A stretch of DNA of 64,000 nucleotides. It comes from a bacterium (lineage in GTDB: Bacteria; CAYTYR01; UBA6262). This document shows positions 1-64,000 of the stretch, one piece after another. The position numbers and the translations under genes were made by a program. Each line of letters begins with the position of its first letter. Positions within the stretch are counted from its first letter, which is position 1. The DNA is taken from NCBI GenBank assembly GCA_028712365.1, contig JAQTQE010000004.1, positions 13,806 through 77,805 on the forward strand. Direction: 5' to 3'. The notes under the pieces were generated by a model. The model did no database searches. It was not told the DNA's origin and saw only the letters and a list, made by a program, of their open reading frames with translations.

Positions 1-3
1 TAA

Positions 4-948
4 ATGTACCACCAGCCAGTTATGCCGCAGGAAGCTATTACGCTGCTGGATATCAAAAAAGGTGGCGTTTATGTAGACGCTACTATTGGAGGTGGAGGTC
101 ATGCCCAGAAAGTGTTGGAAAAAGTCGGTAGCAATGGCTTGCTTATCGGATTGGATCAAGACCAGTCCGCAATTGAGCATTGCCAAGAACTTTTCCAGGG
201 AAAAAGGAACCTCATCCTGGAACAGGCTAACTTTAGAGACCTTTCCAGAATCCTTGATCAAAGAAAGGTCAAAGAAATAGATGGGATTCTATTTGACTTG
301 GGAGTTTCCAGCCGGCAGTTAGATGAGCCTGAAAGAGGCTTCAGTTTCAAGCAGGATGGCCCGTTAGATATGAGAATGGACCGCAGCCATGGAGTGACTG
401 CCGCTGACCTGGTGAACTCAATGGACCTCAAGGACTTGGAACAGATCATTGAAGATTATGGCGAGGAACGGTGGGCGAGAAAGATCGCCGGGAATATTGG
501 CGAAGCTCGCGATCTCGGGCGCATAGAGTCCACAGCCAGTTTAGCCAGGATCGTAGCTGGCAGCATTCCCCGCAGTAAGTGGCCGGAAAACATTCACCCG
601 GCGACCAGGACGTTCCAAGCGTTGCGGATTACCGTTAATAATGAACTTTCTATAATAAAACCAGCTTTATCCACAGCTATACGATATTTAAAGATAAGGG
701 GCAGGATAGTGGTGATCTCCTTTCATTCTTTAGAAGACCGGATCGTCAAGAATACCCTGATTGAGTTTAGCAAGGGCTGTATATGTCCGCCAAAATTGCC
801 TGTTTGCGTCTGCGGGCATGCCGCGGAGATCAGTATCCTGACCAAAAAGCCGTTATTGGCACAAGATGAAGAAGTAGCGCAAAATCCCCGGTCGCGCAGC
901 GCGAAAATGAGGGCCGCGGAGAGGATAGCCAATGGCGCAAAGAATTAA
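4..948 (+). CDS. rsmH: 16S rRNA (cytosine1402-N4)-methyltransferase RsmH/MraW
   Basis: 314 aa. Glycine-rich SAM-binding loop DATIGGGGHA. Sits at the head of the dcw cluster and is preceded by a TAA stop. Confidence 0.9.
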   Translation: MYHQPVMPQEAITLLDIKKGGVYVDATIGGGGHAQKVLEKVGSNGLLIGLDQDQSAIEHCQELFQGKRNLILEQANFRDLSRILDQRKVKEIDGILFDLGVSSRQLDEPERGFSFKQDGPLDMRMDRSHGVTAADLVNSMDLKDLEQIIEDYGEERWARKIAGNIGEARDLGRIESTASLARIVAGSIPRSKWPENIHPATRTFQALRITVNNELSIIKPALSTAIRYLKIRGRIVVISFHSLEDRIVKNTLIEFSKGCICPPKLPVCVCGHAAEISILTKKPLLAQDEEVAQNPRSRSAKMRAAERIANGAKN

Positions 949-1213
949 TCGCGGCACCTTGCACCGTTTTTTGTTCCTGGTATTACTGTTTTGTACCGCG
1001 TTGATATATGTCTGGCAGCAAATACAGGTAGTAAAATTCGGCTATGGCATTAGCCAGTTAAAATTGCAAATCGAAGAACGTGAGAATGATAACCGGTCCT
1101 TACGCATGAAATTAAATAATCTTGGTTCTCTGGAACGGGTTGAAAAGATAGCCAAAGAACGGTTAAAAATGGTCAACCCGCCGCCAGAAAACATCATCTA
1201 TCTGGAGAAATGA
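932..1213 (+). CDS. ftsL: cell division protein FtsL-like (small bitopic membrane protein with coiled coil)
   Basis: 93 aa. One N-terminal transmembrane segment followed by a coiled-coil region. Lies between rsmH and ftsI and overlaps the rsmH stop. Confidence 0.7.
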   Translation: MAQRINRGTLHRFLFLVLLFCTALIYVWQQIQVVKFGYGISQLKLQIEERENDNRSLRMKLNNLGSLERVEKIAKERLKMVNPPPENIIYLEK

Positions 1214-1216
1214 GCA

Positions 1217-2917
1217 ATGTCCCGTAAACGAGCAGGTTTAGTCGCTTTTTGCGTTTTACTGCTGTTCTTTGGCGTAGTAGGCCGTCTCTATTTCGTGCAA
1301 GTGTTGCAGTACCGTAAATTTACCGGCCTGAAAGAAAAGCAGTATATCCAGACGGTGGAAATTAAGCCGAAGCGGGGTACTATTTTCGATTGCCAGGGCC
1401 GGGAGTTGGCCTTAAGCATTGATGTCGATTCAGTCTGCGCTTTTCCGCGGCAAATTGAAAACATACCGGAAACAGCGGCTAAGCTGGCCAGGGTTCTTGA
1501 CCTGGACCAGGAAGTGGTTAAAGAAAAACTGAAGTCTGAAAAGTATTTTGTCTGGATCGCCCGCAAAATAGAAACAGAGCAAGCCAGGGCGATCAAATCT
1601 TATAATTTAAAGGGAGTGGATTTTGTCAAAGAAAGCAAACGATGCTATCCTGATGAACATTTGGCCAACCAATTACTCGGATTTGTTGGTATTGATAATG
1701 ATGGCTTGACTGGCATAGAAAAGTTTTATGATGGGTACATTAAAGGAGAATCGAGCTTTATTATCCAAGGCAAAGATGCCAAAGGCCGCAGTGTGCTGAA
1801 TGATACGGAAACATGTTATACCAGCAATAATTCCAATGATCTTATCCTGACCATTGATAAAACTATCCAGTATATCGCTGAGCGTGAATTGGATGCTGCC
1901 TGGGCCCAATATAGCGGGCGGAATGCCATTATTATTGTGGAGAAAACAAAGACCGGGGAGATCCTGGCCCTGGCCGGGCGGCCTACCTTTTCCTATCAAA
2001 AGGTGAAGGAAAGCAGTATCGATGAAATGCGTCTCCGGGCCATTACTGATTTCTATGAACCAGGCTCTACTTTTAAAATAGTGACAGCCGCGGCTGCCTT
2101 GGAAGAGAGGGTGACTAAGCCGGAAGACCGCTATTTCTGTGAAAATGGCTCCTACAAAGTAGGGCCGACCTTTATCAGGGACCATGAAAAAGAGGGCTGG
2201 TTAACCTTCGCCCAGGTTATAGAGAGGTCCTCAAATATCGGTACAGCCAAGGTAGCTGACAAGATCGGCCGGGAAAAACTTTACTATTATTCCAAGATGT
2301 TCGGTTTCGGCAGTATGACCGGCATTGGTTTACCGGGAGAAACACAAGGTTTATTGCGTAAGCCGAAAGACTGGTCCAGTATTTCACTGGGCCGTATTTC
2401 CTTCGGACAGGAGATAGGTGTTACTCCACTCCAGATACTGAACGCGGTCAATGCCGTGGCTAATGGCGGGGTATTGATGCAGCCGATGATAGTCAAGGCT
2501 ATTCGTAATAAAAATGGCGCCATTATCAAGGAATATAACCCGCAAATAGTAAGGAAGGTTATTTCTCCGGAAACAGCGAAAACCTTGACCGAGATACTGA
2601 AGGGGGTCGTGGATCGCGGTACCGGATCAATGGCGCAGGTAAAAGGCTATGATATCGCGGGTAAGACAGGAACCGCGCAAAAGATCGATCCCAGTATCAG
2701 GAAATATTCCAGTTCGAAATATGTGGCCAGTTTTGTCGGTTATCTGCCGGCTGATGACCCGGAAGTGACGATCCTGGTGATAATTGATGAACCAAAAGAA
2801 ATATATTGGGGTGGCAGCGTCTGTGCGCCGGTTTTTGCCAATGTGGCCAGGGATATTATGCGTTACCTGAATATACCGGCCAAAGCACCTTTATTAGCCA
2901 GTACCAAAAAAATATAG
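1217..2917 (+). CDS. ftsI: peptidoglycan D,D-transpeptidase FtsI (class B PBP)
   Basis: 566 aa. N-terminal membrane anchor. Transpeptidase motifs STFK (GSTFKIV), SSN and KTGT. Confidence 0.9.
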   Translation: MSRKRAGLVAFCVLLLFFGVVGRLYFVQVLQYRKFTGLKEKQYIQTVEIKPKRGTIFDCQGRELALSIDVDSVCAFPRQIENIPETAAKLARVLDLDQEVVKEKLKSEKYFVWIARKIETEQARAIKSYNLKGVDFVKESKRCYPDEHLANQLLGFVGIDNDGLTGIEKFYDGYIKGESSFIIQGKDAKGRSVLNDTETCYTSNNSNDLILTIDKTIQYIAERELDAAWAQYSGRNAIIIVEKTKTGEILALAGRPTFSYQKVKESSIDEMRLRAITDFYEPGSTFKIVTAAAALEERVTKPEDRYFCENGSYKVGPTFIRDHEKEGWLTFAQVIERSSNIGTAKVADKIGREKLYYYSKMFGFGSMTGIGLPGETQGLLRKPKDWSSISLGRISFGQEIGVTPLQILNAVNAVANGGVLMQPMIVKAIRNKNGAIIKEYNPQIVRKVISPETAKTLTEILKGVVDRGTGSMAQVKGYDIAGKTGTAQKIDPSIRKYSSSKYVASFVGYLPADDPEVTILVIIDEPKEIYWGGSVCAPVFANVARDIMRYLNIPAKAPLLASTKKI

Positions 2918-2934
2918 AATATGGAGCGTTTTGC

Positions 2935-4431
2935 ATGTTACTCAGAGAAGTATTAGCGACAATTGATGTACAGGAAATATTTGGTACGGTTAATGGTATA
3001 GAAGTGAATGGGGTAACGTATGATTCACGTAAGGTTCAAAATAAGCATAATCGCTATATATTTGTCTGTATAGAGGGTTTCAAGGAAAGCGGGACTAAGT
3101 ATATAGCGCAAGCCCTGGAAAAGGGAGCTGTGGCGATTGTTAGCCAGGAAAAACCAGCCATGGAATTAAAAGTGCCTTTTATCCAGGTGGATAATACCAG
3201 AAGCGCGTTAGCTAAAATAGCGGCTAAGATCTATAATTATCCATCTGATAGGTTGAAAGTGATCGGTATTACCGGGACTAACGGTAAAACCACTATCACC
3301 TATATGCTGGAGGCCATATTACAGGAACATGGACAGCATACCGGTGTCTTAGGGACTATAGAATACCGTCTAGGCCAGAAAGTCCTGCCAGCGCCGACCA
3401 CCACCCCCCAGGCTAGCGATTTGCAGGAATTTCTGGCTGAGATGGTCAAACAGAAGTTTGACTATGTAGTGATGGAAGTGTCTTCCCATGCCCTGGAATT
3501 GAACCGGACAGAGGGATGTGAATATGATGTGGCTGTTTTTACCAATTTAACCAGGGACCATCTGGACTTTCATAAGGATTTTGAGCATTATTTAGCCGCC
3601 AAAGCCAGGCTCTTTACCGGATTGGCTAAAAACCAGCGTAAAAAAGGAAAGACCAGCGCGGTCATAAATATCGATGATCCCGCTGGCCCGAAACTGCTGG
3701 AGCTTATACCGGCGGGAGTTGAGGTCCTTACTTATGGGATCAATGAAAAGAACGCTTTTTTAAGAGCGGAAGAAGTAAAACTGGCCCCGGGCATAACTAC
3801 CTTCTTATGCCTGATCAACCAGAAAAAGTATCCAGTCAAGTTATACCTGACTGGCAAACATAATGTTTATAATGCCCTGGCCGCGATAGGGGCGGCGATC
3901 AGCCAGGGGATACCGCCGGAAACTATTATCAAGGGACTAGCCAGCGTTAAGATCGTGCCAGGCAGATTTGAGCTGGTGGCATGTGGACAAAAATTCACTG
4001 TTGTGGTAGACTATGCCCATACGGATGATGCTTTATTCAACGTCCTGACCGCGGCCCGTGAATTACATCCTAAAAGATTGATCACCGTGTTTGGCGCCGG
4101 TGGTGACCGGGATCGCACCAAGCGTCCTTTGATGGGACAGGTAGCTTCCACCTTGAGCGATTATTGTATTGTTACCAGTGATAATCCCCGGGGCGAAGAT
4201 CCGGAAAAGATCGCCCTGGATATAGAGATCGGGATCAAGAAAGCGGGTAAAACTAATTATGCCATTATTCTTGACCGGCACGAAGCTTTGCTAAAAGCGC
4301 TGGAAATGGCCCAACCTGATGACCTGGTGATGATTGCCGGGAAAGGCCATGAAAATTACCAGATATTTAAAGATAAAGTGGTCCATTTTGATGACCGGGA
4401 AACAGCCAGGCAAATCTTAAAAAAGCGTTGA
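2935..4431 (+). CDS. murE: UDP-N-acetylmuramoyl-L-alanyl-D-glutamate--2,6-diaminopimelate ligase MurE
   Basis: Mur ligase P-loop GITGTNGKTT and the DNPR motif typical of meso-DAP-adding MurE. I moved the start to the ATG at 2935, just after the ftsI stop; the track ORF at 2806 overlaps ftsI. Confidence 0.9.
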   Translation: MLLREVLATIDVQEIFGTVNGIEVNGVTYDSRKVQNKHNRYIFVCIEGFKESGTKYIAQALEKGAVAIVSQEKPAMELKVPFIQVDNTRSALAKIAAKIYNYPSDRLKVIGITGTNGKTTITYMLEAILQEHGQHTGVLGTIEYRLGQKVLPAPTTTPQASDLQEFLAEMVKQKFDYVVMEVSSHALELNRTEGCEYDVAVFTNLTRDHLDFHKDFEHYLAAKARLFTGLAKNQRKKGKTSAVINIDDPAGPKLLELIPAGVEVLTYGINEKNAFLRAEEVKLAPGITTFLCLINQKKYPVKLYLTGKHNVYNALAAIGAAISQGIPPETIIKGLASVKIVPGRFELVACGQKFTVVVDYAHTDDALFNVLTAARELHPKRLITVFGAGGDRDRTKRPLMGQVASTLSDYCIVTSDNPRGEDPEKIALDIEIGIKKAGKTNYAIILDRHEALLKALEMAQPDDLVMIAGKGHENYQIFKDKVVHFDDRETARQILKKR

Positions 4432-4441
4432 GAGAATATAC

Positions 4442-5836
4442 ATGGAAAAAATATCCCTACAGGAGATCACAAGAGCGACTGGCGGCACTTTGTTAAAAGG
4501 AAGTGCCGCTCTTTATTTGCCTGATCTTTGCACTGACACCAGGCAATTAAAAAAAGGCAATACTTTCCTGGCGCTCAAAGGGCCTCATTTTGACGCTAAT
4601 GAATTTTTAGGAGCGGCAGTGCAAAAGGGGGCGTCTGGCCTAATTTGTGAAAAGCAGCCTGCCCCGGTTCTCATGCGTAAATTGGTATTTGTGATAATTG
4701 TTAAAAATAGTTTGTTGGCCTTACAGCAGATCGCCGCGGCGTATCGCCAAAAATTTGATATACCGGTAGTAGCTATCACCGGTTCCAATGGTAAGACTAC
4801 GACCAAGGAAATGATCGGCCAAATCGTATCACGCCGTTATCGCGTCCTGGTCACTCCCGGGAATCTCAATAACCAGATCGGCTTGCCCCTGACTATATTG
4901 CAGCTGCGCAAAAAGCACCAGGTTGCCATCTTGGAGCTGGGAACTTCAGCTTTGGGTGAAATAGACACGTTGTCCAGGATAGCCAGGCCGACTATCGGTG
5001 TGATCACGTGCATCGGGCATTCCCACCTGCAAGAGCTTAAGAACTTGCCGACGGTTTTACGCGCGAAAATGGAGTTGATCTGGAATATTAGCCCGGCTGG
5101 TATCGCTGTCTTGAACAGTGATGATCCCTGGCTGAAAAAAAAGATAAAAATCATCTCCAGGCAAGTAATAACTTTCGGGGTGATCCATAAAGCTAAAGTA
5201 ATGGCCTCTAAAATAACCAGCCAGCCTGATAAAAATAAAATACTTTTTATTATATCCAATGGCTCCCAAAAACGGAAAATAATCCTCAACACCCTGGGCC
5301 AACATAATGTCTATAATGCCCTGGCCGCGGCCAGTACGGGTTTGGCCTTAGGGATACCGCTGGCTGATATAGTGCAAGGATTGTCTGCTTTCCACGCTGT
5401 AATTGGACGGATGAGAATGGTTAAGAAAAAGGGCCTGACTATCCTGGATGACAGCTATAATGCCAACCCTGATTCCATGAAAGCGGCTTTGCATACCCTG
5501 GAAAGTTTTTCCTGCGACAGGAGAAAGATCGCTGTTTTAGGCGATATGCTGGAGCTGGGTCAGGAAAGCGGCAAAAAGCACGCGGCAATAGGGGAAATTA
5601 TTGGACAATTGGGCCTCGATATGCTATATACAATAGGGCCACAAAGCCAGCTTCTGGCCCAGGCGGCTCTGCAAGCTGGTCTTCCCCTGGAAAAAATAAA
5701 TCGTTTTAACACAGGCGAGGAGCAATTGCTTTTAAATTCACTGAAAGCGAATATGCGCCGCGGGGATGTGATATTGTTTAAAGCCTCCCATGGCCTGCAC
5801 CTGGAAAAGATAGTAGCTGGTATTCTGCATAAATAG
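4442..5836 (+). CDS. murF: UDP-N-acetylmuramoyl-tripeptide--D-alanyl-D-alanine ligase MurF
   Basis: 464 aa. Mur ligase motif [12 protein letters not shown]. Position in the dcw cluster. Confidence 0.9.
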
Positions 5837-5844
5837 AGGATGGC

Positions 5845-6924
5845 ATGTTTTATCATCTGCTGTATCCATTACATAACCTTTTTAGCGTGTTTAATGTTTT
5901 TCAGTATATTACGTTCCGTTCAGTCGGGGCAGCTTTAACCGCTTTGATCGTCAGCTTATTAATAACTCCCGGTATTATCCGCAAGTTAAGGAACTTCCAT
6001 ATCGGCCAGCACATCCGCACAGACGGGCCGCAAACGCATTTAAAAAAAGAAGGAACCCCGACTATGGGCGGGGTCATTATCCTGGTTTCCATGGTTTTCA
6101 GCACCCTGCTTTGGGCTCGCGTCAATAATCGCTTTATTATAATCGGCCTTTTTGCCGCTCTCTGGCTGGGGTTACTCGGTTTCTATGATGATTACCTTAA
6201 ACTGGTCAAGAAAAACCCCCGCGGGCTTTCAGCTAATTATAAACTGCTGGGACAGATCGTCCTGGCCCTGATCGTAGCCTGCTATTTATACATGTTCCCG
6301 GTGAACTCGAACTATACTACTAAAGTGAATGTGCCTCTGATCAAGATGCTTGACCTAGGGTACTTTTATATACCTTTTGTCGTCCTGATGATCGTCGGCG
6401 CCTCCAACGCGGTTAACCTGACTGATGGTCTGGACGGGTTGGCTATCGGCAATATTATCTTTGCCGCTTTGACCTATGCCGCTTTGACCTATGTCGCCGG
6501 TAACTTCAAATTTGCCTCATACTTGAGAATCATCTACGCTCCCGGTACTGGCGAGCTCGCTGTTTTCCTGGCCGCCATGATCGGCGCCGGATTGGGCTTC
6601 CTCTGGTACAACGCGTATCCCGCGGAGATCTTTATGGGGGATACCGGCTCGCTCTTCCTGGGAGGGACCTTGGGTATTATCGCGGTGTGTATCAAACATG
6701 AAGTGCTGTTGGCCCTGGTCGGCGGTATTTTCGTGCTGGAAGCGATGTCGGTTATTTTGCAGGTCGGTTCGTTCCGGCTACGGGGCAAACGTATCTTTAA
6801 AATGGCCCCGATCCATCATCATTTTGAATTAAAAGGATGGTCTGAACCGAAAGTAGTGGTCCGGTTCTGGATCGTGGGCATTATCCTGGCCTTCCTGGCC
6901 TTTGCCACTTTAAAGCTAAGATAA
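5845..6924 (+). CDS. mraY: phospho-N-acetylmuramoyl-pentapeptide-transferase MraY
   Basis: 359 aa polytopic membrane protein. MraY motifs ([20 protein letters not shown]). Confidence 0.92.
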
Positions 6925-6937
6925 GGATAGAAATATA

Positions 6938-8287
6938 GTGTTCGCATTCAGCGGCCAAAGAGTTTTAATATTAGGAGCTGCCCGCAGCGGCATAGCATGC
7001 GCCGTTTTATTGCTGAAAAAAGGCGCTCGCATCACTATCAGCGATAATGGCGCCAAGCCATTGCCGGTTAAAGAGCTGGCTCCTTTGCGGCGCAAAGGGG
7101 TCATTGTTAAGACCGGCGGACATCCGGTTGCCCTGCTGACTGGCACTGATTATATCGTTATTTCTCCCGGGATCCGTTCAGACCTGCCCATACTGCAAAA
7201 AGCCCGTCAACGTAATATTCCTGTCCTCAGTGAAATAGAAATAGCCTATACCTATTTAGCCGGCCAGGTCATAGCGATTACCGGCACCAATGGTAAGACT
7301 ACGACTACCAGCCTGGTCGGGAAAATGTTCCGCCAGGCCGGCAATAAAACGCTGGTTTGCGGTAACATCGGCCGTCCAATTTCCGCGATCGCCGACCAGA
7401 GCAGCCTGCGCTCAGTCGTAGTAGCGGAGATCAGCAGTTTCCAACTGGAGAACATAGTTAATTTCCGGCCGCATATTTCCGTAATGTTGAACATTACTCC
7501 TGATCATCTGGACCGGTATCCTGGTTTTGCCGCTTACGCGCGGGCGAAGAAGCAGATTTACGTCAATCAGGAGAAAGATAATTACGCGGTAATTAATTAT
7601 GATGACCCGGTCAGCCGGAAAAGCGCCGGCAGGATCAAGGCGAAAGTGGTGTTTTTCTCCCGTAAGAAAATATTGCTAAGAGGAGTGTTTGTCAAGAATG
7701 GTAGTATTGTTGCGAGACTGGAAGGACGGGCGCAGAATATAATTAAAACAACAGAATTAGGTATCCCTGGTCCGCATAATTTGGAAAATGCCCTGGCCGC
7801 TATTGCCTGCGGGATACTGGGAAAAGTACCGCTGTCCAGTATGAGGAAAACGCTGAGAACTTTCCGCGGCGTAGAACATCGGCTGGAATTGGTCAAGACA
7901 GTCAGGGGAGTAAAATATGTCAATGATTCAAAGGGCACCAATGTTGATTCCACAGTGAAAGCCCTGGAGAGTTTTCCCGGGAATATAATATTGATCGCCG
8001 GTGGCAGGGATAAAGGAAGCCCCTATCGGCCGCTGGCCAAGCTGGTCCATAGCAAAGTAAAAGCGCTCATTGTTCTAGGTGAAGCGAAGAATAAGATCAA
8101 GAAAGAATTAGGGCCATTGACCAGTACTTATGATGTCAGCAGCTTGGCTGAAGCGGTAAAACTGGGGCACAAACTATCTTGTCCCGGAGATACTGTCTTG
8201 CTGTCTCCGGCTTGTGCCAGTTTTGATATGTTCAAGAATTATGAACAGCGCGGCCGGATTTTCAAAGAAGAAGTGAAAAAACTTTAA
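6938..8287 (+). CDS. murD: UDP-N-acetylmuramoylalanine--D-glutamate ligase MurD
   Basis: 449 aa. GTG start. N-terminal Rossmann motif GAARSG and Mur ligase motif ITGTNGKTTTT. Confidence 0.9.
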   Translation: MFAFSGQRVLILGAARSGIACAVLLLKKGARITISDNGAKPLPVKELAPLRRKGVIVKTGGHPVALLTGTDYIVISPGIRSDLPILQKARQRNIPVLSEIEIAYTYLAGQVIAITGTNGKTTTTSLVGKMFRQAGNKTLVCGNIGRPISAIADQSSLRSVVVAEISSFQLENIVNFRPHISVMLNITPDHLDRYPGFAAYARAKKQIYVNQEKDNYAVINYDDPVSRKSAGRIKAKVVFFSRKKILLRGVFVKNGSIVARLEGRAQNIIKTTELGIPGPHNLENALAAIACGILGKVPLSSMRKTLRTFRGVEHRLELVKTVRGVKYVNDSKGTNVDSTVKALESFPGNIILIAGGRDKGSPYRPLAKLVHSKVKALIVLGEAKNKIKKELGPLTSTYDVSSLAEAVKLGHKLSCPGDTVLLSPACASFDMFKNYEQRGRIFKEEVKKL

Positions 8288-8296
8288 AGGCCTTAT

Positions 8297-9403
8297 ATGA
8301 AGCAACTTCACCAGTTCCATCATCCTGATCTGCATATGTTCGTGGTTACTGTAGCGTTGGTCATTTTAGGTTTGGTAATGATCTATTCTTCAAGCGCTAT
8401 TTTCGCCACGCAGCAATATAATAACAGTTGGTATTTTTTCCAGAAGCAGATGTTGTGGGCATTGGTTGGCTTCGTTGTTTTTTTTATGCTCATAAAAACC
8501 GATTACCATGTATTACAGCGCTATTCCAGGGTCCTGATCATAACCTCTGTTATCCTGCTGGTATTGGTCCTGACCGGTATATTCGGCCGGGAAATAGGCG
8601 GGGCCAAGCGCTGGATCAGCCTGGGTCCGCTCAGATTCCAGCCGTCAGAACTGGCCAAGATCAGCCTGCTCATCTATATCGCCGATTATCTGGACCGCAA
8701 GCAGAGTAAAATGTCTAAAATGATAAAAGGCGTGGCTCCGATCTTAATGGTGATAGGACTCATTTGCGGCTTGATCCTGATCGAGCCTGACATGGGTACC
8801 AGCGTCAGTCTGGGCGTAGTTTGCCTGGGCATGCTTTTTGTGGGCGGGTTAAGTACCTGGTACCTGGTCAGTCTGATCGCCATGGTTATCCCGGTATTTG
8901 GTTATCTGGTTGTCAGTAAACCGTATCGTATGCGCCGTCTTATGGCTTTTTTTGATCCGTGGGCGGATCCGCAAAATGTAGGATACCAGATCATACAGTC
9001 ATTGATCGCTCTTGGTTCCGGCGGGTTTTTAGGCATGGGCCTGGGTAATAGCAAGCAAAAATTGCTTTATTTGCCGGCCGCCCATACAGATTTTATATTT
9101 CCCATCATTGGCGAGGAACTGGGATTTATCGGAGCTTTAAGCGTGGTTGTGCTGTTCTTCATCTTTGCCTGGCGCGGGATGAAGATATCTTTTCACGCGC
9201 CTGACTTGTTTGGCAGTATGCTGGCGGGAGGGATCACTTTAATGATTGTCTTGCAGGCAATCATTAATATTGGGGTATCTTGCGCTTTGTTCCCGACCAA
9301 AGGATTACCCTTGCCCCTGGTCAGTTATGGCGGTTCCAACCTGGCTTTTACCCTGGCCAGTATCGGGATCTTGTTGAATATATCACGACAAACCGTAAAA
9401 TAA
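8297..9403 (+). CDS. ftsW: SEDS-family peptidoglycan glycosyltransferase / cell division protein FtsW
   Basis: 368 aa with about 10 transmembrane segments. SEDS family. Between murD and murG. Confidence 0.88.
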   Translation: MKQLHQFHHPDLHMFVVTVALVILGLVMIYSSSAIFATQQYNNSWYFFQKQMLWALVGFVVFFMLIKTDYHVLQRYSRVLIITSVILLVLVLTGIFGREIGGAKRWISLGPLRFQPSELAKISLLIYIADYLDRKQSKMSKMIKGVAPILMVIGLICGLILIEPDMGTSVSLGVVCLGMLFVGGLSTWYLVSLIAMVIPVFGYLVVSKPYRMRRLMAFFDPWADPQNVGYQIIQSLIALGSGGFLGMGLGNSKQKLLYLPAAHTDFIFPIIGEELGFIGALSVVVLFFIFAWRGMKISFHAPDLFGSMLAGGITLMIVLQAIINIGVSCALFPTKGLPLPLVSYGGSNLAFTLASIGILLNISRQTVK

Positions 9404-9554
9404 AGAACAAATTCTAAACAAATTCTCTGTTTTAAACATTTTAATTTTGAAATTTGGATTTGTTTACCTGTCCCCGCGTCTTTGATCCCGATAAATCTGG
9501 ATCAGCAGGGGGGAATTTAGAAATTAGATATTAGTATTTAAATTGTGAGGTTTT
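9404..9554. repeat. AT-rich intergenic element with terminal inverted repeats (aaattctaaac ... atttagaaattagatattag), ftsW|murG spacer
   Basis: Shares left and right arm motifs with 10641-10801 and 14961-15082. Confidence 0.5.
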
Positions 9555-10640
9555 ATGCGGGTTCTGATCGTAGCTGGCGGCACTGGCGGGCACTTGTACC
9601 CGGGTATTAGCGTGGCCAATAAATTAAGGGAACAGGGCCAGCAGGTATTAATAGTGATCCGGGATAAGGATCTGGAAAAAGAAATTGTTTCCAGATATCA
9701 ATTGGCCTTTGCCACTATCGCCGGCGTCGGATTAAAAAAGAGTATCAGTGGCCTGATAAAATTCAGTATCAATTTTATAAAAGGATTGGGACAAGCCAGG
9801 AATATTCTGGCCAGTTTCAGGCCGGATGTCATCCTGGCCATGGGGAATTATCTTTCTTTGCCTGTCGCCCTGGCTGGCCGGCAGAATAATATCCCGGTAG
9901 TGTTGCATGAACAGAATTGCCTGCCTGGGAAAGCTACCAGGTTCCTGGCTAAGAAGGCAGTGAAAATTTGCCTCAGTTTCAAAGAGTCGATCGCTTATCT
10001 GGCAAAGTTCAAGTCAAAAGCAATTGTCACCGGGAATCCTCTGCGGCCGGAGATGATCGCCGCGCGCGTGTCCGCGGAAAACAAACCGTTAAAAAATATT
10101 TTAATATTCGGCGGCAGCCAGGGAGCGCACAGTATTAATATGGCTATGATCAATGCCTTGGACCGGCTGGCAGCAGTGCGGTCGCATATAAGTATTACTC
10201 ATTTAACCGGGACCAAAGACCTGTCCCTGGTGGAAGATAGCTACCGGGAACGTAATTTCGACGTCCTGCTTTCCTCTTACCTGCATGATATGCAGGAAGC
10301 ATATGCTAAAGCCAGCCTGGTTATAGCCAGGGCCGGGGCGGCCACCTTGTCTGAGTTGGCTTTTTTGGGTTTACCGTCGATATTGATACCATATCCCTTT
10401 GCCGCGGAAGATCATCAGCGGATCAATGCTGAAGTGCTGGTAAGAGCGGGCGCCGCCAGAATGATCCTGGATCAGGATTTGAATGGCGCTATCCTGGCTA
10501 ATAATATCATAGAAATAATACAGAACGAGACAGTCATGGAGCACATGTCTGCCGCGGCCAGGAAACTAGCCCAGCCGCAAGCAGCGGAGAATATCGTAAA
10601 GGTAATTTCTGAAATACAAGCTCTAAATCCTATGACTTAA
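9555..10640 (+). CDS. murG: undecaprenyldiphospho-muramoylpentapeptide beta-N-acetylglucosaminyltransferase MurG
   Basis: 361 aa. GT28 family. N-terminal GGTGGHLYPG. Confidence 0.9.
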   Translation: MRVLIVAGGTGGHLYPGISVANKLREQGQQVLIVIRDKDLEKEIVSRYQLAFATIAGVGLKKSISGLIKFSINFIKGLGQARNILASFRPDVILAMGNYLSLPVALAGRQNNIPVVLHEQNCLPGKATRFLAKKAVKICLSFKESIAYLAKFKSKAIVTGNPLRPEMIAARVSAENKPLKNILIFGGSQGAHSINMAMINALDRLAAVRSHISITHLTGTKDLSLVEDSYRERNFDVLLSSYLHDMQEAYAKASLVIARAGAATLSELAFLGLPSILIPYPFAAEDHQRINAEVLVRAGAARMILDQDLNGAILANNIIEIIQNETVMEHMSAAARKLAQPQAAENIVKVISEIQALNPMT

Positions 10641-10801
10641 TAAATTCGAAGCACTAATATAGAAATCCTAAACAAATACGAAATTCAAAGCTCTAAATTC
10701 TAAACGAATGCTATCTTTAAGACATCCTAATTTTGATTTTTTAATTTATTTAGTATTTAGAGCTTCGATATTAGAATTTGTATTTAAGAATTGGGGTAGT
10801 T
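10641..10801. repeat. AT-rich intergenic element of the same family, murG|murC spacer
   Basis: Left arm aaatcctaaacaaata / ctctaaattctaaacg. Right arm tttagtatttagagcttcgatattagaatttg. Confidence 0.5.
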
Positions 10802-12208
10802 ATGTTTAAAAAGTTCCAGCATATTCATTTTGTCGGTATTGGCGGCTCAGGGATGAGCGGCATAGCGGAGGTATTACTCAACCTGGGGTACAAGGTTTCC
10901 GGATCTGACTTGAAAGAAACTGAAACTATCAACCGGCTCAAGTCATTAGGCGGGGAAATTTTCATCGGTCATCGGGAATCAAATACTAAAAATGCCGATG
11001 TTGTAGTGGTTTCTACAGCGATCGATGTCAGCAATGTAGAGGTAACCGCGGCTATTCGTGATAAAGTTCCGGTTATCCCGAGGATAGAAATGCTGGCTGA
11101 GCTCATGCGGCTTAAATATGGCGTGGCCATAGCCGGCACGCACGGGAAGACCACGACGACTTCACTGGTGGCTCTGGTACTGGCCAAGGGCGGCCTGGAT
11201 CCGACTGCTATTATTGGCGGCAAACTGAATAATATCGGCAGTCATGCCAAGCTGGGACAGGGAGAATACCTGGTGGCGGAAGCAGACGAAAGCGACGGAT
11301 CTTTTCTGAAGCTGACCCCGACCATTGGCGTGATAACCAATATTGATAATGACCATCTTGATTACTGGAAATCGATCGAAAAATTACACCAGGGTTTTAT
11401 TGATTTTGCCAATAAAGTGCCATTTTATGGCAGTACCATAGTATGCGGAGATGATCCAGGCGTTCGCCAGATCATACCCCAGATCAAACGCCGGTATATC
11501 ACCTATGGTTTGGCAGTGAACCACATAAGTAATCACGACTTGATCGCTCAAAACATTGAGTTTTCCGGTTTTGGCACCCAGTTTGAAGTGGTTTATAATG
11601 AAAATACCCTGGGGCAAATTAAAATGCAGGTGCCGGGATTGCATAATGTGTATAATGCCCTGGCCGCTATTGGCGTCGGATTGGAGTTGGGCGTGCCTTT
11701 TGAAGTAATTAAAGAAGGATTGAGCGAATTCAGGGGCGTGGTCCGGCGGTTACAGTTAAAAGGAGAGATCAATAAGATCGTGGTTATGGATGATTATGGG
11801 CACCATCCGACCGAGATCAGGGCTACCCTGGATGCGATCAAGCGGTATTGGAAAGGGCGTCTGGTGGTCGTGTTCCAACCGCATCGTTTTTCCAGGACCA
11901 GACTGCTGATCGAGGAGTTTGGCAAAGTTTTTGGCCAGGCTGACGAACTTTTCGTCCTGGATATTTATTCTGCCGGGGAAAAATTCATTCCCGGTGTTGA
12001 TGCCCAGTTGCTGATCGATACTATAAAAAAGAACGGTTATAATAAAGTCCGGCATTTGCCCGGACGCAAGGAAGCAGTAGATTTCCTGGCCACTTACGTA
12101 AAGTCTGGCGACCTGGTCCTGACCCTGGGAGCCGGGGATGTCTGGAAGACCGGGGAAGAGTTATTAGAGCAGTTAGCCAGTGCTTCAAGAAATAGTACTA
12201 AGGTGTAA
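10802..12208 (+). CDS. murC: UDP-N-acetylmuramate--L-alanine ligase MurC
   Basis: N-terminal HFVGIGGSGMSGIAE and Mur ligase motif GTHGKTTTTS. I moved the start to the ATG at 10802, which follows a GGGG RBS. Confidence 0.9.
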   Translation: MFKKFQHIHFVGIGGSGMSGIAEVLLNLGYKVSGSDLKETETINRLKSLGGEIFIGHRESNTKNADVVVVSTAIDVSNVEVTAAIRDKVPVIPRIEMLAELMRLKYGVAIAGTHGKTTTTSLVALVLAKGGLDPTAIIGGKLNNIGSHAKLGQGEYLVAEADESDGSFLKLTPTIGVITNIDNDHLDYWKSIEKLHQGFIDFANKVPFYGSTIVCGDDPGVRQIIPQIKRRYITYGLAVNHISNHDLIAQNIEFSGFGTQFEVVYNENTLGQIKMQVPGLHNVYNALAAIGVGLELGVPFEVIKEGLSEFRGVVRRLQLKGEINKIVVMDDYGHHPTEIRATLDAIKRYWKGRLVVVFQPHRFSRTRLLIEEFGKVFGQADELFVLDIYSAGEKFIPGVDAQLLIDTIKKNGYNKVRHLPGRKEAVDFLATYVKSGDLVLTLGAGDVWKTGEELLEQLASASRNSTKV

Positions 12209-12211
12209 GTT

Positions 12212-12312
12212 TTAGAGGTAGGTTTGGTCTAAGGTCTGTTGGTGCTAGTCTCTAAACCACAAACTTTAGACATACTTCCATACCTACCTCTACAACCTTT
12301 ACCTATAACCAT
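12212..12312 (-). repeat. about 100-bp intergenic repeat element, copy A (inverted relative to copy B)
   Basis: The reverse complement of 12212-12312 aligns with 37646-37748 (shared ggtRaaggttgtagaRgtaggtatggaagta...ctaaagtttgtggttta...gaccaaacYtacYtcYaaaactta). Internal inverted symmetry. Confidence 0.7.
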
Positions 12313-12330
12313 CTTTTTTAAGGATAACTT

Positions 12331-13176
12331 ATGGAGTTGAAGAACCTAACTACGTTCCATATCGGGGGAAGAGCTCAGCATTTTTATATTGTTAATTCGA
12401 TCGTTGAACTGCAAGAGCGGCTGGAATACATCCGTGCGAAAAAAATGAAATATTATGTTCTTGGCAGTGGTTCCAATATCCTGGTACACGACCAGACACT
12501 GAAGGGTGTCGTTATCAAGCTTGGTCCCGGGTTCGCCAAAATACAAAAGAAGGGCAATTCTTTATTCGTTGGCGGAGCGGTGACGATACCAAAGTTGTTG
12601 TCATATTGCCGCGCCAATAACCTGGCCGGGGCTGAGTTTCTCTGGGGGATACCCGGGACAATGGGTGGAGCGGTAAAAGGTAATGCCGGGACTAAGGATA
12701 AAAGTATTTCCCGTATTATTAAGAGTTTAACCGGGATCTCCGGCTTGGGTAAAATTGAGCGTTTCCCGGTTGAAAAGATACTCTTCACTTACCGGGGGTC
12801 TAATATCGGCGACATTTTTATTATCACCGAAGTGGAATTGGCTTTACATAAAAGTTCTAAACGTGTTATAAGTACTAATACAAATAAATACCGACAGCTG
12901 CGCGACCAGCAGCCTAAAGGTTATTCTGCCGGCTGTATTTTTAAAAATCCTTCCGGCCAAAGTGCCGGAGCGCTCATCGAATTTGCCGGTTTAAAAGGAA
13001 GAATTAGTGGCGGTGCGGTGGTTTCCCCAAAGCACGCCAATTTTATAATTAACCGGAATGGACGGGCTAAAGCGAAAGATGTCTGGGAACTGATCAATTT
13101 GATCCGGCGAACAGTTGAGCAGACCAGCGATATAAAGCTGGAATTGGAAATAAAAACGTGGGGCGAGTTTAAATAA
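12331..13176 (+). CDS. murB: UDP-N-acetylenolpyruvoylglucosamine reductase MurB
   Basis: 281 aa. FAD-binding PCMH-type fold (GSGSNIL). dcw position. Confidence 0.85.
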   Translation: MELKNLTTFHIGGRAQHFYIVNSIVELQERLEYIRAKKMKYYVLGSGSNILVHDQTLKGVVIKLGPGFAKIQKKGNSLFVGGAVTIPKLLSYCRANNLAGAEFLWGIPGTMGGAVKGNAGTKDKSISRIIKSLTGISGLGKIERFPVEKILFTYRGSNIGDIFIITEVELALHKSSKRVISTNTNKYRQLRDQQPKGYSAGCIFKNPSGQSAGALIEFAGLKGRISGGAVVSPKHANFIINRNGRAKAKDVWELINLIRRTVEQTSDIKLELEIKTWGEFK

Positions 13177-13231
13177 ATACAGTTGATAGTTGATAGAAAA
13201 GACAATGGTAAAGTAGCGGAGGTTGGAAACA

Positions 13232-14146
13232 GTGAAATTAGGGACATTGAAAAATAAAACAATTGGCGTGCTGATGGGCGGTACCTCCAGTGAACGGGAA
13301 ATTTCGTTAAAGACTGGCCGATCCATTTACCAGGCGTTACGGGAAATGGGATATGAAGCTGTAGCGGTTGATGTCGGGAAAAATATTATTGCTGATCTGA
13401 AAAAGCATAAGGTCAACGTGGCTTTTGTTGCTTTGCACGGGCCGCTGGGAGAAGACGGCAGTATCCAGGGATTACTGGAAGTATTAGGTATCCCTTATAC
13501 GAGCAGCGGGGTTTTGGCCAGTGCCCTGGCTATGGATAAAGCTAAAACCAAAGAAATTTTCCAGTCTTATAAGATCCCTACTCCGGCCTGGCAAGTGATA
13601 AAAAAAGGTCACAAAGCTAAAATTCATAAATTCCCGGTCGTAGTGAAGCCTGTACGGCAAGGTTCAGCTGTCGGCGTGAGCATTATCGATAAGCCGGCGC
13701 AGTTGTCGCTGGCTTTGCGAAAAAGTTTTCGCTACGATGAGCAGGCCATGGTCGAACAATATGTCCAGGGCATTGAATTGACCGTCGGTATATTGAATGA
13801 TAAACCATTACCGGTGATCAGGATCATTCCGCAAAACAAATTTTATGATTTTGAATCTAAATATGCTCCCGGCGGCAGCCAGCATCTTATTCCCGCGGGC
13901 ATTTCTGCCGCGGCAGAGAAAAAAGCCAGGCTTCTGGGACTGGCGGCACATCAAGCCCTAGGTTGCCGCGGCGCTACCAGGGTAGATATGATCCTGGACA
14001 AAAAGGGCAGGTTATTTGTTTTAGAGGTGAATACTATTCCTGGAATGACAGAAACAAGTTTATTGCCTGATGCCGCCAGAGCAGCCGGATATAGCTTCAA
14101 TACTTTAGTCCTGGCTATTTTACGGGATGCCGGGTTAGGCAAATGA
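13232..14146 (+). CDS. ddl: D-alanine--D-alanine ligase Ddl
   Basis: ATP-grasp fold. N-terminal GVLMGGTSSEREISL. A GTG start at 13232 with GGAGG 8 nt upstream is preferred. A TTG at 13223 is the alternative. Confidence 0.88.
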   Translation: MKLGTLKNKTIGVLMGGTSSEREISLKTGRSIYQALREMGYEAVAVDVGKNIIADLKKHKVNVAFVALHGPLGEDGSIQGLLEVLGIPYTSSGVLASALAMDKAKTKEIFQSYKIPTPAWQVIKKGHKAKIHKFPVVVKPVRQGSAVGVSIIDKPAQLSLALRKSFRYDEQAMVEQYVQGIELTVGILNDKPLPVIRIIPQNKFYDFESKYAPGGSQHLIPAGISAAAEKKARLLGLAAHQALGCRGATRVDMILDKKGRLFVLEVNTIPGMTETSLLPDAARAAGYSFNTLVLAILRDAGLGK

Positions 14147-14162
14147 CCAAGAGGCAGGATGC

Positions 14163-14960
14163 ATGCCTGTAAAAAGGATAAATAAAAAAAGAAAATGGAA
14201 CTCCCGTATAAAAAAGCGCCGGAAACAGACTTTATATTTTAACGCCCGGGTAAAGAAAAGCGCTTTAGGTATAGGGATCCTGGCGGTTCTATTGGCCGCC
14301 GGGTGGTTTGGTTATCAGAAAATAATGGCCACTCTGGTCAACAGCCAGCGGTGCCTGCTGACTGAAGTTGAAATTAAAAATCTTAAATATTTGCCACAGC
14401 ACGAAATATTGCGTCTGGCCAATATTCCCAGTGGAGTGAATATTTTTGCTTTGCCGCTCAAGGAGATAGAAACACGGATCGAAACTAACCCCCTGGTCAA
14501 AAAAGCCCAGATCGACCGCAAATGGCCGAGTGCCCTGATCATCAATATCCAGGAACGCGAACCATTGGCTAAGATCATAGACCAGGAACAGGAATACCTG
14601 CTTGATAATGAAATAAAAGCGATCAAGAATCCTTTATCCTATTCCATCCCTTTACCTGTCTTATCTGGTTTGTCATTGCAGGATGCCCGCTTACCAGGTT
14701 TGATGAAGTTTTTGTTTGTCTTGCGCAAACAGGGGCTAGGTATTTTTCAGCAGACAGTCAGTTTTACGATGGACACAGCCAAAGGATTGATCATGCAATT
14801 GAGCAGCGGCCTGACCTTATATTGGGGAGACCCGGACACCGGTAAAGTTATGGAAAATATGCGCCGGTTGAAACTGGTGCAGGATGACCTGGATAGCAAA
14901 GGAATATCTCTGCAATATATTGACTTGCGTTTCAAAAATGTGGTAGTAAAACCATTATAG
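14163..14960 (+). CDS. ftsQ: cell division protein FtsQ (POTRA domain)
   Basis: 265 aa. Basic N-terminus plus one transmembrane segment, then a POTRA-like region. Located between ddl and ftsA. Confidence 0.8.
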   Translation: MPVKRINKKRKWNSRIKKRRKQTLYFNARVKKSALGIGILAVLLAAGWFGYQKIMATLVNSQRCLLTEVEIKNLKYLPQHEILRLANIPSGVNIFALPLKEIETRIETNPLVKKAQIDRKWPSALIINIQEREPLAKIIDQEQEYLLDNEIKAIKNPLSYSIPLPVLSGLSLQDARLPGLMKFLFVLRKQGLGIFQQTVSFTMDTAKGLIMQLSSGLTLYWGDPDTGKVMENMRRLKLVQDDLDSKGISLQYIDLRFKNVVVKPL

Positions 14961-15082
14961 GAGATACAAACCCGAAATCCTAATATCGAAATACTAAACT
15001 CTTTTGTTTTGAAATTTGAATTTTGAGATTATTTCGGATTTAGAAATTAGAATTTAGAATTTGACTGTAATGGAGGAATGAA
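14961..15082. repeat. AT-rich intergenic element of the same family, ftsQ|ftsA spacer
   Basis: Left arm ccgaaatcctaatatcgaaatactaaac. Right arm atttcggatttagaaattagaatttagaatttg. Confidence 0.5.
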
Positions 15083-16318
15083 TTGGGCAAGAATAATTTT
15101 GTAGTCGGTTTGGATGTGGGTACAAGTAAAGTTTCAGCCTGCATCGGGCAATTGAATGACAATGATCAGATCCAGATAATCGGGATCGGGCAGGCCGTCA
15201 GTGAAGGAGTGAAGCAGGGCATGATCACTGACCTGGAAAGAGCGACTAAAGCGGTCAGCAAAGCTATCGAAGAAGCTGAAAAGATCTCCGGGGTGGATAT
15301 CAGTGAAGTATCCCTGGGGGTTGGCGGGAGCCATATCAAAAGCCAGCATAGCCGCGGAGTGATCGCTATCTCGCGCACTGATAAGGAAATCACGCCTAAA
15401 GATGTTGAAAGGGTGATTGACCAGGCGCGCGCTATTCCCGTACCGCTGGAACAGGAAGTGATCGATGTCTTACCCCAGCGTTATATTATCGATGACCAGG
15501 ATGGGATCGTTGATCCTATAGGTATGTCCGGTATCCGGCTGGAAACAGAAGTGCTGATCATTTCCGGCGGTGTAGCCGCGATCCAGAATATGGTCAAAGT
15601 GGTTAATAAGGCCGGTCTGAGAATAAAGGACCTGGTCGTGGGCAGCCTGGCAGTAAGCTCTAGTGTGCTGCTGAAAGACGAGAAGGAACTCGGCGTGGCC
15701 CTGGTCGATATCGGCGGCGGTAAAACCGATATCGCCGTTTTTATTGAAGGCAATATCCGCTACCTGGGCAGCTTGCCGGTAGGCGGAGAGCTTATTTCCA
15801 AAGATATCGCTTTCGGTTTACGCACTTCATTTAAAGAAGCGGAAGAAATAAAGAAAGAATATGGCTGGGCCAAGAGGGATCTGATCACCAATGCCGGGGA
15901 AATATCCGTCACCGGGATCGGCCGGAGAGAAGCCCGTAAAGTACCGGTTGAAGCTCTGGTGGAAATAATTGAACCAAGAATGGAAGAAATATTAAATATC
16001 ATCAATAAAGAGATCCAGAAGAGCAATTTAGCTGAACTTATTCCCAGCGGCCTGATCCTGACCGGCGGGGCTTCCCAATTACGGGGACTGGAACAATATG
16101 CTGAACAGGTATTTGGCATGCCTACCAGGATCGGGGCGCCTCAGGAAATGCTCGGCATGTCATCCCAGTCGCAGAATTCCGGAGCGGCTTTGAGCATGGG
16201 ACTGGTCCAGCTTTCTTTGCAGGAAGCCATGGAAAGCGGACATTACTACAAAAAAGGAAAAACCAAGCTGTTCGAGCCTATCGAGCGCTGGAAACATTGG
16301 CTGGAAGACATATTTTAA
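15083..16318 (+). CDS. ftsA: cell division protein FtsA (actin-like ATPase)
   Basis: 411 aa. GLDVGTSKV phosphate-1 motif. TTG start with GGAGG RBS. Confidence 0.9.
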   Translation: MGKNNFVVGLDVGTSKVSACIGQLNDNDQIQIIGIGQAVSEGVKQGMITDLERATKAVSKAIEEAEKISGVDISEVSLGVGGSHIKSQHSRGVIAISRTDKEITPKDVERVIDQARAIPVPLEQEVIDVLPQRYIIDDQDGIVDPIGMSGIRLETEVLIISGGVAAIQNMVKVVNKAGLRIKDLVVGSLAVSSSVLLKDEKELGVALVDIGGGKTDIAVFIEGNIRYLGSLPVGGELISKDIAFGLRTSFKEAEEIKKEYGWAKRDLITNAGEISVTGIGRREARKVPVEALVEIIEPRMEEILNIINKEIQKSNLAELIPSGLILTGGASQLRGLEQYAEQVFGMPTRIGAPQEMLGMSSQSQNSGAALSMGLVQLSLQEAMESGHYYKKGKTKLFEPIERWKHWLEDIF

Positions 16319-16320
16319 AG

Positions 16321-16430
16321 CCGAATAAAAAGCGCGAATTTCTCGAATAAGTCCATAACCATTTAGTTTTTATTCGCGTAATTAGCTGTCCTGTCTATCG
16401 GTAGGCGGGCATTCGTGTAATTCGCATAAA
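16321..16430 (+). repeat. intergenic repeat family (CGAATAAAAG...TAATTAGCTRTCCTGYCTA..TAGGCRGGCATTCGYGTWATTCG), copy upstream of ftsZ
   Basis: Shares about 70% identity with 29409-29486, including a central palindrome (CCTGCCTAGGCAGG in the gmk copy) flanked by ATTCG-containing direct repeats. Confidence 0.65.
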
Positions 16431-16443
16431 AAGGAGTATCTTA

Positions 16444-17604
16444 GTGTCTTCATTGAAGTTTCGGGAAACATTTGCTCAATCTGCTAATATTAAGGTTATT
16501 GGTGTCGGCGGCGGCGGCGGGAACGCGGTCAACCGTATGGTCATGGCCAATATCAAAGGCGTTGATTTTATCGCTGCCAATACCGATGCGCAAGCTTTAA
16601 AATATTCACTGGCGCCGCAACGGCTGCAGCTGGGAGAAAGAGCCACCCGGGGATTGGGAGTGGGCGGTGACCCGAGTATCGGCAAGAAAGCGGCTGAAGA
16701 ATCCAAAGCCTTGATCAAAGAAACTTTACGCGGGGCGGATATGGTATTTGTAACTGCCGGTTTTGGCGGCGGGACAGGTACCGGCGGGGCGCCGGTGGTG
16801 GCGGATATAGCCAAAAGTATTGGCGCCTTAACCGTTGGGGTGGTCACTAAACCATTTATGTTCGAAGGCAAGGTCAGGGCCAAACAGGCGGAAGAAGGGC
16901 TTAACGAACTCAGGAGCAAAGTTGATACCTTGCTGGTGATCCCAAACCAGAAATTATTTTCTGTCATTGATAAAAACACATCCTTGCTGGATACATTTAA
17001 AAAAGTTGATGAAGTATTACAGCGCGCGGTACAGAGTATCAGCGATATTATCACGCAGCACGGGGTAGTAAATGTGGATTTTGCCGATGTTCGTACCATT
17101 ATGCAGAGTTCAGGCAACGCCCTGATGGGCGCCGGTATGGCCAACGGGCAGAACCGGGCCCGTATCGCCGCGGAAAAGGCAGTCACCTCACCGCTACTGG
17201 AAGATGTCAGTATTAACGGCGCCAATAAAGTATTGGTTAATATTACCGGCGGGTTGAACCTGACCATGTACGAAACTGAACAGATCATGACGGTAATGCA
17301 TAATTATATTTCTTCTGACGCCAATGTGATCTTCGGCGCCGTGTTTGATGATAAATTGCAGGAAGAGTTGAAAGTCACGGTTATTGCTACCGGATTTTCG
17401 CCGCATAAAGAATCCGCCCGTCACCATTATACGCAAGGATTTAGTCAGGAAAAGCAGCGGCCTTTACCTTTGCCATTAGAAGAAGAGGAGGACCTTTCAG
17501 TGCCAGATCCCCGGGATAAAGGATTTAACAAGGGAGATATCAATGTCCCTGCTTTCATACGTAAACAAAAGGGCCTAAGGGAGGAATCTGAAAGTGAAGC
17601 TTGA
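16444..17604 (+). CDS. ftsZ: cell division GTPase FtsZ
   Basis: 386 aa. Tubulin signature GGGTGTG. GTG start with AAGGAG RBS. Confidence 0.95.
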   Translation: MSSLKFRETFAQSANIKVIGVGGGGGNAVNRMVMANIKGVDFIAANTDAQALKYSLAPQRLQLGERATRGLGVGGDPSIGKKAAEESKALIKETLRGADMVFVTAGFGGGTGTGGAPVVADIAKSIGALTVGVVTKPFMFEGKVRAKQAEEGLNELRSKVDTLLVIPNQKLFSVIDKNTSLLDTFKKVDEVLQRAVQSISDIITQHGVVNVDFADVRTIMQSSGNALMGAGMANGQNRARIAAEKAVTSPLLEDVSINGANKVLVNITGGLNLTMYETEQIMTVMHNYISSDANVIFGAVFDDKLQEELKVTVIATGFSPHKESARHHYTQGFSQEKQRPLPLPLEEEEDLSVPDPRDKGFNKGDINVPAFIRKQKGLREESESEA

Positions 17605-18697
17605 TAATCTAGATGACCTGCTCAGACATATGGTGGAGCGCAAAGCCAGTGACCTGCATTTGCGGGTAGGCTTGCATCCAATTTTGCGGATCAACGAAGA
17701 ATTAGTGCACACTGAATATGATCCGATGAGTAAAGAGGATATTGAAAGATTGGCCTTGGGGATCATGAATGAAGAACAAAAGCAAATGTTCAAGCATGAT
17801 CATGAACTGGATATGGCCTATAGCGTCAGCGGCTTGGCCAGGTTCAGGCTCAATGTGTTTTTTCAACGCGGTACGGTCAGCATGGCGCTCAGAATGGTAC
17901 CGATCCAGATCCTCGGTTATGAGGAATTGAATTTGCCTCCTATTATCGCCACTCTCTCAGAAAAACCGAGAGGTTTAGTGCTGGTCACAGGCACTACCGG
18001 CAGCGGTAAATCAACTACCCTGGCGGCGATGGTGGACCATATCAATACCACCCGGAAAGCGCATATCATTACGATCGAAGATCCGATCGAGTTCCTGCAT
18101 AAGGATAAATTAAGTATCTTGAGCCAAAGGGAAGTGGGACTTGATACTCGTAATTTTGTCACGGCTTTACGTCATGTAATGAGACAGGATCCAAATGTGG
18201 TCTTGATCGGTGAAATGCGTGATCTGGAAACTATGTCTTCCGCCTTAACCGCGGCCCAGCTTGGTCATTTGGTCCTGAGCACTTTGCACACTATTGACGC
18301 GGTACAAACTATTTCACGTATCATTGACCTCTTCCCGCCTTACCAACAAACCCAGGTCCGTTTGCAGATGGCCAATACTTTACAGGGAGTTATCTCCCAG
18401 CGCTTATTGCCCAGGATCGACCAGCCTGGCCTGGTACCGGCAGTGGAAATATTGATCGCCACTCCTTATGTTAAGAAATTAATAGAGGAAAACAATCTCG
18501 GTGATTTGCGCAAAGCTATCCAGGAAGGCGGGTACTACGGTATGCAGTCGTTTAACCAGGCCTTGGTAGCCTTGTATAAAGGAGGCAAAGTATCTCTGGA
18601 AGAAGCCTTATCCAGTGCTTCCAATCCTGAAGAGCTGATGCTGAACATCAGAGGTATATATTCTGGCAGCGATATGAGCCTGGGCAAGGAAAAATGA
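17594..18697 (+). CDS. pilT: type IV pilus retraction ATPase PilT-family (twitching motility protein)
   Basis: 367 aa. Walker A GTTGSGKSTT. PilT/PilU-type hexameric secretion ATPase core. GTG start overlapping the ftsZ stop by 11 nt. Confidence 0.85.
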   Translation: MKLDNLDDLLRHMVERKASDLHLRVGLHPILRINEELVHTEYDPMSKEDIERLALGIMNEEQKQMFKHDHELDMAYSVSGLARFRLNVFFQRGTVSMALRMVPIQILGYEELNLPPIIATLSEKPRGLVLVTGTTGSGKSTTLAAMVDHINTTRKAHIITIEDPIEFLHKDKLSILSQREVGLDTRNFVTALRHVMRQDPNVVLIGEMRDLETMSSALTAAQLGHLVLSTLHTIDAVQTISRIIDLFPPYQQTQVRLQMANTLQGVISQRLLPRIDQPGLVPAVEILIATPYVKKLIEENNLGDLRKAIQEGGYYGMQSFNQALVALYKGGKVSLEEALSSASNPEELMLNIRGIYSGSDMSLGKEK

Positions 18698-19407
18698 CGC
18701 GAGCGCCATTTGTTTTGCCTCGGTTTTTCAAGGATAAGACTATCCTCCAGGGAACTACTACGGTTTCCCTGGGGGATTTTAATTTTTTCCACGGCGGCAG
18801 CAAGAGGCAGGTTCGCGAGGATATAAATAACCTGAAAAAATTACTGGGCTGTAATACCGCTCCGCTAGTGTTGGTGCAACAGGTCCATGGCTGCCGGATA
18901 AAAGCCGTCCGGACGAAACCAAAAACAGGATTATCATATTTCCCAGGTTATGACGCTTTAATAACCGAAAAACGAGGTTTGATGCTTGGTATTCTCACCG
19001 CTGATTGCCTGCCGGTATTTTTGTACGACCAGCGCCGGAAAGTCATTGGCTTGGCGCATGCTGGCTGGCGTGGCATAGCCAAAGATATAGTGCCGGCTAC
19101 TATCAAGCAGATGAATAAGTTGTATCACACCAGACCAGCGGATATAATTGCCGGCATTGGCCCGCATATTTCAGCAAGGCATTATGAAATAGACGCCGCT
19201 ACAGCCAAAAAGCTGGGTTTACAGGCCAAAGGCGGGATCCAGGCTGACTTGGCTGGTTTAGTAGAAGAGCAATTGGCGCGGTCTGGTATCCCAAAGCGTT
19301 CCATTGAAACTTCCTTGATCTGCACCTATTCTTCCAAGCACTGCTACTCTTATCGCCGCCAAGGGAAAAAAGCTGGCCGGCTGTTATCTTTTCTATTGCT
19401 AAAATAG
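18694..19407 (+). CDS. pgeF: peptidoglycan editing factor PgeF / YfiH (LACC1/DUF152 family)
   Basis: 237 aa. Conserved H..C..H residues (QVHGC, TADCLPV, HAGWRG). ylmD-like position downstream of ftsZ. Confidence 0.8.
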   Translation: MTRAPFVLPRFFKDKTILQGTTTVSLGDFNFFHGGSKRQVREDINNLKKLLGCNTAPLVLVQQVHGCRIKAVRTKPKTGLSYFPGYDALITEKRGLMLGILTADCLPVFLYDQRRKVIGLAHAGWRGIAKDIVPATIKQMNKLYHTRPADIIAGIGPHISARHYEIDAATAKKLGLQAKGGIQADLAGLVEEQLARSGIPKRSIETSLICTYSSKHCYSYRRQGKKAGRLLSFLLLK

Positions 19408-19435
19408 CTGATTCTTGCTATAATCAAACTTTAAT

Positions 19436-20122
19436 ATGAATACTATTTATGAGAACGTAAATAATATACGGTCGATAATTTCCAGGCAGGCTGCTCTTGC
19501 AGGGCGGAATGCCGCGGAAATTACTTTGGTCGCTGTAACTAAGACTGTAGCCCCGGAACTGATCCAGGATGCTTTATCTGCCGGGGTGACTGATATAGGT
19601 GAGAATAAGGTACAAGAAGCGCTCACTAAAAATACCCGGTTGGGTACCGCGGCGCATTGGCACTTGATCGGTCATCTGCAATCCAACAAAGCTAAAGCCG
19701 CCGTACAACTGTTTGAATTGATCCATTCGGTAGACTCCCTGAAACTGGCCGAGGCTATTGATAAGGAAGCTGGCAAGATAGGGAAAAAACAGCGTATCCT
19801 GATCGAGGTTAATGTTTCAGGAGAGGAAAGTAAATTCGGTTGTTCTCCTGAGGCGGTGATCGAACTGGTAAGGTCTGCCAGCCGCGGAAATAATTTGCAG
19901 ATCGAAGGACTGATGACCATGGCTCCGTTCACTGCCGATAAGGACCGGATCCATTCCGTATTCAGGGGACTAAGGGAATTGAAAGAAAGAATAAACAGCG
20001 AGCAAATACCAAATGTGGTCATGAAACATCTTTCCATGGGCATGTCCCAGGATTTTGAGATCGCTATTGCTGAAGGAGCCACTTTAGTACGGGTAGGGAC
20101 AGCGATCTTCGGAGGCAGATAG
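19436..20122 (+). CDS. yggS: PLP homeostasis protein YggS/YlmE (alanine-racemase N-domain fold)
   Basis: 228 aa. TIM-barrel PLP-binding family, AVTK PLP-lysine context. ylmE position. Confidence 0.85.
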   Translation: MNTIYENVNNIRSIISRQAALAGRNAAEITLVAVTKTVAPELIQDALSAGVTDIGENKVQEALTKNTRLGTAAHWHLIGHLQSNKAKAAVQLFELIHSVDSLKLAEAIDKEAGKIGKKQRILIEVNVSGEESKFGCSPEAVIELVRSASRGNNLQIEGLMTMAPFTADKDRIHSVFRGLRELKERINSEQIPNVVMKHLSMGMSQDFEIAIAEGATLVRVGTAIFGGR

Positions 20123-20210
20123 ATATAGTTGATAGAACGCTGCGCTGGTAGTTGATAGTTGATCGAAAGAGCGGAAAAAAAACAGTCACTTAAAAAGATA
20201 AAACAGCTTT

Positions 20211-20245
20211 AATCCGCGTAATCATGTTCTATAATTCGCGTAATC
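20211..20245 (+). promoter_or_regulatory. tandem AATYCGCGTAATC motif pair (22-bp phasing) upstream of proC
   Basis: aatccgcgtaatc at 20211-20223 and aattcgcgtaatc at 20233-20245. Confidence 0.45.
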
Positions 20246-20303
20246 TATGTACTGATAATAGAAAATAGTTGTAACTACTTAGACTGTAGATAAGAGGTAA
20301 ACA

Positions 20304-21110
20304 ATGATTAATAAGAAAATAGGGATAATCGGCTGCGGTAATATGGGCGGTACTATTGCCCAGGGATTGATCAAGAACAATTTATTTAAAAAACAAAATG
20401 TTTTTATTTGTGATAAAGATAAAAAGAAAATAGCTCACTTAAAGAAAGAAATAAAAGTAAAAAGTATCTGCCCCAGCGTTGAATTGGTTAAAAAAGCGGA
20501 TATTATTATCTTAGCCATAAAGCCAAAGGATTTTGACCAGATCTTACAGAAGATCAGCAAGGCTGTGGGCACAAAAAAACTGGTGATCTCAGTGGCCGCG
20601 GGCATTTCTACCGGCCATATTGAATATTTCCTGGGACCGGTGCCGGTGGTCCGGGTGATGCCTAATTTGGCAGTGGTAGTGGCGACCGGCATGTCTGCCG
20701 TCTGTAAAGGCAAGTTTGCCAGGGGACAGCATCTCTTACTGACTGAAAAAATATTCCGGAGTATCGGTAAGACTGTCGTAGTGCCTGAACCTTTGATGAA
20801 CGCGGTAACAGCGGTTTCCGGCAGCGGGCCAGCGTATATTTTTGAGGTCATGGAAGACATGATCCAGGCGGCGATGAAAGCGGGTTTATCCAAAGATGTG
20901 AGCGAAGAACTGGTCAAGCAAACTGTGTTCGGTTCGGCAAAAATGGTCATAGAAGGGAAAGACGCGCCGGCAGTATTACGGGATCGGGTTACCTCCCCGG
21001 GTGGCACGACCGAAGCGGCGCTGAAACATATGAAACAACACCATTTTGCTGCGGTACTTATAGAAGCGATCCAGCAGGCAAAACGCCGGGCCAAAGAATT
21101 AGGCAGGTAG
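20304..21110 (+). CDS. proC: pyrroline-5-carboxylate reductase ProC
   Basis: 268 aa. N-terminal Rossmann motif IGIIGCGNMGG. Confidence 0.88.
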   Translation: MINKKIGIIGCGNMGGTIAQGLIKNNLFKKQNVFICDKDKKKIAHLKKEIKVKSICPSVELVKKADIIILAIKPKDFDQILQKISKAVGTKKLVISVAAGISTGHIEYFLGPVPVVRVMPNLAVVVATGMSAVCKGKFARGQHLLLTEKIFRSIGKTVVVPEPLMNAVTAVSGSGPAYIFEVMEDMIQAAMKAGLSKDVSEELVKQTVFGSAKMVIEGKDAPAVLRDRVTSPGGTTEAALKHMKQHHFAAVLIEAIQQAKRRAKELGR

Positions 21111-21111
21111 A

Positions 21112-22086
21112 ATGAAAAAAATAATCAGGATATCAGCTTTATTGATCTGCGCATTGTTTTTATTGATGCCTGGCATATGCCGGACAGAGGAATTAAATAG
21201 TGATTGGCAAAGCCAGTCAATGCCTCTGTATACTACCAGGATCTTATCTTTACATTCCGGGTTTTTACAAGGATATACCAAATATCGTATTAATTTTAGC
21301 GGTGGAGCCAGTGAACTGGAATTCCCTCTGGATGTGCCGGTTTGGGGAGTTAAAGGTATATTGGGCTATAAAAACGTGTCCAGTGACCTGAATGAGACTG
21401 CCAGGCTGGTTTTTACTTATCTTACCAACACCAGTCAGGCTGCAGGAAAAATGAAGGATTCAGACTGGATCGATAGTGATGGCCATGATGGGGTGGATAT
21501 TTATTCGGAATCTGATACTGAATTGAAGGCCGAGATCCTGGCTTTTGATTATCTCTATAACCTATATCCGAACCAGCTGGTCAGTTTTGGCCCGCTGGCC
21601 GGTTATCAATTATATAAATTCAAATATCGCGTTTATAATACGGTGCAAGTTGGTTATGGCCCGTATAGCTCTTCTGCCAGCGCTTCTGTCAGCACTAAAA
21701 CCCTGGACTATTACGTCAGATATGAGGCTATTTACCTGGGTGTGGGCTTGATCAGCGGGAATATCCAGGATCTTACTTTCAATGCCGGATTCGGTTATTC
21801 CCCCTGGGCTAAAGCCAGCGACCGGGATGACCATATCCAGAGAAAAAAGCTGAGCGAAGGGGATGCCCATGGTTCTGCCTATATCTTTAAGGGTGACGCG
21901 GAATGGCGTTTTGCCGGACAATGGTCTTTGCAATTCGCCAGCCAGTATCAAAAGTTCAATACAGATGGTACGCAGCACCAGTCTTTTTATGATGATCCGG
22001 CTCTGGCCAGCGTCGTCTTTGATGTTGACGACAAAATATCTGCGGAGAATTATTTTATAACTGCCGGGATAGCTTATTATTTTTAA
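21112..22086 (+). CDS. putative outer-membrane beta-barrel protein (signal peptide, C-terminal Phe)
   Basis: 324 aa. N-terminal signal peptide. Alternating amphipathic strands. C-terminal ...GIAYYF aromatic terminus typical of OMPs. Confidence 0.55.
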   Translation: MKKIIRISALLICALFLLMPGICRTEELNSDWQSQSMPLYTTRILSLHSGFLQGYTKYRINFSGGASELEFPLDVPVWGVKGILGYKNVSSDLNETARLVFTYLTNTSQAAGKMKDSDWIDSDGHDGVDIYSESDTELKAEILAFDYLYNLYPNQLVSFGPLAGYQLYKFKYRVYNTVQVGYGPYSSSASASVSTKTLDYYVRYEAIYLGVGLISGNIQDLTFNAGFGYSPWAKASDRDDHIQRKKLSEGDAHGSAYIFKGDAEWRFAGQWSLQFASQYQKFNTDGTQHQSFYDDPALASVVFDVDDKISAENYFITAGIAYYF

Positions 22087-22107
22087 ACATCCTAAAAAGG
22101 ATGTTTT
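22085..22107 (+). terminator. intrinsic terminator-like hairpin after the OMP gene
   Basis: AAACATCCT-AAAA-AGGATGTTT perfect 9-bp stem followed by Ts. Confidence 0.5.
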
Positions 22108-22142
22108 GATTACGCGGATTTCAGAAGAAGATTACGCGGATT
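22108..22142 (-). promoter_or_regulatory. tandem GATTACGCGGATT pair (reverse complement of the same motif, 22-bp phasing) upstream of mtnA
   Basis: gattacgcggatt at 22108-22120 and 22130-22142. Confidence 0.45.
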
Positions 22143-22161
22143 TAAATCGGAGAGAATATTA

Positions 22162-23205
22162 ATGCGGGTACAAACGCTGTATTATAAGAATCATGTTTTA
22201 TATGTGCTGGACCAGTTACAATTGCCGCGCTATAAAAAATATATTGTATGTCGCGATTGGCGGCAGGTGGCCCAGGTAATTAAGAAAATGAATATCCGCG
22301 GCGCGCCGGCGATCGGAGTGGCGGCAGCTTTTGGGATCGCTCTGGCGGCCCGGGAACAAAATACCAGTGACAGACAGCGTTTCCTGGATCAGATTTACAT
22401 AGCGTCAAAAGCATTGGTCTCCACCAGGCCTACGGCGGTGAACCTGGCTTGGGCTATAAAACGAATGCTTGATTATCTGGAAACGATCAAATCCCGGGAT
22501 ATTAAAGGTATTAAAACATTCTTGGAGAAAAAAGCGCAGCAGGTCCTGGCTGAAGATGTGCTCATTAATAAGAAAATGGCGGTTCAAGGGGAGAAACTTA
22601 TCCCCGGAAATGCCCGGGTGCTCACTCATTGCAATGCCGGAGCCCTGGCCACTGCGGGTTATGGCACTGCGCTGGGAGTTATCCGGGAAGCGCATAAACG
22701 CGGTAAAAAAATAACCGTATGGGTTGATGAGACCAGGCCTTATCTGCAAGGCGCGCGCCTTACTGCCTGGGAATTGAAAGAAGAGAAAATACCTTTTTAC
22801 CTGATCAGCGATAATATGGCGGGACATTTTATTTCGCGCGGAGAAGTGGATTGCATTATTACCGGCGCTGACCGGGTAGCCGCTAATGGCGATACAGCCA
22901 ATAAGATCGGCACTTATTCCCTGGCCGTATTAGCCAAAGAAAACTGCATCCCTTTTTATATTGCCGCGCCATGTTCTACGATTGACCTGCATATTAAGAG
23001 CGGGTCAGAAATCCCTATTGAGGAACGTTCAGCTGAAGAGGTTACCTGTATTGCCGGTAAAAGGATAGCACCGCCGGGAATCAAGGTGAAAAATCCAGCT
23101 TTTGACGTGACGCCACATAAATATATTACGGCGATCATCACTGAAAAGGGGATAGTAAAAAAACCGTATTTAAAGAACTTGAAAAAATTAAAAAAATCTT
23201 TGTAG
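22162..23205 (+). CDS. mtnA: S-methyl-5-thioribose-1-phosphate isomerase MtnA (eIF-2B alpha/beta/delta family)
   Basis: 347 aa. IRGAPAIGVAAAFG motif characteristic of the MtnA/eIF2B family. Confidence 0.85.
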   Translation: MRVQTLYYKNHVLYVLDQLQLPRYKKYIVCRDWRQVAQVIKKMNIRGAPAIGVAAAFGIALAAREQNTSDRQRFLDQIYIASKALVSTRPTAVNLAWAIKRMLDYLETIKSRDIKGIKTFLEKKAQQVLAEDVLINKKMAVQGEKLIPGNARVLTHCNAGALATAGYGTALGVIREAHKRGKKITVWVDETRPYLQGARLTAWELKEEKIPFYLISDNMAGHFISRGEVDCIITGADRVAANGDTANKIGTYSLAVLAKENCIPFYIAAPCSTIDLHIKSGSEIPIEERSAEEVTCIAGKRIAPPGIKVKNPAFDVTPHKYITAIITEKGIVKKPYLKNLKKLKKSL

Positions 23206-23257
23206 AAATCAGAACCTTGTTTATAGATTAAGACATAATTTGTACTGGGAGGAATAG

Positions 23258-26047
23258 GTGGACTATAGCAAGACCGTAAATTTGCCAAATACTGATTTTC
23301 CCATGAAAGCGGATTTGCCCAGACGCGAGCCGGAAATGCTGAAGACCTGGGAAGAAGCGAAGCTCTACCAGCAAGTCCGCCAACAGGCCGAGGGCAAACC
23401 AAAATTCATTTTGCATGATGGTCCGCCTTATGCTAACGGCCATATCCACCTGGGACATGCCTTAAATAAAATACTCAAAGATATAGTGGTTAAATATAAG
23501 ATCTTGCAGGGATTTGACGTGCCCTTTAATCCCGGCTGGGATTGTCACGGCTTGCCGGTCGAACACCAGTTATTCAAAGAACTGAAGATCACCAAGCATG
23601 AAATAGACCAGGTGACTTTCCGGCAAAAAGCTCGTGTTTACGCGCAGAAGTTCATTGACATTCAGCGGGAAGAATTTAAGCGGCTGGGATTACTGGCAGA
23701 TTGGGATAATCCCTATATCACCATGACCAATGAGTATGAAGCGGCTATCATCGGTGTGTTCAAAGAATTGGTAAGAAAAGATTATATTTATAAAGGTTTG
23801 AAGCCGGTGCATTGGTGCGCGACCTGCGAGACGGCCTTGGCCGAGGCGGAAGTGGAATACGCGGACCATACTTCACCGTCGGTTTATGTCAAATTTCCGG
23901 TAAAAAATGAAAAAGACACTTATGTTCTCATCTGGACTACTACTCCCTGGACCTTGCCAGCCAATGTGGCGGTCGCTTTCCACCCGGAAAGCGAGTACGC
24001 TTATATTAAAACCGGTAATGAGACCTGGATTCTGGCTGAACAGCTGGCAGAGCGGGTGATGTCCAAAGCGAAACTCACCGGCTATGCCGTACTGAAAAAA
24101 GTATCAGGCAAAACCTTGGAGGGTTTAAAATTACAGCATCCTTTTATTGATAGGGAAGTTGTTGGTATACTGGGAGATTTTGTCACTATGGAAGATGGTA
24201 CCGGGGTGGTGCATATTGCTCCCGGCCATGGTGAAGAAGACTACCTGGCGGGTAAAAAATATAACCTGCCGATCATTGCCCCGGTCAATGACCAGGGTAA
24301 ATTCACCGCTGACGTCAAAGACTTTGCCGGGCAGTTCGTTTTTAAGGCGAACGAGCCGATCAAGAGTTTATTATCGAGTAAGAACCTGCTGGTCCATACT
24401 GAAGAGATTACCCATTCTTATCCCCATTGCTGGCGCTGTAAGAAACCAGTGATCTTCCGCGCTACCGAGCAATGGTTTCTGGGCGTAGACCGGCATGGCT
24501 TGCGCCAGGAGTTGCTGGCTAACATCAAGAAAGTGACTTGGGTGCCGGCTATCGGACAGAACCGTATTGCCAGTATGGTCGAACAGCGGCCTGATTGGTG
24601 CCTTTCACGGCAGCGCTATTGGGGTATGCCAATACCGATCTTTTATTGCAAGGAATGTAATACCGACCTGATGGATGTCGCAGCGATAGAGGCAGTGGAA
24701 AATATGGTGCGCCGCGAAGGCAGTGATAGCTGGTACATAAAAACACCGTCGGAGATCTTGCCGGAAAATATAAAATGCTCCAAGTGCGGTAGCCGTAATT
24801 TCCGCAAGGAAACCGATATTCTCGATGTCTGGTTTGATTCAGGGGTAAGCCATACAGCGGTACTAAAGCATCCGGAAATATTTCCCGGGGTTACTTGGCC
24901 CAGCGATATGTACCTTGAAGGTAGTGACCAGCATAGGGGCTGGTTCCAGACTTCCTTGATCACCTCTGTGGCTGCTACCGGGCAAGCGCCGTACAAAACT
25001 GTTTTGACGCATGGTTTCACTGTCGATGGTGAAGGCAAGAAAATGAGCAAATCACTGGGTAATGTCATTAGCCCGCAGAATATCTATTCACAACAGGGCG
25101 CGGATATTATCCGCCTTTGGGTGTCCAGTGAAGATTATACGGAAGACGCGCGCCTGTCACCGGATATTATCAAGCGTTTGACGGAAGCCTATCGTAAGAT
25201 CAGGAATACGGTCAGGTATTTCCTGGCCAATACCTATGACTTTGACGCGGCTAAGGACTCAGTCCCTTATGCCCGGATGACGGATATAGATAAATGGGCC
25301 TTGCACAAGTTGCAGGAGCTGGTAGCAGAGGTTACCAGTGCCTATGATTCCTACCAGTTTCACCAAGTATATTCGAAAACTTATAATTTCTGTGTCGTAG
25401 CCATGAGTTCGTTTTACTTGGACGTGCTTAAAGACCGGCTCTATACCTTTAAAAGCGACGGTTTAGCCAGGCGCTCGGCCCAGACCGTTCTCTATGAAAT
25501 ATTGGGGACTCTGGCCAGGCTATTGGCTCCGATCATGTCTTTCACCGCCGAAGAGATTTGGCGCTATATTCCCGGAAAGAACAAGCAAAAGAGTGTTTTT
25601 CTGGCATCTTTCCCGATAGTGAAGAAAGAATACCTGAATAATGACTTGATCGCGGAGTGGGATAGAGTATTACTCTTACGAGGCGAGGTTTCTAAAGCCC
25701 TGGAAATTGCCAGGCGGGATAAGATCATCAATAGTTCCTTGGAAGCGAAAGTCCTGGTTTATTTGCCTGTTAACCATGAACTAACTGGTGTGCTCAGGAA
25801 ATTTGACCATTCCTGGCCTTCTATCCTCATCGTGTCACAAGCTGAGCTGCCTGCCGAGCCGCTAACAGGTGATAAAGTATTCTCTTCCCCGGAAATAACA
25901 GGATTACAGATAATGGTGACCAAGGCCGAAGGAACAAAGTGCAGCCGCTGCTGGAATTATAGCAAAGCCGTTGGGCAGGATAAAGACCATCCTGAGATCT
26001 GCGAACGTTGCTTGCCGGTAGTGATGGGAAAGGACCAGCGCGCATGA
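23258..26047 (+). CDS. ileS: isoleucine--tRNA ligase IleS
   Basis: 929 aa. HIGH (HLGHAL) and KMSKS motifs. C-terminal Zn finger CxxC..CxxC. The N-terminus resembles E. coli IleS. GTG start. Confidence 0.95.
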   Translation: MDYSKTVNLPNTDFPMKADLPRREPEMLKTWEEAKLYQQVRQQAEGKPKFILHDGPPYANGHIHLGHALNKILKDIVVKYKILQGFDVPFNPGWDCHGLPVEHQLFKELKITKHEIDQVTFRQKARVYAQKFIDIQREEFKRLGLLADWDNPYITMTNEYEAAIIGVFKELVRKDYIYKGLKPVHWCATCETALAEAEVEYADHTSPSVYVKFPVKNEKDTYVLIWTTTPWTLPANVAVAFHPESEYAYIKTGNETWILAEQLAERVMSKAKLTGYAVLKKVSGKTLEGLKLQHPFIDREVVGILGDFVTMEDGTGVVHIAPGHGEEDYLAGKKYNLPIIAPVNDQGKFTADVKDFAGQFVFKANEPIKSLLSSKNLLVHTEEITHSYPHCWRCKKPVIFRATEQWFLGVDRHGLRQELLANIKKVTWVPAIGQNRIASMVEQRPDWCLSRQRYWGMPIPIFYCKECNTDLMDVAAIEAVENMVRREGSDSWYIKTPSEILPENIKCSKCGSRNFRKETDILDVWFDSGVSHTAVLKHPEIFPGVTWPSDMYLEGSDQHRGWFQTSLITSVAATGQAPYKTVLTHGFTVDGEGKKMSKSLGNVISPQNIYSQQGADIIRLWVSSEDYTEDARLSPDIIKRLTEAYRKIRNTVRYFLANTYDFDAAKDSVPYARMTDIDKWALHKLQELVAEVTSAYDSYQFHQVYSKTYNFCVVAMSSFYLDVLKDRLYTFKSDGLARRSAQTVLYEILGTLARLLAPIMSFTAEEIWRYIPGKNKQKSVFLASFPIVKKEYLNNDLIAEWDRVLLLRGEVSKALEIARRDKIINSSLEAKVLVYLPVNHELTGVLRKFDHSWPSILIVSQAELPAEPLTGDKVFSSPEITGLQIMVTKAEGTKCSRCWNYSKAVGQDKDHPEICERCLPVVMGKDQRA

Positions 26048-26481
26048 TCTTATTGATCATTTTTTTGTTAGTCTTATTGGCTGACCAATATACTAAATTA
26101 ATCGTTCAGCAAGATATGATCGTTGGCCAGACGATACCGGTTATCCATAAGATCTTTCATTTTACTTATGTGCAAAATAGCGGCGGGGCTTTTGGCATCC
26201 TGCGCGGCAAGACCAATCTTTTTATCATTATTTCCATTATTGTTATCTTGTTCATTATTTATTTTATGTTCAAAGAAGAGAAGAAAGACTATTTTGTAAA
26301 AACAGTGTTCTCCTTCATCCTGGGAGGAGCGATCAGTAATCTTATCGATCGCATGAGATTAGGATATGTAGTGGATTTCATAGATTTTCAGGTCTGGCCG
26401 GTATTTAATATAGCTGATTCAGCCATTAGTATCGGGATGGTGTTACTGTTCATTCGTTTATTTTTTAAAAAGGAGAGATAA
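26044..26481 (+). CDS. lspA: lipoprotein signal peptidase II LspA
   Basis: 4-transmembrane membrane protein. Classic ileS-lspA pairing. The ATG overlaps the ileS TGA (ATGA). Confidence 0.85.
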   Translation: MILLIIFLLVLLADQYTKLIVQQDMIVGQTIPVIHKIFHFTYVQNSGGAFGILRGKTNLFIIISIIVILFIIYFMFKEEKKDYFVKTVFSFILGGAISNLIDRMRLGYVVDFIDFQVWPVFNIADSAISIGMVLLFIRLFFKKER

Positions 26482-27243
26482 GTGTATCCTATTTTCCTGC
26501 AATTAGGCTCCCTGGTCATTCATACCTATGGAGTACTGGTAGCTCTGGGATTTTTAGCGGCGATAATCCTGTCCAGTACCAGGGCGCAAGAATACGGCAT
26601 GGACCGTGACTTTATTTTTGACCTGAGCTTTTGGATCTTGGTCAGCGCGCTGATCGGGGCCAGGGTTTTGGAAGTACTGGCTAATTTCCCTTATTATCGG
26701 CTGGATCCCATAAGGATAGTGAAGATATGGGAAGGCGGGCTTAGTTTTTTTGGTGGCTTGACCGGCGGTGTCCTGGGCGGAATTTGGTACGTAAAACGGA
26801 AAAAATTGTCAGTCTGGAATTGCGGTGACCTTCTGGTCCCGTATTTAGCCTTGGGACAGGCGATCGGCCGGATCGGTTGTTTTTCTGCCGGCTGTTGTTA
26901 TGGCAAAGTATGCAGCGCGTCCTGGGCAGTGCATTTTAGTCATCCCCAGTCATTAGCTCCCACAGGTATTCCTTTGCATCCCACCCAGATATATGAATCA
27001 CTGGCTGACTTCATAATTTTTCTTATTTTGCTTAACGTCGGTAAGAAACGGGAATTTAACGGGCAGGTTTTCCTGCTATATTTTATATTGTATGGCGCGG
27101 TCAGGTTTATCATCGAATTTTATCGTGGTGATAATCCAACGATCTGGTATAGCCTGACTTTATATCAGATGTTCAGCGTAGCGATACTGGTTACCGCAGG
27201 GATAATATATACCATAAAATGGAAAAAACAAAAGAACAAATAA
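26482..27243 (+). CDS. lgt: prolipoprotein diacylglyceryl transferase Lgt
   Basis: 253 aa. Lgt signature EGGLSFFGGLTGG. GTG start. Confidence 0.88.
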   Translation: MYPIFLQLGSLVIHTYGVLVALGFLAAIILSSTRAQEYGMDRDFIFDLSFWILVSALIGARVLEVLANFPYYRLDPIRIVKIWEGGLSFFGGLTGGVLGGIWYVKRKKLSVWNCGDLLVPYLALGQAIGRIGCFSAGCCYGKVCSASWAVHFSHPQSLAPTGIPLHPTQIYESLADFIIFLILLNVGKKREFNGQVFLLYFILYGAVRFIIEFYRGDNPTIWYSLTLYQMFSVAILVTAGIIYTIKWKKQKNK

Positions 27244-28184
27244 TAGAATTTACCGCTAGCCAGGATGGCCGCCTGGATATTCTGCTGGCGGAGAAGCTTT
27301 CCCGTTCCCGGGCGATGGCGCAAAAGATCATCCGGGAGCAGGGGATTTGCCGGATAGCGCCCAGCCGGAAAATGATCAGGAAGACCGGCTATAAAACTAC
27401 TGCCGGGGAAATCTTCCAGGTCTCTATCCCGGGACTTAAAGAATTACCCCTGGCTGCTGAGAATATTTTTTTGCCGGTATTATATGAAGATCAGTACTTG
27501 ATAGTTATTAATAAACCAGCCGGAATGATGGTCCATCCCGTAGGCAAAATAAAAACCGGTACATTGGTTAACGCTCTTTTAAAGCGCTGCATGGACCTCT
27601 CGCAGATCGGTGGTTGTGTCCGTCCGGGTATTGTGCACCGGCTGGACAAGGACACCAGCGGAGTGATGGTAGTAGCCAAGAATGATGCTACCCATCAACA
27701 TCTTTGCGGACAGTTTGCCCGCAGTCAGGTAAAGAAAACCTATCTGGCCCTGGTTCATGGCCGGATGTCCAGTCGCAAAGGGTTGATCAATGCCAGGATC
27801 AGCCGCGGCCGGACTGACCGGACGAAAATGAAAGTATCAGGCGCTGAGGGACGTGCGGCAGTGACTGAATATGAAGTCGTGAAACAGTACCCGCAAATAG
27901 CTTTGCTCAGGCTGTTTCCTAAGACCGGCCGCACGCATCAAATACGCGTGCATTTGGCCTTTATCGGACATCCGATCGTTGGTGACTGGAAATACGGCCG
28001 GGAAAAAGACGGCAGTAAGGCCGGGCGGCAGTTGTTACACGCTGAAACCATAAGTTTTATCCACCCGGGGACAAAAGAGCATCTCCGGTTTCAAGCTGAG
28101 TTACCAGCTGATTTTAGAGACGCCCTGACAAGTCAGGACGTCTTGATTACACGGAAAGTTTCCGAAGGACAACTTATTACATGA
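27219..28184 (+). CDS. rluD: 23S rRNA pseudouridine synthase RluD-family (S4 domain + RluA catalytic domain)
   Basis: 321 aa. Catalytic motif HRLDKDTSGVMVVAKN. Confidence 0.88.
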   Translation: MEKTKEQIIEFTASQDGRLDILLAEKLSRSRAMAQKIIREQGICRIAPSRKMIRKTGYKTTAGEIFQVSIPGLKELPLAAENIFLPVLYEDQYLIVINKPAGMMVHPVGKIKTGTLVNALLKRCMDLSQIGGCVRPGIVHRLDKDTSGVMVVAKNDATHQHLCGQFARSQVKKTYLALVHGRMSSRKGLINARISRGRTDRTKMKVSGAEGRAAVTEYEVVKQYPQIALLRLFPKTGRTHQIRVHLAFIGHPIVGDWKYGREKDGSKAGRQLLHAETISFIHPGTKEHLRFQAELPADFRDALTSQDVLITRKVSEGQLIT

Positions 28185-28567
28185 AATGGCTTAAGAAGAT
28201 ATTCAACCAGGAACCAAAACAAGTGACGGTCAGCGGTTTTATCAGCGACATTGAAACCAAGCTGGAAAAGTTCAGGTTGAATGATAAAACCGTGAATAAA
28301 ATGGCTGACCGGGTCAAGGAACTAGATACTGATATCAAATCTTTTAAAGAGAAGATAGATGAGTTTTCCAGGGAGAACGAGCGGATGGATGACCTGGCCC
28401 AGAAGATCATTGAAGTGGTATCGCACATCTATAGCATGGATACTCGCCTGGCACAACTGGAAAAGAAGATCGAACAAATAAAAAAGGAAGTTGGCTTGGA
28501 AGAGCACGGGCCGGAAGGTGAATTGAAAAAGAGACCTTCTGAAAAACAATCTACCTTCGAGTTGTAA
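28181..28567 (+). CDS. hypothetical coiled-coil protein
   Basis: 128 aa. Charged, heptad-rich. No recognisable catalytic motif. Confidence 0.4.
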   Translation: MKWLKKIFNQEPKQVTVSGFISDIETKLEKFRLNDKTVNKMADRVKELDTDIKSFKEKIDEFSRENERMDDLAQKIIEVVSHIYSMDTRLAQLEKKIEQIKKEVGLEEHGPEGELKKRPSEKQSTFEL

Positions 28568-28645
28568 AATCCGCGTAATCCCGTCAGCGGCAGCAATGAT
28601 CACTGATAAGTTTATATTTACAAAAGCAATAATTAATTCAGTGTA

Positions 28646-29389
28646 ATGGATATTAATGTGTATCAAAAACGTTTTTATCGTGACCAGTTCAAAAAGAAAG
28701 AACTGGAATATTTTGAATTGGTGATCAAGGAAAGCGATCTTTTTATCGGTGTAAGTAAAGCCACGGTTGAAATAAGGGAATTAGCCAGGGAGAGATTATT
28801 CCGGTTAAGGCAAGAATTGGAAGACTATATCGCTGAAAATCCAGTATTTGAAATTACCTTTAAACCGATCGAAATAAGAACGGGTGCTCCGGAAGTGGTG
28901 CGGCGAATGGCCCAGGCCGCCCGGCAAGCCGAAGTGGGACCGATGGCCAGTGTTGCCGGATGCCTGGCGGAAATGGTGGGAGAATCGTTGCGCCGGTTAT
29001 CAACTGAAGTGATCATTGAGAATGGGGGAGATCTTTACCTCGCTTCGACCAAACCCAGGATCATCGGTGTATTTGCCGGCGCCTCCAAATTCAGCGGAAG
29101 ATTATCAATGGAGATCACGCCGGAAGAAATGCCGGCAGGTATTTGTACTTCCAGCGGCACTATCGGCCATTCTGTGAGCTTAGGAAAGGCTGATACCTGT
29201 CTGGTCAAAAGCCGGTCCGCGGCCCTGGCCGATGCCTATGCTTCCACTATTGGGAATATGATCAAGGCCAAAGCTGACCTTCCGGCTGCTTTGGAGAGGG
29301 CAAAATCCTTGCCCGGCCTTGAAGGGCTGCTGATCATTATTGAAAATGAAATGGGACTATGGGGTAATATTAAGCTGGTAAGAACCTAA
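28646..29389 (+). CDS. conserved hypothetical protein (possibly UPF0280/ApbE-like fold)
   Basis: 247 aa. GPMASVAG and ENGGDLY segments reminiscent of ApbE/UPF0280. Assignment is tentative. Confidence 0.45.
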   Translation: MDINVYQKRFYRDQFKKKELEYFELVIKESDLFIGVSKATVEIRELARERLFRLRQELEDYIAENPVFEITFKPIEIRTGAPEVVRRMAQAARQAEVGPMASVAGCLAEMVGESLRRLSTEVIIENGGDLYLASTKPRIIGVFAGASKFSGRLSMEITPEEMPAGICTSSGTIGHSVSLGKADTCLVKSRSAALADAYASTIGNMIKAKADLPAALERAKSLPGLEGLLIIIENEMGLWGNIKLVRT

Positions 29390-29408
29390 TAAAAACGAAT
29401 GAAAGGAT

Positions 29409-29486
29409 ACGAATAAAAGCCGAATAGTATTATTAGCCTAATTAGCTATCCTGCCTAGGCAGGCATTCGCGTTATTCGTGAATTTT
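29409..29486 (+). repeat. same repeat family, copy upstream of gmk
   Basis: See 16321-16430. Contains the perfect 14-bp palindrome CCTGCCTAGGCAGG. Confidence 0.65.
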
Positions 29487-30053
29487 ATGAAAAAAGGGAA
29501 ACTCATTGTTTTATCTGGCCCGTCAGGGACCGGTAAAACAACATTATGCCGTGAATTGGTAAAACGTGTTCCTGGCCTGGTATTTTCTATTTCTGCTACT
29601 ACCCGGGATATCAGACCTGGTGAAATAAATGGCCGTGATTACTATTTCCTGGCAGCAGCGGAATTCAAAAAGAAAATAAAAGACCGGGAATTCCTGGAGT
29701 GGGCTAAAGTGTACGATCAGTTCTACGGAACGCTAAAAAAGCCGATCACTGCTAACCTGGCCAAAGGAATAAGCGTCCTGCTGGATATTGATATGCAGGG
29801 CGCATTACAGGTCAAAGCTAAATTCCCCCAGGCGATACTGATATTTATACTGCCGCCCAGCTTGGAAGAATTGCGCCGGCGTTTGATCCAGCGCAAAAGA
29901 GATTCACTGGCCGCCATTGCCAGGCGGATGAAACAAATAGAGGAGGAGATGAAATATATACCGCGCTATGACCAGGTGATCATTAATAAGGACCTGGTGA
30001 AGACAGTTAAATATTTACAGGCCATAGTGAAAAGCCGAATAAATGCCGAATGA
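29487..30053 (+). CDS. gmk: guanylate kinase Gmk
   Basis: P-loop GPSGTGKTT, SATTR and GRDYYF motifs. I moved the start to the ATG at 29487. The track start at 29478 is a GTG. Confidence 0.9.
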   Translation: MKKGKLIVLSGPSGTGKTTLCRELVKRVPGLVFSISATTRDIRPGEINGRDYYFLAAAEFKKKIKDREFLEWAKVYDQFYGTLKKPITANLAKGISVLLDIDMQGALQVKAKFPQAILIFILPPSLEELRRRLIQRKRDSLAAIARRMKQIEEEMKYIPRYDQVIINKDLVKTVKYLQAIVKSRINAE

Positions 30054-30098
30054 AAATCATTCGCTTAATTCGTAATTATAAAAAAGGAGTGTGAAAAC

Positions 30099-30338
30099 GT
30101 GACTGAACAGAAGCATAGCGAAGTTGCAGAACTGACGATGCAGAATGTAGTGGGTAATAAATATAAAGTAGTGTTGGCCTCAGCAGTGGAAGCTAAAAAA
30201 ATGAAAGAACTGGATAAGGATAATAGCGCCAGCCTGGGTAAAATATCCATCGAAGCCATGAATAAAGTATTGATTAAAGCCAACAAGAAAAAAGATAAAG
30301 AAGATGCGGAAGAATTAGCGGAAGAGTTAGAAAAATGA
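30099..30338 (+). CDS. rpoZ: DNA-directed RNA polymerase subunit omega-like (RpoZ)
   Basis: 79 aa. NKYKVVLASAVEAKKM resembles the RpoZ core NRFxLVxxAARRARQ. Lies in the conserved gmk-rpoZ-coaBC order. Confidence 0.6.
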   Translation: MTEQKHSEVAELTMQNVVGNKYKVVLASAVEAKKMKELDKDNSASLGKISIEAMNKVLIKANKKKDKEDAEELAEELEK

Positions 30339-30417
30339 TGTCGATGATAAAGCCCATCACTGGAATCATTGGCAGTTAATCACTGTAATCAGTTCCAAGC
30401 AAAGCGAGGACTAATCT

Positions 30418-31596
30418 ATGCTTAAGGGCAAGGAAATAGTCGTCGGGATCACCGGCGGCATTGCCGCGTATAAAGCTGCTTATATTGTCAGCCGGTTAAA
30501 AAAAGAACAAGCCCGGGTCACTGTCGTTATGACCAAAATGGCCCAGGAGTTTGTCACTCCGCTGACTTTCCAGTCTTTAACTGCCAATCAGGTTATAACT
30601 GAACTGGTCATGACCCCAAAGCAATGGGAGATCGAACATATCGCGCTGGCTAAAAAAGCCGACTTGGTGCTCATAGCTCCGGCCACTGCTAATTTTATTG
30701 ATAAATGCGCCGCTGGTATTGCCGATGATTTCTTGAGCACGTTGGTGTTAGCGACTAAAGCGCCGATCATGATCTGCCCGGCGATGAACAAAAACATGTA
30801 TGAAAACCAGTTGGTACAGGAAAATATCCGGAAACTGGCAAAAAGAAAAATGATCATTATTGATCCGGAGACCGGCCGTTTAGCCTGCGGAGACGAAGGA
30901 GCCGGGCGATTAGCCGGTGAAGAGAAGATCTTAGCCGCTATTCGTTCTATTCTTATTCCTCATGCGGATTTCCAGGATAAAACAGTACTGATCACTGCCG
31001 GACCTACGCAAGAGCCACTGGACGCCATCCGTTTCATTTCCAACCGGTCTAGCGGCAAAATGGGCTATGCCTTGGCCCGTGAAGCCGCTATTCGCGGGGC
31101 TGACGTGATCCTGGTCACCGGGCCGACCAGCCTGATACCTCCCAAAGAAGCTACCGTCATCCATGTCCGGACAGCCTTGGAAATGTATGAAAAGGTATTG
31201 TCCCATTATCCGGCCGCGGATATAGTCATTGCCGCCAGCGCGGTAGGGGATTTCCGGCCGCGTAATTTAGTGCCGGGAAAAATGAAGAAAAAAAGCAGAT
31301 TAAACCTGGCATTGATCGGTAACCCTGATATCCTGCAAGAACTGGGAAAACGTAAGAAGAAACAATTATTGGTCGGATTTGCCGCGGAAAGCAGTCAGCT
31401 CCTGGCTAATGCCAGGAAAAAAATGCGTGCCAAGAACCTGGACTTGATCATTGCCAATAAAATCGAGGATGGTTTCAACAAAGATACTAATAAAGTTCTT
31501 TTACTCTGGGGCCAAAAAGGCCGGAAAGCCCTGCCGGTATTACCGAAAGAAAAAGTAGCAAAAGAAATTCTTGACAAGATAAGAACCTTGTGTTAA
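30418..31596 (+). CDS. coaBC: bifunctional phosphopantothenoylcysteine decarboxylase/phosphopantothenate--cysteine ligase CoaBC
   Basis: 392 aa. N-terminal flavoprotein motif GITGGIAAYKA and a C-terminal CoaB domain. Confidence 0.9.
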   Translation: MLKGKEIVVGITGGIAAYKAAYIVSRLKKEQARVTVVMTKMAQEFVTPLTFQSLTANQVITELVMTPKQWEIEHIALAKKADLVLIAPATANFIDKCAAGIADDFLSTLVLATKAPIMICPAMNKNMYENQLVQENIRKLAKRKMIIIDPETGRLACGDEGAGRLAGEEKILAAIRSILIPHADFQDKTVLITAGPTQEPLDAIRFISNRSSGKMGYALAREAAIRGADVILVTGPTSLIPPKEATVIHVRTALEMYEKVLSHYPAADIVIAASAVGDFRPRNLVPGKMKKKSRLNLALIGNPDILQELGKRKKKQLLVGFAAESSQLLANARKKMRAKNLDLIIANKIEDGFNKDTNKVLLLWGQKGRKALPVLPKEKVAKEILDKIRTLC

Positions 31597-31637
31597 AAAA
31601 AGGAAACACAATTTCTCTTCATCCGGAGAATTAATTA

Positions 31638-33815
31638 ATGAATAAGCTAAAATTTATAATACTTACTCTGGTAACAGCGGTAAGTATTTTATTTTTAGTA
31701 TCCCCGGCAGCCGCCGCCCCGAACGCTCCTACCGGATTTACCGCGGTTAATTTTGGCGGGCCGATCAGGCTGGCTTGGACTGCTAGTACCGGAGGGGTAG
31801 GAACAGTCACCTACACTGTTTACCGCGTTGAAGCCGATTCTACTACCATTCCCACAAATCCTCCTACAGGCGCTGGTACTTACGGCGCCTACGCCCAAAC
31901 CGTTACTTTCGGGATCACCAGTACCAGCTATGTCGATACATCAGTGAGTGACGGTACTACTTATTATTACTTTGTCACTGGAAATGACGGTACCGGGGAA
32001 AGCAGTCCCGCTACTACGGTCAGTTCCGCCACTAGTGATTATCCCGATGCTGATGCTGGCTACTATCTGACTCTTTCCGCGACAGAAACAACGATAGACT
32101 ATGAGACCAGTACCTTAGCCAACCCTTCCACCGGGACAATTATTACCTACAATATTAGTGATACAGACCAGGCTGGACACAGGTTTGTCGCGGCTAAGAT
32201 CAATTATGACATAATAGATAATTTTACCGATACTACCATCTATAAAGAAATTCAGGAAATATCCGGAGGTAGCACCGGCATTAATACCGGCCAGATCACC
32301 TGGGATGGCCGCTGGTTCAACACTACCCAGTATACCAAGCATAATGGCTCTTACACTGTTCAAGTTTGGGCTACTGATTTTGCCGGTACCGATCATCCAA
32401 AAGTGACGCTTACTATTACGGTGCACGCGGTGCATGTTAATGATGTGATCCAAACCTTTACCGATTTCGGTACTACTACTATCGCGCATAGCCTGCCGAT
32501 GCATTTTTCCTACCAATTGACCCAGGATGCCTGGACTACCATCACTATATATAATACGAATGGGACCGTGACCACCTCTGATGATACTCTGGTTAAGCGG
32601 TTTACTTATTCCGCGCCGCGCAATAGTGAAGGGCAGGATCGTAATTTCCGTGAATACCAGACCTGGGATGGTACTGATGAAAACATTAAATTAGTGCCAA
32701 CCGGGATTTATCGGTTCGCTATTGATGCTTATTTTGATCATACCGGCGCTGCCGACCGGGACACTGCTGAGGGCCGGGGCTGGACTTTTGCCCTGGATAA
32801 AAGGATCGTGGATATCACCACCACTGGTATTAGTGCCAGCAATGCGCTGGCCAGCATTAAATATACCTTGAGCGAAACTGCCAATGTCAAGATCAAGATC
32901 TGCAAATCCAGCACGACCTTTTCGACTGATAGTACTACCGGTGAAGCGATTCCCAGCCCAGCGGCCAATTTAGTAAAAACTTTTACCTTTTACCAACAAA
33001 GTTCTGGAGAACAGGAAATTACCTGGGACGGCAATGATGAAGGCGGCGTGGCCATGGGAAAAGGCGTATATTTTGTGGTTATAACTGCTACCGACGCGGA
33101 AGGTAATAGGTTCTTTAATACTTCTGGCACTGATAACCTTTTCCGCACCTCTGTTTCCATTGATAAAACCGCTATCCAGATAGCTACTGATTCTACGGCG
33201 CCGACAGTGTCTTCGGTTACCCCGGCTAATGGCGCCATCCTGACCAGTTCATTCACGGAAGTAAGCGCTGTACTGGCGGATAATACCGGAGGATCTGGCG
33301 TGGACCTGGCCAACTCTACTATCACCATGACTGATCCTGGCGGGAGCATTGTTACCGGCACCCAATCCAATAATGGCAGCGATACCATTACGCTGACCGT
33401 TGCCGCGCAAACCATAAACGGTACTTACACTTTACGGATCACACCCAGGGACTTGGTCGGTAATGTAGCGTCGCAAGCAACCTATACTTTCAGTTTGAAT
33501 ACCAGTGGCGAAGAAGGAGATTTTAAGGAATCTGTGTTCATCTATCCGAATCCTGTTAAAGGAAGAAGTGCCACTTTTGCATATTCCCTGGCTGGCGCGG
33601 CTACCGTGACTATTGATGTGTATACTATATTGGGTGAAAAGATCTGGTCAAAAGTGATTTATGATAACAGCTCAGGTGATAAAAGGGTGAGTTGGAGAAT
33701 CATTAATAACGATGGCGAAGTCCTGGCCGATGACTTATACCTGTATAAGATCACAGCTGAATATTCGAACGGCAATACCAGGACTGCCACCAAGAAACTG
33801 ATAATTTCAAAATAG
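31638..33815 (+). CDS. secreted multi-Ig-like-domain protein with FlgD-Ig-like repeats and a T9SS-type C-terminal sorting domain
   Basis: 725 aa. Signal peptide. At least three WDG(R/T/N)D motifs of FlgD-Ig-like domains. C-terminal about 80 aa begins IYPNPVKG and ends KKLIISK, like Por_Secre_tail. Confidence 0.6.
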   Translation: MNKLKFIILTLVTAVSILFLVSPAAAAPNAPTGFTAVNFGGPIRLAWTASTGGVGTVTYTVYRVEADSTTIPTNPPTGAGTYGAYAQTVTFGITSTSYVDTSVSDGTTYYYFVTGNDGTGESSPATTVSSATSDYPDADAGYYLTLSATETTIDYETSTLANPSTGTIITYNISDTDQAGHRFVAAKINYDIIDNFTDTTIYKEIQEISGGSTGINTGQITWDGRWFNTTQYTKHNGSYTVQVWATDFAGTDHPKVTLTITVHAVHVNDVIQTFTDFGTTTIAHSLPMHFSYQLTQDAWTTITIYNTNGTVTTSDDTLVKRFTYSAPRNSEGQDRNFREYQTWDGTDENIKLVPTGIYRFAIDAYFDHTGAADRDTAEGRGWTFALDKRIVDITTTGISASNALASIKYTLSETANVKIKICKSSTTFSTDSTTGEAIPSPAANLVKTFTFYQQSSGEQEITWDGNDEGGVAMGKGVYFVVITATDAEGNRFFNTSGTDNLFRTSVSIDKTAIQIATDSTAPTVSSVTPANGAILTSSFTEVSAVLADNTGGSGVDLANSTITMTDPGGSIVTGTQSNNGSDTITLTVAAQTINGTYTLRITPRDLVGNVASQATYTFSLNTSGEEGDFKESVFIYPNPVKGRSATFAYSLAGAATVTIDVYTILGEKIWSKVIYDNSSGDKRVSWRIINNDGEVLADDLYLYKITAEYSNGNTRTATKKLIISK

Positions 33816-33819
33816 AGGT

Positions 33820-34767
33820 ATGAATTTGAGCAAGAAAGAAAAATTACTGCTTTTTATACTGCTATCTGCTATCTGCCATCTGCCATCTGTTTTGACAGCT
33901 GCTACCAGCCAGACCGGTACTACTACAGCCTCGTTCCTGAAAATAGAGACTGGGGCCAGGCCGGTGGGCATGGGCGGGGCATACGTCGCGGTTGTTGATG
34001 ATATCAATGCTGTTTATTGGAATCCAGCCGGATTAGTGCAGTTGCAATCCAGGGAATTTAGTTTTATTCATACTGCCTGGCTGGAAAAAATACATCATGA
34101 GACTGTATCCTTTGCGGCACCGGGGAACCAGAGATTCGCTTATGGTTTGAGCGTGGTTTTTTTCGGCACTACGGATATAGACCGGCGCACTGCCGCTGGC
34201 ATAAATGATGGCAAAGCCAAAGTAGCAGATTATTATGAAAGTGTTTCACTGGCCTGGAAACTGATGGATAACACCAGCATCGGCGCGACCCTGAAGAGCA
34301 TCCAGATGACCCTGGACAATGATAAAGGATCAGGCTATGCCCTGGACCTGGGAGCGCTGCAAAAATTACCGTTGAATATGAGTGTGGGCATTATGGTGCA
34401 GAATCTGGGGCCAAAAATGAAAGCAGTGGATACCAGTGAAAAATTGCCCACCAATGTCAAGACCGGATTGGCCTGGAGAGCCTTGGATAATAAACTTGTA
34501 TTAGCCGGGGATATTGACCTGCCCAATGACCGGGAAATGAAATTCCATGCCGGCGCTGAATACCAATTCAACAGGCTATTCGCTTTGCGCGCCGGATATG
34601 AAGATGTAGGTTCTCTGGGCAATTCCAGCGGAATGACTGCCGGTATCAGTATTAATGAAGATATGCTGGATGAGATATTGAACGTAAATATGCAGTTTGA
34701 CTATTCCTGGTTGTATTTTGGTGAACTTGGTTCAACGCATAGGATAGGGATCAGTGTAAAGTTTTAA
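33820..34767 (+). CDS. putative outer-membrane beta-barrel, PorV/FadL-like
   Basis: 315 aa. Signal peptide. N-terminal GARPVGMGGAY...NPAGL motif as in FadL/PorV-family barrels. C-terminal aromatic residue (VKF). Confidence 0.5.
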   Translation: MNLSKKEKLLLFILLSAICHLPSVLTAATSQTGTTTASFLKIETGARPVGMGGAYVAVVDDINAVYWNPAGLVQLQSREFSFIHTAWLEKIHHETVSFAAPGNQRFAYGLSVVFFGTTDIDRRTAAGINDGKAKVADYYESVSLAWKLMDNTSIGATLKSIQMTLDNDKGSGYALDLGALQKLPLNMSVGIMVQNLGPKMKAVDTSEKLPTNVKTGLAWRALDNKLVLAGDIDLPNDREMKFHAGAEYQFNRLFALRAGYEDVGSLGNSSGMTAGISINEDMLDEILNVNMQFDYSWLYFGELGSTHRIGISVKF

Positions 34768-34836
34768 CCGTAAATTTAGCGAAGAAAAGAAGCGAAAAAC
34801 ACAAATAGATAAGAAGGTGAAGATATACGATTACAG

Positions 34837-34866
34837 AAGCAGGGTATTATGACCTGCTTTTTTTTA
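34837..34866 (+). terminator. intrinsic terminator after the PorV-like gene
   Basis: AAGCAGG/CCTGCTT stem followed by T8. Confidence 0.65.
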
Positions 34867-34895
34867 ATATTCGAGAAATTCGCTAAGGACAAACT

Positions 34896-35660
34896 ATGTC
34901 AAACAATGATCTACAGCAGGTGATCAGGGATTTTAAGGCTTATTTGGAACAGGAGCAAAGAAAAGGGTTGAAAGCTGTTCCTAGAACGGTCAACCGGCCT
35001 AAAATAATAGCTAAATTTAAAGCTAAAGCTGCTACCGTTGGTCTTGGCAAAAGCGCGGCTCTTGACCAACTCCATCAGGAATACGCCGGTTGCCAGAATT
35101 GCCCTTTGGGACGGACCAGGAATAAATTTGTCTTTGGCGAGGGCAGTGCAGATGCCCGCTTAATGTTTATTGGCGAAGGACCTGGTTTTGATGAAGACCA
35201 GACTGGCCGGCCTTTTATCGGCAAGGCCGGGCAATTGCTGACTAAGGCGATAGAAACAACAATAGATCTCCAACGGGAAGAGGTCTACATAGGAAATATT
35301 GTAAAATGCCATCCTATGAAAAACCCGGATCAGCCAACGCTGCGCGGCAATGACCGGCCGCCGGCAGCTGAGGAAATGAATGCCTGTTTACCGATAATTA
35401 CCCGGCAAATAGAGATAATTAAACCGGAGATAATTTGTTTATTAGGCCGGACAGCGGCCCAGGCGATTCTCAGGTCAAATGCCGGGATACACGAATTGCG
35501 CGATAAATTCCATATTTTAAACTTTAGCGGGCATGAGGTTAAATGTATTGCCACGGTCCATCCTGCCAGCTGCCTGTATGATCCCGCCAATAAGAAGTAT
35601 GTCTGGGAAGACTTCAAGAAGATCAGAGCTCTCCTGAAAAAGACATCTACACAGATTTAA
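34896..35660 (+). CDS. udg: uracil-DNA glycosylase family 4 (Fe-S cluster UDG) with N-terminal extension
   Basis: Motifs GEGPG, CxxC and GRPFIGKAG of family-4 UDG. About 60 aa of N-terminal extension. Confidence 0.8.
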   Translation: MSNNDLQQVIRDFKAYLEQEQRKGLKAVPRTVNRPKIIAKFKAKAATVGLGKSAALDQLHQEYAGCQNCPLGRTRNKFVFGEGSADARLMFIGEGPGFDEDQTGRPFIGKAGQLLTKAIETTIDLQREEVYIGNIVKCHPMKNPDQPTLRGNDRPPAAEEMNACLPIITRQIEIIKPEIICLLGRTAAQAILRSNAGIHELRDKFHILNFSGHEVKCIATVHPASCLYDPANKKYVWEDFKKIRALLKKTSTQI

Positions 35661-35677
35661 AAAGAGATTTCACAGCT

Positions 35678-37630
35678 ATGAAAGGTACTATGAATAATTT
35701 TGCTAAAGTCATTATCCCCGGAATCGCCCTTGACCGGTTATTTGACTATGCCATTCCCCCGGGATTAAAAGAAGACATCCGGGTCGGACATTTGGTTAAT
35801 GTCAATTTTGGCCACCAGGATATCCAAGCGATAGTGTCTGAACTATTGCCAAAAAGCAAAATCCCCAAAGCCAAGGATATTATCAGTATCGTTTCACCGC
35901 AGCCATTTTTAAGTGAGACTATGCTGGAACTGACTCACTGGATCGCTGATCATTATTTTTGTTCATGGGGCGAGGCGATCGAAGCGTGCTTAATAAAACC
36001 GGTCAAACGACCGGTTAAGGTTGAGAAAATAAAAGAGCAAAAAAATCTCGATTTGCCGGGTTTATTGACGGGTGAACAAAACAGGATACTGGAACAGTTG
36101 AGAACTTTTCAGCAGGATCTAAACAATAAACCGGTCCTGCTCTGGGGCGGGCTGACGAGCGAAAGGATCACTATCTACCTGGAACTGGTAGATCCCTTAA
36201 TTAAAAGCCAGCGCCAGGTCCTGATCATAGTTCCACAGATAGGGATGATAGACCTATTACAGCATCATTTTTCCGCGCGCTATCCCGGGAAAGTAATTTC
36301 TTTGCATAGCGGTCTTTCCACCGGTGAAAAGCACAAGGCCTGGGAAGAAATAAGGACCGGCAAAGTCTCAATAATCCTGGGGACCAGGATGGCGGTATTC
36401 TATAGTTTTCAAAAATTGGGACTCATGATCATGGAGGATGAGCAGGACACAGCCTATAAGTCAGACCAAAAACCAATGTATCATACCCGAGATGTAGTCG
36501 CGAAAAAAGCTGAACTGGAGAGGATTCCCCTGATTTTTGCGACTGCCGCTCCCTCTGCCGAAAGCTATTACAAAGCCATCAAGGATGATTATAAATTACT
36601 AAAATTTGGCAATCTTTTTGACCAGGAAATCGTAAAAATACAGGTACAGGAATTGCCTAAGCGCATCCAAAAAGACACGCTGGTTTATTTCAGCCAATCC
36701 TTTATTCAGGCAATTGAATCGCGGCTGCAAAAGCAGGAGCGTGCCGCTTTTTTTGTCAATATGCGCGGCTATTCCACGTATGTCTATTGCCGGATGTGCA
36801 AGTTTGTAATGAAATGTCCTGATTGTGATGTGGCTTTAACCGTGAGTGCCGAGAAGAATACACTGTATTGCCGTTATTGCCAATATACCCAGAAACAGAC
36901 CACTGAATGCCCATCCTGCCATACTCAGCACTTGAGACCGATAGGGATCGGCATGGAGACAGTGACCGCTGCGCTGCAGGATATTTTCCCGCAGGCCAAG
37001 ATCAAGCGCATTGACGCGCAAACCTATGAACAAAGCAATAATCTAAGAGATATTGATATCATCATAGGAACACAAGTCTTAAATAAATATGATTATTTAC
37101 CTAATACGACTTTATTAGGAGTATTGTTAATAGACCTTTTATTGAACCTGCCGGATTTCCGGGCTGCTGAACATACTTTCCAAACCTTGATCGGATTGAT
37201 CCAGCGTTTGGATACTGCCAAAGGAAATACAGAAGTGATCATCCAGGCTGAGAATGTGGATCATTATTTGCTGGCATCAATAAAGAACCAGGATTGGGCT
37301 AGTTTTTACCGCCTGGAGCTGGAATTCCGTAAACAGTTGAAATATCCGCCGTTCGGGAGCCTGGCGCAAGTAGAGGTCCGGGGAGCGGATAAGGATAAAG
37401 TAGAAAAAGCGGCGCTGGCTCTGGCCGGGGAATTCAAGAAATCAACGATAAAAGTGTATGGCCCGGCGCCGTCATTCAGGGCTAAATTGCGGGGGCAGTA
37501 CCGACAGCATATTATGCTGAAATCGTCCAGCCATAACGCCTTGATCAAAGTGCTGCAGAAAGTGAAGCCAAACAAGCGCACCACTGCTATCACCATTAGC
37601 ACTGACGTCGATCCAGTTGAAGTGCTTTAA
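35678..37630 (+). CDS. priA: primosomal protein N' (PriA) homolog with degenerate helicase motifs I/II
   Basis: 650 aa. N-terminal 3' DNA-binding region (RLFDYAIP). Zn-binding CxxC-CxxC block. Walker A reads GGLTSERI and the DEEH box reads EDEQ. Confidence 0.8.
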   Translation: MKGTMNNFAKVIIPGIALDRLFDYAIPPGLKEDIRVGHLVNVNFGHQDIQAIVSELLPKSKIPKAKDIISIVSPQPFLSETMLELTHWIADHYFCSWGEAIEACLIKPVKRPVKVEKIKEQKNLDLPGLLTGEQNRILEQLRTFQQDLNNKPVLLWGGLTSERITIYLELVDPLIKSQRQVLIIVPQIGMIDLLQHHFSARYPGKVISLHSGLSTGEKHKAWEEIRTGKVSIILGTRMAVFYSFQKLGLMIMEDEQDTAYKSDQKPMYHTRDVVAKKAELERIPLIFATAAPSAESYYKAIKDDYKLLKFGNLFDQEIVKIQVQELPKRIQKDTLVYFSQSFIQAIESRLQKQERAAFFVNMRGYSTYVYCRMCKFVMKCPDCDVALTVSAEKNTLYCRYCQYTQKQTTECPSCHTQHLRPIGIGMETVTAALQDIFPQAKIKRIDAQTYEQSNNLRDIDIIIGTQVLNKYDYLPNTTLLGVLLIDLLLNLPDFRAAEHTFQTLIGLIQRLDTAKGNTEVIIQAENVDHYLLASIKNQDWASFYRLELEFRKQLKYPPFGSLAQVEVRGADKDKVEKAALALAGEFKKSTIKVYGPAPSFRAKLRGQYRQHIMLKSSSHNALIKVLQKVKPNKRTTAITISTDVDPVEVL

Positions 37631-37645
37631 GAGCAGTAGAAGTAA

Positions 37646-37748
37646 GGTGAAGGTTGTAGAAGTAGGTATGGAAGTAGGGCTAAAGTTTGTGGTTTAAGCC
37701 TAACACCCATTGACTTCAGACCAAACTTACTTCCAAAACTTACACCTA
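37646..37748 (+). repeat. about 100-bp intergenic repeat element, copy B
   Basis: See copy A. Lies between priA and a small ORF. Confidence 0.7.
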
Positions 37749-37792
37749 TTAACTGTTCCTCGTATTGACTGTACTTAAAAAAGGGAGCGGGT

Positions 37793-38080
37793 ATGAACAA
37801 ATATCTTACTGTATTAAAAGTGGCGGCGCGGACATTTTTAATTATCTTCCTGCTAAGCTGTATCGGCCAGCTTATGGTCGACCGTACTTACGGGAAGGGG
37901 GCTCCGGTAGAATATGCCAATAAGTTCTATTTCTTTAACCGGGCTAAGTCATTAATGCCCATTTCGCCGGATCTATACGCCAAAGCTAAAATTATTGAGG
38001 AATTATTCTCATTTTCACTGCTCTTGGCTCTTATCCTGAATGTGCTATATCAATACGAAAAAAGGAAATTACGGTTATAA
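37793..38080 (+). CDS. small hypothetical membrane protein
   Basis: 95 aa. Two hydrophobic segments. No homolog I can recognise. Confidence 0.35.
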   Translation: MNKYLTVLKVAARTFLIIFLLSCIGQLMVDRTYGKGAPVEYANKFYFFNRAKSLMPISPDLYAKAKIIEELFSFSLLLALILNVLYQYEKRKLRL

Positions 38081-38102
38081 ACGGTTAAGCCGCAGGAAGG
38101 CC

Positions 38103-38137
38103 TTGACAAAAACAGGATTTTCTGCTAATTATATATT
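38103..38137 (+). promoter_or_regulatory. sigma70-like promoter (TTGACA-17-TAATTA)
   Basis: Consensus -35 TTGACA at 38103-38108 with an AT-rich -10 region. Confidence 0.45.
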
Positions 38138-38243
38138 AGTCATATGAAAGACGTACAGTCACGGAGAATGCCACGGCGTCAAAGATATGACTAAACTTGG
38201 GATGGAAACAAAGTGATTTTCTCAGGTTTTTTAGCCAGGGAAC

Positions 38244-38270
38244 CGGGTCTACTTTAACTAAGTAGACCCG
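38244..38270 (+). terminator. perfect 11-bp hairpin (possible end of a short transcript from the 38103 promoter)
   Basis: CGGGTCTACTT-taact-AAGTAGACCCG. The downstream T-tract is weak. Confidence 0.35.
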
Positions 38271-38355
38271 ATTCATTTATAAAGGCCGAATTACGCGAAC
38301 AAAAGCAGCGAATAAGGGCCAAATTAAATTATTAGCAACATTAGCTATTTTATCG

Positions 38356-38384
38356 TTGACATTAGCGCCAAAATAGTATATATT
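38356..38384 (+). promoter_or_regulatory. near-consensus sigma70 promoter TTGACA-17-TATATT upstream of def
   Basis: -35 at 38356-38361, 17-nt spacer, -10 at 38379-38384. Confidence 0.55.
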
Positions 38385-38388
38385 TAAC

Positions 38389-38435
38389 AAGGCAATCTTC
38401 TATGACAATAGAGGATTGCCTTAAATTATTATTTT
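38389..38435 (+). promoter_or_regulatory. leader hairpin plus U-tract (attenuator/terminator-like) between promoter and def start
   Basis: AAGGCAATCTTCT / AGAGGATTGCCTT 13-bp stem with one mismatch, followed by aaattattatttt. Confidence 0.5.
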
Positions 38436-38458
38436 AAGGATTTAGTCTAAGGTGTTTT

Positions 38459-38956
38459 ATGAGTATAATGGACATAAAAACCTACGGGGATCCATGTCTT
38501 CGTAAGAAAAATGAAGATATCAAGGAAGTCACACCGGAAGTACTTAAACTGGTGAATGATATGCTGGAAACCATGTATGCCAATAAAGGGGTTGGTTTGG
38601 CCGCGCCCCAGGTAGGCATAAATAAAAACCTATTGGTGGTTGATGTCGGGGATGTGTCAGGCAAGCATGAATTGGTCGTGCTGATCAATCCTGAGATCCT
38701 TTCTAAGGAAGGATCAGATGTAATGGAAGAGGCCTGCTTATCCTGTCCCAGGGCTAGCGTAAAGATAACACGGGCAAATAAAACTGTAGTTCAGGCTATC
38801 AACCAAAAGGGTGAAAAGGTCATCCGTGAAGATAGCGGTTTTTTATCCCGGGCGATACAGCATGAAATGGATCATCTAAAGGGTAAATTGATCATTGATT
38901 TTGCTGGTTTCTTCGAAAAGATAAAACTTAAAGGCAAGATGAAGAAGCGGAGCTAA
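38459..38956 (+). CDS. def: peptide deformylase Def
   Basis: 165 aa. Motifs GVGLAAPQ, EACLS and QHEMDHL. Confidence 0.92.
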   Translation: MSIMDIKTYGDPCLRKKNEDIKEVTPEVLKLVNDMLETMYANKGVGLAAPQVGINKNLLVVDVGDVSGKHELVVLINPEILSKEGSDVMEEACLSCPRASVKITRANKTVVQAINQKGEKVIREDSGFLSRAIQHEMDHLKGKLIIDFAGFFEKIKLKGKMKKRS

Positions 38957-38957
38957 A

Positions 38958-39914
38958 ATGCGTGTTATTTTCATGGGCACACCCGAATACGCGGTGCCTT
39001 TCCTGCAATCGCTCATAGGTCTGGGAGAAGAAGTAGTCGGCGTGGTAACTATGCCGGATAAGCCGGTAGGCAGGAAGCAGGAAATACAAGAACCGCCGGT
39101 AAAAGTATTAGCTAAAAAAAAGAATATCCCGGTATTCCAACCGGCAAAGATAAATGAAACCAGCTCTTTGGAAGCATTGAAAAATCTAGATCCTGACCTG
39201 GCAATAGTAGTTGGTTTTGGGCAGATACTGAGCCAAAAACTACTGGACTTGCCTAAATTAGGAACGATCAATGTGCATTTTTCATTATTGCCTAAATACC
39301 GGGGAGCCAGTCCGATCCAGGCCGCGATCATCAATGGCGAAGAAAAGACCGGCATTTCCACCATGTTCCTGGTTAAAAAACTGGACAGTGGCCCGGTGCT
39401 TTTGCAACAAGAGATCCCTATCGATAAAAAGGATACGGCTGTCACCCTGACTGCAAAACTGACCAAAGTTGGCGTGGAAGTATTAAAAGAAACCGTCTTA
39501 CTGATCAGAGAGGGTAAAGTCGCAGCAAAACCTCAGGATGAAGCGCTTTCTTCTTATGCTCCCCTGTTAGTTAAGGAAAGCGGCTTAATAGACTGGAAAA
39601 AGAGTTCAAAAGAATTATATGATTTTATCCGCGGGATGTATCCCTGGCCTGGCGCATTCACGTTTTATGAACACGGCGGCAGGAAACATATGCTGAAGAT
39701 CTGGGAAGCGGAGGAAATACCCAGGATAGAATTGGATCACAAAGCCGCGGCTAACGGAACGATCCTGGATGTGCTGAAAAATCATGGTTTTGCGGTAAAG
39801 TGCGGACAAGGTGGATTGCTTTTGACCAGGGTGCAATCTGAAGGCGGGAAAGTAATGCCAGCTTATAACTTTGTCATTGGTCATCATCTCAAGAAGGGTG
39901 ACAGGTTAGGATGA
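38958..39914 (+). CDS. fmt: methionyl-tRNA formyltransferase Fmt
   Basis: 318 aa. Formyltransferase N-domain (HFSLLPKYRGASPIQ). Confidence 0.92.
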   Translation: MRVIFMGTPEYAVPFLQSLIGLGEEVVGVVTMPDKPVGRKQEIQEPPVKVLAKKKNIPVFQPAKINETSSLEALKNLDPDLAIVVGFGQILSQKLLDLPKLGTINVHFSLLPKYRGASPIQAAIINGEEKTGISTMFLVKKLDSGPVLLQQEIPIDKKDTAVTLTAKLTKVGVEVLKETVLLIREGKVAAKPQDEALSSYAPLLVKESGLIDWKKSSKELYDFIRGMYPWPGAFTFYEHGGRKHMLKIWEAEEIPRIELDHKAAANGTILDVLKNHGFAVKCGQGGLLLTRVQSEGGKVMPAYNFVIGHHLKKGDRLG

Positions 39915-40420
39915 TAATGTGGCTTGTCTATAATATTTATTTTCCCTTAGTCCTGTTTACGGGGAAAATATTACGGCTCGCGCCTGATGAGACAGAACTT
40001 CACCTGGTTAAACTGAATAATCACTTGCGCGGTCAGGGAAAAGGAAAAGCAGAAAAGATTCTGATCCTGACTCCCAGTTGCCTGCAAAATAAAGACTGTA
40101 AGAATAATATAGTTGAGGATGCTAAAAACTGCCTGAAATGCGGTAAATGCAAAGTCAAAGATCTTTTAGCTCTAAGTGAAAAATACAAGATCAAACTGGT
40201 AGTAGCTACCGGAGGAAGATTAGCCCGGCAAGTTCTGTCCGAGACCAAGGCGGATACAGTGATCGCGGTGGCTTGTGAAAAGGAACTGGCCAGCGGTATT
40301 ATCGATACGTATCCGGTAGTAGTGCACGCAGTGGTCAATCAAAGACCTTTTGGCCCGTGCGTAAATACGGATGTGAACATACAAGAAGTTGAAAATATCA
40401 TTCAACGTATTTTAAAGTAA
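39911..40420 (+). CDS. Cys-rich hypothetical protein, DUF116-like
   Basis: 169 aa. N-terminal hydrophobic segment. CxxCxxC cluster (CLKCGKC). Family assignment is tentative. Confidence 0.45.
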   Translation: MIMWLVYNIYFPLVLFTGKILRLAPDETELHLVKLNNHLRGQGKGKAEKILILTPSCLQNKDCKNNIVEDAKNCLKCGKCKVKDLLALSEKYKIKLVVATGGRLARQVLSETKADTVIAVACEKELASGIIDTYPVVVHAVVNQRPFGPCVNTDVNIQEVENIIQRILK

Positions 40421-40450
40421 GAGGCAGGTCCAACGGTTAAAGGATGAACT

Positions 40451-40550
40451 CCGTTAGACCTCTAAAATAGGACAGCGGACCAAGTTAATCAGCCTATCTA
40501 TATTGCAATAGTTAATTATAATTTATTAATGATCCCAGGAGGTCTAACGG
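40451..40550 (+). promoter_or_regulatory. htpX 5' leader with 12-nt perfect anti-SD/SD long-range pairing (candidate RNA thermometer)
   Basis: CCGTTAGACCTC at 40451-40462 is the exact reverse complement of GAGGTCTAACGG at 40539-40550, which covers the GGAGG SD 2 nt before the ATG. A competing GGTCCAACGG lies at 40427-40436. Confidence 0.5.
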
Positions 40551-40551
40551 G

Positions 40552-41433
40552 ATGAATTCAATTAAAACTTTTGGTTTGATGTTTATATTAATTTTGCTAT
40601 TTACCTGGGCTGGCCGGGCGATCGGCGGCCAGCAAGGCATGGTGATGGCTTTTATCTTCGCTGTAGCGACAAATTTTTTCATGTACTGGTTCAGTGATTC
40701 CATAGTCCTGATGATGTACAAAGCTAAAATGGTCAAAGAAGAGGATGAAGCAGATCTTTATAAAGTGATCAGGAACCTAACGCTGAAAGCGAATCTGCCG
40801 ATGCCCAAAGTGTATATCATTGAAAATCCGACACCTAATGCTTTTGCCACTGGCCGGGATCCGCAACACGCGGCGGTGGCTGTCACCAGGGGTATCTTGG
40901 ATGTTTTAAACCAATCAGAACTGGAAGGCGTTATTGCCCATGAGCTGAGCCACGTGAAGCACCGGGACATTCTGGTGGCCACTATTGCCGCGACTTTTGC
41001 CGGGGCTATCACGATGCTGGCTAGGCTAGGACAGTTTGCCATGATGTTCGGCGGTATGGGCCGGGACAGGGATAATGATAGCGGCGGGGGATTGGGAGCG
41101 TTACTCATGATCATACTGGCTCCCCTGGCGGCGATCTTGATCCAGATGTCCATCTCCCGTTCGCGGGAATACCTGGCTGATGAAGGCGGAGCCAGGATTA
41201 CCGGACATCCTTTAGCCCTGGCCAATGCTTTAAAGAAACTGGCTGCTGCCGGCAAGCAGATTCCTATGGCGGCTAATCCCAGCACCGCGCATATGTTTAT
41301 CGTGAATCCTTTAAATGGTGAAGGCTTAGTCGGTCTCTTCAGTACGCATCCGCCGATGGCCAAACGCATCGAATTGCTGGAAAAAATGGAACAAGATCTG
41401 AAGATGTCAGGAATGCCGAAAATAATCACATGA
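40552..41433 (+). CDS. htpX: zinc metalloprotease HtpX (M48 family)
   Basis: 293 aa. [10 protein letters not shown] zinc motif. Transmembrane segments. Confidence 0.9.
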
Positions 41434-42374
41434 AAAAAATTACCCGCGTCAGCATATTCATAATTATTATCCTGGCCGCGTTATATTTCCTGGTTAATCT
41501 GGTAATGCTGCTTTTGATCAGGAACGACGCAGACCTGGAAGTGCCGGACCTGACTGGTATTACCGTATCTGAAGGATACGATAAATTGACCGCTCTCCAT
41601 TTGTTCCTGGTAAAGGATGGCGAACAATATAATGCCAGTATCCCAACCGGGGCGATAGTATCCCAAGTGCCATTGCCTGGCAGTAAAGTAAAAGCCGGCC
41701 GGAAAATAAAAGTCATCATCAGCCGTGGCTCGGAAAAGGTCAATACTCCGAATGTGACTGGCAAATTATGGAGAGACGCGGAGATAGTCTTGCGCCAGGC
41801 TGGTTTGATCATAGGGGAAACATTACGCGTTTACTCTAGCCAGGACCAGGATACAGTAGTGATTCAGGACCCGGTGGTGGGGACTTCCGTAGAAAAAGGC
41901 AGCAGCATTGGTCTTATTGTCAGTGCCGGGCCGATCGGGGAAGGGGCAGTAATGCCTAACCTGTTAAGCCGTCCTTATGAGCAAGTAGACCGCATCATTA
42001 AGATCATGGGCCTAAAAGTAGAGAAAGTAATGACAGAGGTCAATGATAATATTAATTCCGGCACAGTGGTTAACCAGTTGCCTGAAGCTAATTTACCATT
42101 GACTAAAGACACTGTAGTCTCACTGGTGATCAGCGTGAAATCAGGAGAAGAACTGGCCTCACCGTCCGTGAAAATAATCCATTATGAAGTCGCGCAGGGA
42201 TTATTGGAAAAAAGGGTGCGCATTACCGTCATTGATGAGCAGGGCGAAAGAGAAGTTTTTAATAAAGCGCAGGCTCCGGGCACAAAGCTGAATGTAGCGG
42301 CCAGCGTTAAAGGCAAGGCCAAAGCAAAAATATATGTCAATGAAGTTTTAGCCGAAGAAAGGCAGCTGCAATGA
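41430..42374 (+). CDS. membrane-anchored PASTA-repeat protein (no kinase or PBP domain)
   Basis: 314 aa. One N-terminal transmembrane segment followed by about four PASTA-like repeats. Located immediately upstream of rpe, as PrkC is in Firmicutes. Confidence 0.6.
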
Positions 42375-43039
42375 TCAGGATCGCGCCATCGGTTTTAAAT
42401 TGTGATCTTAGCTGCCTGGCCGCGGAAGTGAAGCTGCTGGAAGACGGTGGCGCGGATTGGTTGCATTTGGATGTGATGGATGGCGTATTCGTTCCTAATT
42501 TGACTTTTGGTCCGCCGGTGATCAAATCACTGCGTCAGAAAACGAAATTGCCTTTTGACGCGCACTTAATGATAGCTGACCCGGAACGGTATATCCAGGA
42601 CTATGTTGCCGCCGGTTGTGATATGATCACGGTCCATGCAGAAGCAGTGAAGAATATGGGCCGGACTATTGAGAAAATAAAAAAAGCGGGTTTAAAAGCC
42701 GGCATTTCCATAAAACCAAAGACCGCGCCGGAAGTGATCGGGCCTTGGTTGAAAAAGATTGACCTGGTGCTGGTGATGACGGTGGAACCTGGATTTGGCG
42801 GACAGGAATTCATGGCAGCCATGTTGCCAAAGATCAAGACCTTACGGCAGATGATCGGACAACAAAAGAGAAAAATTGAATTAGCTGTGGATGGCGGTAT
42901 CAGCGATAAAAATATAGCCCAGGTAGTTTCTGCCGGAGCTGATTTTGTCGTGGCTGGTAGTTTTGTGTTTAAAAGCCATAATGTAAAGAAAGCGATCCAG
43001 GTATTGAGAAGTAAGGCAGAAATAGGAATGGAAACATAA
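42371..43039 (+). CDS. rpe: ribulose-phosphate 3-epimerase Rpe
   Basis: 222 aa. [12 protein letters not shown]...HLDVMDG TIM-barrel motifs. Confidence 0.9.
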   Translation: MIRIAPSVLNCDLSCLAAEVKLLEDGGADWLHLDVMDGVFVPNLTFGPPVIKSLRQKTKLPFDAHLMIADPERYIQDYVAAGCDMITVHAEAVKNMGRTIEKIKKAGLKAGISIKPKTAPEVIGPWLKKIDLVLVMTVEPGFGGQEFMAAMLPKIKTLRQMIGQQKRKIELAVDGGISDKNIAQVVSAGADFVVAGSFVFKSHNVKKAIQVLRSKAEIGMET

Positions 43040-43066
43040 AATCAAATAGAAAACGAGGTGTTGACA

Positions 43067-43312
43067 GTGGCATTGAAACTGAAATTGCAGCGCAAAGGAG
43101 CTCCACACAGAGCTTTCTACAGATTGGTAGCTCAGGATGAATCAAGGGCCAGCAGCGGCAAGGTAGTGGCAATATTGGGACAGTATAGCCAATTTACCAA
43201 ACCCCAATTGACTGGATTGAAACAAGAAGAGATCATGTCGTGGTATAAAAAAGGGGCAAAACCAACTAATACCGTAAAGAAAATATTGCTCCAGGCAGGC
43301 ATTAAACTATAA
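43067..43312 (+). CDS. rpsP: 30S ribosomal protein S16
   Basis: KLKLQRKGAPHRAFYRLVA matches bS16. A GTG at 43067 with GAGG RBS is preferred over the GTG at 43058. Confidence 0.85.
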   Translation: MALKLKLQRKGAPHRAFYRLVAQDESRASSGKVVAILGQYSQFTKPQLTGLKQEEIMSWYKKGAKPTNTVKKILLQAGIKL

Positions 43313-43410
43313 AGCGCATATAGCTTATAGCTAATGGCTTATGGCTTTTTGCTATAGGTCATCTGCTATCTGCGCTCTTGCCTTTAGCGTACTATCTTGA
43401 GGGGGTTTTG

Positions 43411-43653
43411 ATGCTGAGCAACTTAAAAGATCTGGTAGAATATATTGTTAAAGCCTTAGTGGATGAACCTGATAAGGTGAGTGTTAACGAAGTATTAGGA
43501 GAGCAAGCCGTAGTATTGGAATTGCGGGTATCCCAGCCGGATATCGGTAAAGTGATCGGTAAACAAGGCCGGATAGTGAAAGCCATCCGGTTATTATTGG
43601 GAGCCGCGGGATCAAAAGCTAAGAAACGTATTGTCTTGGAGATCATTGAGTGA
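43411..43653 (+). CDS. KH-domain RNA-binding protein (YlqC/UPF0109 family)
   Basis: KH motif [13 protein letters not shown]. Conserved rpsP-KH-trmD order. I moved the start to the ATG at 43411. Confidence 0.75.
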
Positions 43654-44414
43654 AGATTGATGTGATCACTCTTTTCCCGGGTATCTTTAATGGATTCCTG
43701 GAAGAGTCGATAATCAAAAAAGCGCAAAAAAGGAAAGTGGTCGGCATCAGCTTGGTAGATTTGCGCCAGTTCGGAGAAGGTCGGCACTTGACCTGCGATG
43801 ATTCTCCTTACGGCGGCGGTGCCGGTATGGTTATGAAATGCGCGCCGCTGTTTAAGGCGGTCCAGGAAGTATCCCGGAAAAACAGTCATGTAATACTGAT
43901 GTCTCCTCAGGGTAAGATCCTTAACCAGGCCATGGCCAACAAGCTGGCGAAAAAGAAACAACTGACTATAATTTGCGGCCGGTATGAAGGCATTGATGAA
44001 CGAGTCCGGGCCAGGCTGGTTGATGAAGAGATATCCATCGGTGATTTTGTAGTCAGCGGCGGCGAGATACCGGCCATGGTTTTAGTAGAAGCGGTCGTAA
44101 GATTATTACCGGGCGCTATCAGCAAACAAGAATCTTATGAAAAAGATTCTTTTTATAATGGATTACTGGATTGGCCTCATTATACCCGGCCAGCTATTTA
44201 TAATAAAATGAAGGTCCCGGCTGTGCTGTTGAGCGGTAACCATATGGCTATCGAGAAGTGGCGGCGGGAACAAGCGGAAAAAGCAACTAAAATAAACAGG
44301 CCTGAGCTATGGGCCAGTTATTTGCGATCAACAAAGGCAATAAGAACGAGGAACAGTAAGAGAGAAATACATTTGCCAGTAAGAGCGAGGAGCAGTAAGA
44401 GCGAGAAGCAGTAA
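43650..44414 (+). CDS. trmD: tRNA (guanine37-N1)-methyltransferase TrmD
   Basis: 254 aa. SPOUT fold, N-terminal [10 protein letters not shown]. The C-terminal 25 aa are encoded by short tandem DNA repeats. Confidence 0.9.
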
Positions 44415-44477
44415 GAACTGTTTCTCGTATTGACCGGCAACTCGAGCGCTGGCGCACTTAAAAAAAGGAGTAGAACA

Positions 44478-44852
44478 ATGGATTTGATGAAAGTAGTACA
44501 TGACAAGCAGTTGAAGAAGGACATACCTTCCTTTAAACCGGGAGACCTGGTCCGGGTACATACGAAAGTAGTCGAAGGTGATAATGAACGGGTACAGGTG
44601 TTTGAAGGTACCGTCATTGCCCGTAAAAGCGGTGGATTGAACGAAAGCCTGACCGTCAGGAAAATATCATTTGGCGTAGGAGTAGAACGGACATTTCCTA
44701 TTAATTCGCCGCGGATCATCAAATTGGAGCGGATCAAAGAAGGCAGAGTCCGCCGGGCAAAATTGTACTATATCAGGGATAAAGAGGGTAAGGAAGCTAA
44801 AATTAAGGAAAAAATAAGCAACCAGGTCATTCCTACCGATGCCAAAGGATGA
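44478..44852 (+). CDS. rplS: 50S ribosomal protein L19
   Basis: [18 protein letters not shown]...FEGTVIARK matches bL19. Start is the ATG at 44478, after an AGGAG RBS. Confidence 0.9.
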
Positions 44853-45483
44853 AGATAGGGAAAAAGAAAGAGTCCGCGAGCTTTATGCTCATGAAGGGCA
44901 ATGTTACGTCACTGGGATAAAACTGGTGGCCGGAGTTGATGAGGCTGGCCGCGGTCCTTTGGCCGGGCCGGTAGTGGCCGGAGCAGTAATATTGCCGCCA
45001 TATGTTTTTTTGCCGAAATTGAATGATTCTAAACTGGTATCTGAAAAGGATAGGGATTTGTTGTACCAGAAAATAAATAGCGTAGCGGTAGCGGTAGGTA
45101 TAGGGGAAGTCAGTGTTGAGTTAATTGACCGGCATAATATTTTGGAAGCCACAAAAATAGCCATGAAACAAGCGATAGAGAATCTGGGGGTAACTCCAGA
45201 TTTTTTATTAACTGATGCTGTTCATTTACCGGATTCACTAGCGCCGCAGAAGAATATTATCAAAGGGGACCGCGTAAGCGCGTCGATAGCTGCGGCTAGC
45301 ATTATCGCCAAGGTCTATCGGGATAAAATAATGCTGGAACTGCATAGAAAATATCCTCTTTATGGTTTTGACCGTCATAAGGGGTATGGCACACAGGAAC
45401 ATCTGGCGGCCTTGGCCAAATACGGTCCATGCCCGCACCACCGGAAAAGTTTTGCCCCCGTTAAAGAGGCTTGGCATGTCTAG
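44839..45483 (+). CDS. rnhB: ribonuclease HII
   Basis: [17 protein letters not shown] active-site motif. The exact start is uncertain; an internal start is possible. Confidence 0.88.
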
Positions 45484-45847
45484 AGTTGATAATCGCCGCA
45501 AAGGATTTGCCGGCGAGGAAAGAGCCGCTGATTATTTGCGCGGTCTGGGATATACGATACTGGAACAAAATTGGTGCAGCCGGCTGGGAGAGCTGGACAT
45601 CATTGCCTTGGACCGGGAAGCACTGGTATTCGTAGAAGTTAAATCGCGTTTGGATAGCGTTTATGGCCTGCCGCAACAAGCCGTGAACGGTTATAAACAA
45701 AGGCAGATAATAAAAGCTGCCCTGGGATATATTAAAAGCAAGGGGATCATGGATAAGGATATAAGGTTTGACGTAGTAAGTATCAATGGCGAAGATATTG
45801 AACTGATCGAGAATGCTTTTCAATCCGATGGCAGATACCGGTATTAA
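45476..45847 (+). CDS. yraN: YraN/UPF0102 family putative endonuclease
   Basis: GEERAADYL...[20 protein letters not shown] restriction-endonuclease-like fold. Start at the ATG at 45476. Confidence 0.8.
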
Positions 45848-45853
45848 GAGCAG

Positions 45854-46741
45854 GTGTATAGGTTTAGAGGTGTAGCGTTGGGTAAGTACTTAATTATATT
45901 TATATTAATTTTTCTTGCGGTACAGAGTAGGGCAGAGGGAATACGCGATGAGATATTTTATCTTAATCGGGAAAACAAACTGTCCATTAATGAAGAAAAT
46001 CTGAATAAACTGAAGCAGGAAGACTCTACCGCGTTGATAGAAATATTAGCTGAAAGCAAAGAAGACCACCCGATCAAGACCATTATGGGTGAATTGCAAG
46101 TATCTACTGCGGCCAAAAATGAGATCATCTTGAAACTGGCTGAATTCGCTGATCAGAGAGCCAGGGATATCATCGAATGGTATATGCTGAACAGCCCGGA
46201 CAGGTTCAATCGGCATATCGCGGCTGTTGCGCTGGGATCAGTTGGCGATAAAACCTCTATTGAAAAGTTAAAAACAGTGATCAAAGAACTTGATCCCGCC
46301 CTGCAGTTATACGCTGCCAGGGCCTTGGGGGAGTTAGGCGATGTTTCCGGTTATGACCTGGCGATTCAGTATTTAAATAGCGCAGACCTGACGTTGAAAA
46401 CCCAGGCCATGTATGCCCTGGCTATGATCGGTCTGCCGGCAGCAATCCCCTTGCTAGAGCGGGAACTGTCTGATAAAAATACCCGGGAAGTTGCCCGGCT
46501 GGCCATTAATAAGATAAAGTATGATAATTTACCGGCAAAAAAGAAACCCGCTTACCTCAGGAAATTATTACAGCGCGAATCTGGTGAAACAGTATACTGG
46601 GCAGCTACGGAATTCATGACTTTGGGCGAAGAATATGTGCGAGAATTGAAAAAGATCGCGCAACGTAAAAAATATCCAGGCGTAGAATTGATCAAGGCGG
46701 CTCTAGCGGCAAAAGAAATCCAAGGCGATATGATAAAGTAA
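45854..46741 (+). CDS. secreted HEAT/PBS-lyase-repeat protein
   Basis: 295 aa. Signal peptide. Repeated AAxALGxxGD units. Confidence 0.6.
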   Translation: MYRFRGVALGKYLIIFILIFLAVQSRAEGIRDEIFYLNRENKLSINEENLNKLKQEDSTALIEILAESKEDHPIKTIMGELQVSTAAKNEIILKLAEFADQRARDIIEWYMLNSPDRFNRHIAAVALGSVGDKTSIEKLKTVIKELDPALQLYAARALGELGDVSGYDLAIQYLNSADLTLKTQAMYALAMIGLPAAIPLLERELSDKNTREVARLAINKIKYDNLPAKKKPAYLRKLLQRESGETVYWAATEFMTLGEEYVRELKKIAQRKKYPGVELIKAALAAKEIQGDMIK

Positions 46742-46753
46742 AGGGACACCTTA

Positions 46754-47734
46754 ATGCGTAAATACTTCATTTTAATTTGTTCGATCCTGGTCGTGAGTTT
46801 GTTTGTCTGGTATAATCCTGGCAAAATAGCTAGAATAGTTTTATTCAAAGAACTAAAAGGACATACAAAAGGCATACTCTCCGTAGCTTTTTCTCCTGAT
46901 GGAAGCTACTTAGCTTCAGGCAGTACGGATAAAACAGTCAAAATATGGTCTTTAGGGTCAAATAGTCCCATTATGACATTTAAAGGTCATACCAATACGG
47001 TTATGTCCGTAGCCTTTTCCCGCAGTGGAAAATATGTAGCGTCAGCCAGTCTGGATGGCACAATTAAACTATGGTCTATTAATGACGGTACCTGTACTCG
47101 TACCTTTAGGGGGCATACCCTGGGGGTTCGGACAGTAGCTTTTTCTCCAGACAGCAAATATCTGGCTTCAGCCAGCGCTGACCGTACCTTAAAGATATGG
47201 AACCTAGAGTCTGGAAAATGTGAAAGGACCATTAAAGTGATAATGCCAACAAAGCGCCAGCATACACCACGGTGGATCACGTTTTCACCATTGGGTCGAT
47301 ATTTGATCTCCGGAGGTACAGACAACAATGCAAGGTTATGGTCTGTTAAGACTGGTAAAAGGTTAAAAACATATAAAGGACATAAGTCATGGGTGAATAC
47401 CGTAGCTTGCGCGAAAAATAAAAATTTATTTGTTTCCGGCAGTGATGATTTTACTGCCAAGCTTTGGAGCATCAAAGGCGGCAGGTGCCGCAAGACATTC
47501 ACTGGCCATACTAATACTGTGGAAAGCGTCGCCATCTCCCCATCTTGCCGGTTCGTGGCTTCGGGTAGCTACGATGGTACAGCGAGGTTATGGTCTGTCG
47601 ACACCGGGAAATGCCTGGAAGTGTATGATTGCCAGAATGAATATGTGACTTCGGTAGCTTTTTCGCCGGATGAAAAATTGTTAGCTAGCGCCGGTGACCA
47701 TGGAAAGATCAAGATCTGGATCTTGCCCCAATAA
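46754..47734 (+). CDS. WD40-repeat protein (7-bladed beta-propeller) with N-terminal membrane anchor
   Basis: 326 aa. Seven canonical GH...WD/WS repeats (KGHTxxVxSVAFSPDG...SGSxDxTxKxW). Confidence 0.85.
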   Translation: MRKYFILICSILVVSLFVWYNPGKIARIVLFKELKGHTKGILSVAFSPDGSYLASGSTDKTVKIWSLGSNSPIMTFKGHTNTVMSVAFSRSGKYVASASLDGTIKLWSINDGTCTRTFRGHTLGVRTVAFSPDSKYLASASADRTLKIWNLESGKCERTIKVIMPTKRQHTPRWITFSPLGRYLISGGTDNNARLWSVKTGKRLKTYKGHKSWVNTVACAKNKNLFVSGSDDFTAKLWSIKGGRCRKTFTGHTNTVESVAISPSCRFVASGSYDGTARLWSVDTGKCLEVYDCQNEYVTSVAFSPDEKLLASAGDHGKIKIWILPQ

Positions 47735-47753
47735 ATCAGGAATAGGAGTAACT

Positions 47754-48182
47754 ATGCAGGAATCTTTTAAAGAAATGATCAAGGAACTAAAAACTTTTTT
47801 CGCGCCGGAAAACATGTATTTCAACCAGGATCTGCAGTTTGTTAAGACCAGGATGGTAGTAACGGAAGAAAAACTGGCGCCGTTATTGGCAATATTGGAT
47901 AAATTTTATAAGGGTCCTTTTAAGCCGGCCGGAGAAAAGCCAGCCAGGGAAATGGGTGACCTGGAAGTGATCCAGGCTTTGAATGGTATCAGGAAAGAAC
48001 AAACCTTGTATCTAAATACCAATGATGCTGAATATGTTTATTTCGCGGCGATCTGGCCCTGGCAGAGCGATCCGTCACAAGCCAGTCTTTTTCTTGGTTT
48101 GCATTTTGGAGGTCTTTTGACTCCCGCCCGAAAAGTATTAATGGAAAACACGAAAAAGGAACTGGAAGCCGTTGTCCAATAA
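47754..48182 (+). CDS. hypothetical protein
   Basis: 142 aa starting at the ATG with AGGAG RBS. No recognisable motif. Confidence 0.4.
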   Translation: MQESFKEMIKELKTFFAPENMYFNQDLQFVKTRMVVTEEKLAPLLAILDKFYKGPFKPAGEKPAREMGDLEVIQALNGIRKEQTLYLNTNDAEYVYFAAIWPWQSDPSQASLFLGLHFGGLLTPARKVLMENTKKELEAVVQ

Positions 48183-49299
48183 CCTGCCCCTGGAAAAAAT
48201 AGTAATTCTTTATGCTCCTTGCGGGGCTGGCCATAAAAAGGCCGCTGAAGCCCTGGCCGGGTATTTTGGCCAACAGGCTGGCCTGGCCGTGGAAATTAAA
48301 GACATACTGGATTTTGCTCCTGCCTGGTACCGTTTCATTTATCGTGATGGATACTATTTATTGGTCAAGAAATTTCCTAGACTATGGTCCTTGCTTTATC
48401 AGGGGACGGAGCTTGGGTATAAAGAACATATCCTGGTCAGGTTCGCCCGTTGGATCGAAGATAGTTTATTTGATCCTTTTTACCGCTACCTGAAACTGGC
48501 CAAGCCGACAGTGCTGATCACTACTCATTTTTTGCCAATTTCCCTGTTAAAGGATATAAAAAGGGATTTCAAGTTTGGCGCCGTGATCACTGATTATTAT
48601 CCGCATAGCCTGTGGGTCAGCAGCCAGGTGGATAAATATTTTGTTGCTTCTGACTATGTAAAACAGGTCTTGCGGCAAAAAGGGGTCCGGGAAGACAGTA
48701 TTGATATAACCGGCATCCCTATCCAGCCGATCGCGGTGACTGGATCTGATCATAAAAAGAATCTATTTACCGTGCTGATTTTAAGCGGAGCCGGGGGGGT
48801 CGGTGACCTCTCTTCGATCATTAAGGGATTAGAGGTATTTACCGGGAAAATGCAGGTGATCGTGAGTACAGGCTTGAACCGGAAACTGCAAGCTAAACTG
48901 GTTCAAGAAGCAAAGGTCAGTACTTTAGACGTTCAGGTGATCGGTTTTACTGATAAGATATATGAATATTACGCCAGCAGTGATATAGTGATCACTAAGC
49001 CGGGCGGTTTAACGGTCACCGAATGCCTGACTTTTGGATTGCCGCTGATCATGATCAATGCCATTCCGGGGCAGGAAGAGGAAAATGCCAAATTTGTGGC
49101 TGAACATCAAGCCGGGATCCTGGTCAAGGATATTAAGCAAATACCGGGAATAATTGATGGCTGGCTGAGTAACCCGTCACAACTTGCCGCTATGAAAGCG
49201 CGAGCTTTAATAACCGCGCCACATGACAGCAATGAAAGGATTTTTAATAAATTGGTACGCAATAAAAATTGTTGCAATAATAATCGGGATAGTGTATAA
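48172..49299 (+). CDS. MGDG-synthase-like / UgtP-type diacylglycerol glycosyltransferase (GT28)
   Basis: 375 aa. N-terminal ILYAPCGAGHKKAAEAL, typical of the MGDG_synth domain. C-terminal GT28 domain. TTG start. Confidence 0.7.
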   Translation: MSNNLPLEKIVILYAPCGAGHKKAAEALAGYFGQQAGLAVEIKDILDFAPAWYRFIYRDGYYLLVKKFPRLWSLLYQGTELGYKEHILVRFARWIEDSLFDPFYRYLKLAKPTVLITTHFLPISLLKDIKRDFKFGAVITDYYPHSLWVSSQVDKYFVASDYVKQVLRQKGVREDSIDITGIPIQPIAVTGSDHKKNLFTVLILSGAGGVGDLSSIIKGLEVFTGKMQVIVSTGLNRKLQAKLVQEAKVSTLDVQVIGFTDKIYEYYASSDIVITKPGGLTVTECLTFGLPLIMINAIPGQEEENAKFVAEHQAGILVKDIKQIPGIIDGWLSNPSQLAAMKARALITAPHDSNERIFNKLVRNKNCCNNNRDSV

Positions 49300-49312
49300 G
49301 ATTTGTAAATTT

Positions 49313-50002
49313 ATGAAAAGGCGAACCATGTTTAGTAAAAAACTATTTTCCATACTGGCCATAACTCTGGCTGTATCCTGGCTGCTGCCGCGCTTTCTTA
49401 TGGCGGAAGAAGAAGCTTTGATCAGGGAAGAATTGAATGAGCGGGGTAAATCCGGGGCCAAACGGCACATGCTCATTTTCAGCGGCGGAGGATATTTGGG
49501 GCGGAACAAACTTTTAGCTGGATATGAAGATTACACTGATAACTATTCCGGCCATTTGGAAGTGCGCATGGGCTTGGCCGCGGTTAAGGAGCGGCCGGAT
49601 ATTGTCATTAGCCTTAATTATGATTTTATGCCGCTGATCTTGCCTGATGGTATATATGGTATGAGTGAAAATATTATTTCCATTAACCTGAATGCCTATT
49701 ATGTTTTTTACGCCCAGCGAAAACTTAATTTCTTTGCCGGCCCTGGTATCGGTTACTATTTTGATACGCTCACTATGGATACGCCGGCCAGTGGCAAATT
49801 AGAGCATCAATACCGGTTTGTCGGATATAATTTAGGTGTCGGCGCTCAGTATTACTTGGATAAATTCATTACCCTGATACCCTTGTTGAAATACCATCAG
49901 ATCAATGAGCCTGGTTCTTTTAAGGCGAAACATTTGGTCTTTCAAGTCGGTTTTAACTACAATTTCGCAGGAACGGATTGGAATAAATGGAAAAAAGACT
50001 AA
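49313..50002 (+). CDS. small outer-membrane beta-barrel protein
   Basis: 229 aa. Signal peptide. Aromatic-rich alternating strands (GYNLGVGAQYY, FQVGFNYNF). Confidence 0.5.
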   Translation: MKRRTMFSKKLFSILAITLAVSWLLPRFLMAEEEALIREELNERGKSGAKRHMLIFSGGGYLGRNKLLAGYEDYTDNYSGHLEVRMGLAAVKERPDIVISLNYDFMPLILPDGIYGMSENIISINLNAYYVFYAQRKLNFFAGPGIGYYFDTLTMDTPASGKLEHQYRFVGYNLGVGAQYYLDKFITLIPLLKYHQINEPGSFKAKHLVFQVGFNYNFAGTDWNKWKKD

Positions 50003-50928
50003 TAACCATTACAACTATGATCCTGGTTGCTCTTACCGGTTGTGATAAGAAAACCACGCCGGTATTGAATGAGCCATCCAGTTCGATCTATGCCATCAGC
50101 GGAGTTTGTACGCAGGTCGAGACCAAGGATTTTCCCAACGCGCGGGCGTTCTGTTCTATTACTGACCAGAATAATTCTCCTTTATTTGATTTTGCCAAGG
50201 GCAATTTCAGCATCGCTGAAGAAGGTAAGCCGGTGGTAGTGGAAGAAGTCAAGAAAGTGGACAATAATGAAGACCCGCTGTCCGTGGTACTGGTACTTGA
50301 CCGTAGTGGCAGTATGAGTGGTACGGCAACCTCTAACCTGGATATCGCGGCTACTAACTTCATCAACAAGCTAGGGGTGAAAGATGAATGTGAAATAGTG
50401 AATTTTGATGATTCGGTAAAAGTGAGCCAGGTTTTTACCAGCAATCATCAATTGCTGGAAAAGGGTATCTCTGATTACGCTGATCTGGGAGGAGCCACGG
50501 CGTTCTTTGATGCTGTAGGACAGGCAGCCACTGATCTCAGTTCCCGTAATGGGCGGAAATTCATTCTGGCCATGACTGATGGATATGAGAATTCCAGCGT
50601 AAACTATCCATATGCTGATCCACTTCATCCTGATCCGACAGCGATCAAAGCTTACGTTAACAGCAAAGGATTATCGGTTTTTATAGTTGGCCTGGGTTAT
50701 GAAATTGATAAGGATATGCTGCGGGAACTGGCAACTGACACGGGAGCGCGTTATTTTGAAGCGACATCTTCCTTTGAACTGGACAACTTGTACCAGCAAG
50801 CTTTAACTCAGTTTAACAATGAAATAGTCATCAAGTTTCGTAGTTTAAGCAATGGCGCGCGCAATTTACGGGTTTATATGAATTACGGTAGTTTTACCCA
50901 ATCCTTTGAAAAGAAATATTCTAATTAG
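49987..50928 (+). CDS. von Willebrand factor A domain lipoprotein
   Basis: 313 aa. Lipobox LTGC. MIDAS motif LVLDRSGSMSG. Confidence 0.75.
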   Translation: MEKRLITITTMILVALTGCDKKTTPVLNEPSSSIYAISGVCTQVETKDFPNARAFCSITDQNNSPLFDFAKGNFSIAEEGKPVVVEEVKKVDNNEDPLSVVLVLDRSGSMSGTATSNLDIAATNFINKLGVKDECEIVNFDDSVKVSQVFTSNHQLLEKGISDYADLGGATAFFDAVGQAATDLSSRNGRKFILAMTDGYENSSVNYPYADPLHPDPTAIKAYVNSKGLSVFIVGLGYEIDKDMLRELATDTGARYFEATSSFELDNLYQQALTQFNNEIVIKFRSLSNGARNLRVYMNYGSFTQSFEKKYSN

Positions 50929-51011
50929 ATGATCCAACTAATTTCATAGATATTTAATAAATCGTACTACTCAGTGTGGAATGGTAATATGGATTTCATT
51001 GTTTCTATTTA

Positions 51012-51046
51012 AAGGCAATTCTCTAATTAAGGGAGTTGCCTTTTTG
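51012..51046 (+). terminator. terminator-like hairpin after the vWA gene
   Basis: AAGGCAA...TTGCCTT stem followed by TTTTGTATTT. Sequence-related to the def leader hairpin. Confidence 0.45.
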
Positions 51047-51062
51047 TATTTAAGGAGGATGT

Positions 51063-51737
51063 ATGAAAAAACTATTCTTTATGACCTTATTGCTTTTAAT
51101 AGGTGTTTTAGCCTATATGAATAACCCTGGCTATGCTTTTACTTTTCTAGATGAACGCACTAAAAGCGTGGGCAAAGACACAGTTGAATATACAATGGAG
51201 ATGGCTAATCCCGTAGTAAATGGTAATTTGAAATATGAAAATGATAAGTTTAAAATTCATTTTGCTATTCGCTTTCATGGTATTGATATGATTATATACA
51301 ATAAGACTGGCAATGCTATAAAACTTGACTATGGTTTATGGGCCTTTAATTATACTAATAATAAGTCTTATAAAGTATACAATTATGTTGGGACTGACGC
51401 AGGTAATAAAAATGCCCCGCCTTTTACTATTGTTGCGCCGGGATCTACCTATAAAGGAGGAGTAACCACAGAGATCAATAAATTTAATATAAGAAAACCG
51501 CAAAACCTTTATAATACATTGATCTTTCCTACAACTGAATATGTGGCCAATGTTGAGAATCCCGAGCCACCTCTTTCATACAAAGGAAAGTCATTCTCTC
51601 TCTCCATGCCTTTGACTATCAATGGAGTTAAAGAAGATTATACCTTCACCTTTAAGATAACGGATGTTAAGATAATAAAGTATGAAAAACAGTGGAAAAA
51701 GGAAGGCGGTTGGTCTAAATCGAAAAAAGCGAAATAA
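51063..51737 (+). CDS. secreted hypothetical protein (low GC)
   Basis: 224 aa. Signal peptide. Lys-rich C-terminus. GC about 30%. Confidence 0.45.
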   Translation: MKKLFFMTLLLLIGVLAYMNNPGYAFTFLDERTKSVGKDTVEYTMEMANPVVNGNLKYENDKFKIHFAIRFHGIDMIIYNKTGNAIKLDYGLWAFNYTNNKSYKVYNYVGTDAGNKNAPPFTIVAPGSTYKGGVTTEINKFNIRKPQNLYNTLIFPTTEYVANVENPEPPLSYKGKSFSLSMPLTINGVKEDYTFTFKITDVKIIKYEKQWKKEGGWSKSKKAK

Positions 51738-51816
51738 CGTGTTTAACGAATATTTTAAAAGAATAATAGATGTTTTAGTCATAGTTGGTTATTAAATGGA
51801 AAGAAGGAAAATTCTT

Positions 51817-52389
51817 ATGAAAAAGGTCCTAGGTTCTTTTTTCCTATTAATTAGTTTGTGTTCTTCTTTATACGGATTTGAGCGGGATACAAACTATGAC
51901 ATTGCTGTTAGTAGCTTCAGCCGTGCAGATATTATACGAGTTTTTAAATACGCTGTTCATTTTAATGAAGTATTTAAAATCAGTACATATGGTGATGAGA
52001 ATTACACAAAGATTAGAAAATTACTTGAACTTTATGATGAAATGATTCTTGCTCCATACTATCGAGGAAGTGTTGAAATTCTATCAAAAAGTAATGATCA
52101 AGAATTAACGCTCGAAATGCTTAAACTATTAATTTCCTATGAGAATTCAGCGGATGAAGAATTATCCTATGGATTAGCTGAGGTGTATGCAAAGAACCCT
52201 AATCTAATTGAAACAACAGTAAAGGAATTTAATATCGAAATACAGAAAGGATTAACTAAAAGACTAGAGGAGTCCTTAAGGCTATTAATAGAAAATAAGG
52301 AAAGGCCAAACATAGAATTACTTCGAAAACGACTTAGGGCTTTTATTGAAACTATTGCTGGGTCAGAAGGCAACGGGGTAAGCCCTTGA
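51817..52389 (+). CDS. secreted hypothetical protein (low GC)
   Basis: Signal peptide MKKVLGSFFLLISLCSS. No motif. Confidence 0.4.
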   Translation: MKKVLGSFFLLISLCSSLYGFERDTNYDIAVSSFSRADIIRVFKYAVHFNEVFKISTYGDENYTKIRKLLELYDEMILAPYYRGSVEILSKSNDQELTLEMLKLLISYENSADEELSYGLAEVYAKNPNLIETTVKEFNIEIQKGLTKRLEESLRLLIENKERPNIELLRKRLRAFIETIAGSEGNGVSP

Positions 52390-52528
52390 AATATGAAGCA
52401 GCTAAGAATTAGAGAAGCTAACATCTTAAGTTTTTGTTGACAAATATATGCTTATAAGATATAAAGATACCCTTTAACCCGGAATTTGCAATAGGATTTG
52501 GAATTCGTCGAAAAATCGCTTTGTCTTT

Positions 52529-52585
52529 TCGTCTAAAAAATCGCGAACATACCGCTGCGAGTATGCTCGCACTTTTTTGAGACGA
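52529..52585 (+). terminator. long imperfect hairpin plus T-tract upstream of comM
   Basis: Inner stem GCGAACATAC/GTATGCTCGC followed by TTTTTT. Outer stem TCGTCTAAAAAA/TTTTTTGAGACGA. Confidence 0.5.
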
Positions 52586-52682
52586 AAATACTGCGCGCTT
52601 TCCCGTCTCGGTTCGTCAAACCTATTGTAAAATCCGGGTTTAGTCAAAAGGGTATTTTTCTTTTATCCACTAAGGAGTCTTC

Positions 52683-54215
52683 ATGTTAGCCAAGGTATTA
52701 ACCAGCGCGGTATTGGGCATAGATGCTTATATTATTAAGGTGGAAGTGGATATCAGCAAAGGCCTGCCGGCTTTCAATATAGTCGGCTTGCCGGATACCA
52801 GCGTACGGGAGAGCCGAGACCGGGTAATGTCTGCGATCAAAAACAGCGAATTGGAATTCCCAACTAAACGTATGACCGTAAATATGGCTCCGGCTGATAT
52901 CAAAAAAGAAGGAGCCAGTTTTGACCTGGCAATAGCTATCGGTATCCTGGCGGCTCACGGCCAGGTACGGACGGATAAATTAAAAGATTATGTTTTTCTG
53001 GGTGAACTGGCTCTGGATGGTTCGATCAGGCAGGTACGTGGCGTCTTGTCTATCGCCTTAGCCCTGCGCCAGGAAAAGGTCAAGGGCATTATTGTTCCGG
53101 AGCATAATAAAACTGAGGCCGGAGTGATAGAAAGCCTGGCTGTATATCCGGTAACCCATTTACGGCAGGTAGTTGATTTCTTGAACAACGAAAGCAAACT
53201 GCCCAAGTTTAAATTTAACCTGCAGGAAGCATTTGAGCGCAATTGCCGGTATGAAGTAGATTTTAGCGATGTGAAAGGACAGATGTTCGCTAAACGGGCT
53301 TTAGAAGTGGCTGCGGCTGGCGGCCATAACATTCTGCTTATCGGCAGCCCCGGGTCAGGGAAGACCATGCTGGCGAAAAGACTGCCGACCATTTTACCGG
53401 ATATGTCGTTAGAAGAAAGCATTGAAACTACTAAAATACACAGTGTTTCGGGTAATTTGGATGGGCTGTCATTAGTAGCGACCAGGCCATTTCGTTCGCC
53501 GCATCATACGATCAGTGATGTCGCCCTGATCGGCGGGGGGACGTATCCCAAACCAGGGGAAGTAAGCTTGTCGCATAATGGCGTGCTTTTCCTGGATGAA
53601 TTACCTGAATTCCACCGCAATGTCCTGGAAGTGCTCAGGCAACCCTTGGAAGACGGGGTAGTGACCATCTCCAGGGCAGTGACTAGTTTAACCTATCCAG
53701 CTAAATTCATGATGGTGGCGGCGATGAATCCGTGCCCCTGCGGATATCATGGGGACAGTAAGCAGGAATGCCTTTGCTCTGTTTTCAAGGTCCAGAAATA
53801 CCTTTCCCGGGTTTCCGGACCTTTGCTGGACCGGATAGATATCCACGTGGAAGTGCCGCGGCTCAAATTCACGGAAATGAACAATGAAACGCCTGCTGAA
53901 AGCAGCGCCGCGGTCAAGGAAAGGGTGAACCAGGCCAGGGCTATCCAGCAACAACGTTTCCAGAAAGAAAAAAATATATATTGTAACGCCCATATGCAGC
54001 CAAAACACTTGAGAAAATACTGCCAGCTCACTGTTGAAAGCCAGGAATTGCTCAAAAATGCCATTAACAAGCTGAATCTTAGCGCCCGTGCTTATGACCG
54101 CATTTTAAAGGTGGCCAGGACCATAAGCGACTTGGAAAACCAGCCCCAGATCCAATCCAATCATATTGCCGAAGCCCTGCAATACCGCAGCCTGGATAAG
54201 AATTTGTTTGCCTGA
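52683..54215 (+). CDS. comM: Mg-chelatase-like AAA+ ATPase ComM/YifB
   Basis: 510 aa. N-terminal Lon-SSD-like region, MCM-type AAA+ (Walker A GSPGSGKT) and C-terminal ChlI region. Confidence 0.9.
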   Translation: MLAKVLTSAVLGIDAYIIKVEVDISKGLPAFNIVGLPDTSVRESRDRVMSAIKNSELEFPTKRMTVNMAPADIKKEGASFDLAIAIGILAAHGQVRTDKLKDYVFLGELALDGSIRQVRGVLSIALALRQEKVKGIIVPEHNKTEAGVIESLAVYPVTHLRQVVDFLNNESKLPKFKFNLQEAFERNCRYEVDFSDVKGQMFAKRALEVAAAGGHNILLIGSPGSGKTMLAKRLPTILPDMSLEESIETTKIHSVSGNLDGLSLVATRPFRSPHHTISDVALIGGGTYPKPGEVSLSHNGVLFLDELPEFHRNVLEVLRQPLEDGVVTISRAVTSLTYPAKFMMVAAMNPCPCGYHGDSKQECLCSVFKVQKYLSRVSGPLLDRIDIHVEVPRLKFTEMNNETPAESSAAVKERVNQARAIQQQRFQKEKNIYCNAHMQPKHLRKYCQLTVESQELLKNAINKLNLSARAYDRILKVARTISDLENQPQIQSNHIAEALQYRSLDKNLFA

Positions 54216-54518
54216 TATTTATATGATTGAATAAATCGCTTGACCATTTTGATTTATTATTTGTGAAGGAGTTTGTTTTAATTTATAAATTAAATCTAAT
54301 AGAAATAGGACTACCATAATAATTATTGAATAGCGAAATCAATTAGGATTTCTTAGCCTTGTATCCATTACATAATTTTATGAACAGCTTGACTAATTGC
54401 CTTTTTTGTGGTAATAATTTATTAGTAGCTTAATGAGTTTATAAAAAGGGTTCAAATATTTATGCGGGAGGAAAGAATTCTTTTTATGTACTCATTTAAT
54501 ACTAAAAATTGTTTATAT

Positions 54519-54559
54519 TAACCAACTACATAGTAAAATGTGGTTGGTTATATTTTTAG
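54519..54559 (+). terminator. terminator-like hairpin in the AT-rich comM-downstream spacer
   Basis: TAACCAACTACAT/ATGTGGTTGGTTA 13-bp stem with one mismatch, followed by TATTTTTAG. Confidence 0.45.
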
Positions 54560-54589
54560 TATCGATATTTTAAAACAAGGGGAGGAATT

Positions 54590-55168
54590 GTGAAGAAGGT
54601 ATTGTTTTTTGCATTGTTAATGCTCATGGCAAGTGTTCTGTGGGCTGAAGAGTCAACAGCCCAAGGCACAAAAAAGATTGGTATAGGATATTTTGACAAT
54701 GGCTTGGATCTTGTTTACTGGAAAAACGAGCATAAAGGGATTCAGGCTAATGTCAAGCTATCTGCAAGCAGATTGGGCGACGTATATGATTACGGTAATA
54801 CACAGAACAGTTGGGATTATCGCATCAGATTTGCATTTTTAAGAAAAGTAAAGGAATACGATTTTCTTAAGATTTCGATAGCTTATGGCATAAGCTGGAG
54901 TGATGTAAAAAGCGTACAGAATGCAGATTATTCAATGTACACAAGAACGGCAGTATTACAAGTCGGGCCTATATTTGAAATATTCATGCCTTTTTGTAAA
55001 AACTTATGTTTAGCCAGTGACTTGAAGCTTAATCTTGGCATTACCGTTAGAACTCACGACATACCTGCGAACATGACAACGACTCCAAGAAGGTCCAATA
55101 CCGAAAGTATATATTTTAGCGGCACAGGATTTACCTTGGATACGGTTTCAATAAGGTATTATTTCTGA
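54590..55168 (+). CDS. small outer-membrane beta-barrel protein
   Basis: 192 aa. GTG start. Signal peptide. Ends ...IRYYF. Confidence 0.5.
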   Translation: MKKVLFFALLMLMASVLWAEESTAQGTKKIGIGYFDNGLDLVYWKNEHKGIQANVKLSASRLGDVYDYGNTQNSWDYRIRFAFLRKVKEYDFLKISIAYGISWSDVKSVQNADYSMYTRTAVLQVGPIFEIFMPFCKNLCLASDLKLNLGITVRTHDIPANMTTTPRRSNTESIYFSGTGFTLDTVSIRYYF

Positions 55169-55181
55169 GAAAGAGGATAAG

Positions 55182-56090
55182 ATGATAAAGTTTAAACGAA
55201 ACAAATTTGTATTTATGTTTTTGCTTACGGCCTCGATTCTGCTTGCTTATAATGTTTACGCCGAAAATAACAATCCTGACTATTCCACCAAAGAATCGAA
55301 ATACAAGAAGCATAAGCACGTTAAGAAAAGAGTGAAAGAAATAGAGCGATCGGGAGAGAATTCTGTTCCGAGCCTCATAAGATTATTAAATGATGATGAC
55401 CCAGATACTAGAATATCTGCCATGTCAAGTCTGGGGCGGATAGGAAGTAAGAAAGCAATAGCTCCAATTATAAAATTAATGGAAAATGATAAGGATGATA
55501 ATATAAGAATAAGCGCCGCAACTGTCTTGGGTTATTTAAGTGGAACAGAAGCAATTCCAGCTCTCAAGAAAGCCTTATCAGATAGTAATAAAATGATCCA
55601 AATAAGAGCAGCCGGCTCTCTTGGTATGCTTAACGACGGCTCTGGTTACGCAATTATATTTGGTTATAGCGAGGATGCGGATATCAATGTAAAAGCCAAT
55701 GCTTTGCAGGCTTTTGGCCTTATTGCGGATGAGCGAGCTATTTCTATACTGGGAAAGTACAAGGATGATAATAATTATCGTCTTAGGAAAGCCGCATTAA
55801 TATCTATCAGGCAAATTGGGATTGCCAGAGAGTACAGGATTGCCTTACAGAAAAATGGTAAAAAGGTGGCAGATTATAAGAAGCTTTCCTTGCTTGAATA
55901 TTCTTTATCCGATACCAATCCCATTATAAGAAAGTGGGCGTTGAGAACTCTGATTTTGAGAATAGATGAAAAGGAAGTGGTGGAACTACTTGTAAAAATT
56001 GCCAATAATGACAAGAATCCTTCCCAAGACAACGTTATGGAGGTTCTCAAGAATTATAACATTGCCTTTGATAAGAGAAAGAAGAAATGA
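55182..56090 (+). CDS. secreted HEAT/PBS-lyase-repeat protein (paralog-like of 45854..46741)
   Basis: 302 aa. Signal peptide. Repeated DxxxRxxAxxxLGxxG units. Confidence 0.55.
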   Translation: MIKFKRNKFVFMFLLTASILLAYNVYAENNNPDYSTKESKYKKHKHVKKRVKEIERSGENSVPSLIRLLNDDDPDTRISAMSSLGRIGSKKAIAPIIKLMENDKDDNIRISAATVLGYLSGTEAIPALKKALSDSNKMIQIRAAGSLGMLNDGSGYAIIFGYSEDADINVKANALQAFGLIADERAISILGKYKDDNNYRLRKAALISIRQIGIAREYRIALQKNGKKVADYKKLSLLEYSLSDTNPIIRKWALRTLILRIDEKEVVELLVKIANNDKNPSQDNVMEVLKNYNIAFDKRKKK

Positions 56091-56518
56091 GGAAGAATAA
56101 TTTCCTTTACCGTGTTTTGTTTTTCTTATTAATGTTCTTAGATAGTAATTGCATCGCTGGGGAGAGTCAAATGCAGGTTAGATTGTGGAAAGAATTATCA
56201 ACAGTGAATTTATCTGAATTAAATAGTTATATTAATAGTTTGTCCCTGCTTGCAGATGGGGCGACAGTTCCTTCCATTGATACAATAAAAACTGGAGAGG
56301 CCTCAGGTTGTAGATATGCCCGGATTTCTAAAATGAAACAAAAAGAGAACAATGATACGGCTTTAGTAACAATAACAAACGGCGACCTATTAAGAGATTT
56401 GCTTGGAAACGATATTGTATGTGATTATAGCGGGATAACAATATCCATTTCAGCTAATTTGAGTTTTGAAAGGCAGGAAGATGAAAAAGGCATTGCTTGT
56501 TACATTCTTAATATTTAA
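56087..56518 (+). CDS. secreted hypothetical protein
   Basis: 143 aa. Signal peptide. No motif. Confidence 0.35.
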   Translation: MRKNNFLYRVLFFLLMFLDSNCIAGESQMQVRLWKELSTVNLSELNSYINSLSLLADGATVPSIDTIKTGEASGCRYARISKMKQKENNDTALVTITNGDLLRDLLGNDIVCDYSGITISISANLSFERQEDEKGIACYILNI

Positions 56519-57170
56519 TTTAATAACAATAGCTAAAGTAGGCTCTTGCGAATATACATGGCACCTATTCACAAGTACGCCACCTATTAAGGGAAAAGTT
56601 ATTGATTCGGTTACTGGGGAACCAATCAAAGACGCTATATTGGTGGTGAGATGGTTTAAAGCTAAACCTGCTATTGTGGATACTGCAGACAGCGTTATTC
56701 TTGAAAAAGGCTTTATAACCGATAGTAAGGGAGAATTTACCATCCCTAATAAAATTAATATGCATTTTACTTCCTGGTTTGCCGGGATGGGGATAGGAGT
56801 CATGCATCCTTCATACAGTATTCTGGTTACCGGCCTATCAGACGAGCGAAACAGCCTTTTTTATGCGGATTCAGAATTTAAGAAAGGGATTATCATTGCT
56901 ACTCTCAAGCTGACAAAATTAACTGACAAATATATAAAGCCAGAAGATAATATTAATTTACTTGAAGAGTTCAGCGAAATATTTCCTAAATGCTATTCTT
57001 TGTATTTCAAATGGGCCAAGAAACTGAAGGTTAATACTAATAAAGAAGCTGTATTTAGAAACTGGGATCAAATAATTAACAGATTCCCGGGTGCCCCTAA
57101 ACATCTTGACTTAACTATTGATATAGAAAACGAAAAATCCTTAATTAATAATATAGGGAATGGAGAGTAA
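56481..57170 (+). CDS. secreted hypothetical protein with carboxypeptidase-regulatory-like N-domain
   Basis: GKVIDSVTGEPIKDAILVV resembles the CarboxypepD_reg fold. Start taken at MKKALLV. Confidence 0.4.
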   Translation: MKKALLVTFLIFNLITIAKVGSCEYTWHLFTSTPPIKGKVIDSVTGEPIKDAILVVRWFKAKPAIVDTADSVILEKGFITDSKGEFTIPNKINMHFTSWFAGMGIGVMHPSYSILVTGLSDERNSLFYADSEFKKGIIIATLKLTKLTDKYIKPEDNINLLEEFSEIFPKCYSLYFKWAKKLKVNTNKEAVFRNWDQIINRFPGAPKHLDLTIDIENEKSLINNIGNGE

Positions 57171-57172
57171 TA

Positions 57173-60100
57173 ATGAGGAAAATCATTTTATTTTTAACTT
57201 TATTTATGATTTTGAATTTGTTCTCATTAACTAATCTTTGGTCACATAGTGCAACTGTCGTTCATCCCAAATTATCTGATAAAGCCGTCAGTAATTTAGA
57301 TGCCTTCTTTAATGAGGTTAAGACATATAAAAATCAGATTAAACAAGGGAGCATTGATGAAGATACTCCTATTTGGCAGGTGCTAAATCATTTTTATAAT
57401 CCTATAAATGGTGCCGGTTTTCCAGGAGGAATGCCTACAAACCAGTATGTAAAAGATATATGGGATGCATCAATTTACGAATATTCACAAGGGAATAAAA
57501 CGGAAGCCTATTACCTGTTAGGAAAAGTTGCTCATTTGGTTCAAGATATGTCTGTCCCGGCACATGTTCATATAGACTCGCATTTATTTGGAGATGATTA
57601 TGAAATTTGGTGCAAGGGGCCTGGTGAAACTGGTAGTAATATAATCGGATGTGTTAATACAGCAGAAGGCTATATTACTGTATCTGGCTATGAGGATGCA
57701 ATTGAGCAAATGGCAAGGCTGGGTTATGATTCTTCGAGATTTGAGGCGACATTATATGCTGATTCCAGATCAGTTGATGAAAATTGTGAATTGGCAAAAA
57801 TGTTCCCGGGCTCTATCAGATACATAGTTCCGCTTGACGCTAATACTTTAGATAATGGATTCTGGGAAATTGATAACATTGGGAATTATGATGGAGTGGA
57901 AACCGATAATGGCAGCAATGACTGGTGGGAGATAGATGAATATATTGGCTGGTTCTATATAGAGAATATTGGAGGGGATAGTTATCCAGTAGCTCCCGAA
58001 CAAATAAGAAGTGATATCACCAACCCAAGTACAAATTCGTCAATGGTAAGCAATACCAAATCATTGTACCAACTTTTTGCGGAACAATTAATCCCTTTAC
58101 CCATAAAATATTCCACAGGCTTACTGAAATATTTCTACGATAATCGTCCGCAAATCGTTTATCCTTCAAAGGTAACTAATTTAACGGCAACATCTACTGT
58201 TGATAGCGTTTCTCTTATTTGGGAAGCAGCAACAGAAGGAGCTGCGGTTAAAAACTATGCAATTTATAGAGATAACAGTTATGTAGGTCAAACAAATTCA
58301 ACCACACTGACATTTACTGATATGGGCAGGAGTGCAAACACCATATATGAGTACGAAGTTAGTGCTATTGCGGAAAACGGATTAGAAGGTGAAAAGACAG
58401 GTATAATGGTTGTTACTCAATCTCAGCCCGGCAGCAATGAACCAGTCCCAGTGATAATGAACCAAATTTCCAATATTACTGAGACTACAGCTGTTCTAAG
58501 CTGGTCACAAAGCAATGACGGTAATTTCAAAGAATACAGGATTTATCGTTCCCAGGGAAGTGGTGTTAGTGAAAATTCCACTCTAGTCACAACTATTACA
58601 TCAAGAGCCATTACAGCTTTTACTGACATTGGTTTATCAGAAGCAACAACATATTATTACCGTGTTTACGTATTCAACACTCAAGATTTATCTGCAAAGA
58701 GCAATGAGGTGTTTGCACGAAGTATCGGCAATACAATTCCTGATTTCGCAGTTTCTCCAGAAGACATAAGTATGCAATCAACAAATCCTAATCCTGGAGA
58801 TATTGTTACAATAAATGCTATAATCCACAATATTGGGCAAATACCTCCTGATGACGAAATTGTTGTAAGATTCTATGATGGAGACCCGGCAAATGGCGGA
58901 ATCCTAATTGGTGAAGATAAAAAAAGTTTCTGTTGGGTATTCGGGGGAGATGCCTCTGACACCTATGGAGTTGATTGCGGAATCATAGTTGATGATAATT
59001 TAGAAAAAAGATTATATTTAAGTGATACAAGTTTCCAATTATTCGGCCCAAATAACATTGACCTTGAAGGCAGTAATAGTGCAGGAGGCAAATATTACAC
59101 AGATAATTGTTTAACTGTTGATTTTAATAACGGGGCATGGCAAAATGTTAACATAACTCCTACCCCTCACATAGTCAAGGCATATGATAGTGGATTCATT
59201 CATGTAAGAGTATCCGTTTCGGGTGACTTTGATAGTGGTGGTCACTTTAAGGCTAATTTCCATATACGAGGTCGCAAGGCTAGAGATAATAATCAACCAA
59301 TAGAAGCCTCAGTTAACTGGAATACAAGTAACAGAACCGGTTCCCATGACATCTATGTAGTAGTGGATCCTGATAATATAATAACATCAGAAGTTAACAA
59401 GGGCAATAATATAAGCCATAAGCGTATAAACATTGGTCCCGATAAGCCTGATTTGAACATTACATCAAATGATATAAGCTTCACCAGGGAAACCCTGGAT
59501 GTTACAATTAAGGCAAAAATATCCAACACGAATAATATCGAAGCTAATAATGTGAAGGTGAATTTCTATGACGGGTTGCCTTCTAATAATATTCTTATAG
59601 GAAGCACGACTATACCTAAAATACCCATTCCTCTTCTATCAGGTTCAAAGTCAGGGGATGACTGGGCAACCATGGAAACCGGCATCTTCCAATTGGTAAT
59701 CACTTCAAGCACTGTAGATAATGGAGGCCTGGCACCTGGGACTTATACGGCGCTTAAAAAGAACTGGATATATTCTAATATTTCTTACGGAGATAATTTG
59801 CCTATAAATGTTAATCCGGAAGTGACTGCTAGCCATCACAACAATACTCTGGAAATTTATGAAAAAACTGCCACGGGTTTCAAGACACGAATCTGGACAT
59901 ACGCCGATATATATCAGCCCGGGGTGGCTTTCTCTTATAGGCCGTGGCTATATACCAAAGACCAAATTACTTTCGACTGGTCATTGCCAGAGTATAATAG
60001 TGTGGCGCAGGTTAGTTGGAATATTAACGGATTGTCAGGTAGCCACGACGTTTACGTGGTAGTGGATCCTGATGATAGCATTTCAGAAGTTCAAGAAGAT

Positions 60101-62056
60101 AATAATACTGCCTCAAAATCGATTACTTTTGAAAATCAACCTCCTAATATTCCAGTTGCTCCTTCAGGGCCGATTTCAGGCTATACTACTGAAATTTATA
60201 GCTTTAGCACCTATTCTTCTGATATAAATGGAGATAAGATTAAGTTTGTATTTGATTGGGGAGATGGGACAACCACCGAGACTGATTATGGCGATTATGA
60301 TTACACCGGTAAAGTGATCATGAGTGCCTCGCACACCTGGAGTAGTGAAGGAATATACGATGTAAAAGTCCAGGCAATTGACACTTCTAATTCTTCCACT
60401 GATTTTAGTGAGCCCCTTAAAGCTACCTTGATTCAAAAGTCAGGTTGGGGCTCGGATAATCCAATTACTCCTGGCACAAGAATTGACCGGTTCCCTGAAG
60501 TTGATTCCGATAACTCTGGAAATGTACATATTGCTTGGTTCGGCAAAGGAAGTACGGGAAACATTTATTATCGAAGGCTGATAAATAACGGAAACACATG
60601 GAATGACGAGAGCGACTTTGGCACGGTAACATTAAATGACACTCATTTGCCTATTATAAGAAGCGATAAAACAAGCTCTTTGCAATTGTTATGGGACGAT
60701 TATAGAGCGACCGGGAATTTTGAAATATACAGGAAAACAAGTTCAGATCAAGGATTCTCCTGGACATATCCAGACGAGAATTTCAGTTATACCACAGCTA
60801 ATTCAAGGTTTCCAAGTATTGCAATCAACGGCCAAACCATTCACGCCGTTTGGGCCGAGGGAAATAAAATTCATTATAAGAAAAGCTCAAACGGAGGAAC
60901 AACCTGGTCAAATCCTAGTACCATAATTACAACACCGTTTTTTAATGTTAATAGTAGACTTAATCTTGTTTGCGATTCAACAAGTAATGTGTTTTTAGTC
61001 TGGGCAGGTCAAATGCCGAACGTTGCCTGGGCGATTAAGAATGCGTATTTTTCTTATAGCAAAGATAATGGCAATACATGGCAATCTACCCAAACAATAT
61101 ATTCTGATACTAGTTTTGCAGGTTTTGAACTTAATCCTGATATTACTGTAGATTCATCAAGTAATATTTATATTGTCTATGACACGAAGAGTAATCAAAT
61201 ATTTTATAGAACAGGTGCATGGTCAGGCGGGAATATGGTATTATCCAGTCCAGCGGTGTTAGTATCTGATATCCATAATTCGCAGTATCCGAATATAAGG
61301 GCAGATAGGTCAAACAATTTATATCTGTTCTGGCAAAATGCAAGGGATGGCAACTACGAAATCTATAATAAGTTCAGAAAGGCAGGTGAAACTACTTGGG
61401 GAGCCGATACAAGATTGACTCAGGCAGCGGGAGATTCTTTATATCCCAAGGCAAGTATTACCGGGGGTTATTTGCATTTGGTCTGGCAGGATAATCGTAA
61501 TGGTAATTATCAGATTTATTACAATAGAATGCGTTTACGTCGTGCGCCTTGGGTGATAGATTTTTCTGCGCCTCATTTTGATGTTCCACCATATGATGAA
61601 AGTGTTCCGCCTTATGAAAACAATGATCCTAACCAAACAGCAATATCATTTAAAGTGCAAGATGATACTTATAATAAGCATACAGTGTCAGTATGGGTAT
61701 ATAATGTTAATGGTACCAGTGTGATAAAAAAGCTCATTACTGATCAAATAATCAATTTAGATTCTAATTCTGATCTTAACTGGCCATATATGAAAACTTT
61801 CACTGATTTCGTTATTTGGGATGGGAGAGATGAAAACGGTAATTTTGTGTCAGAATCAACTTCATATAAAGTAAAAATTAGTGTCAGAGCAGTTGATGAT
61901 CCGACAATAGAACCGATTGATGGATTGCCTGGCTTAATTGGCACAAATTGGACAAACATCGATACCACTGATCAAGAATATATTTTTACTGATCCGACCT
62001 TTGTACAGCCTAATCGCAAAAACATCAAAGCTTGGCACGAGTTTATACGGCAATAA
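57173..62056 (+). CDS. giant secreted multidomain protein: Zn-dependent phospholipase C/P1-nuclease-like domain, FN3 x2, CARDB-like, PKD, BNR/sialidase-like propeller, FlgD-Ig-like C-terminus
   Basis: 1627 aa, GC about 33%. The mature N-terminus begins WSH, as in PLC where W1 ligands Zn. AHLVQDMSVPAH gives H, D at +4 and H at +10 with the same spacing as the clostridial alpha-toxin Zn site. FN3 (TYEYEVSA). PKD (FDWGDGT...HTW). Four SxDxGxTW BNR motifs. C-terminal WDGRDENGNFV of FlgD-Ig-like domains. Confidence 0.65.
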   Translation: MRKIILFLTLFMILNLFSLTNLWSHSATVVHPKLSDKAVSNLDAFFNEVKTYKNQIKQGSIDEDTPIWQVLNHFYNPINGAGFPGGMPTNQYVKDIWDASIYEYSQGNKTEAYYLLGKVAHLVQDMSVPAHVHIDSHLFGDDYEIWCKGPGETGSNIIGCVNTAEGYITVSGYEDAIEQMARLGYDSSRFEATLYADSRSVDENCELAKMFPGSIRYIVPLDANTLDNGFWEIDNIGNYDGVETDNGSNDWWEIDEYIGWFYIENIGGDSYPVAPEQIRSDITNPSTNSSMVSNTKSLYQLFAEQLIPLPIKYSTGLLKYFYDNRPQIVYPSKVTNLTATSTVDSVSLIWEAATEGAAVKNYAIYRDNSYVGQTNSTTLTFTDMGRSANTIYEYEVSAIAENGLEGEKTGIMVVTQSQPGSNEPVPVIMNQISNITETTAVLSWSQSNDGNFKEYRIYRSQGSGVSENSTLVTTITSRAITAFTDIGLSEATTYYYRVYVFNTQDLSAKSNEVFARSIGNTIPDFAVSPEDISMQSTNPNPGDIVTINAIIHNIGQIPPDDEIVVRFYDGDPANGGILIGEDKKSFCWVFGGDASDTYGVDCGIIVDDNLEKRLYLSDTSFQLFGPNNIDLEGSNSAGGKYYTDNCLTVDFNNGAWQNVNITPTPHIVKAYDSGFIHVRVSVSGDFDSGGHFKANFHIRGRKARDNNQPIEASVNWNTSNRTGSHDIYVVVDPDNIITSEVNKGNNISHKRINIGPDKPDLNITSNDISFTRETLDVTIKAKISNTNNIEANNVKVNFYDGLPSNNILIGSTTIPKIPIPLLSGSKSGDDWATMETGIFQLVITSSTVDNGGLAPGTYTALKKNWIYSNISYGDNLPINVNPEVTASHHNNTLEIYEKTATGFKTRIWTYADIYQPGVAFSYRPWLYTKDQITFDWSLPEYNSVAQVSWNINGLSGSHDVYVVVDPDDSISEVQEDNNTASKSITFENQPPNIPVAPSGPISGYTTEIYSFSTYSSDINGDKIKFVFDWGDGTTTETDYGDYDYTGKVIMSASHTWSSEGIYDVKVQAIDTSNSSTDFSEPLKATLIQKSGWGSDNPITPGTRIDRFPEVDSDNSGNVHIAWFGKGSTGNIYYRRLINNGNTWNDESDFGTVTLNDTHLPIIRSDKTSSLQLLWDDYRATGNFEIYRKTSSDQGFSWTYPDENFSYTTANSRFPSIAINGQTIHAVWAEGNKIHYKKSSNGGTTWSNPSTIITTPFFNVNSRLNLVCDSTSNVFLVWAGQMPNVAWAIKNAYFSYSKDNGNTWQSTQTIYSDTSFAGFELNPDITVDSSSNIYIVYDTKSNQIFYRTGAWSGGNMVLSSPAVLVSDIHNSQYPNIRADRSNNLYLFWQNARDGNYEIYNKFRKAGETTWGADTRLTQAAGDSLYPKASITGGYLHLVWQDNRNGNYQIYYNRMRLRRAPWVIDFSAPHFDVPPYDESVPPYENNDPNQTAISFKVQDDTYNKHTVSVWVYNVNGTSVIKKLITDQIINLDSNSDLNWPYMKTFTDFVIWDGRDENGNFVSESTSYKVKISVRAVDDPTIEPIDGLPGLIGTNWTNIDTTDQEYIFTDPTFVQPNRKNIKAWHEFIRQ

Positions 62057-62074
62057 AAATACTGGAGGGATAAA

Positions 62075-63376
62075 GTGATCTGGAGAATAAAACCAGTTCT
62101 ATTTGTGTTTATTTCAGCTCTTCTACTTGCTAAACTGTCATTTGCCGATGAGTTAATAGATAATGCCTGGAAGGCGATGCAAGAAGAAAAATATGAAAAC
62201 GCGAACAAAATAGCGCAAGATTGCTTGACCAAATTCATGAATAAGGCCAAAGAACAACAGGGAACATATAGGCAAAAAGCCTTGAAAAAGCAGCAAAGAA
62301 AACAAACCAACGCCAGGATAGCTTTGCTAGGAGATCAGCAAAACGTTTTAACTGAAGAAGATATGCCGAAGAATTTGATTGAAGATCAAGTGGTTTCACT
62401 TGGCTCAGACGAGCTTAATTCAGCCGGTACCGCTTGTTTTATTCAAGGTGAAGTATTAAAAAAAGCTGGGAAAAAGGATGAAGCTAGGAAGAAATATAAA
62501 GAGATAGTTGATAATTATAAAGATGCGTATTGTTACGATCCGAGGGGATGGTACTGGAAGGTGTCAGACGTAGCCCAAGACCGGATAGATGTAATGGATA
62601 CCAAGTATGACTATTCTGATTACACTAGCGAGACTTTAACCGGAAAAGGGTGGAAGTCTTTGAAAGACAAAGACTTCAAGGGCGTAGAACTATATGCCAA
62701 GAAATGCATTTATCTTTATGAGCAAAAAGCAGATGAAATGCAGACAAACACAAAAGGGTTTGTCAAAGACAAAAAAGACGCTCCATATAAATGGGCCTTA
62801 AACGACGTAGCTACCTGTTATTTTATTATGGGAGAGAAATATCTGCTTGAAGGCAAGGATGATCTATCAAAACAGATGTACAAACGAGCTGCTGAACTTG
62901 GGTTCTCATTATGTTGGGACCCACAAGGGTGGTATTGGAAAGTGGGAGAAGTGGCTCAGGATAAGATAGATCTCTACGGCACCAAATATAGCTTTGGAGA
63001 TTATAAATCAGTTACTTTAACCAGTAATGCCTGGCAAGCATTGGCAGATAAAGATTATAAAGGTGTGGATCTGTACTGCAAGAAATGCATTTATCTTTAT
63101 GAAGACAAGGCAAAAGAAATGCAAGCTCAAATAACCGAGTTTCCTAAAGGTAGTTTTGTCCCTTATTACTGGGCTTTAAATGATGTCGCAACTTGCTATT
63201 TCATCATGGCCGAGTCTTATAAACAGCAAAACATGGTTTCCCAAGCTAAACAATATTTGATGACAATAAGCGATCAATTCTCTTTTGCTCAGTGTTGGGA
63301 TAAGCGCGGTTGGTATTGGCAGATAGCAAAAGCCAGCCAGAAATCGTTAGAAGAAATGCAAAAACAAAATCCGTGA
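62075..63376 (+). CDS. secreted protein with internal 125-aa tandem repeats
   Basis: 433 aa. GTG start with GGAGGG RBS. Signal peptide. 2.5 copies of a repeat C(Y/W)DPxGWYWKV..VAQDxID...CKKCIYLYE...WALNDVATCYFIM. Confidence 0.5.
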   Translation: MIWRIKPVLFVFISALLLAKLSFADELIDNAWKAMQEEKYENANKIAQDCLTKFMNKAKEQQGTYRQKALKKQQRKQTNARIALLGDQQNVLTEEDMPKNLIEDQVVSLGSDELNSAGTACFIQGEVLKKAGKKDEARKKYKEIVDNYKDAYCYDPRGWYWKVSDVAQDRIDVMDTKYDYSDYTSETLTGKGWKSLKDKDFKGVELYAKKCIYLYEQKADEMQTNTKGFVKDKKDAPYKWALNDVATCYFIMGEKYLLEGKDDLSKQMYKRAAELGFSLCWDPQGWYWKVGEVAQDKIDLYGTKYSFGDYKSVTLTSNAWQALADKDYKGVDLYCKKCIYLYEDKAKEMQAQITEFPKGSFVPYYWALNDVATCYFIMAESYKQQNMVSQAKQYLMTISDQFSFAQCWDKRGWYWQIAKASQKSLEEMQKQNP

Positions 63377-63479
63377 AATAGAAAGACCTTTAATTCTATC
63401 ATATTATCGTGCCAGGTCCTGACTTGTATTTATTCTAAAAAAACTCTCAGGACCTATTTATTTTTGGGAGAGCCTGGCA

Positions 63480-64000
63480 ATGAAAAAATGTTTGATCATC
63501 TGTTTTTTAATTGTTATTTCAATAAAAGCTTATGGACAGACAAAGCCATCTGAAAGCGATTTACACGCGAGAATCACAGTCCCATCTCCATATTCTCTGA
63601 TAAGAGGAGATGTGCCAATCTACGGAATCGCTGGCGGTAAAGACTTTAAGGAATACAAGTTGGAATATGGCTCAGGGGAGAATCCAAGCGTCTGGACAAC
63701 CATTTTGGTATCCAGTCAAGAGCAGGTTAAAGAAAGCAGTGTTCCTAAGATAGATTTCTCCCTGGATAAGACTATTCCCGGGAATTTGGGTATTTGGGAT
63801 ACCGGCTTGTCAGAATACCAATACGGGGAACATAAGGTTGATCTGCCCATAGGGATCTATACTCTTAAACTTACGGTTAAGGATAAATCAGGAAATATTG
63901 CCGAAGACCGGGTAATAATTGAAGTAGGCCGGGTAATAATTAACTCGGTTGCCGGCAAAGTGGAAAGTCCTGATGGACAGGCAATTCATGAGATACCTGA
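63480..64000 (+). CDS. secreted hypothetical protein (5' partial, runs off window end)
   Basis: ATG at 63480 with a signal peptide MKKCLIICFLIVISIKA. The open frame continues to the window end. Confidence 0.4.
   Translation, partial: MKKCLIICFLIVISIKAYGQTKPSESDLHARITVPSPYSLIRGDVPIYGIAGGKDFKEYKLEYGSGENPSVWTTILVSSQEQVKESSVPKIDFSLDKTIPGNLGIWDTGLSEYQYGEHKVDLPIGIYTLKLTVKDKSGNIAEDRVIIEVGRVIINSVAGKVESPDGQAIHEIP

Follow-up and report, generated by a model that had tools for sequence, protein, structure and literature searches.

The window analyzed here, which is the whole stretch of 64,000 nucleotides from a bacterium (GCA_028712365.1 JAQTQE010000004.1:13806-77805), carries 59 main open reading frames (ORFs), all of which lie on the + strand with tiny gaps between them. 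The stop of yraN (45847) and the start of comM (52683) are separated in this 64-kb window by 6,835 bp, in which eight ORFs are present, all on the + strand and at the coordinates first listed for them. The sequence-only reading, which had described an interval of about 6.8 kb with eight genes, was thus confirmed in this respect, and its domain calls (HEAT, WD40, MGDG-synthase–like glycosyltransferase, outer-membrane protein, and von Willebrand factor A lipoprotein with a MIDAS site) were found to be correct, as was its description of the last two genes as low-GC secreted orphans; both have signal peptides, and neither matched a family. The features are as follows, with the names used hereafter.

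45476..45847, + strand: yraN (UPF0102), the left border, matched by the NCBIfam YraN models at 1e-27 to 1e-33
45878..46741 (alternative start 45854), + strand: HEAT, a secreted (periplasmic) HEAT/PBS-lyase-type repeat protein (Pfam HEAT_2 3.9e-18, HEAT_PBS 2.7e-11)
46754..47734, + strand: WD40, a seven-repeat propeller with an N-terminal membrane anchor (Pfam WD40 4.3e-85, seven stretches)
47754..48182, + strand: orf3, a cytoplasmic protein of 142 aa, the stop overlapping the GT start by 11 nt
48172..49299, + strand: GT, GT28-type and glycosyl-diacylglycerol synthase–like (UgtP/MGD1-like; Pfam MGDG_synth 4.1e-26, Glyco_tran_28_C 6.9e-15)
49328..50002, + strand: OMP, a probable small outer-membrane beta-barrel protein with a signal peptide, the stop overlapping the vWA start by 16 nt
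49987..50928, + strand: vWA, a lipoprotein with a complete MIDAS site (Pfam VWA 1.1e-13; lipobox LTGC)
51011..51053, + strand: intrinsic-terminator-like hairpin 3' of vWA, 14 pairs followed by a T run
51063..51737, + strand: orfA, a low-GC secreted near-orphan with a signal peptide (GC 0.335, GC3 0.32)
51796..52389 (alternative start 51817), + strand: orfB, a low-GC secreted orphan with a signal peptide (GC 0.330, GC3 0.25)
52437..52465, + strand: comM promoter-like site (TTGACA, 17 nt, TATAAA), read from the sequence
52477..52642, no strand assigned: palindromic MITE-like insertion of 162 nt with a 4-bp TTTA duplication, in the loop of a short comM leader hairpin
52683..54215, + strand: comM/yifB, a Mg-chelatase-like AAA+ ATPase, the right border, intact (TIGR00368 3.7e-209)

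The yraN start overlaps the stop of rnhB by 8 nt, and yraN was also called as a gene in L001. The six genes from HEAT to vWA are separated successively by 12, 19, −11, 28, and −16 nt, and a terminator search inside this block found none. The hairpin at 51011-51053, of which a similar one with a T run is also present 3' of vWA in the relative L120, closes the transcription unit, and the six genes from HEAT through vWA are probably cotranscribed. All genes of the window are on one strand, however, so that cotranscription is weak evidence of shared function. The GC3 of the six genes was 0.43-0.48, compared with 0.42-0.60 for core genes, whereas that of orfA and orfB (0.25-0.32) was below both. 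The six-gene part is thus native-like in composition, and it is ancestral to the clade.

To place the interval among its relatives, a small sample of nine related contexts was compared, all of them metagenome-assembled genomes (MAGs) or metagenome contigs of uncultured relatives, one labelled Elusimicrobia; L123 and L131 derive from the same assembly, although not necessarily from the same genome. The synteny, determined from gene calls and confirmed by tblastn, was as follows.

Window and L120: HEAT, WD40, orf3, GT, OMP, vWA
L126: HEAT, orf3, GT, OMP, vWA, then three other genes
L134: HEAT, orf3, GT, then a 166-aa gene and a toxin-antitoxin pair
L130: HEAT, WD40, orf3, SNF, OMP, vWA
L131: HEAT, WD40, orf3, GT, then nine other genes
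L129: rplS-OMP-vWA-rnhB-yraN, then a GT relic (IPGQEEDNAKF..AGI*)
L123, L124, L125, and L128: PilZ-OMP-vWA-FGGY, FGGY being a kinase gene
L133: orf3 alone, beside panC

All six genes together were found only in the window and L120. No recovered member of the clade has yraN adjacent to comM, at least four genes lying between the two or comM being absent (L129). We also compared 77 comM loci from other phyla, each preceded by 500 bp of sequence or more, and found yraN nearby in only two of them, the outgroup loci L048 (WOR-3) and L070. In these yraN abuts comM, and both retain the whole rpsP...rnhB-yraN-comM string with a yraN|comM junction of 0-3 bp. The wide conservation of rnhB-yraN-comM that had been proposed is thus only weakly borne out, by these two loci. 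The eight genes are extra relative to the tight junction of these two distant MAGs. They do not appear to represent one insertion, and no mobile-element evidence was found.

The HEAT protein carries a signal peptide ending in AEG, and both this signal peptide and the mature N-terminus EGIRDEIFY are kept in six orthologues. Its orthologues in L120, L126, L134, L130, and L131 are 48-73% identical, and the gene takes the yraN-side position in all relatives that retain the synteny. The WD40 protein, whose N-terminus consists of MRK and then a hydrophobic helix, occurs in L120 (75% identity), L130 (63%), and L131 (54%) and is absent in L126 and L134, where 66 and 37 bp, respectively, separate HEAT from orf3.

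Within the block, conservation is highest for orf3, which has identities of 94, 91, 88, 85, and 67% in L120, L126, L134, L130, and L131, compared with 85, 79, 84, 75, and 68% for rnhB. It gave no match in Pfam, NCBIfam, or PDB sequences, and a PDB fold search with its AF2 model (pLDDT 80.7) gave nothing significant. A profile search with orf3 collected 138 remote representatives, and it may belong to an undescribed "WPW" domain family. It overlaps GT in four of six genomes. GT passed the cutoff of Pfam MGDG_synth (92.5 bits against 25) and fell below that of NCBIfam PRK13609 (177 bits against 500), indicating that it is a member of the GT28 MGDG_synth superfamily and not the named equivalog. 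The PDB matches of GT were 9wde, a processive DAG beta-glucosyltransferase (6.5e-33), and 4wyi, MGD1 (2.4e-28). It is homologous to plant MGD1 over the full length and to UgtP/YpfP (9wde) in the C-terminal half; it differs from these enzymes in being coupled to orf3.

OMP matched Pfam OMP_b-brl (PF13505) at 2.6e-06 with 28.2 bits, just below the cutoff of 28.7, and its orthologue in L128 has a match to the same family listed without the mark "weak." The C-terminus of OMP consists of a GFNYNF motif followed by a conserved tail of 9-10 residues with WxKW. In vWA, the MIDAS residues (D105-R-S107-G-S109, T171, and T197-D198-G199) do not vary among 21 homologues, and neither does C19 of the lipobox ...VALTGC19, which was read from the sequence. 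The AF2 model (pLDDT 89) places the vWA domain within a beta-sandwich formed by N-terminal (37-90) and C-terminal (280-311) strands around it, and its best fold matches were ITIH1, 4fx5, ArnB, the PilB minor pilin, and BatB. The modelled fold resembles those of extracellular MIDAS-type binding proteins. With respect to the relationship between the two genes, an OMP orthologue lies directly 5' of vWA in all nine contexts that extend upstream of vWA, and the adjacent pair is found on three more short contigs. In each context the two genes overlap at the OMP stop and the vWA start, by 6-19 nt according to the gene calls. Three genomic contexts are occupied, namely yraN...comM, rplS|rnhB, and PilZ|FGGY; four genomes have the pair at the first of these, and two (L134 and L131) lack it there. 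OMP and vWA are the sole pieces of the block that always travel together, and the proteins are 36-82% and 54-83% identical, respectively, across the relatives. The adjacency and overlap, being kept in three contexts down to identities of 36-41% for OMP and 54-58% for vWA, are not easily accounted for unless the pair is under selection.

The slot just 5' of comM contains different genes in each relative, which are low in GC in L126, L134, and L131 as well. Only three homologues of orfA (88, 45, and 43% identical) were found in 5.8 billion clusters, and a 22-aa orfA relic is present at the equivalent place in L134; orfB was not found by tblastn in any related locus, and neither gene matched a family in Pfam, NCBIfam, PADLOC, or PHROGs. 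The two genes orfA and orfB make up a separate, strain-specific layer. The comM promoter-like site is conserved in L126 and L134; a consensus scanner did not list it because of the final A of its second hexamer. The 162-nt element downstream shows three marks of a MITE: terminal inverted repeats (52478-52495 and 52621-52638), the TTTA duplication, and an empty site, CCCTTTAGTC, in L126 and L127, where the flanks abut with a 4-nt alignment overlap. Its fold z-scores were −8.5 and −8.3 on the two strands; it occurs once in the window, and elsewhere copies were found in L134 only. In L134, furthermore, the toxin-antitoxin cassette lies between direct duplicates of about 300 bp of the comM promoter and 5' end.

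We consider it likely that, in this clade of uncultured bacteria, the interval serves as a lineage-specific accretion zone, in which at least three layers with separate histories have accumulated. The gene content, synteny variation, composition, overlaps, motifs, and folds were observed, and the biochemical roles of the products and a physical interaction between OMP and vWA are inferred, as follows. The first layer, HEAT-(WD40)-orf3-(GT), would be an old addition adjoining yraN that is common to the whole clade and is transcribed by read-through from the rpsP-trmD-rplS-rnhB-yraN operon, with HEAT and orf3 constant at the site and WD40 and GT dispensable or replaceable. On the inner face of the inner membrane, GT may synthesize a membrane lipid of the glycosyl-diacylglycerol type, orf3 may act in the cytoplasm in translational coupling to GT, and HEAT and WD40 could be protein-binding scaffolds in the periplasm. 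The second layer, OMP-vWA, would be a self-contained, translationally coupled unit that has moved among the three genomic sites. The small barrel could hold or present the lipid-anchored vWA in the outer membrane, and vWA could bind a ligand via the Mg2+/Mn2+ of its MIDAS site, the two possibly forming an adhesin or receptor-like outer-membrane complex. The third layer, orfA and orfB, would represent the recent, low-GC, secreted cargo of a slot whose content changes, located 5' of the comM promoter.

According to the sequence-only reading, the genes would instead form a single envelope-assembly or surface-complex module, in which a glycolipid synthase, HEAT/WD40 scaffolds, OMP, and vWA span the envelope. 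The tight packing with overlaps and without an internal terminator, the identical six genes in identical order in L120, the presence of five of the six families in both L130 and L126, the order retained in L130 except for the swap of GT for SNF, and the predicted locations of the products, which cover the cytoplasm, inner membrane, periplasm, and outer membrane, are all consistent with this; what stands of it is the probable cotranscription of the six genes and their order in L120. Among the relatives, however, the families are not found together as one set. L126 and L134 have lost WD40, L130 carries an SNF transporter in the place of GT, L134 and L131 lack OMP-vWA at this site, the pair occupies two unrelated sites in L129 and in L123/L128, orf3 stands alone in L133, and the nearest GT homologues beyond the clade (L082-L084), which are 50% identical, have other neighbours. 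The co-occurrence check that had been proposed thus found the families scattered among relatives, largely the outcome named as counting against the module, and the two low-GC orphans belong to the separate strain-specific layer. A module of six or eight genes is therefore unlikely, although a functional link among the six may exist within the sub-clade of the window and L120, the order being nearly kept also in L130. At the other extreme, the interval might contain no functional units, with unrelated genes strung along a unidirectional chromosome and the OMP-vWA adjacency a historical accident. Adjacency is cheap where 59 main ORFs share one strand with tiny gaps, and vWA homologues at 31-36% identity lack an OMP neighbour; but the retention of the OMP-vWA adjacency and overlap in three contexts despite divergence, together with the frequent orf3/GT overlap, makes this quite improbable.

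The interval could also be a recently integrated mobile genomic or defence island targeting the comM neighbourhood, given that islands are known to target comM in Acinetobacter baumannii (PMC11441513, PMC11014353). The hypervariable, low-GC slot directly 5' of comM, the duplication flanking the cassette of L134, and the MITE-like insertion within the comM leader are in line with such an origin. Domain searches of the interval, however, gave no match to an integrase, a transposase, or a relaxase, a search around it for flanking direct repeats of at least 16 nt found none, and a tRNA search was likewise negative. Furthermore, comM is intact, and the six-gene part, native-like in GC3, keeps its place in relatives whose rnhB is as little as about 68% identical. 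PADLOC gave no specific defence match, HEAT and WD40 partly matching one generic repeat model of 1,972 positions (HEAT-ARM_XIII), with a weak WGR_XIII match in addition, and PHROGs gave generic repeat or vWA-domain matches and no specific phage match. An island could account for the orfA/orfB layer at most, and as an explanation of the whole interval it is very improbable.

Within the layered accretion that we favour, there is a slight chance that HEAT-WD40-orf3-GT and OMP-vWA have become a single trans-envelope system in the window and L120. If so, the assembly or anchoring of a HEAT/WD40 scaffold in the periplasm would depend on a glycolipid made by GT under the regulation of orf3, this scaffold would join the outer-membrane barrel and the vWA adhesin, and Elusimicrobia-like bacteria would have a surface-adhesion device resembling CglB/Glt.

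With regard to known systems, the AbaR and Tn7-like islands of A. baumannii interrupt comM and carry transposition genes (PMC11441513, PMC11014353). Accessory genes turn over in the comM neighbourhood here too, whereas comM is intact, the variable slot is 5' of its promoter, and transposition genes are absent. BatA/BatB of the Bat operon, involved in Bacteroides/Leptospira aerotolerance, are envelope-associated like the vWA lipoprotein, which has a weak NCBIfam BatA match and a fold matching BatB (3ibs) with a TM of 0.71 (target-normalised); they are anchored by transmembrane helices, however, whereas vWA here is a lipoprotein with its domain inserted in a beta-sandwich. Membership in a Bat operon was rejected (BatA_Lepto, 23 bits against a cutoff of 380), and the Bat partners (MoxR ATPase, DUF58, and TPR) were not found among the neighbours in the window or relatives. 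The ITIH heavy chains, archaeal ArnB, and Catenulispora 4fx5 share the arrangement of a vWA domain in a beta-sandwich (E values of 8.5e-14 to 5.5e-12), a similarity that at 10-15% identity is purely architectural, and ITIH and ArnB differ in biology, being a eukaryotic serum protein and an archaeal cytoplasmic regulator, respectively. The top NCBIfam match of vWA was TIGR03436 "acidobact_VWFA" (2.1e-16, residues 57-204), to which it is a relative and not a member, as its 60.3 bits are below the cutoff of 81.25. In function, OMP-vWA is best likened to CglB of Myxococcus xanthus gliding, an outer-membrane vWA/MIDAS lipoprotein whose retention and exposure are controlled by the barrels GltA/B/H/K (PMC9946355). 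In contrast to CglB/Glt, OMP-vWA is not accompanied by Agl/Glt motor genes or by other genes for gliding, is limited to one uncultured clade, and is served by a single small barrel gene immediately 5', with overlapping codons.

Between the yraN stop at 45847 and the comM start at 52683 of the window, there are 6,835 bp with eight ORFs on the + strand, in agreement with the gap of about 6.8 kb and the eight genes reported by the sequence-only reading, the domain calls of which also agree with Pfam and NCBIfam.

Genes of the yraN-to-comM interval (window coordinates, strand, family match)
45854/45878-46741, + strand, HEAT: HEAT_2 (3.9e-18)
46754-47734, + strand, WD40: WD40 (4.3e-85), in seven stretches
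47754-48182, + strand, orf3: no family match
48172-49299, + strand, GT: MGDG_synth (4.1e-26) and a GT28 C-terminal domain
49328-50002, + strand, OMP: OMP_b-brl (28.2 bits, just under the cutoff of 28.7)
49987-50928, + strand, vWA: VWA (1.1e-13)
51063-51737, + strand, orfA: no family match
51796-52389, + strand, orfB: no family match

Signal peptides in HEAT, OMP, orfA and orfB and an N-terminal anchor in WD40 (MRK and a hydrophobic helix) were read from the sequences and orthologue alignments. The description of vWA as a MIDAS-bearing lipoprotein holds, with a lipobox (LTGC) and a complete MIDAS (DRSGS, T171 and T197-D198-G199) that is invariant in 21 homologues, as does that of two secreted orphans of about 30% GC, orfA (GC 0.335, GC3 0.32; no more than three homologues among 5.8 billion protein clusters) and orfB (GC 0.330, GC3 0.25). 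A Logan contig from run SRR22315508 carries the same DNA.

These genes had been proposed to be one uncharacterised envelope-assembly or surface-complex module, inserted at a normally tight yraN|comM junction. A scan of the genome collection with comM gave a best match of 65% identity and no close relatives, and none of its 80 comM loci carries any of the eight interval genes. A metagenome scan with GT yielded three short contigs at 50% identity, on which the neighbours were unrelated (a GAF/ANTAR protein, a pilin and a small ORF), and otherwise distant homologues at ~30% identity. Protein searches that started from vWA and from orf3 did recover the lineage; among the relatives, GCA_016218565.1 carries the annotation Elusimicrobia bacterium, and others are labelled only as "bacterium". 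Nine informative contexts were obtained from the relatives' contigs, with gene content checked by tblastn.

Gene order at loci (L-handles) on MAGs or metagenome contigs of relatives, with identity of the named proteins
L120 (vWA 83%): rnhB-yraN-HEAT-WD40-orf3-GT-OMP-vWA-comM, with 88 bp between vWA and comM
L126 (vWA 78%): HEAT-orf3-GT-OMP-vWA, three unrelated genes (one CBM30), comM; no WD40
L134 (orf3 88%): HEAT-orf3-GT, a 166-aa gene, a HigBA-like pair, comM; no WD40, OMP or vWA
L130 (vWA 67%): HEAT-WD40-orf3-SNF transporter-OMP-vWA; no GT
L131 (orf3 67%, rnhB 68%): HEAT-WD40-orf3-GT, nine unrelated genes (most of them low in GC), comM; OMP-vWA absent
L129 (vWA 58%): rplS-OMP-vWA-rnhB-yraN, then opposite-strand genes; no comM
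L123, L124, L125 and L128 (vWA 54-55%): hydrogenase cluster-M48-PilZ-OMP-vWA-FGGY kinase
L133 (orf3 61%): lone orf3, with an alpha/beta hydrolase on one side and panC on the other

This gene-neighbourhood comparison breaks the proposed single module into separately varying layers; the families do not co-occur as a set, so that the test named in the sequence-only reading itself went against the module. Only HEAT and orf3 are constant residents beside yraN; WD40 and GT can be dispensed with or replaced. L123 and L131 stem from one assembly, resemble each other in core GC and in tetranucleotide usage (r = 0.84), and may be one genome. L129 otherwise lacks the HEAT-WD40-orf3-GT block, but its yraN is directly followed (3770-3841) by 24 codons left over from the nucleotide-sugar-binding motif of GT, IMLHTIPGQEEDNAKFGVRNNAGI* (IPGQEEDNAKF..AGI*), which implies ancestral presence followed by erosion. 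This relic suggests that the HEAT-(WD40)-orf3-(GT) layer predates the clade that still shows it. As for the rnhB-yraN-comM adjacency, the genes do abut (0-3 bp) in the outgroup MAGs L048 (WOR-3) and L070, which are distant and have the entire rpsP...yraN-comM string, but the adjacency was found at just 2 of 77 usable comM loci from other phyla in which yraN was sought by HMM. Within the recovered lineage, the junction is not tight in any member, because the relatives keep layers and cargo between yraN and comM. Taken together, the comparative data indicate that the interval is a layered, lineage-specific accessory zone within a conserved housekeeping gene string, comprising one robust two-gene unit (OMP-vWA), an unusually conserved orf3 and a turnover hotspot before comM, with component families of known kinds except for orf3. 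A true module would have been an envelope machine of several proteins and new to science; what the relatives show instead is an ordinary pattern, and current understanding is not overturned by the OMP-vWA pair, orf3 or the comM hotspot.

The six genes from HEAT to vWA have a GC3 of 0.43-0.48, close to that of the immediate neighbours rpsP, rnhB and yraN (0.44-0.46) and inside the span of 0.42-0.60 seen in the 44 core genes upstream. At the interval borders, no repeats, direct or inverted, exceeded the length expected by chance; no tRNAs or Rfam families were found at the locus and no recombinase domains by Pfam or NCBIfam, and a defence-system or phage origin was rejected, the PADLOC and PHROGs matches being only generic (repeat or vWA-domain). 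The locus is thus, by composition and by these searches, not a mobile insertion. The gaps within the six-gene block are 12, 19, -11, 28 and -16 nt, with no convincing terminator inside it and a predicted one (14-bp stem) after vWA at 51011-51053. However, all 59 main ORFs of the 64-kb window are on the + strand, which weakens co-transcription as evidence of shared function. Such strict orientation, spanning the dcw cluster, ribosomal-protein genes and accessory genes, is unusual; cumulative GC skew climbs steadily over the profiled 40-58 kb of the window.

The cargo before comM differs in each genome and is mostly low in GC: L120 has none, the window orfA and orfB, L126 three genes, L134 a toxin-antitoxin pair and L131 nine genes. 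The slot directly 5' of comM behaves as a cargo-turnover hotspot, with low-GC orphans, a toxin-antitoxin cassette and a MITE-like hairpin in the comM leader. In the 293-bp orfB-comM spacer, there is a promoter-like TTGACA-17-TATAAA at 52437-52465; in L126, the promoter is followed by a short hairpin, a U run and the comM ribosome-binding site. A 162-nt near-perfect palindrome (52477-52642), bounded by terminal inverted repeats of 18 nt (CCCGGAATTTGCAATAGG / CCTATTGTAAAATCCGGG) and accompanied by a duplicated TTTA target, lies in the loop of the comM leader hairpin in the window, where one copy was seen, and lengthens that hairpin in front of the U run; its site is empty in L126 and L127, and a 95%-identical copy is present at the same site in L134. 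The near-identity of the 250 nt 5' of comM in L134 had raised the idea of a 6S RNA. This or another ncRNA was rejected, as Rfam gave no match, each strand folds equally well into a single long hairpin and the site is empty in L126/L127; the conserved stretch is an inserted, MITE-like palindromic element. A 57-aa reverse ORF inside it (52474-52647, - strand) is probably spurious and not a gene. In L134, a direct duplication of ~300 bp (12374-12677 and 13456-13770), which takes in the comM promoter, the palindrome and comM codons 1-20, brackets the Gp49/HTH (HigBA-like) toxin-antitoxin cassette. It resembles the scar of an insertion at the 5' end of comM, or else an artefact of assembly.

Downstream of comM, at least 8.8 kb of low-GC genes (54590-63376; GC3 0.31-0.38) encode secreted proteins, namely an OMP-like one of 192 aa, another HEAT protein, two orphans, a TPR protein and a multidomain protein of 1,627 aa that combines Zn phospholipase C, fn3, CARDB, PKD and BNR domains. 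In L120, L126 and L127, comM is followed instead by a 180-185-aa gene, a BamD-like gene, an HTH gene, dprA and topA (then xerC in L120 and L127), so that comM has variable low-GC cargo on either side. The downstream OMP-like and HEAT proteins are not duplicates of OMP and HEAT, the former being unrelated (E 0.57) and the latter similar only at the repeat level (34% over 101 aa). Elsewhere in the window (31638-34767), a 725-aa protein whose C-terminus is a sorting domain for type IX secretion (Por_Secre_tail/CHU_C) adjoins a PorV/FadL-like outer-membrane protein, suggesting T9SS-type cargo handling in the lineage.

The most conserved gene of the block is orf3, with identities of 94, 91, 88, 85 and 67% in L120, L126, L134, L130 and L131, compared with 85, 79, 84, 75 and 68% for rnhB; its conservation is about that of the neighbouring ribosomal-operon genes. 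It overlaps the start of GT in four of the six genomes that have it at this site. No sequence match was found in Pfam, NCBIfam or PDB, and 29 remote homologues were likewise without a Pfam hit. Among 1.84 billion representatives, a profile search recovered 138 remote relatives, mostly of 105-150 aa; members of the family either stand alone, at about 110-145 aa, or make up the N-terminal domain of ~800-aa DUF4388/TPR/Lcl_C proteins; orf3 and the homologues P0035-P0192 share the motif GGIRxxQTLY...YAxxWPWxD. The model is fairly confident (pLDDT 80.7; helix-strand-strand-helix...strand-strand-strand-helix) and has no significant PDB match. A Roadblock/LC7-like fold, suspected from the order of secondary structures, found no support from Foldseek against PDB (none below E 0.017, TM <=0.35). 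orf3 belongs to a small-domain family with no Pfam entry or solved fold match. GT shows full-length homology to plant MGD1 (2.4e-28), and its C-terminal half matches the processive diacylglycerol beta-glucosyltransferase 9wde (6.5e-33); it scores below the NCBIfam equivalog cutoffs and is best read, from these homologies, as a putative glycosyl-diacylglycerol synthase.

Wherever found, OMP and vWA are adjacent with overlapping stop and start codons, and, as this holds in three different genomic contexts, the pair behaves as a unit. L134 cleanly lacks it. A promoter-like sequence and leader hairpin (TTGACAAATACCGATTAAAAG..TATAATAGTATA...AGCATTAGTT..AACTAATGCTTTTTT) conserved between L126 (10920-11062) and L134 (11538-11654) lie behind vWA in the former and directly follow GT in the latter, marking the exact boundary of the presence/absence difference; the genes after this leader are small, secreted and non-homologous. 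Deeper conservation of the pairing was rejected, because vWA homologues at 31-36% identity (L135 and L136) have no OMP, and the pairing is therefore specific to the lineage. In the vWA model (pLDDT 89), the vWA domain is inserted in a beta-sandwich of N- and C-terminal strands, with ITIH1, Catenulispora 4fx5, archaeal ArnB, the Streptococcus PilB minor pilin, Mfa5 and BatB as the best structural matches. Most of these proteins bind ligands at the MIDAS site. The fold matches, together with the co-translated small barrel, suggest that OMP and vWA may form an outer-membrane adhesin or receptor complex. The pair could be of interest as a portable, translationally coupled small barrel and MIDAS lipoprotein, a plausible adhesin/receptor unit in a little-studied uncultured lineage. 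No gliding genes are present here. Among known systems, the closest functional analogy to OMP-vWA is CglB, a vWA lipoprotein that the GltA/B/H/K barrel platform retains and exposes (PMC9946355).

Follow-up and report, generated by a model that had tools for sequence, protein, structure and literature searches.

A low-GC insertion downstream of comM in an uncultured bacterium, probably part of a strain-variable genomic island of exported protein genes

Introduction

Immediately downstream of comM the DNA analysed here becomes AT-rich, which raises the question of whether this stretch was acquired and, if it was, how it came to lie against the 3' end of comM. The original prediction for the window (the whole stretch of DNA that was analysed, 64,000 nucleotides) was horizontal acquisition, by analogy with other bacteria in which comM is an integration hotspot. 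Tn6022/AbaR and integrase-bearing mobile genetic elements insert inside comM and inactivate it (PMC11014353, PMC4774983), and the analogy holds in that an island is located at comM, but it does not extend to the outcome, as the known elements inactivate comM and here comM is intact. Acquisition at comM was supported by our analysis, in which neither uniform composition nor conserved gene order was found. Genes for secreted and outer-membrane proteins make up the AT-rich stretch after comM, which is a genuine insertion; from position 54225 to the window end it is likely to represent the proximal portion of a genomic island that varies between strains and is inserted at the comM 3' end. The features discussed are collected in Table 1.

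Table 1. Coordinates of the features at and around comM, in positions of the window
Feature	Position	Strand	Details
Low-GC insertion between VWA gene and comM	50931..52674		1.74 kb, GC 0.333
Orphan exported protein, 224 aa	51063..51737	+	GC3 0.316; signal-like N-terminus
Orphan protein, 197 aa	51796..52389	+	GC3 0.247; no match in family search
comM/yifB	52683..54215	+	510 aa, intact; GC 0.487, GC3 0.546
Repeat R	53733..54255	+	Last 483 nt of comM plus about 40 nt; second copy outside the window
Junction core, 38 nt	53733..53770	+	TGCCCCTGCGGATATCATGGGGACAGTAAGCAGGAATG; codons Cys346-Cys358 (CPCGYHGDSKQEC)
Low-GC island, proximal part	54225..64000	+	Runs past the window end; absent from L172
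Island-side junction motif	54225..54259	+	GATTGAATAAATCGCTTGACCATTTTGATTT...; starts where empty-site homology ends
Small outer-membrane beta-barrel (predicted), 192 aa	54590..55168	+	AF2, Foldseek
Exported HEAT-repeat protein, 302 aa	55182..56090	+	HEAT_2 E=8e-32
Orphan exported protein, 143 aa	56087..56518	+	Signal-like N-terminus; conserved in other samples
Exported protein, 229-234 aa (229 aa in pipeline call)	56466..57170	+	VGSC motif
Secreted multidomain protein, 1627 aa	57173..62056	+	Pfam, PDB match
Exported TPR-like protein, 433 aa	62075..63376	+	TPR_6 at threshold
p723 (MDD5131374), 723-aa exported all-beta protein, start	63480..64000	+	Ends about 65652 (L081, P0069)

Base composition of the comM region

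The GC content was 45.8% (0.458) for positions 1-50930, which we refer to as the core, in comparison to 48.7% (0.487) within comM and 37.3% (0.373) in 54216-64000 (0.374 for 54225-64000). All 9.8-kb windows of the core fell within 0.446-0.470, the 1-kb windows of the island within 0.345-0.395, and the 374-nt spacer 3' of comM had a GC content of 0.246. The computation thus confirmed a sharp drop at the island edge (0.487 to 0.373), the predicted level of roughly 30-35% being slightly low in comparison to the 1-kb windows. The low GC downstream of comM was likewise confirmed, although it is not restricted to that side, as 50931-52674 upstream of the gene has a value of 0.333; with low-GC blocks on both sides, comM is a normal-GC gene between them.

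The same composition was found at the level of genes and of oligonucleotides. The GC3 value was 0.499 +/- 0.039 (minimum 0.424) for the 49 core genes in comparison to 0.25-0.385 for the nine low-GC genes on both sides of comM (z about -3 to -6.5; Mann-Whitney p = 2.6e-6), including 0.38 for the last gene in the window (63480-64000). Karlin delta* was 78-81 over 55-65 kb in comparison to 10-37 in the core, and the tetranucleotide L1 distance was 0.29-0.34 in comparison to 0.11-0.14, both distances being more than twice the core maximum. The composition of the window is therefore not uniform, and the atypical base composition by which genomic islands are recognised was seen in GC, GC3, delta* and tetranucleotides. 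The low GC extends at least 1.3 kb beyond the window end, in contig L081.

Empty and occupied sites in related genomes

To place the island, we compared the window with related contigs. The 57-kb contig L172 is collinear with window segments 43614-50930 and 52675-54224 at 77-84% nucleotide identity, which makes it a related genome and not a conspecific strain. It carries no island: comM is followed by a 180-aa gene, a BamD-like gene, an HTH gene (HTH_3), dprA, topA and xerC, with a uniform GC of about 45%. The comM of the window aligns end-to-end with its homologues, has 84% nucleotide identity and zero indels in comparison to that of L172, and matches the Pfam families ChlI, Mg_chelatase and Mg_chelatase_C with E down to 2e-97; homology to L172 ends at 54224, 9 nt beyond the comM stop codon. 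The ancestral order, kept in the relative, is yraN ... VWA - comM - 180-aa gene - BamD-like - HTH - dprA - topA - xerC.

In other related contigs, different cassettes were found at the same position. In L171, island genes p528 and p650 lead to a 79-codon comM remnant (81% nucleotide identity) and then to p187, BamD-like, HTH_3, dprA, topA and xerC, a native right flank collinear with L172. In L166, the giant protein has a different head, the genes that precede the TPR gene are replaced, and an IS200-type (Y1) transposase is present; L164 carries yet another cassette. The gene order is consequently not conserved among relatives, the island being absent from L172 and different in L164, L166 and L171, as expected of a genomic island. 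Scans for comM in GTDB species genomes and JGI metagenomes gave closest matches of only 65% and 63% identity, hence no close synteny; the best metagenome match (L084) belongs to a 66% GC genome and was uninformative, and an exact look-up returned no record for comM and protein P0050.

The comM 3' duplicate and the junctions

The search for att-like repeats yielded a duplicate of the comM 3' end (53733-54255, repeat R), with the second copy lying outside the window, on a different contig of the same MAG, and with further copies in other samples; no att-like direct or inverted repeats were found within 44-64 kb. The cargo lies on the 82,416-bp contig that holds MDD5131364-74 in this MAG (locus-tag prefix PHH44). 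In the window's own MAG the second copy, comM' (MDD5132219), is a 165-codon copy of the comM 3' end on a separate 29,851-bp contig, where it is preceded by an XRE-type HTH gene and adjoins the native downstream genes. Consecutive accessions on this contig (topA MDD5132214, HTH_3 ...216, BamD-like ...217, comM' ...219, XRE-HTH ...220) give a gene order that matches L172 and L171. An intact target gene in the window is thus accompanied, by accession order, by a truncated duplicate abutting the native flank, the pattern of integrative elements that restore their target gene, and in L171 the 79-codon remnant, collinear with L172, also adjoins the native flank. The duplicated comM 3' piece appears, on the basis of these gene orders, to mark the far end of the island.

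All comM 3' duplicates start at the junction core (53733-53770). In L164 and L165 the sequence switches from the HTH arm to comM exactly at 53733 (Cys346), the coding part of R being 100% (L164) and 99.8% (L165) identical and the flanks unrelated; L171 and L166 have decayed 39-nt copies (23/39 and 25/39 matches, p<=1e-5), and the HTH arm is joined to comM at the same nucleotide in all four contigs. The near-identical strain L082 differs from the window by 1 nucleotide in 2,020 to the left of 53733 (0.05%) in comparison to 20 in 320 to the right of it (6.25%), the divergence beginning at 53744. On the island side, the motif GATTGAATAAATCGCTTGACCATTTTGATTT follows comM in the window and L081 and follows comM' in L164 and L165; it is unique in the window and absent from L172.

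The comM remnants have lengths of 165, 79 and about 13 codons depending on the contig, which one clean site-specific event does not explain and which counts against our proposal. Both copies of R in the window's MAG are the same allele, so that gene conversion or a very recent event is needed; the comM copy of JGI sample 3300037067 has the allele R2. L164, L165 and L166 could represent attP or circular forms and, just as well, tandem arrays. In favour of the proposal, the 90% cluster contains a single recorded comM 5' part. The comM 5' part was found joined to the cargo through the 483-nt exact repeat in the NCBI contig only. The Logan/JGI contigs break around R (L083 ends at 53531, L082 ends at 54052, L081 starts at 54162 and L170 starts at 54345), and the comM-cargo linkage therefore rests on the repeat resolution of one assembler. 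The internal island sequence was confirmed in two assemblies (L081, L170).

Gene content of the island

Exported cell-surface proteins and hydrolases make up the cargo. All nine low-GC products have a basic and then hydrophobic N-terminus resembling a signal peptide, as read from the translations, in agreement with the prediction of secreted or outer-membrane products; of the several small outer-membrane proteins expected, however, only one (54590-55168) was recovered. For this protein the AF2 model (pLDDT 77) has a signal helix and eight long strands, and the best Foldseek matches were Thermus TtoA, OmpA, CarO, OmpX and OmpW. It has no sequence-family match and only six relatives at E<1e-3 among 1.84 billion representatives, with a conserved C-terminus SIRYYF. 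The signal peptide, the eight modelled strands and the C-terminal aromatic residue suggest an eight-stranded outer-membrane protein.

The HEAT-repeat protein is a distant paralogue of the product of a core HEAT gene at 45854-46741 (34% over 101 aa). Family searches with the 143-aa product that follows gave no match. The next product is probably a lipoprotein, judging from its VGSC motif, and shows a weak CarboxypepD_reg-like similarity, with Pfam matches under the family cut-off. The 1627-aa protein is composed, in order, of a Zn-dependent phospholipase C/P1-nuclease-like head, two fn3 domains, CARDB, PKD and a BNR beta-propeller. Its head matched PF00882 at 31.6 bits in comparison to a cut-off of 26.8 and the phospholipase C of PDB 8cqm at E=1.5e-5, and the sequence contains the zinc-ligand pattern H-x3-D-x5-H (AHLVQDMSVPAH); the head thus has the sequence hallmarks of the Zn-dependent phospholipase C/P1 nuclease fold, with activity and substrate as predictions. 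A full-length search returned fn3-level matches only and no full-length homologue, and a search with the C-terminal half returned generic BNR propellers only. A true relative, in L166, was reached through the neighbouring gene: the C-terminal 690 aa are 53% identical to those of the giant protein of L166, which has a C25 protease head in place of the PLC-like head. Strains have thus exchanged the catalytic head of the giant enzyme, in keeping with diversifying selection acting on exposed structures.

The TPR protein is 69% identical to its L166 orthologue, and in some homologues it is fused with the p723 family. For p723 the AF2 model (pLDDT 83.6) is a chain of beta-sandwich, CBM-like domains. 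Homologues of p723 that carry a name come from 'Omnitrophica' or 'bacterium' MAGs, the 'Omnitrophica' label being also found on one relative of the window's comM; the donor of the cargo may therefore be close kin rather than foreign.

Mobility genes and element types

The search for an integrase, which the prediction had suggested beyond the window, was negative: no integrase or transposase was found in 54225-65652, the window contains no tRNA or tmRNA, and the mobility or tRNA gene typical of genomic islands is accordingly lacking from the visible 11.7 kb. The IS200-type Y1 transposase occurs in the variant L166 only, and the closest recombinase gene is xerC on the far side of topA, which has a housekeeping look. 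No Rfam families were detected in 50-64 kb or in the whole window, and a promoter/terminator scan performed no better than shuffles. Prophage, plasmid-derived and defence-island readings were dropped because the region resembles no plasmid or phage at the DNA level, neither the HTH gene nor the junction core occurs in IMG/VR, and, apart from generic HTH and HEAT matches, the cargo is free of phage and defence families.

Possible origin of the arrangement

The arrangement could be explained if cassettes recombined with comM at a fixed point (codon Cys346), each carrying its own copy of the comM 3' end, with the displaced 3' end staying at the far junction. The cassette would then supply the comM 3' end, so that, as we propose, comM stays whole. 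In the window's genome this would give intact comM followed by cargo, with the native downstream genes behind an XRE-type HTH gene and the 165-codon duplicate, and repeated events with later decay would produce a mosaic array. A more elaborate version, which taken as a whole we regard as rather doubtful, posits an integrase-free family of 10-12-kb cassettes, each bounded by an XRE-type HTH gene and a comM 3' copy, that would home to comM Cys346 (in the conserved CPCGYHG motif) and keep the gene intact, accumulate as tandem arrays between comM and dprA, both of them transformation genes, shuttle giant secreted enzymes with PLC-like or C25 protease heads swapped on a constant CARDB-PKD-BNR stalk, and be mobilised by a host or trans-acting recombinase.

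The island may also be real and yet have arisen by homologous or illegitimate recombination instead of a site-specific recombinase, imported DNA being anchored on the conserved comM 3' end (for example in transformation) with subsequent gene conversion. We give this explanation an appreciable chance, though less than an even one. It accounts for the lack of a visible integrase, for a repeat that is long (483 nt) and perfectly identical, for the unequal remnants and for the conversion-like tract of L082, and the island does lie between two transformation genes, comM and dprA. Against it, four haplotypes from different samples have exactly the same left junction, and two of the four also share a remnant end at about 39 nt ahead of different cargo; a single ancestral junction or a specific site accounts for these shared junctions more readily than a series of random crossovers. 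That the low GC instead reflects fast-evolving, weakly expressed native surface genes that were lost in L172, with no acquisition at all, seems very improbable to us. Orphan and surface genes are often AT-rich, and the named p723 homologues in 'Omnitrophica' MAGs share that label with a comM relative, but the truncated comM duplicate at the native flank of the window's MAG and L171 would not arise from a loss in L172, different cargo at the same junction and the jump in divergence at 53733 are left unexplained, and the dinucleotide signature is unlike that of the core.

An assembly mis-join must be considered as well, in which the chromosome has comM followed by the native flank as in L172, the cargo lies on an excised circle (about 12 kb) or at another locus with an HTH-comM'-cargo arrangement, and the MAG assembler crossed the 483-nt exact repeat reciprocally. 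In an assembly graph, a chromosome and a circle that share R look no different from the integrated form, breaks near R are seen in all unitig-type contigs, HTH-R-cargo is read within single contigs (L164, L165), and both ends of L166 fall within the HTH gene, as expected for a circle or tandem unit of about 10 kb. We nevertheless find a mis-join unlikely, as both MAG contigs cross R in the integrated configuration, for which assemblers normally need read-pair support, the integrated array of L171 ends in a diverged comM remnant unable to confuse an assembler, and no replication or integration gene was seen that would maintain a free circle. Even if it were true, the element would still carry a comM 3' end and be a comM-associated mobile cassette.

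Comparison with known systems

An integrated island at the comM 3' end, our preferred reading, has partial counterparts. As in the Tn7-like Tn6022/AbaR islands of Acinetobacter baumannii, comM serves as the landmark of an island that expands and diversifies at a single locus (PMC11014353, PMC11441513). AbaR, however, interrupts the comM coding sequence and thereby inactivates the gene, duplicates 5 bp of its target and has the genes tnsABC, tniQ and tnsF, whereas in the window comM is an intact 510-aa ORF with empty-site homology to 9 nt past its stop codon, the duplication comprises 483 or more nt of the comM 3' end, and none of tnsA, tnsB, tnsC, tniQ and tnsF was found among the visible products or the related cassettes. 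The mechanism here differs from that of AbaR. The integrase-bearing comM elements of Aggregatibacter, Mannheimia, Francisella and Pseudomonas syringae occupy a fixed orthologous comM position across hosts (PMC4774983), and in our contigs every junction is likewise at one codon, Cys346. Those elements differ in having a tyrosine integrase and disrupting comM, in comparison to no integrase seen and a whole comM here.

A general class of integrative islands, ICEs and prophages uses the end of a tRNA or protein gene as its target and brings a substitute for the 3' end that it displaces; their repeats are usually tens of nucleotides long with an integrase at one end. The window island resembles this class in the intact target at one end, the truncated duplicate at the native-flank end, the possibility of tandem or nested arrays, the atypical composition and the empty site in relatives; it differs in a repeat of about 0.5 kb and an end module that consists only of an XRE-type HTH gene. 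With flexible ('metagenomic') islands, which encode exposed cell-surface structures, it shares low GC, giant surface proteins and a fixed chromosomal place at which surface and secreted proteins are replaced from strain to strain. Flexible islands are usually exchanged through recombination in the conserved DNA on both sides, with no gene fragments left behind as scars; the existence of an empty site without any cargo indicates that the window island, unlike these, is additive.

Genomic islands at a conserved gene are a well-known class, and this one is a fairly ordinary island with an unusual junction; no major open question is changed by the finding or its readings. The locus provides a natural example of the exchange of a surface and secreted-enzyme repertoire at one chromosomal site in an uncultured, poorly sampled lineage. 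An unoccupied site can be set beside several that are filled differently, and the junction within a conserved gene is mapped precisely. Should this junction be a genuine attachment site, it would represent a third way of targeting comM, one that preserves the gene, in comparison to the known elements that knock out this transformation gene. For the head-swapped giant hydrolases, attack or feeding, by contact or extracellularly, are candidate functions in these bacteria.

A separate insertion upstream of comM

The low-GC block between the VWA gene and comM is, judging from the alignment with L172, a small insertion separate from the downstream island: its counterpart in L172 is just 78 bp, the homology ending right after the VWA stop codon and resuming at the comM ribosome-binding site. 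The block is also present in a second sample (L082, 99.1% identity). Its 224-aa product gave zero matches in Pfam, NCBIfam, PHROG and PADLOC and has variants of at least 90% identity in other samples, and a protein identical to its 197-aa product adjoins comM in JGI sample 3300037067.

Low-GC island downstream of comM

The stretch downstream of comM is a genuine strain-variable island encoding exported proteins. GC content was 0.458 over 1-50930, where the 9.8-kb core windows all fell within 0.446-0.470, and 0.487 in comM, in comparison to 0.373 over 54216-64000. GC3 was 0.499 +/- 0.039 in core genes (n=49) and 0.25-0.385 in low-GC genes (n=9), and the dinucleotide signature distance (78-81 in the island, 10-37 in the core) and tetranucleotide distance (0.29-0.34 and 0.11-0.14, respectively) were also atypical. 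The low GC sets in at the comM stop codon and extends at least 1.3 kb past the window end. The original prediction of a GC drop here was thus borne out, although it had overlooked a second low-GC block (0.333) upstream of comM, at 50931-52674.

Every island product carries a signal-like N-terminus, as read from the sequence, which agrees with the predicted secreted or outer-membrane character, while only one product was modelled as an outer-membrane barrel; this barrel is close to being an orphan, since 1.84 billion representatives include just 6 relatives. The head of the 1627-aa giant scored over the cut-off of PF00882, matched PDB 8cqm and contains an H-x3-D-x5-H motif. The genes for the TPR protein and for p723, an all-beta protein, are separate but adjacent in the window, and fusions of TPR repeats with p723 domains in some p723 homologues (P0088, P0090, P0092, P0093) suggest that the two proteins may work together.

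Genes of the island and of the interval between yraN and comM
Feature	Position	Strand	Annotation
yraN-comM interval genes	45854-50928	+	HEAT, 326-aa, 142-aa, MGDG-type glycosyltransferase, OMP_b-brl, VWA
8-stranded OM barrel	54590-55168	+	AF2 pLDDT 77; Foldseek matches TtoA, OmpA, OmpW, OmpX
HEAT-repeat protein	55182-56090	+	
Small exported protein	56087-56518	+	
Small exported protein	56466-57170	+	lipoprotein-like
1627-aa giant	57173-62056	+	zinc phospholipase C/P1-nuclease-type head, fn3 x2, CARDB, PKD, BNR propeller
TPR-like protein	62075-63376	+	
p723 (723 aa, all-beta)	from 63480	+	AF2 pLDDT 83.6: CBM-like sandwiches in chain

Empty site and comM duplicates

An empty site was found in L172, a 57.5-kb Logan contig reached through cluster and contig look-ups from neighbouring proteins. 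This contig, uniform in GC at about 45%, aligns collinearly with the window (77-84% nucleotide identity) over 43614-50930 and 52675-54224, in the order trmD, rplS, rnhB, yraN, HEAT, 326-aa, 142-aa, glycosyltransferase, OMP, VWA and comM, followed by a 180-aa gene, BamD-like, HTH_3, dprA, topA, xerC and rpsB. The comparison demonstrates two insertions in the window, of which the main one comprises everything past 54224, starting 9 nt beyond the comM stop codon. The other is the upstream low-GC block of 1.74 kb between the VWA gene and comM, where L172 has a 78-bp spacer; it holds two orphan exported-protein genes and is flanked by terminator-like hairpins (51011-51043 and 52542-52571). In several distant lineages (L047, L069, L111, L155) yraN directly adjoins comM, while six genes separate them in the window and L172; as their GC is near that of the core, this block has the appearance of an older insertion at this locus, shared across the lineage.

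The far end of the island was approached through the comM 90% cluster, some members of which, 165 aa long, are fragments of the comM 3' end. One of these, MDD5132219 (comM'), is encoded on a contig of 29,851 bp in the window's own MAG, where consecutive accessions, rather than DNA, give the adjacency topA (..214), dprA, HTH_3 (..216), BamD-like (..217), X, comM' (..219) and XRE-HTH (..220), with dprA and X assigned to the intervening positions. L172 has these native downstream genes in the same order, but here they are headed by a truncated comM with an HTH gene before it, so that a comM 3' duplicate stands beside the native flank. In DNA from other samples (L164, L165), a minus-strand HTH gene is followed by a copy of 53733-54255, whose 483 coding nt are 100% and 99.8% identical to the window, respectively, after which comes low-GC cargo unlike that of the window, comprising DUF5683, a 189-aa protein and a C25-protease giant.

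The HTH arm, ending ...GCAACGCGGGGA, joins comM at one fixed nucleotide, in the Cys346 codon (53733), in L164, L165, L171 and L166. The whole comM 3' end follows in L164 and L165, while L171 and L166 retain about 39 decayed nt (23/39 and 25/39 matches, p<=1e-5), in which C-x-C-...-K-Q-E-C can still be read, followed by p528 and an IS200-type transposase, respectively. A 35-nt motif after the stop codon is present in the window and L164/L165, and absent from the L172 empty site. Between the window and L082, which is the same species from a different sample, 1/2,020 positions differ left of 53733 and 20/320 to the right, indicating that the start point of the duplicates also marks a boundary of recombination within intact comM. 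The 3' end of comM has thus undergone allele replacement, with two repeat alleles (53744-54009) that are 6.25% apart in strains otherwise 0.05% divergent. The window's allele is that of the duplicated comM' copies, which suggests that gene conversion may occur between repeat copies.

Cargo variation between strains

Variability among relatives, proposed as a check of the island, was also observed, the region being absent from L172 and carrying other cargo in L164, L166 and L171. A contig from another sample, L170, is 99.8% identical to the window over 54345-58519, while in L166 the identity is 89.6% from 62354 on and the genes upstream are replaced. The L166 giant (1572-5867) has a C25 peptidase head and shares with the window giant the C-terminal 690 residues alone, at 53% identity; the L164 giant (2505-5552) is a third version. 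GC3 of the variant cassettes was 0.2-0.42, in comparison to 0.43-0.55 in native neighbours.

Among the giants, the CARDB-PKD-BNR C-terminal half is common and the catalytic heads are unrelated (phospholipase C-like with fn3 in the window, C25 gingipain-like protease in relatives), with a module boundary at about residue 947 in the window giant. Both ends of L166, a 9.6-kb Logan contig (1-40 and 9086-9625), lie in or beside the same XRE-HTH gene, as a circle of about 10 kb or a tandem unit of the cassette would produce, and the distance between its Y1 transposase and the decayed comM core is about 290 nt.

Possible mechanism and known systems

A cassette made up, in order, of core, comM 3' copy, motif, cargo and HTH would recombine with comM at the core, so that comM is restored while its former 3' end is displaced; mosaics would then arise through repeated events with decay. 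The main caveat is that the integrated form and an empty-site chromosome accompanied by a free circle would have identical assembly graphs: the join from the comM 5' part to the cargo spans a 483-nt exact repeat and is supported by the NCBI contig only, the unitig-type contigs all breaking at the repeat. L171, from a related MAG, shows directly that in this lineage island genes lie between comM sequence and native flank, in the order p723, HTH (minus strand), p528, p650, a 79-codon comM remnant (81% nucleotide identity, a divergence too great for an assembly artefact), p187, BamD-like, HTH_3, dprA, topA and xerC, collinear with L172 from the remnant on. As to the chemistry, homology-anchored recombination is a serious alternative to site-specific recombination; no recombinase is visible in the island part seen, and the xerC situated past topA resembles a housekeeping gene.

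Documented insertions into comM are those of Tn7-like Tn6022/AbaR (PMC11014353, PMC11441513) and, in several proteobacteria, of integrase-bearing elements (PMC4774983); all of them lie within the gene and inactivate it. Here, in contrast, comM is whole and none of those elements' genes were seen in the visible part, so the island does not belong to these families. Its logic is like that of integrative elements that carry a replacement for the target's 3' end, though its repeat is very long and no integrase is visible, and its content is like that of flexible surface-protein islands. The observation of a low-GC module of exported proteins at comM is confirmed and its reading as acquired is supported; the island is ordinary as a class, and what sets it apart is that the junction within comM is precisely conserved, that the duplication preserves the gene and that the giant enzymes have swapped heads.

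Source genome and other features of the window

The window comes from an 82,416-bp NCBI MAG contig (proteins MDD5131364-74, locus tags PHH44_017xx-018xx). The closest comM is 65% identical in one-genome-per-species GTDB and 63% in a JGI metagenome scan, indicating a poorly sampled lineage. XerC at >=90% identity is annotated in an 'Elusimicrobia' MAG, and p723 homologues at 55% identity occur in 'Omnitrophica' MAGs.

Across 1-64000 the plus strand carries all called genes, including every real-looking gene of at least 120 aa, and cumulative GC skew rises monotonically, placing the window on one replichore with complete co-orientation. The 830 nt that separate the priA-like gene from def (37631-38458) are lower in GC (about 0.40) and hold no convincing ORF or Rfam match. 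At 2806-12208, four mutual paralogues (27-30% identity) with other genes in between are, by their paralogy pattern, probably Mur-ligase-like, and the cluster is probably dcw (cell wall/division).

Follow-up and report, generated by a model that had tools for sequence, protein, structure and literature searches.

A large modular protein with a predicted signal peptide and a divergent zinc phospholipase C-type head

The open reading frame at 57173..62056 on the forward strand of the window (the whole 64,000-nucleotide stretch of bacterial DNA analysed here) encodes a protein of 1,627 aa, which in our view is probably a Sec-exported modular exoenzyme with a phospholipase C (PLC)-type phosphodiesterase head and stalk and binding modules behind it. 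The head has a PLC-type fold with a conserved set of metal-ligand positions, and it is followed by a series of domains that are all of extracellular binding or stalk types. The frame is judged genuine; it opens with ATG, and a Shine-Dalgarno-like GGAGAG lies 6 nt 5' of the start. An identical protein is on record at NCBI (MDD5131372.1) under the automatic name "zinc dependent phospholipase C family protein", and this accession was not found in the literature. The protein represents a known kind of enzyme in divergent form, and the PLC label attached to it is already public. The preliminary description of this DNA had called the architecture unlike any characterised toxin or adhesin, which is accurate for the particular combination of domains, a singleton (in a full-length homologue search every match is confined to 20% of the protein or less, and the majority are to FN3 regions), but not for the head, which is common to thousands of similar giant modular proteins.

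A divergent PLC-type head

The N-terminal features are as follows:

57173..57244, forward strand: Sec-type signal peptide, aa 1-24 (MRK / IILFLTLFMILNLF / SLTNLWS)
57245..58156, forward strand: Zn phospholipase-C-type all-helical head, aa ~25-328 (Zn_dep_PLPC HMM, conserved ligand columns, AF2/Foldseek)
57533..57565, forward strand: H121-x3-D125-x5-H131 (AHLVQDMSVPAH; HLVQDMSVPAH), core of the predicted metal site, invariant in the family
57743..58054, forward strand: ~100-residue insertion within the head, aa 191-294 (pLDDT <50 in the deep-alignment model; coverage by relatives)

Judged by profile and model, the head is a very divergent domain of the Zn-PLC/P1-nuclease fold, as the preliminary description had proposed, and both the HMM scan and the structure prediction bear this out. 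Pfam Zn_dep_PLPC (PF00882) matches aa 31-131 at 31.6 bits (gathering threshold 26.8; E = 2e-7), covering profile positions 2-97 of 167. This match lies outside the signal peptide, and the concern over signal-peptide contamination applies to SMART SM00770, not to Pfam. A phmmer search finds Listeria PlcB (8cqm) at E = 1.9e-6, in an alignment that takes in both the PLC-type 'NHFYNP' and the H-x3-D-x5-H motif, with HLVQDMSVPAH set against HYYTDISQPMH of PlcB. Identity to characterised PLCs is only 14-21%. In the AF2 model built on a 108-sequence alignment, which replaced a poor one from six sequences (pLDDT 48.5), the core of the head has a pLDDT above 90, and Foldseek with this model retrieves the all-alpha PLC fold in 17 PLC/alpha-toxin chains (E 4e-4 to 4e-2). 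Nucleases appear only at E 0.5-1.5, behind every PLC, and across two structure searches all PLCs rank above all nucleases by a wide margin. When the untrimmed alignment A2 was turned into a profile and run against PDB sequences, it gave low-complexity artefacts only (such as TBP and FtsY) and was discarded.

The candidate metal ligands, assigned from sequence, are the N-terminal residue together with H31, D64 (with E63), H73, H121, D125, H131, H137 and E144. Five of these (D64, H73, H121, D125, H131) align with the corresponding residues of 8cqm, and H31, H137 and E144 were assigned through their invariance across relatives. The H-x3-D-x5-H spacing, which had been noticed in the preliminary description, is that of H121, D125 and H131, and it occurs nowhere else in the six-frame translation of the whole window. 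Each of the eight side-chain positions is retained by 249-254 of 254 relatives (98-100%), which points to a metal or catalytic site that has been maintained and not to one in decay. This conservation, and the strict N-terminal placement of the head, make it very unlikely that the protein has a chiefly structural role, as an adhesin or a part of the surface layer, and that its head is a non-catalytic, ligand-binding cap (a pseudo-enzyme), a reading that draws on the share of Ig-like or propeller modules (about 80% of the protein), on the low-confidence 100-residue insertion and on the uncertainty of the canonical Trp-1. The insertion is common only to the closest relatives (P0001, P0084, P0091).

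Among named enzymes, Bacillus cereus PC-PLC (1AH7) and Listeria monocytogenes PlcB (8CQM), a broad-range PLC, have in common with this head the HFY(N/D)P and H-x3-D-x5-H motifs and the full set of metal-ligand positions. Both are single-domain Firmicutes toxins of ~245 aa with an N-terminal Trp (and a propeptide in Listeria), whereas the present head contains the ~100-aa insertion, starts with a shorter N-terminal arm that bears His or Trp, and precedes another ~1,300 residues made up of other domains; its host is a diderm. The S1/P1 nucleases (1AK0, 5FB9, 3W52 and SmNuc1, 8QJL) are a clearly weaker structural match; the S1-P1 nuclease HMM (PF02265) has no match at E <= 1 in the protein, and the signatures are of the PLC type.

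The N-terminal residue and the proposed activity

The N-terminus of the protein is hydrophobic and resembles a signal peptide, with an ambiguous cleavage site. A cut after Ser24 (LWS|H25) would leave a mature His25, and a cut after Leu22 would leave Trp23; the former is favoured because of family homology and the -3/-1 rule. Cleavage sites in the family follow the pattern [AGSC]|Y/F/W/H/L (e.g. VWA|Y, IWA|F, VFA|H), 5-6 residues ahead of the first invariant His and often with Trp at -2, and Tyr takes the mature N-terminal position in 84% of members. The present protein departs from [AGSC]|Tyr, with His at -6 and Trp at -8 relative to the first invariant His, and [AS]|His is found at the N-terminus of only 5 of 254 members. 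The suggestion that the mature protein begins with Trp requires the cut after Leu22, which the family sites and the -3/-1 rule disfavour, and is doubtful. In LmPlcB, the N-terminal residue ligates metal 3 through its main chain, and the enzyme domain requires a free N-terminus, which is made by processing; a W1F variant keeps its activity, while a single added N-terminal residue abolishes it (PMC10576769).

We propose the following mechanism, by analogy with known zinc phospholipases C. Cleavage by signal peptidase would free the N-terminal residue (most likely His25, alternatively Trp23), whose alpha-amino and carbonyl groups would complete a trinuclear metal site otherwise built from the eight side chains listed above. 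A free N-terminal residue serving as metal ligand would account for the head always lying straight behind the signal peptide. The head would then cleave a phosphodiester, most likely the bond between glycerol and phosphate in phospholipid head groups, releasing diacylglycerol and the phosphorylated head group. Behind it, the other ~1,300 residues (two FN3, two CARDB, PKD, propeller, Ig-like) may form a stalk with binding modules by which the enzyme is kept on, or directed to, a surface, be it its own envelope, prey or host, or a polymer. The low identity to characterised PLCs, the uncertain N-terminal Trp and the lack of a PLAT/C2 domain in the Pfam scan count against this proposal. The role in predation or host interaction raised in the preliminary description is speculation.

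It is possible, though on balance doubtful, that the head, as a zinc phosphodiesterase within that superfamily, acts on something other than a membrane lipid, such as extracellular nucleic acid, teichoic-acid-type polymers or phosphodiester-linked glycans, with the propeller and Ig-like modules binding the polymer. Tryptophan 1 and the first His are spaced W1...H6 in P1 nuclease and W1...H14 in BcPLC, and the first family His, 5-6 residues past the predicted N-terminus, is nearer to the P1 spacing. The protein also carries a BNR/Asp-box propeller, a module usually tied to glycans, and some relatives are fused to thermonuclease (PF00565 in P0078, P0099, P0118, P0294 and P0298) and many to lamin-tail domains; these fusions are equally compatible with a nucleic-acid or another phosphodiester substrate. 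Set against this are the absence of an S1-P1 nuclease match and the ranking of PLCs over nucleases in both structure searches. The HFY(N/D)P signature, which adjoins the second His of the head, is moreover of the PLC type, and the final ligand is Glu (E144), as is the last metal ligand of PLCs. In the precomputed Pfam labels that accompany the listed relatives, PF00882 occurs and PF02265 never does. A phospholipid substrate stays our preferred reading.

Modules behind the head

The features C-terminal to the head are as follows:

58166..58708, forward strand: two fibronectin type III (FN3) domains, aa 332-407 and 431-512 (Pfam fn3, NCBIfam)
58739..59416, forward strand: CARDB domain 1, split, N-half aa 523-571 and C-half aa 718-748 (Pfam CARDB)
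59480..60118, forward strand: CARDB domain 2, C-half aa 943-982 at 27.1 bits (Pfam CARDB; boundary approximate)
60185..60403, forward strand: PKD domain, aa 1005-1077 (Pfam PKD, 28.5 bits against a gathering threshold, GA, of 23.5)
60479..61582, forward strand: BNR/Asp-box beta-propeller-like region, aa ~1103-1470 (BNR_2, seven aligned ~52-aa units)
61634..61897, forward strand: probable Ig-like beta-sandwich, aa ~1488-1575, containing VSVWVYNVNG...WDGRDENG
61898..62056, forward strand: C-terminal extension of 52 residues plus stop codon, without a recognisable sorting signal

The FN3, CARDB-like and PKD domains recognised in the preliminary description are all recovered by Pfam. The two FN3 domains score 22.9 and 37 bits when scanned separately and 35.1 bits in the whole protein, and the NCBIfam CbhB FN3 region covers aa 329-508. 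CARDB has four matched stretches within aa 510-1010, which resolve into two domains. The first is interrupted by a nested insertion of ~145 aa, with profile positions 2-46 and 71-99 falling on the separated segments. The second is apparently split in the same manner, as judged from its matched stretches; its N-half gives no match when scanned alone, hence the approximate boundary. The single PKD domain lies above its threshold. A self-BLAST of aa 326-1085 shows no significant internal repeats, so the paired FN3 and the paired CARDB domains are divergent from one another.

The BNR/Asp-box propeller was also correctly recognised, but in place of "four-blade-plus" the count is seven repeat units of ~52 aa, with alignment anchors at aa 1119, 1171, 1224, 1274, 1333, 1384 and 1435. 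Three strict and one loose Asp-boxes, plus an 'AGETTW' in unit 6, place motifs in units 1-4 and 6. It is extremely unlikely that this propeller is the relevant catalytic centre, a sialidase-like glycosidase to which the head would be accessory. Pfam BNR_2 (PF13088) does exceed its GA of 31.4 when the region is scanned alone (33.8 bits), and phmmer finds weak matches to PDB sialidases (E = 0.011-0.02), but these are non-significant and confined to Asp-box segments, BNR_2 drops below GA, to 27.1 bits, when the full protein is scanned, its match takes in only profile positions 77-191 of 277, and the seven short repeats contrast with the six long blades of sialidases. Asp-boxes are, in addition, structural motifs without a catalytic role.

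The tail had been likened to FlgD-Ig, which the profile searches do not uphold: aa 1461-1627 have no Pfam or NCBIfam match, FlgD_ig (PF13860) included, even at E <= 10, whereas the window protein at 31638..33815, used as positive control, gives 53 bits with FlgD_ig and 32-33 bits with the T9SS sorting-domain model. What is left of the likeness is the motif WDGRDENG, together with a weak match (E = 0.017) in a pairwise BLAST of the tail to the FlgD_ig repeats of that same protein, which is type IX secretion cargo. No T9SS C-terminal domain (CTD; TIGR04183, PF18962 or CHU_C) was found on aa 1461-1627 (E <= 10) or in the full protein (E <= 1), and the C-terminus has neither a TM helix nor LPXTG. 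The host is a diderm, and no recognisable signal for outer-membrane export or anchoring was found in the protein, which speaks against the proposed reading.

The alpha-toxins of C. perfringens and C. absonum (1CA1, 1OLP) are comparable in placing a module, there a targeting one, C-terminal to a PLC head. Theirs is a single PLAT/C2-like membrane-binding domain, of which a Pfam scan finds none here, and FN3, CARDB, PKD, propeller and Ig-like modules take its place. Also comparable is L077, a protein of at least 3,080 aa from a Lindowbacteria MAG, likewise non-Patescibacterial, which matches over head residues 3-321 (head identity 27%) and is also a fusion with beta-propellers; these are of the FG-GAP/VCBS type (15 stretches), accompanied by UnbV_ASPIC, and L077 is without FN3, CARDB, PKD or BNR.

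Relatives and gene neighbourhood

By homology, the head delimits a family that is very large and so far uncharacterised, with thousands of relatives, mostly in Patescibacteria. Most of these heads are invisible to Pfam. In all relatives examined, as in the present protein, the head is N-terminal and comes straight after the signal peptide, and the family proteins are modular, with ~1,200 aa. The Patescibacteria giants annotated as 'lamin tail domain-containing' or 'hypothetical' (P0008, P0029, P0121-P0265) have the same ligand columns and carry 700-1,900 aa of variable extracellular modules behind the head. They differ in their [AGSC]|Tyr start, in lamin-tail, thermonuclease or beta-helix modules and in a DUF4878-like partner, all of which the present protein is without, and outside the head core local identity is 27-41%. 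In a local phmmer search of the protein against 265 family members, matches fell in the head only, plus FN3 in P0094. The partner, a TM-anchored gene of ~170 aa, lies directly 5' of the head gene in 69 of 80 related loci; an hmmsearch of all ORFs in the window for it was negative at E <= 10. Neither papers on the head family in Patescibacteria/CPR nor assayed members of the clade were found in the searched literature.

The zinc PLCs of Listeria, Bacillus and Clostridium together amount to a handful of Firmicute toxins. According to the LmPC-PLC structure paper, homologues of the Listeria enzyme were until then known only from Bacillus and Clostridium (PMC10576769). The present locus and its thousands of relatives show that this metal-site scaffold also occurs in giant modular proteins exported by uncultured lineages, and most relatives have Tyr or His where the textbook enzymes have an 'invariant' Trp-1. 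Should members prove to be active lipases, they would be candidates for the means by which lipid-auxotrophic episymbionts acquire lipids from, or attack, host membranes, and the conserved small partner gene of Patescibacteria would be a candidate inhibitor. The gene studied here offers a smaller gain, a well-delimited, expressible head (aa 25-330) from a non-Patescibacterial host, with which the substrate and the N-terminus rule are addressable. A broader reading, which we hold to be improbable as a whole, would derive this protein by horizontal transfer, as a branch outside Patescibacteria, from a vast clade of 'free-N-terminus' zinc phosphodiesterases, with which lipid-auxotrophic ultra-small prokaryotes (Patescibacteria and some archaea) would harvest or breach host membranes; in this diderm the head would have been re-mounted on a new stalk and propeller and would act on contact, as an effector that attacks membranes or scavenges lipids and whose export depends on neither a T9SS CTD nor an anchor, and a His or Tyr N-terminus would be a working replacement for Trp-1.

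Within the window, the gene belongs to a seven-gene co-directional cluster of exported proteins, and all its cluster neighbours have signal peptides:

54590..57170, forward strand: four 5' co-directional genes for exported proteins (ORFs; same order on Logan contig L001)
62075..63376, forward strand: exported TPR-like repeat protein of 433 aa, 3' of the head gene
63480..64000, forward strand, running past the window end: exported protein of at least 600 aa, 3' of the TPR-like gene

The four 5' products are a protein of 192 aa (ending ...IRYYF), a 302-aa HEAT-repeat protein, a 143-aa orphan and a protein of 234 aa with weak CarboxypepD_reg similarity. The head gene starts 2 nt past the stop of the adjoining 5' gene, and with these four genes it probably forms one transcription unit. 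A promoter scan stayed at chance level and an Rfam scan of the window gave no matches; a terminator-like hairpin lies at 54519-54550, just 5' of the cluster, and none within it. The low-GC island in which the gene had been placed is real and holds at synonymous sites, with a GC3 of 0.31-0.39 in the cluster against 0.47-0.55 elsewhere.

The phospholipase C-type head

The target is a modular exported protein of 1,627 aa, encoded exactly where the preliminary description placed it:

57173..62056, + strand: ATG start, GGAGAG upstream, 2 nt past the stop codon of the preceding gene

Its N-terminus (MRK-IILFLTLFMILNLF-SLTNLWS) is Sec-signal-peptide-like. The identical protein is public in NCBI (MDD5131372.1, encoded on an 82-kb contig), and one Logan contig also encodes it with the gene order unchanged. 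The zinc phospholipase C (PLC)-like head (aa ~25-328) first proposed from the sequence is correct, and automated annotation had it already. Residues 31-131 score 31.6 bits with Pfam Zn_dep_PLPC (gathering threshold 26.8; E = 2e-7), and no S1-P1 nuclease Pfam match appears at E ≤ 1. A phmmer search of the head against solved structures gives one match, Listeria PlcB (8cqm, E = 1.9e-6), in which IDED, NHFYNP and AHLVQDMSVPAH of the target align with ADHK, SHFYNP and IHYYTDISQPMH. The head model from a shallow alignment was poor, and a 108-sequence alignment was used instead, giving pLDDT mostly >90 over aa 30-190 and 295-325; the intervening aa 191-294, an insertion of ~100 residues, lie outside the resolved core even in this model. 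In Foldseek comparisons with the PDB, the top 17 hits are PLC/alpha-toxin chains (E from 4e-4, probability 1.00), and S1/P1 nucleases come lower (E = 0.5-1.5). The Pfam, phmmer and Foldseek matches therefore clearly supply the profile and structural likeness to the PLC/P1 fold on which the preliminary description had staked its reading. The predicted metal-ligand columns are conserved in the alignment of 254 relatives as follows:

H31: 250/254
E63: 254/254
D64: 253/254
H73: 254/254
H121: 254/254
D125: 253/254
H131: 252/254
H137: 250/254
E144: 249/254

It is unlikely that a head with these columns is a pseudo-enzyme.

In known PLCs, the N-terminal Trp ligates the third metal through its main chain (PMC10576769). 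The W1F mutant is active, W1A/E/K are inactive, and one added N-terminal residue abolishes activity (PMC10576769). Within the head family, a canonical [AGSC]↓Tyr site (arrow, cleavage) lies 5-6 residues ahead of the first His in 84% of members, and others have Leu, Phe, Trp or His at the N-terminal position. Trp is common at -2 of the site (VWA↓Y, SWA↓Y, IWA↓F), and there are also His sites, such as VFA↓H and VYS↓H. The target site reads LWS↓HSATVVH, and His25 therefore holds the family's N-terminal position. The mature protein had been proposed to begin with Trp; Trp23 is indeed present, and is kept in the closest relative, P0001 (ELWAH), but as first residue it would require Leu at -1. The N-terminus remains ambiguous because P0001 keeps both residues and has an NA↓Y site upstream; from the site pattern, we lean towards a start at His25 rather than Trp23. 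The target also offers a clean way into asking whether PLC-type enzymes really need Trp-1. With moderate confidence, we favour a mechanism in which Sec export and signal-peptide cleavage would yield a free N-terminus completing a trinuclear metal site, the head would cleave a phosphodiester, with phospholipid head groups as its most likely target, and the Ig-like stalk and propeller would position or target the enzyme. The fold, the conserved ligand columns, the module layout and the N-terminal position of the head are shown; metal binding, catalysis, the substrate and the part played by the stalk are inferred.

Stalk, propeller and tail

The head stands at the N-terminus, and is followed by these modules:

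aa 332-407 and 431-512: FN3 domains 1 and 2
aa 523-571 (profile 2-46) and aa 718-748 (profile 71-99): CARDB 1, split
aa 943-982: C-half of CARDB 2
aa 1005-1077: PKD

The FN3, CARDB and PKD domains of the preliminary description are thus all found, with two CARDB domains, the first of which breaks off at profile position ~46 and resumes at ~71, after a ~145-aa nested insertion. The second appears interrupted like the first; both lie within 58739..60118 (target aa 523-982). The insertions in this region match no Pfam family, and look like nested domains. The BNR propeller holds up when its region is scanned alone (BNR_2, 33.8 against a gathering threshold of 31.4), but it has seven repeat units of ~52 aa, with Asp-box-like motifs in 5/7, rather than the "four-blade-plus" first described. 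Matches to PDB sialidases are not significant, and a reading of the target centred on sialidase activity is unlikely.

The proposed FlgD-Ig-like tail did not survive profile searches: aa 1461-1627 have no Pfam/NCBIfam match even at E ≤ 10, and the resemblance consists of the pattern VSVWVYNVNG...WDGRDENG and a pairwise BLAST match (E = 0.017). No sorting signal is found in the 52 residues after the WDGRDENG module. The positive control from the same window is:

31638..33815, + strand: 725 aa, FlgD_ig repeats (53 bits), Big_13, and a type IX secretion (T9SS) sorting domain (TIGR04183, 32.9 bits; Por_Secre_tail, 32.2 bits)

The head family and its partners

Word-indexed searching finds 5 relatives when the query is the head alone, and 287 with a profile. 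At E ≤ 1e-3, exhaustive profile search gives 11,774 cluster representatives, of which 1,402 reach ≤ 1e-30; these counts are somewhat too high, since a lamin-tail domain was also part of the query profile. The N-terminal head core is present in 254/266 aligned sequences (the target and 265 relatives). A PF00882 label is precomputed for only ~15/120 among the relatives listed, and most of the clade is therefore dark to Pfam. No literature on it, assays or otherwise, was found; the target is a divergent modular form of a known enzyme kind within this very large clade, and a clean entry point to it.

In a scan with a single genome for each GTDB species, 228 relatives were confirmed, of which the best 80 are overwhelmingly from Patescibacteria, with one Elusimicrobiota and one Lindowbacteria MAG. 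At these 80 loci, complete head-bearing ORFs run from 202 to 1,669 aa (median 1,200), none of them with LPXTG or with a TM helix at the C-terminus. Among relatives, fusion to lamin-tail is commonest, and thermonuclease, beta-helix, PQQ propeller, FN3 and Big modules also serve as partners. In favour of action on a non-lipid phosphodiester, e.g. nucleic acid or phosphoglycan, are the head's short N-terminal arm and the relatives' fusions to thermonuclease and lamin-tail. However, PLC is preferred to S1/P1 in every sequence and structure comparison, and we regard this main rival as less likely than phospholipid hydrolysis, the favoured reading.

The architecture had been described as unmatched among characterised toxins and adhesins. 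The target's own domain combination is indeed a singleton, its downstream architecture being found in no other protein (best coverage ≤20%, mostly FN3 regions), but a head with variable extracellular modules is a common theme, and the head was pre-annotated. The Lindowbacteria MAG encodes another non-Patescibacterial giant on this theme (L077, 7866-17105). It is at least 3,080 aa long and carries 15 FG-GAP stretches and UnbV_ASPIC besides the head (matched over residues 3-321).

The whole head, including the insertion, is common to the target and its relatives P0001 (41% identity), P0084 and P0091. The last (586 aa; contig L083, 4888-6648) has a full-length head including the insertion region, and lies in an archaeal-type context of prefoldin, ribosomal L18Ae and ThiN genes; the family therefore appears to cross the Bacteria/Archaea boundary.

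In Patescibacteria, a DUF4878-like gene and the PLC-like giant form a conserved two-gene module. A ~170-aa gene lies directly upstream of the head gene, on the same strand, in 69 of the 80 loci (median gap 14 nt), for example:

L030, 7454-7972: partner gene; head gene starts at 8001

The partner carries a TM anchor at its N-terminus, matches DUF4878 (NTF2-like) marginally, and may be an inhibitor, immunity protein or chaperone. The window lacks a counterpart.

Genomic setting

The window opens with the dcw cluster and housekeeping genes (RsmH, FtsI, FtsA, IleRS, CoaBC, PriA), all on the + strand. Nearly all ORFs of at least 150 aa are on this strand, including every function-assigned one, and almost all 2-kb bins across the 64 kb show positive GC skew. 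No tRNA genes or Rfam families were detected in the window. The host is a diderm with T9SS cargo, since the window encodes an OMP beta-barrel-like ORF and the T9SS sorting-domain protein; any outer-membrane passage of the target itself is presumptive.

From 54590 to the window end run seven co-directional + strand genes, all with signal-peptide-like starts. Their GC3 of 0.31-0.39, against 0.47-0.55 in the housekeeping and T9SS cargo genes, bears out the low-GC island described earlier. A terminator-like hairpin (54519-54550) lies just upstream, with none inside the cluster. These features are consistent with, but not proof of, a foreign-origin operon of exported proteins (54590..64000). The target's six neighbours (an ...IRYYF-ending protein, a HEAT-repeat protein, an orphan, a protein with weak CarboxypepD_reg similarity, a TPR-like repeat protein and an orphan of at least 600 aa) give no functional clue.

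It is uncertain where the gene immediately preceding the target begins: with TTG 56466 as its start, ORF 56466..57170 shares 53 nt with ORF 56087..56518, and the Logan call begins 15 nt downstream of that TTG (229-aa product). The 433-aa exported protein at 62075..63376 (+) has weak TPR matches and, by eye, three repeats of a D[PK]xGWYW[KQ][VI]...D..Y.....Y module; self-BLAST gave the identity alignment only, with no family assignment. A second low-GC patch (50000..52500, 35.6-37.7% GC) holds ORFs 51063..51737 and 51796..52389, neither with a Pfam/NCBIfam match, and immediately before these lie genes for a VWA-domain protein (49987..50928) and for an OMP beta-barrel-like one (49223..50002).
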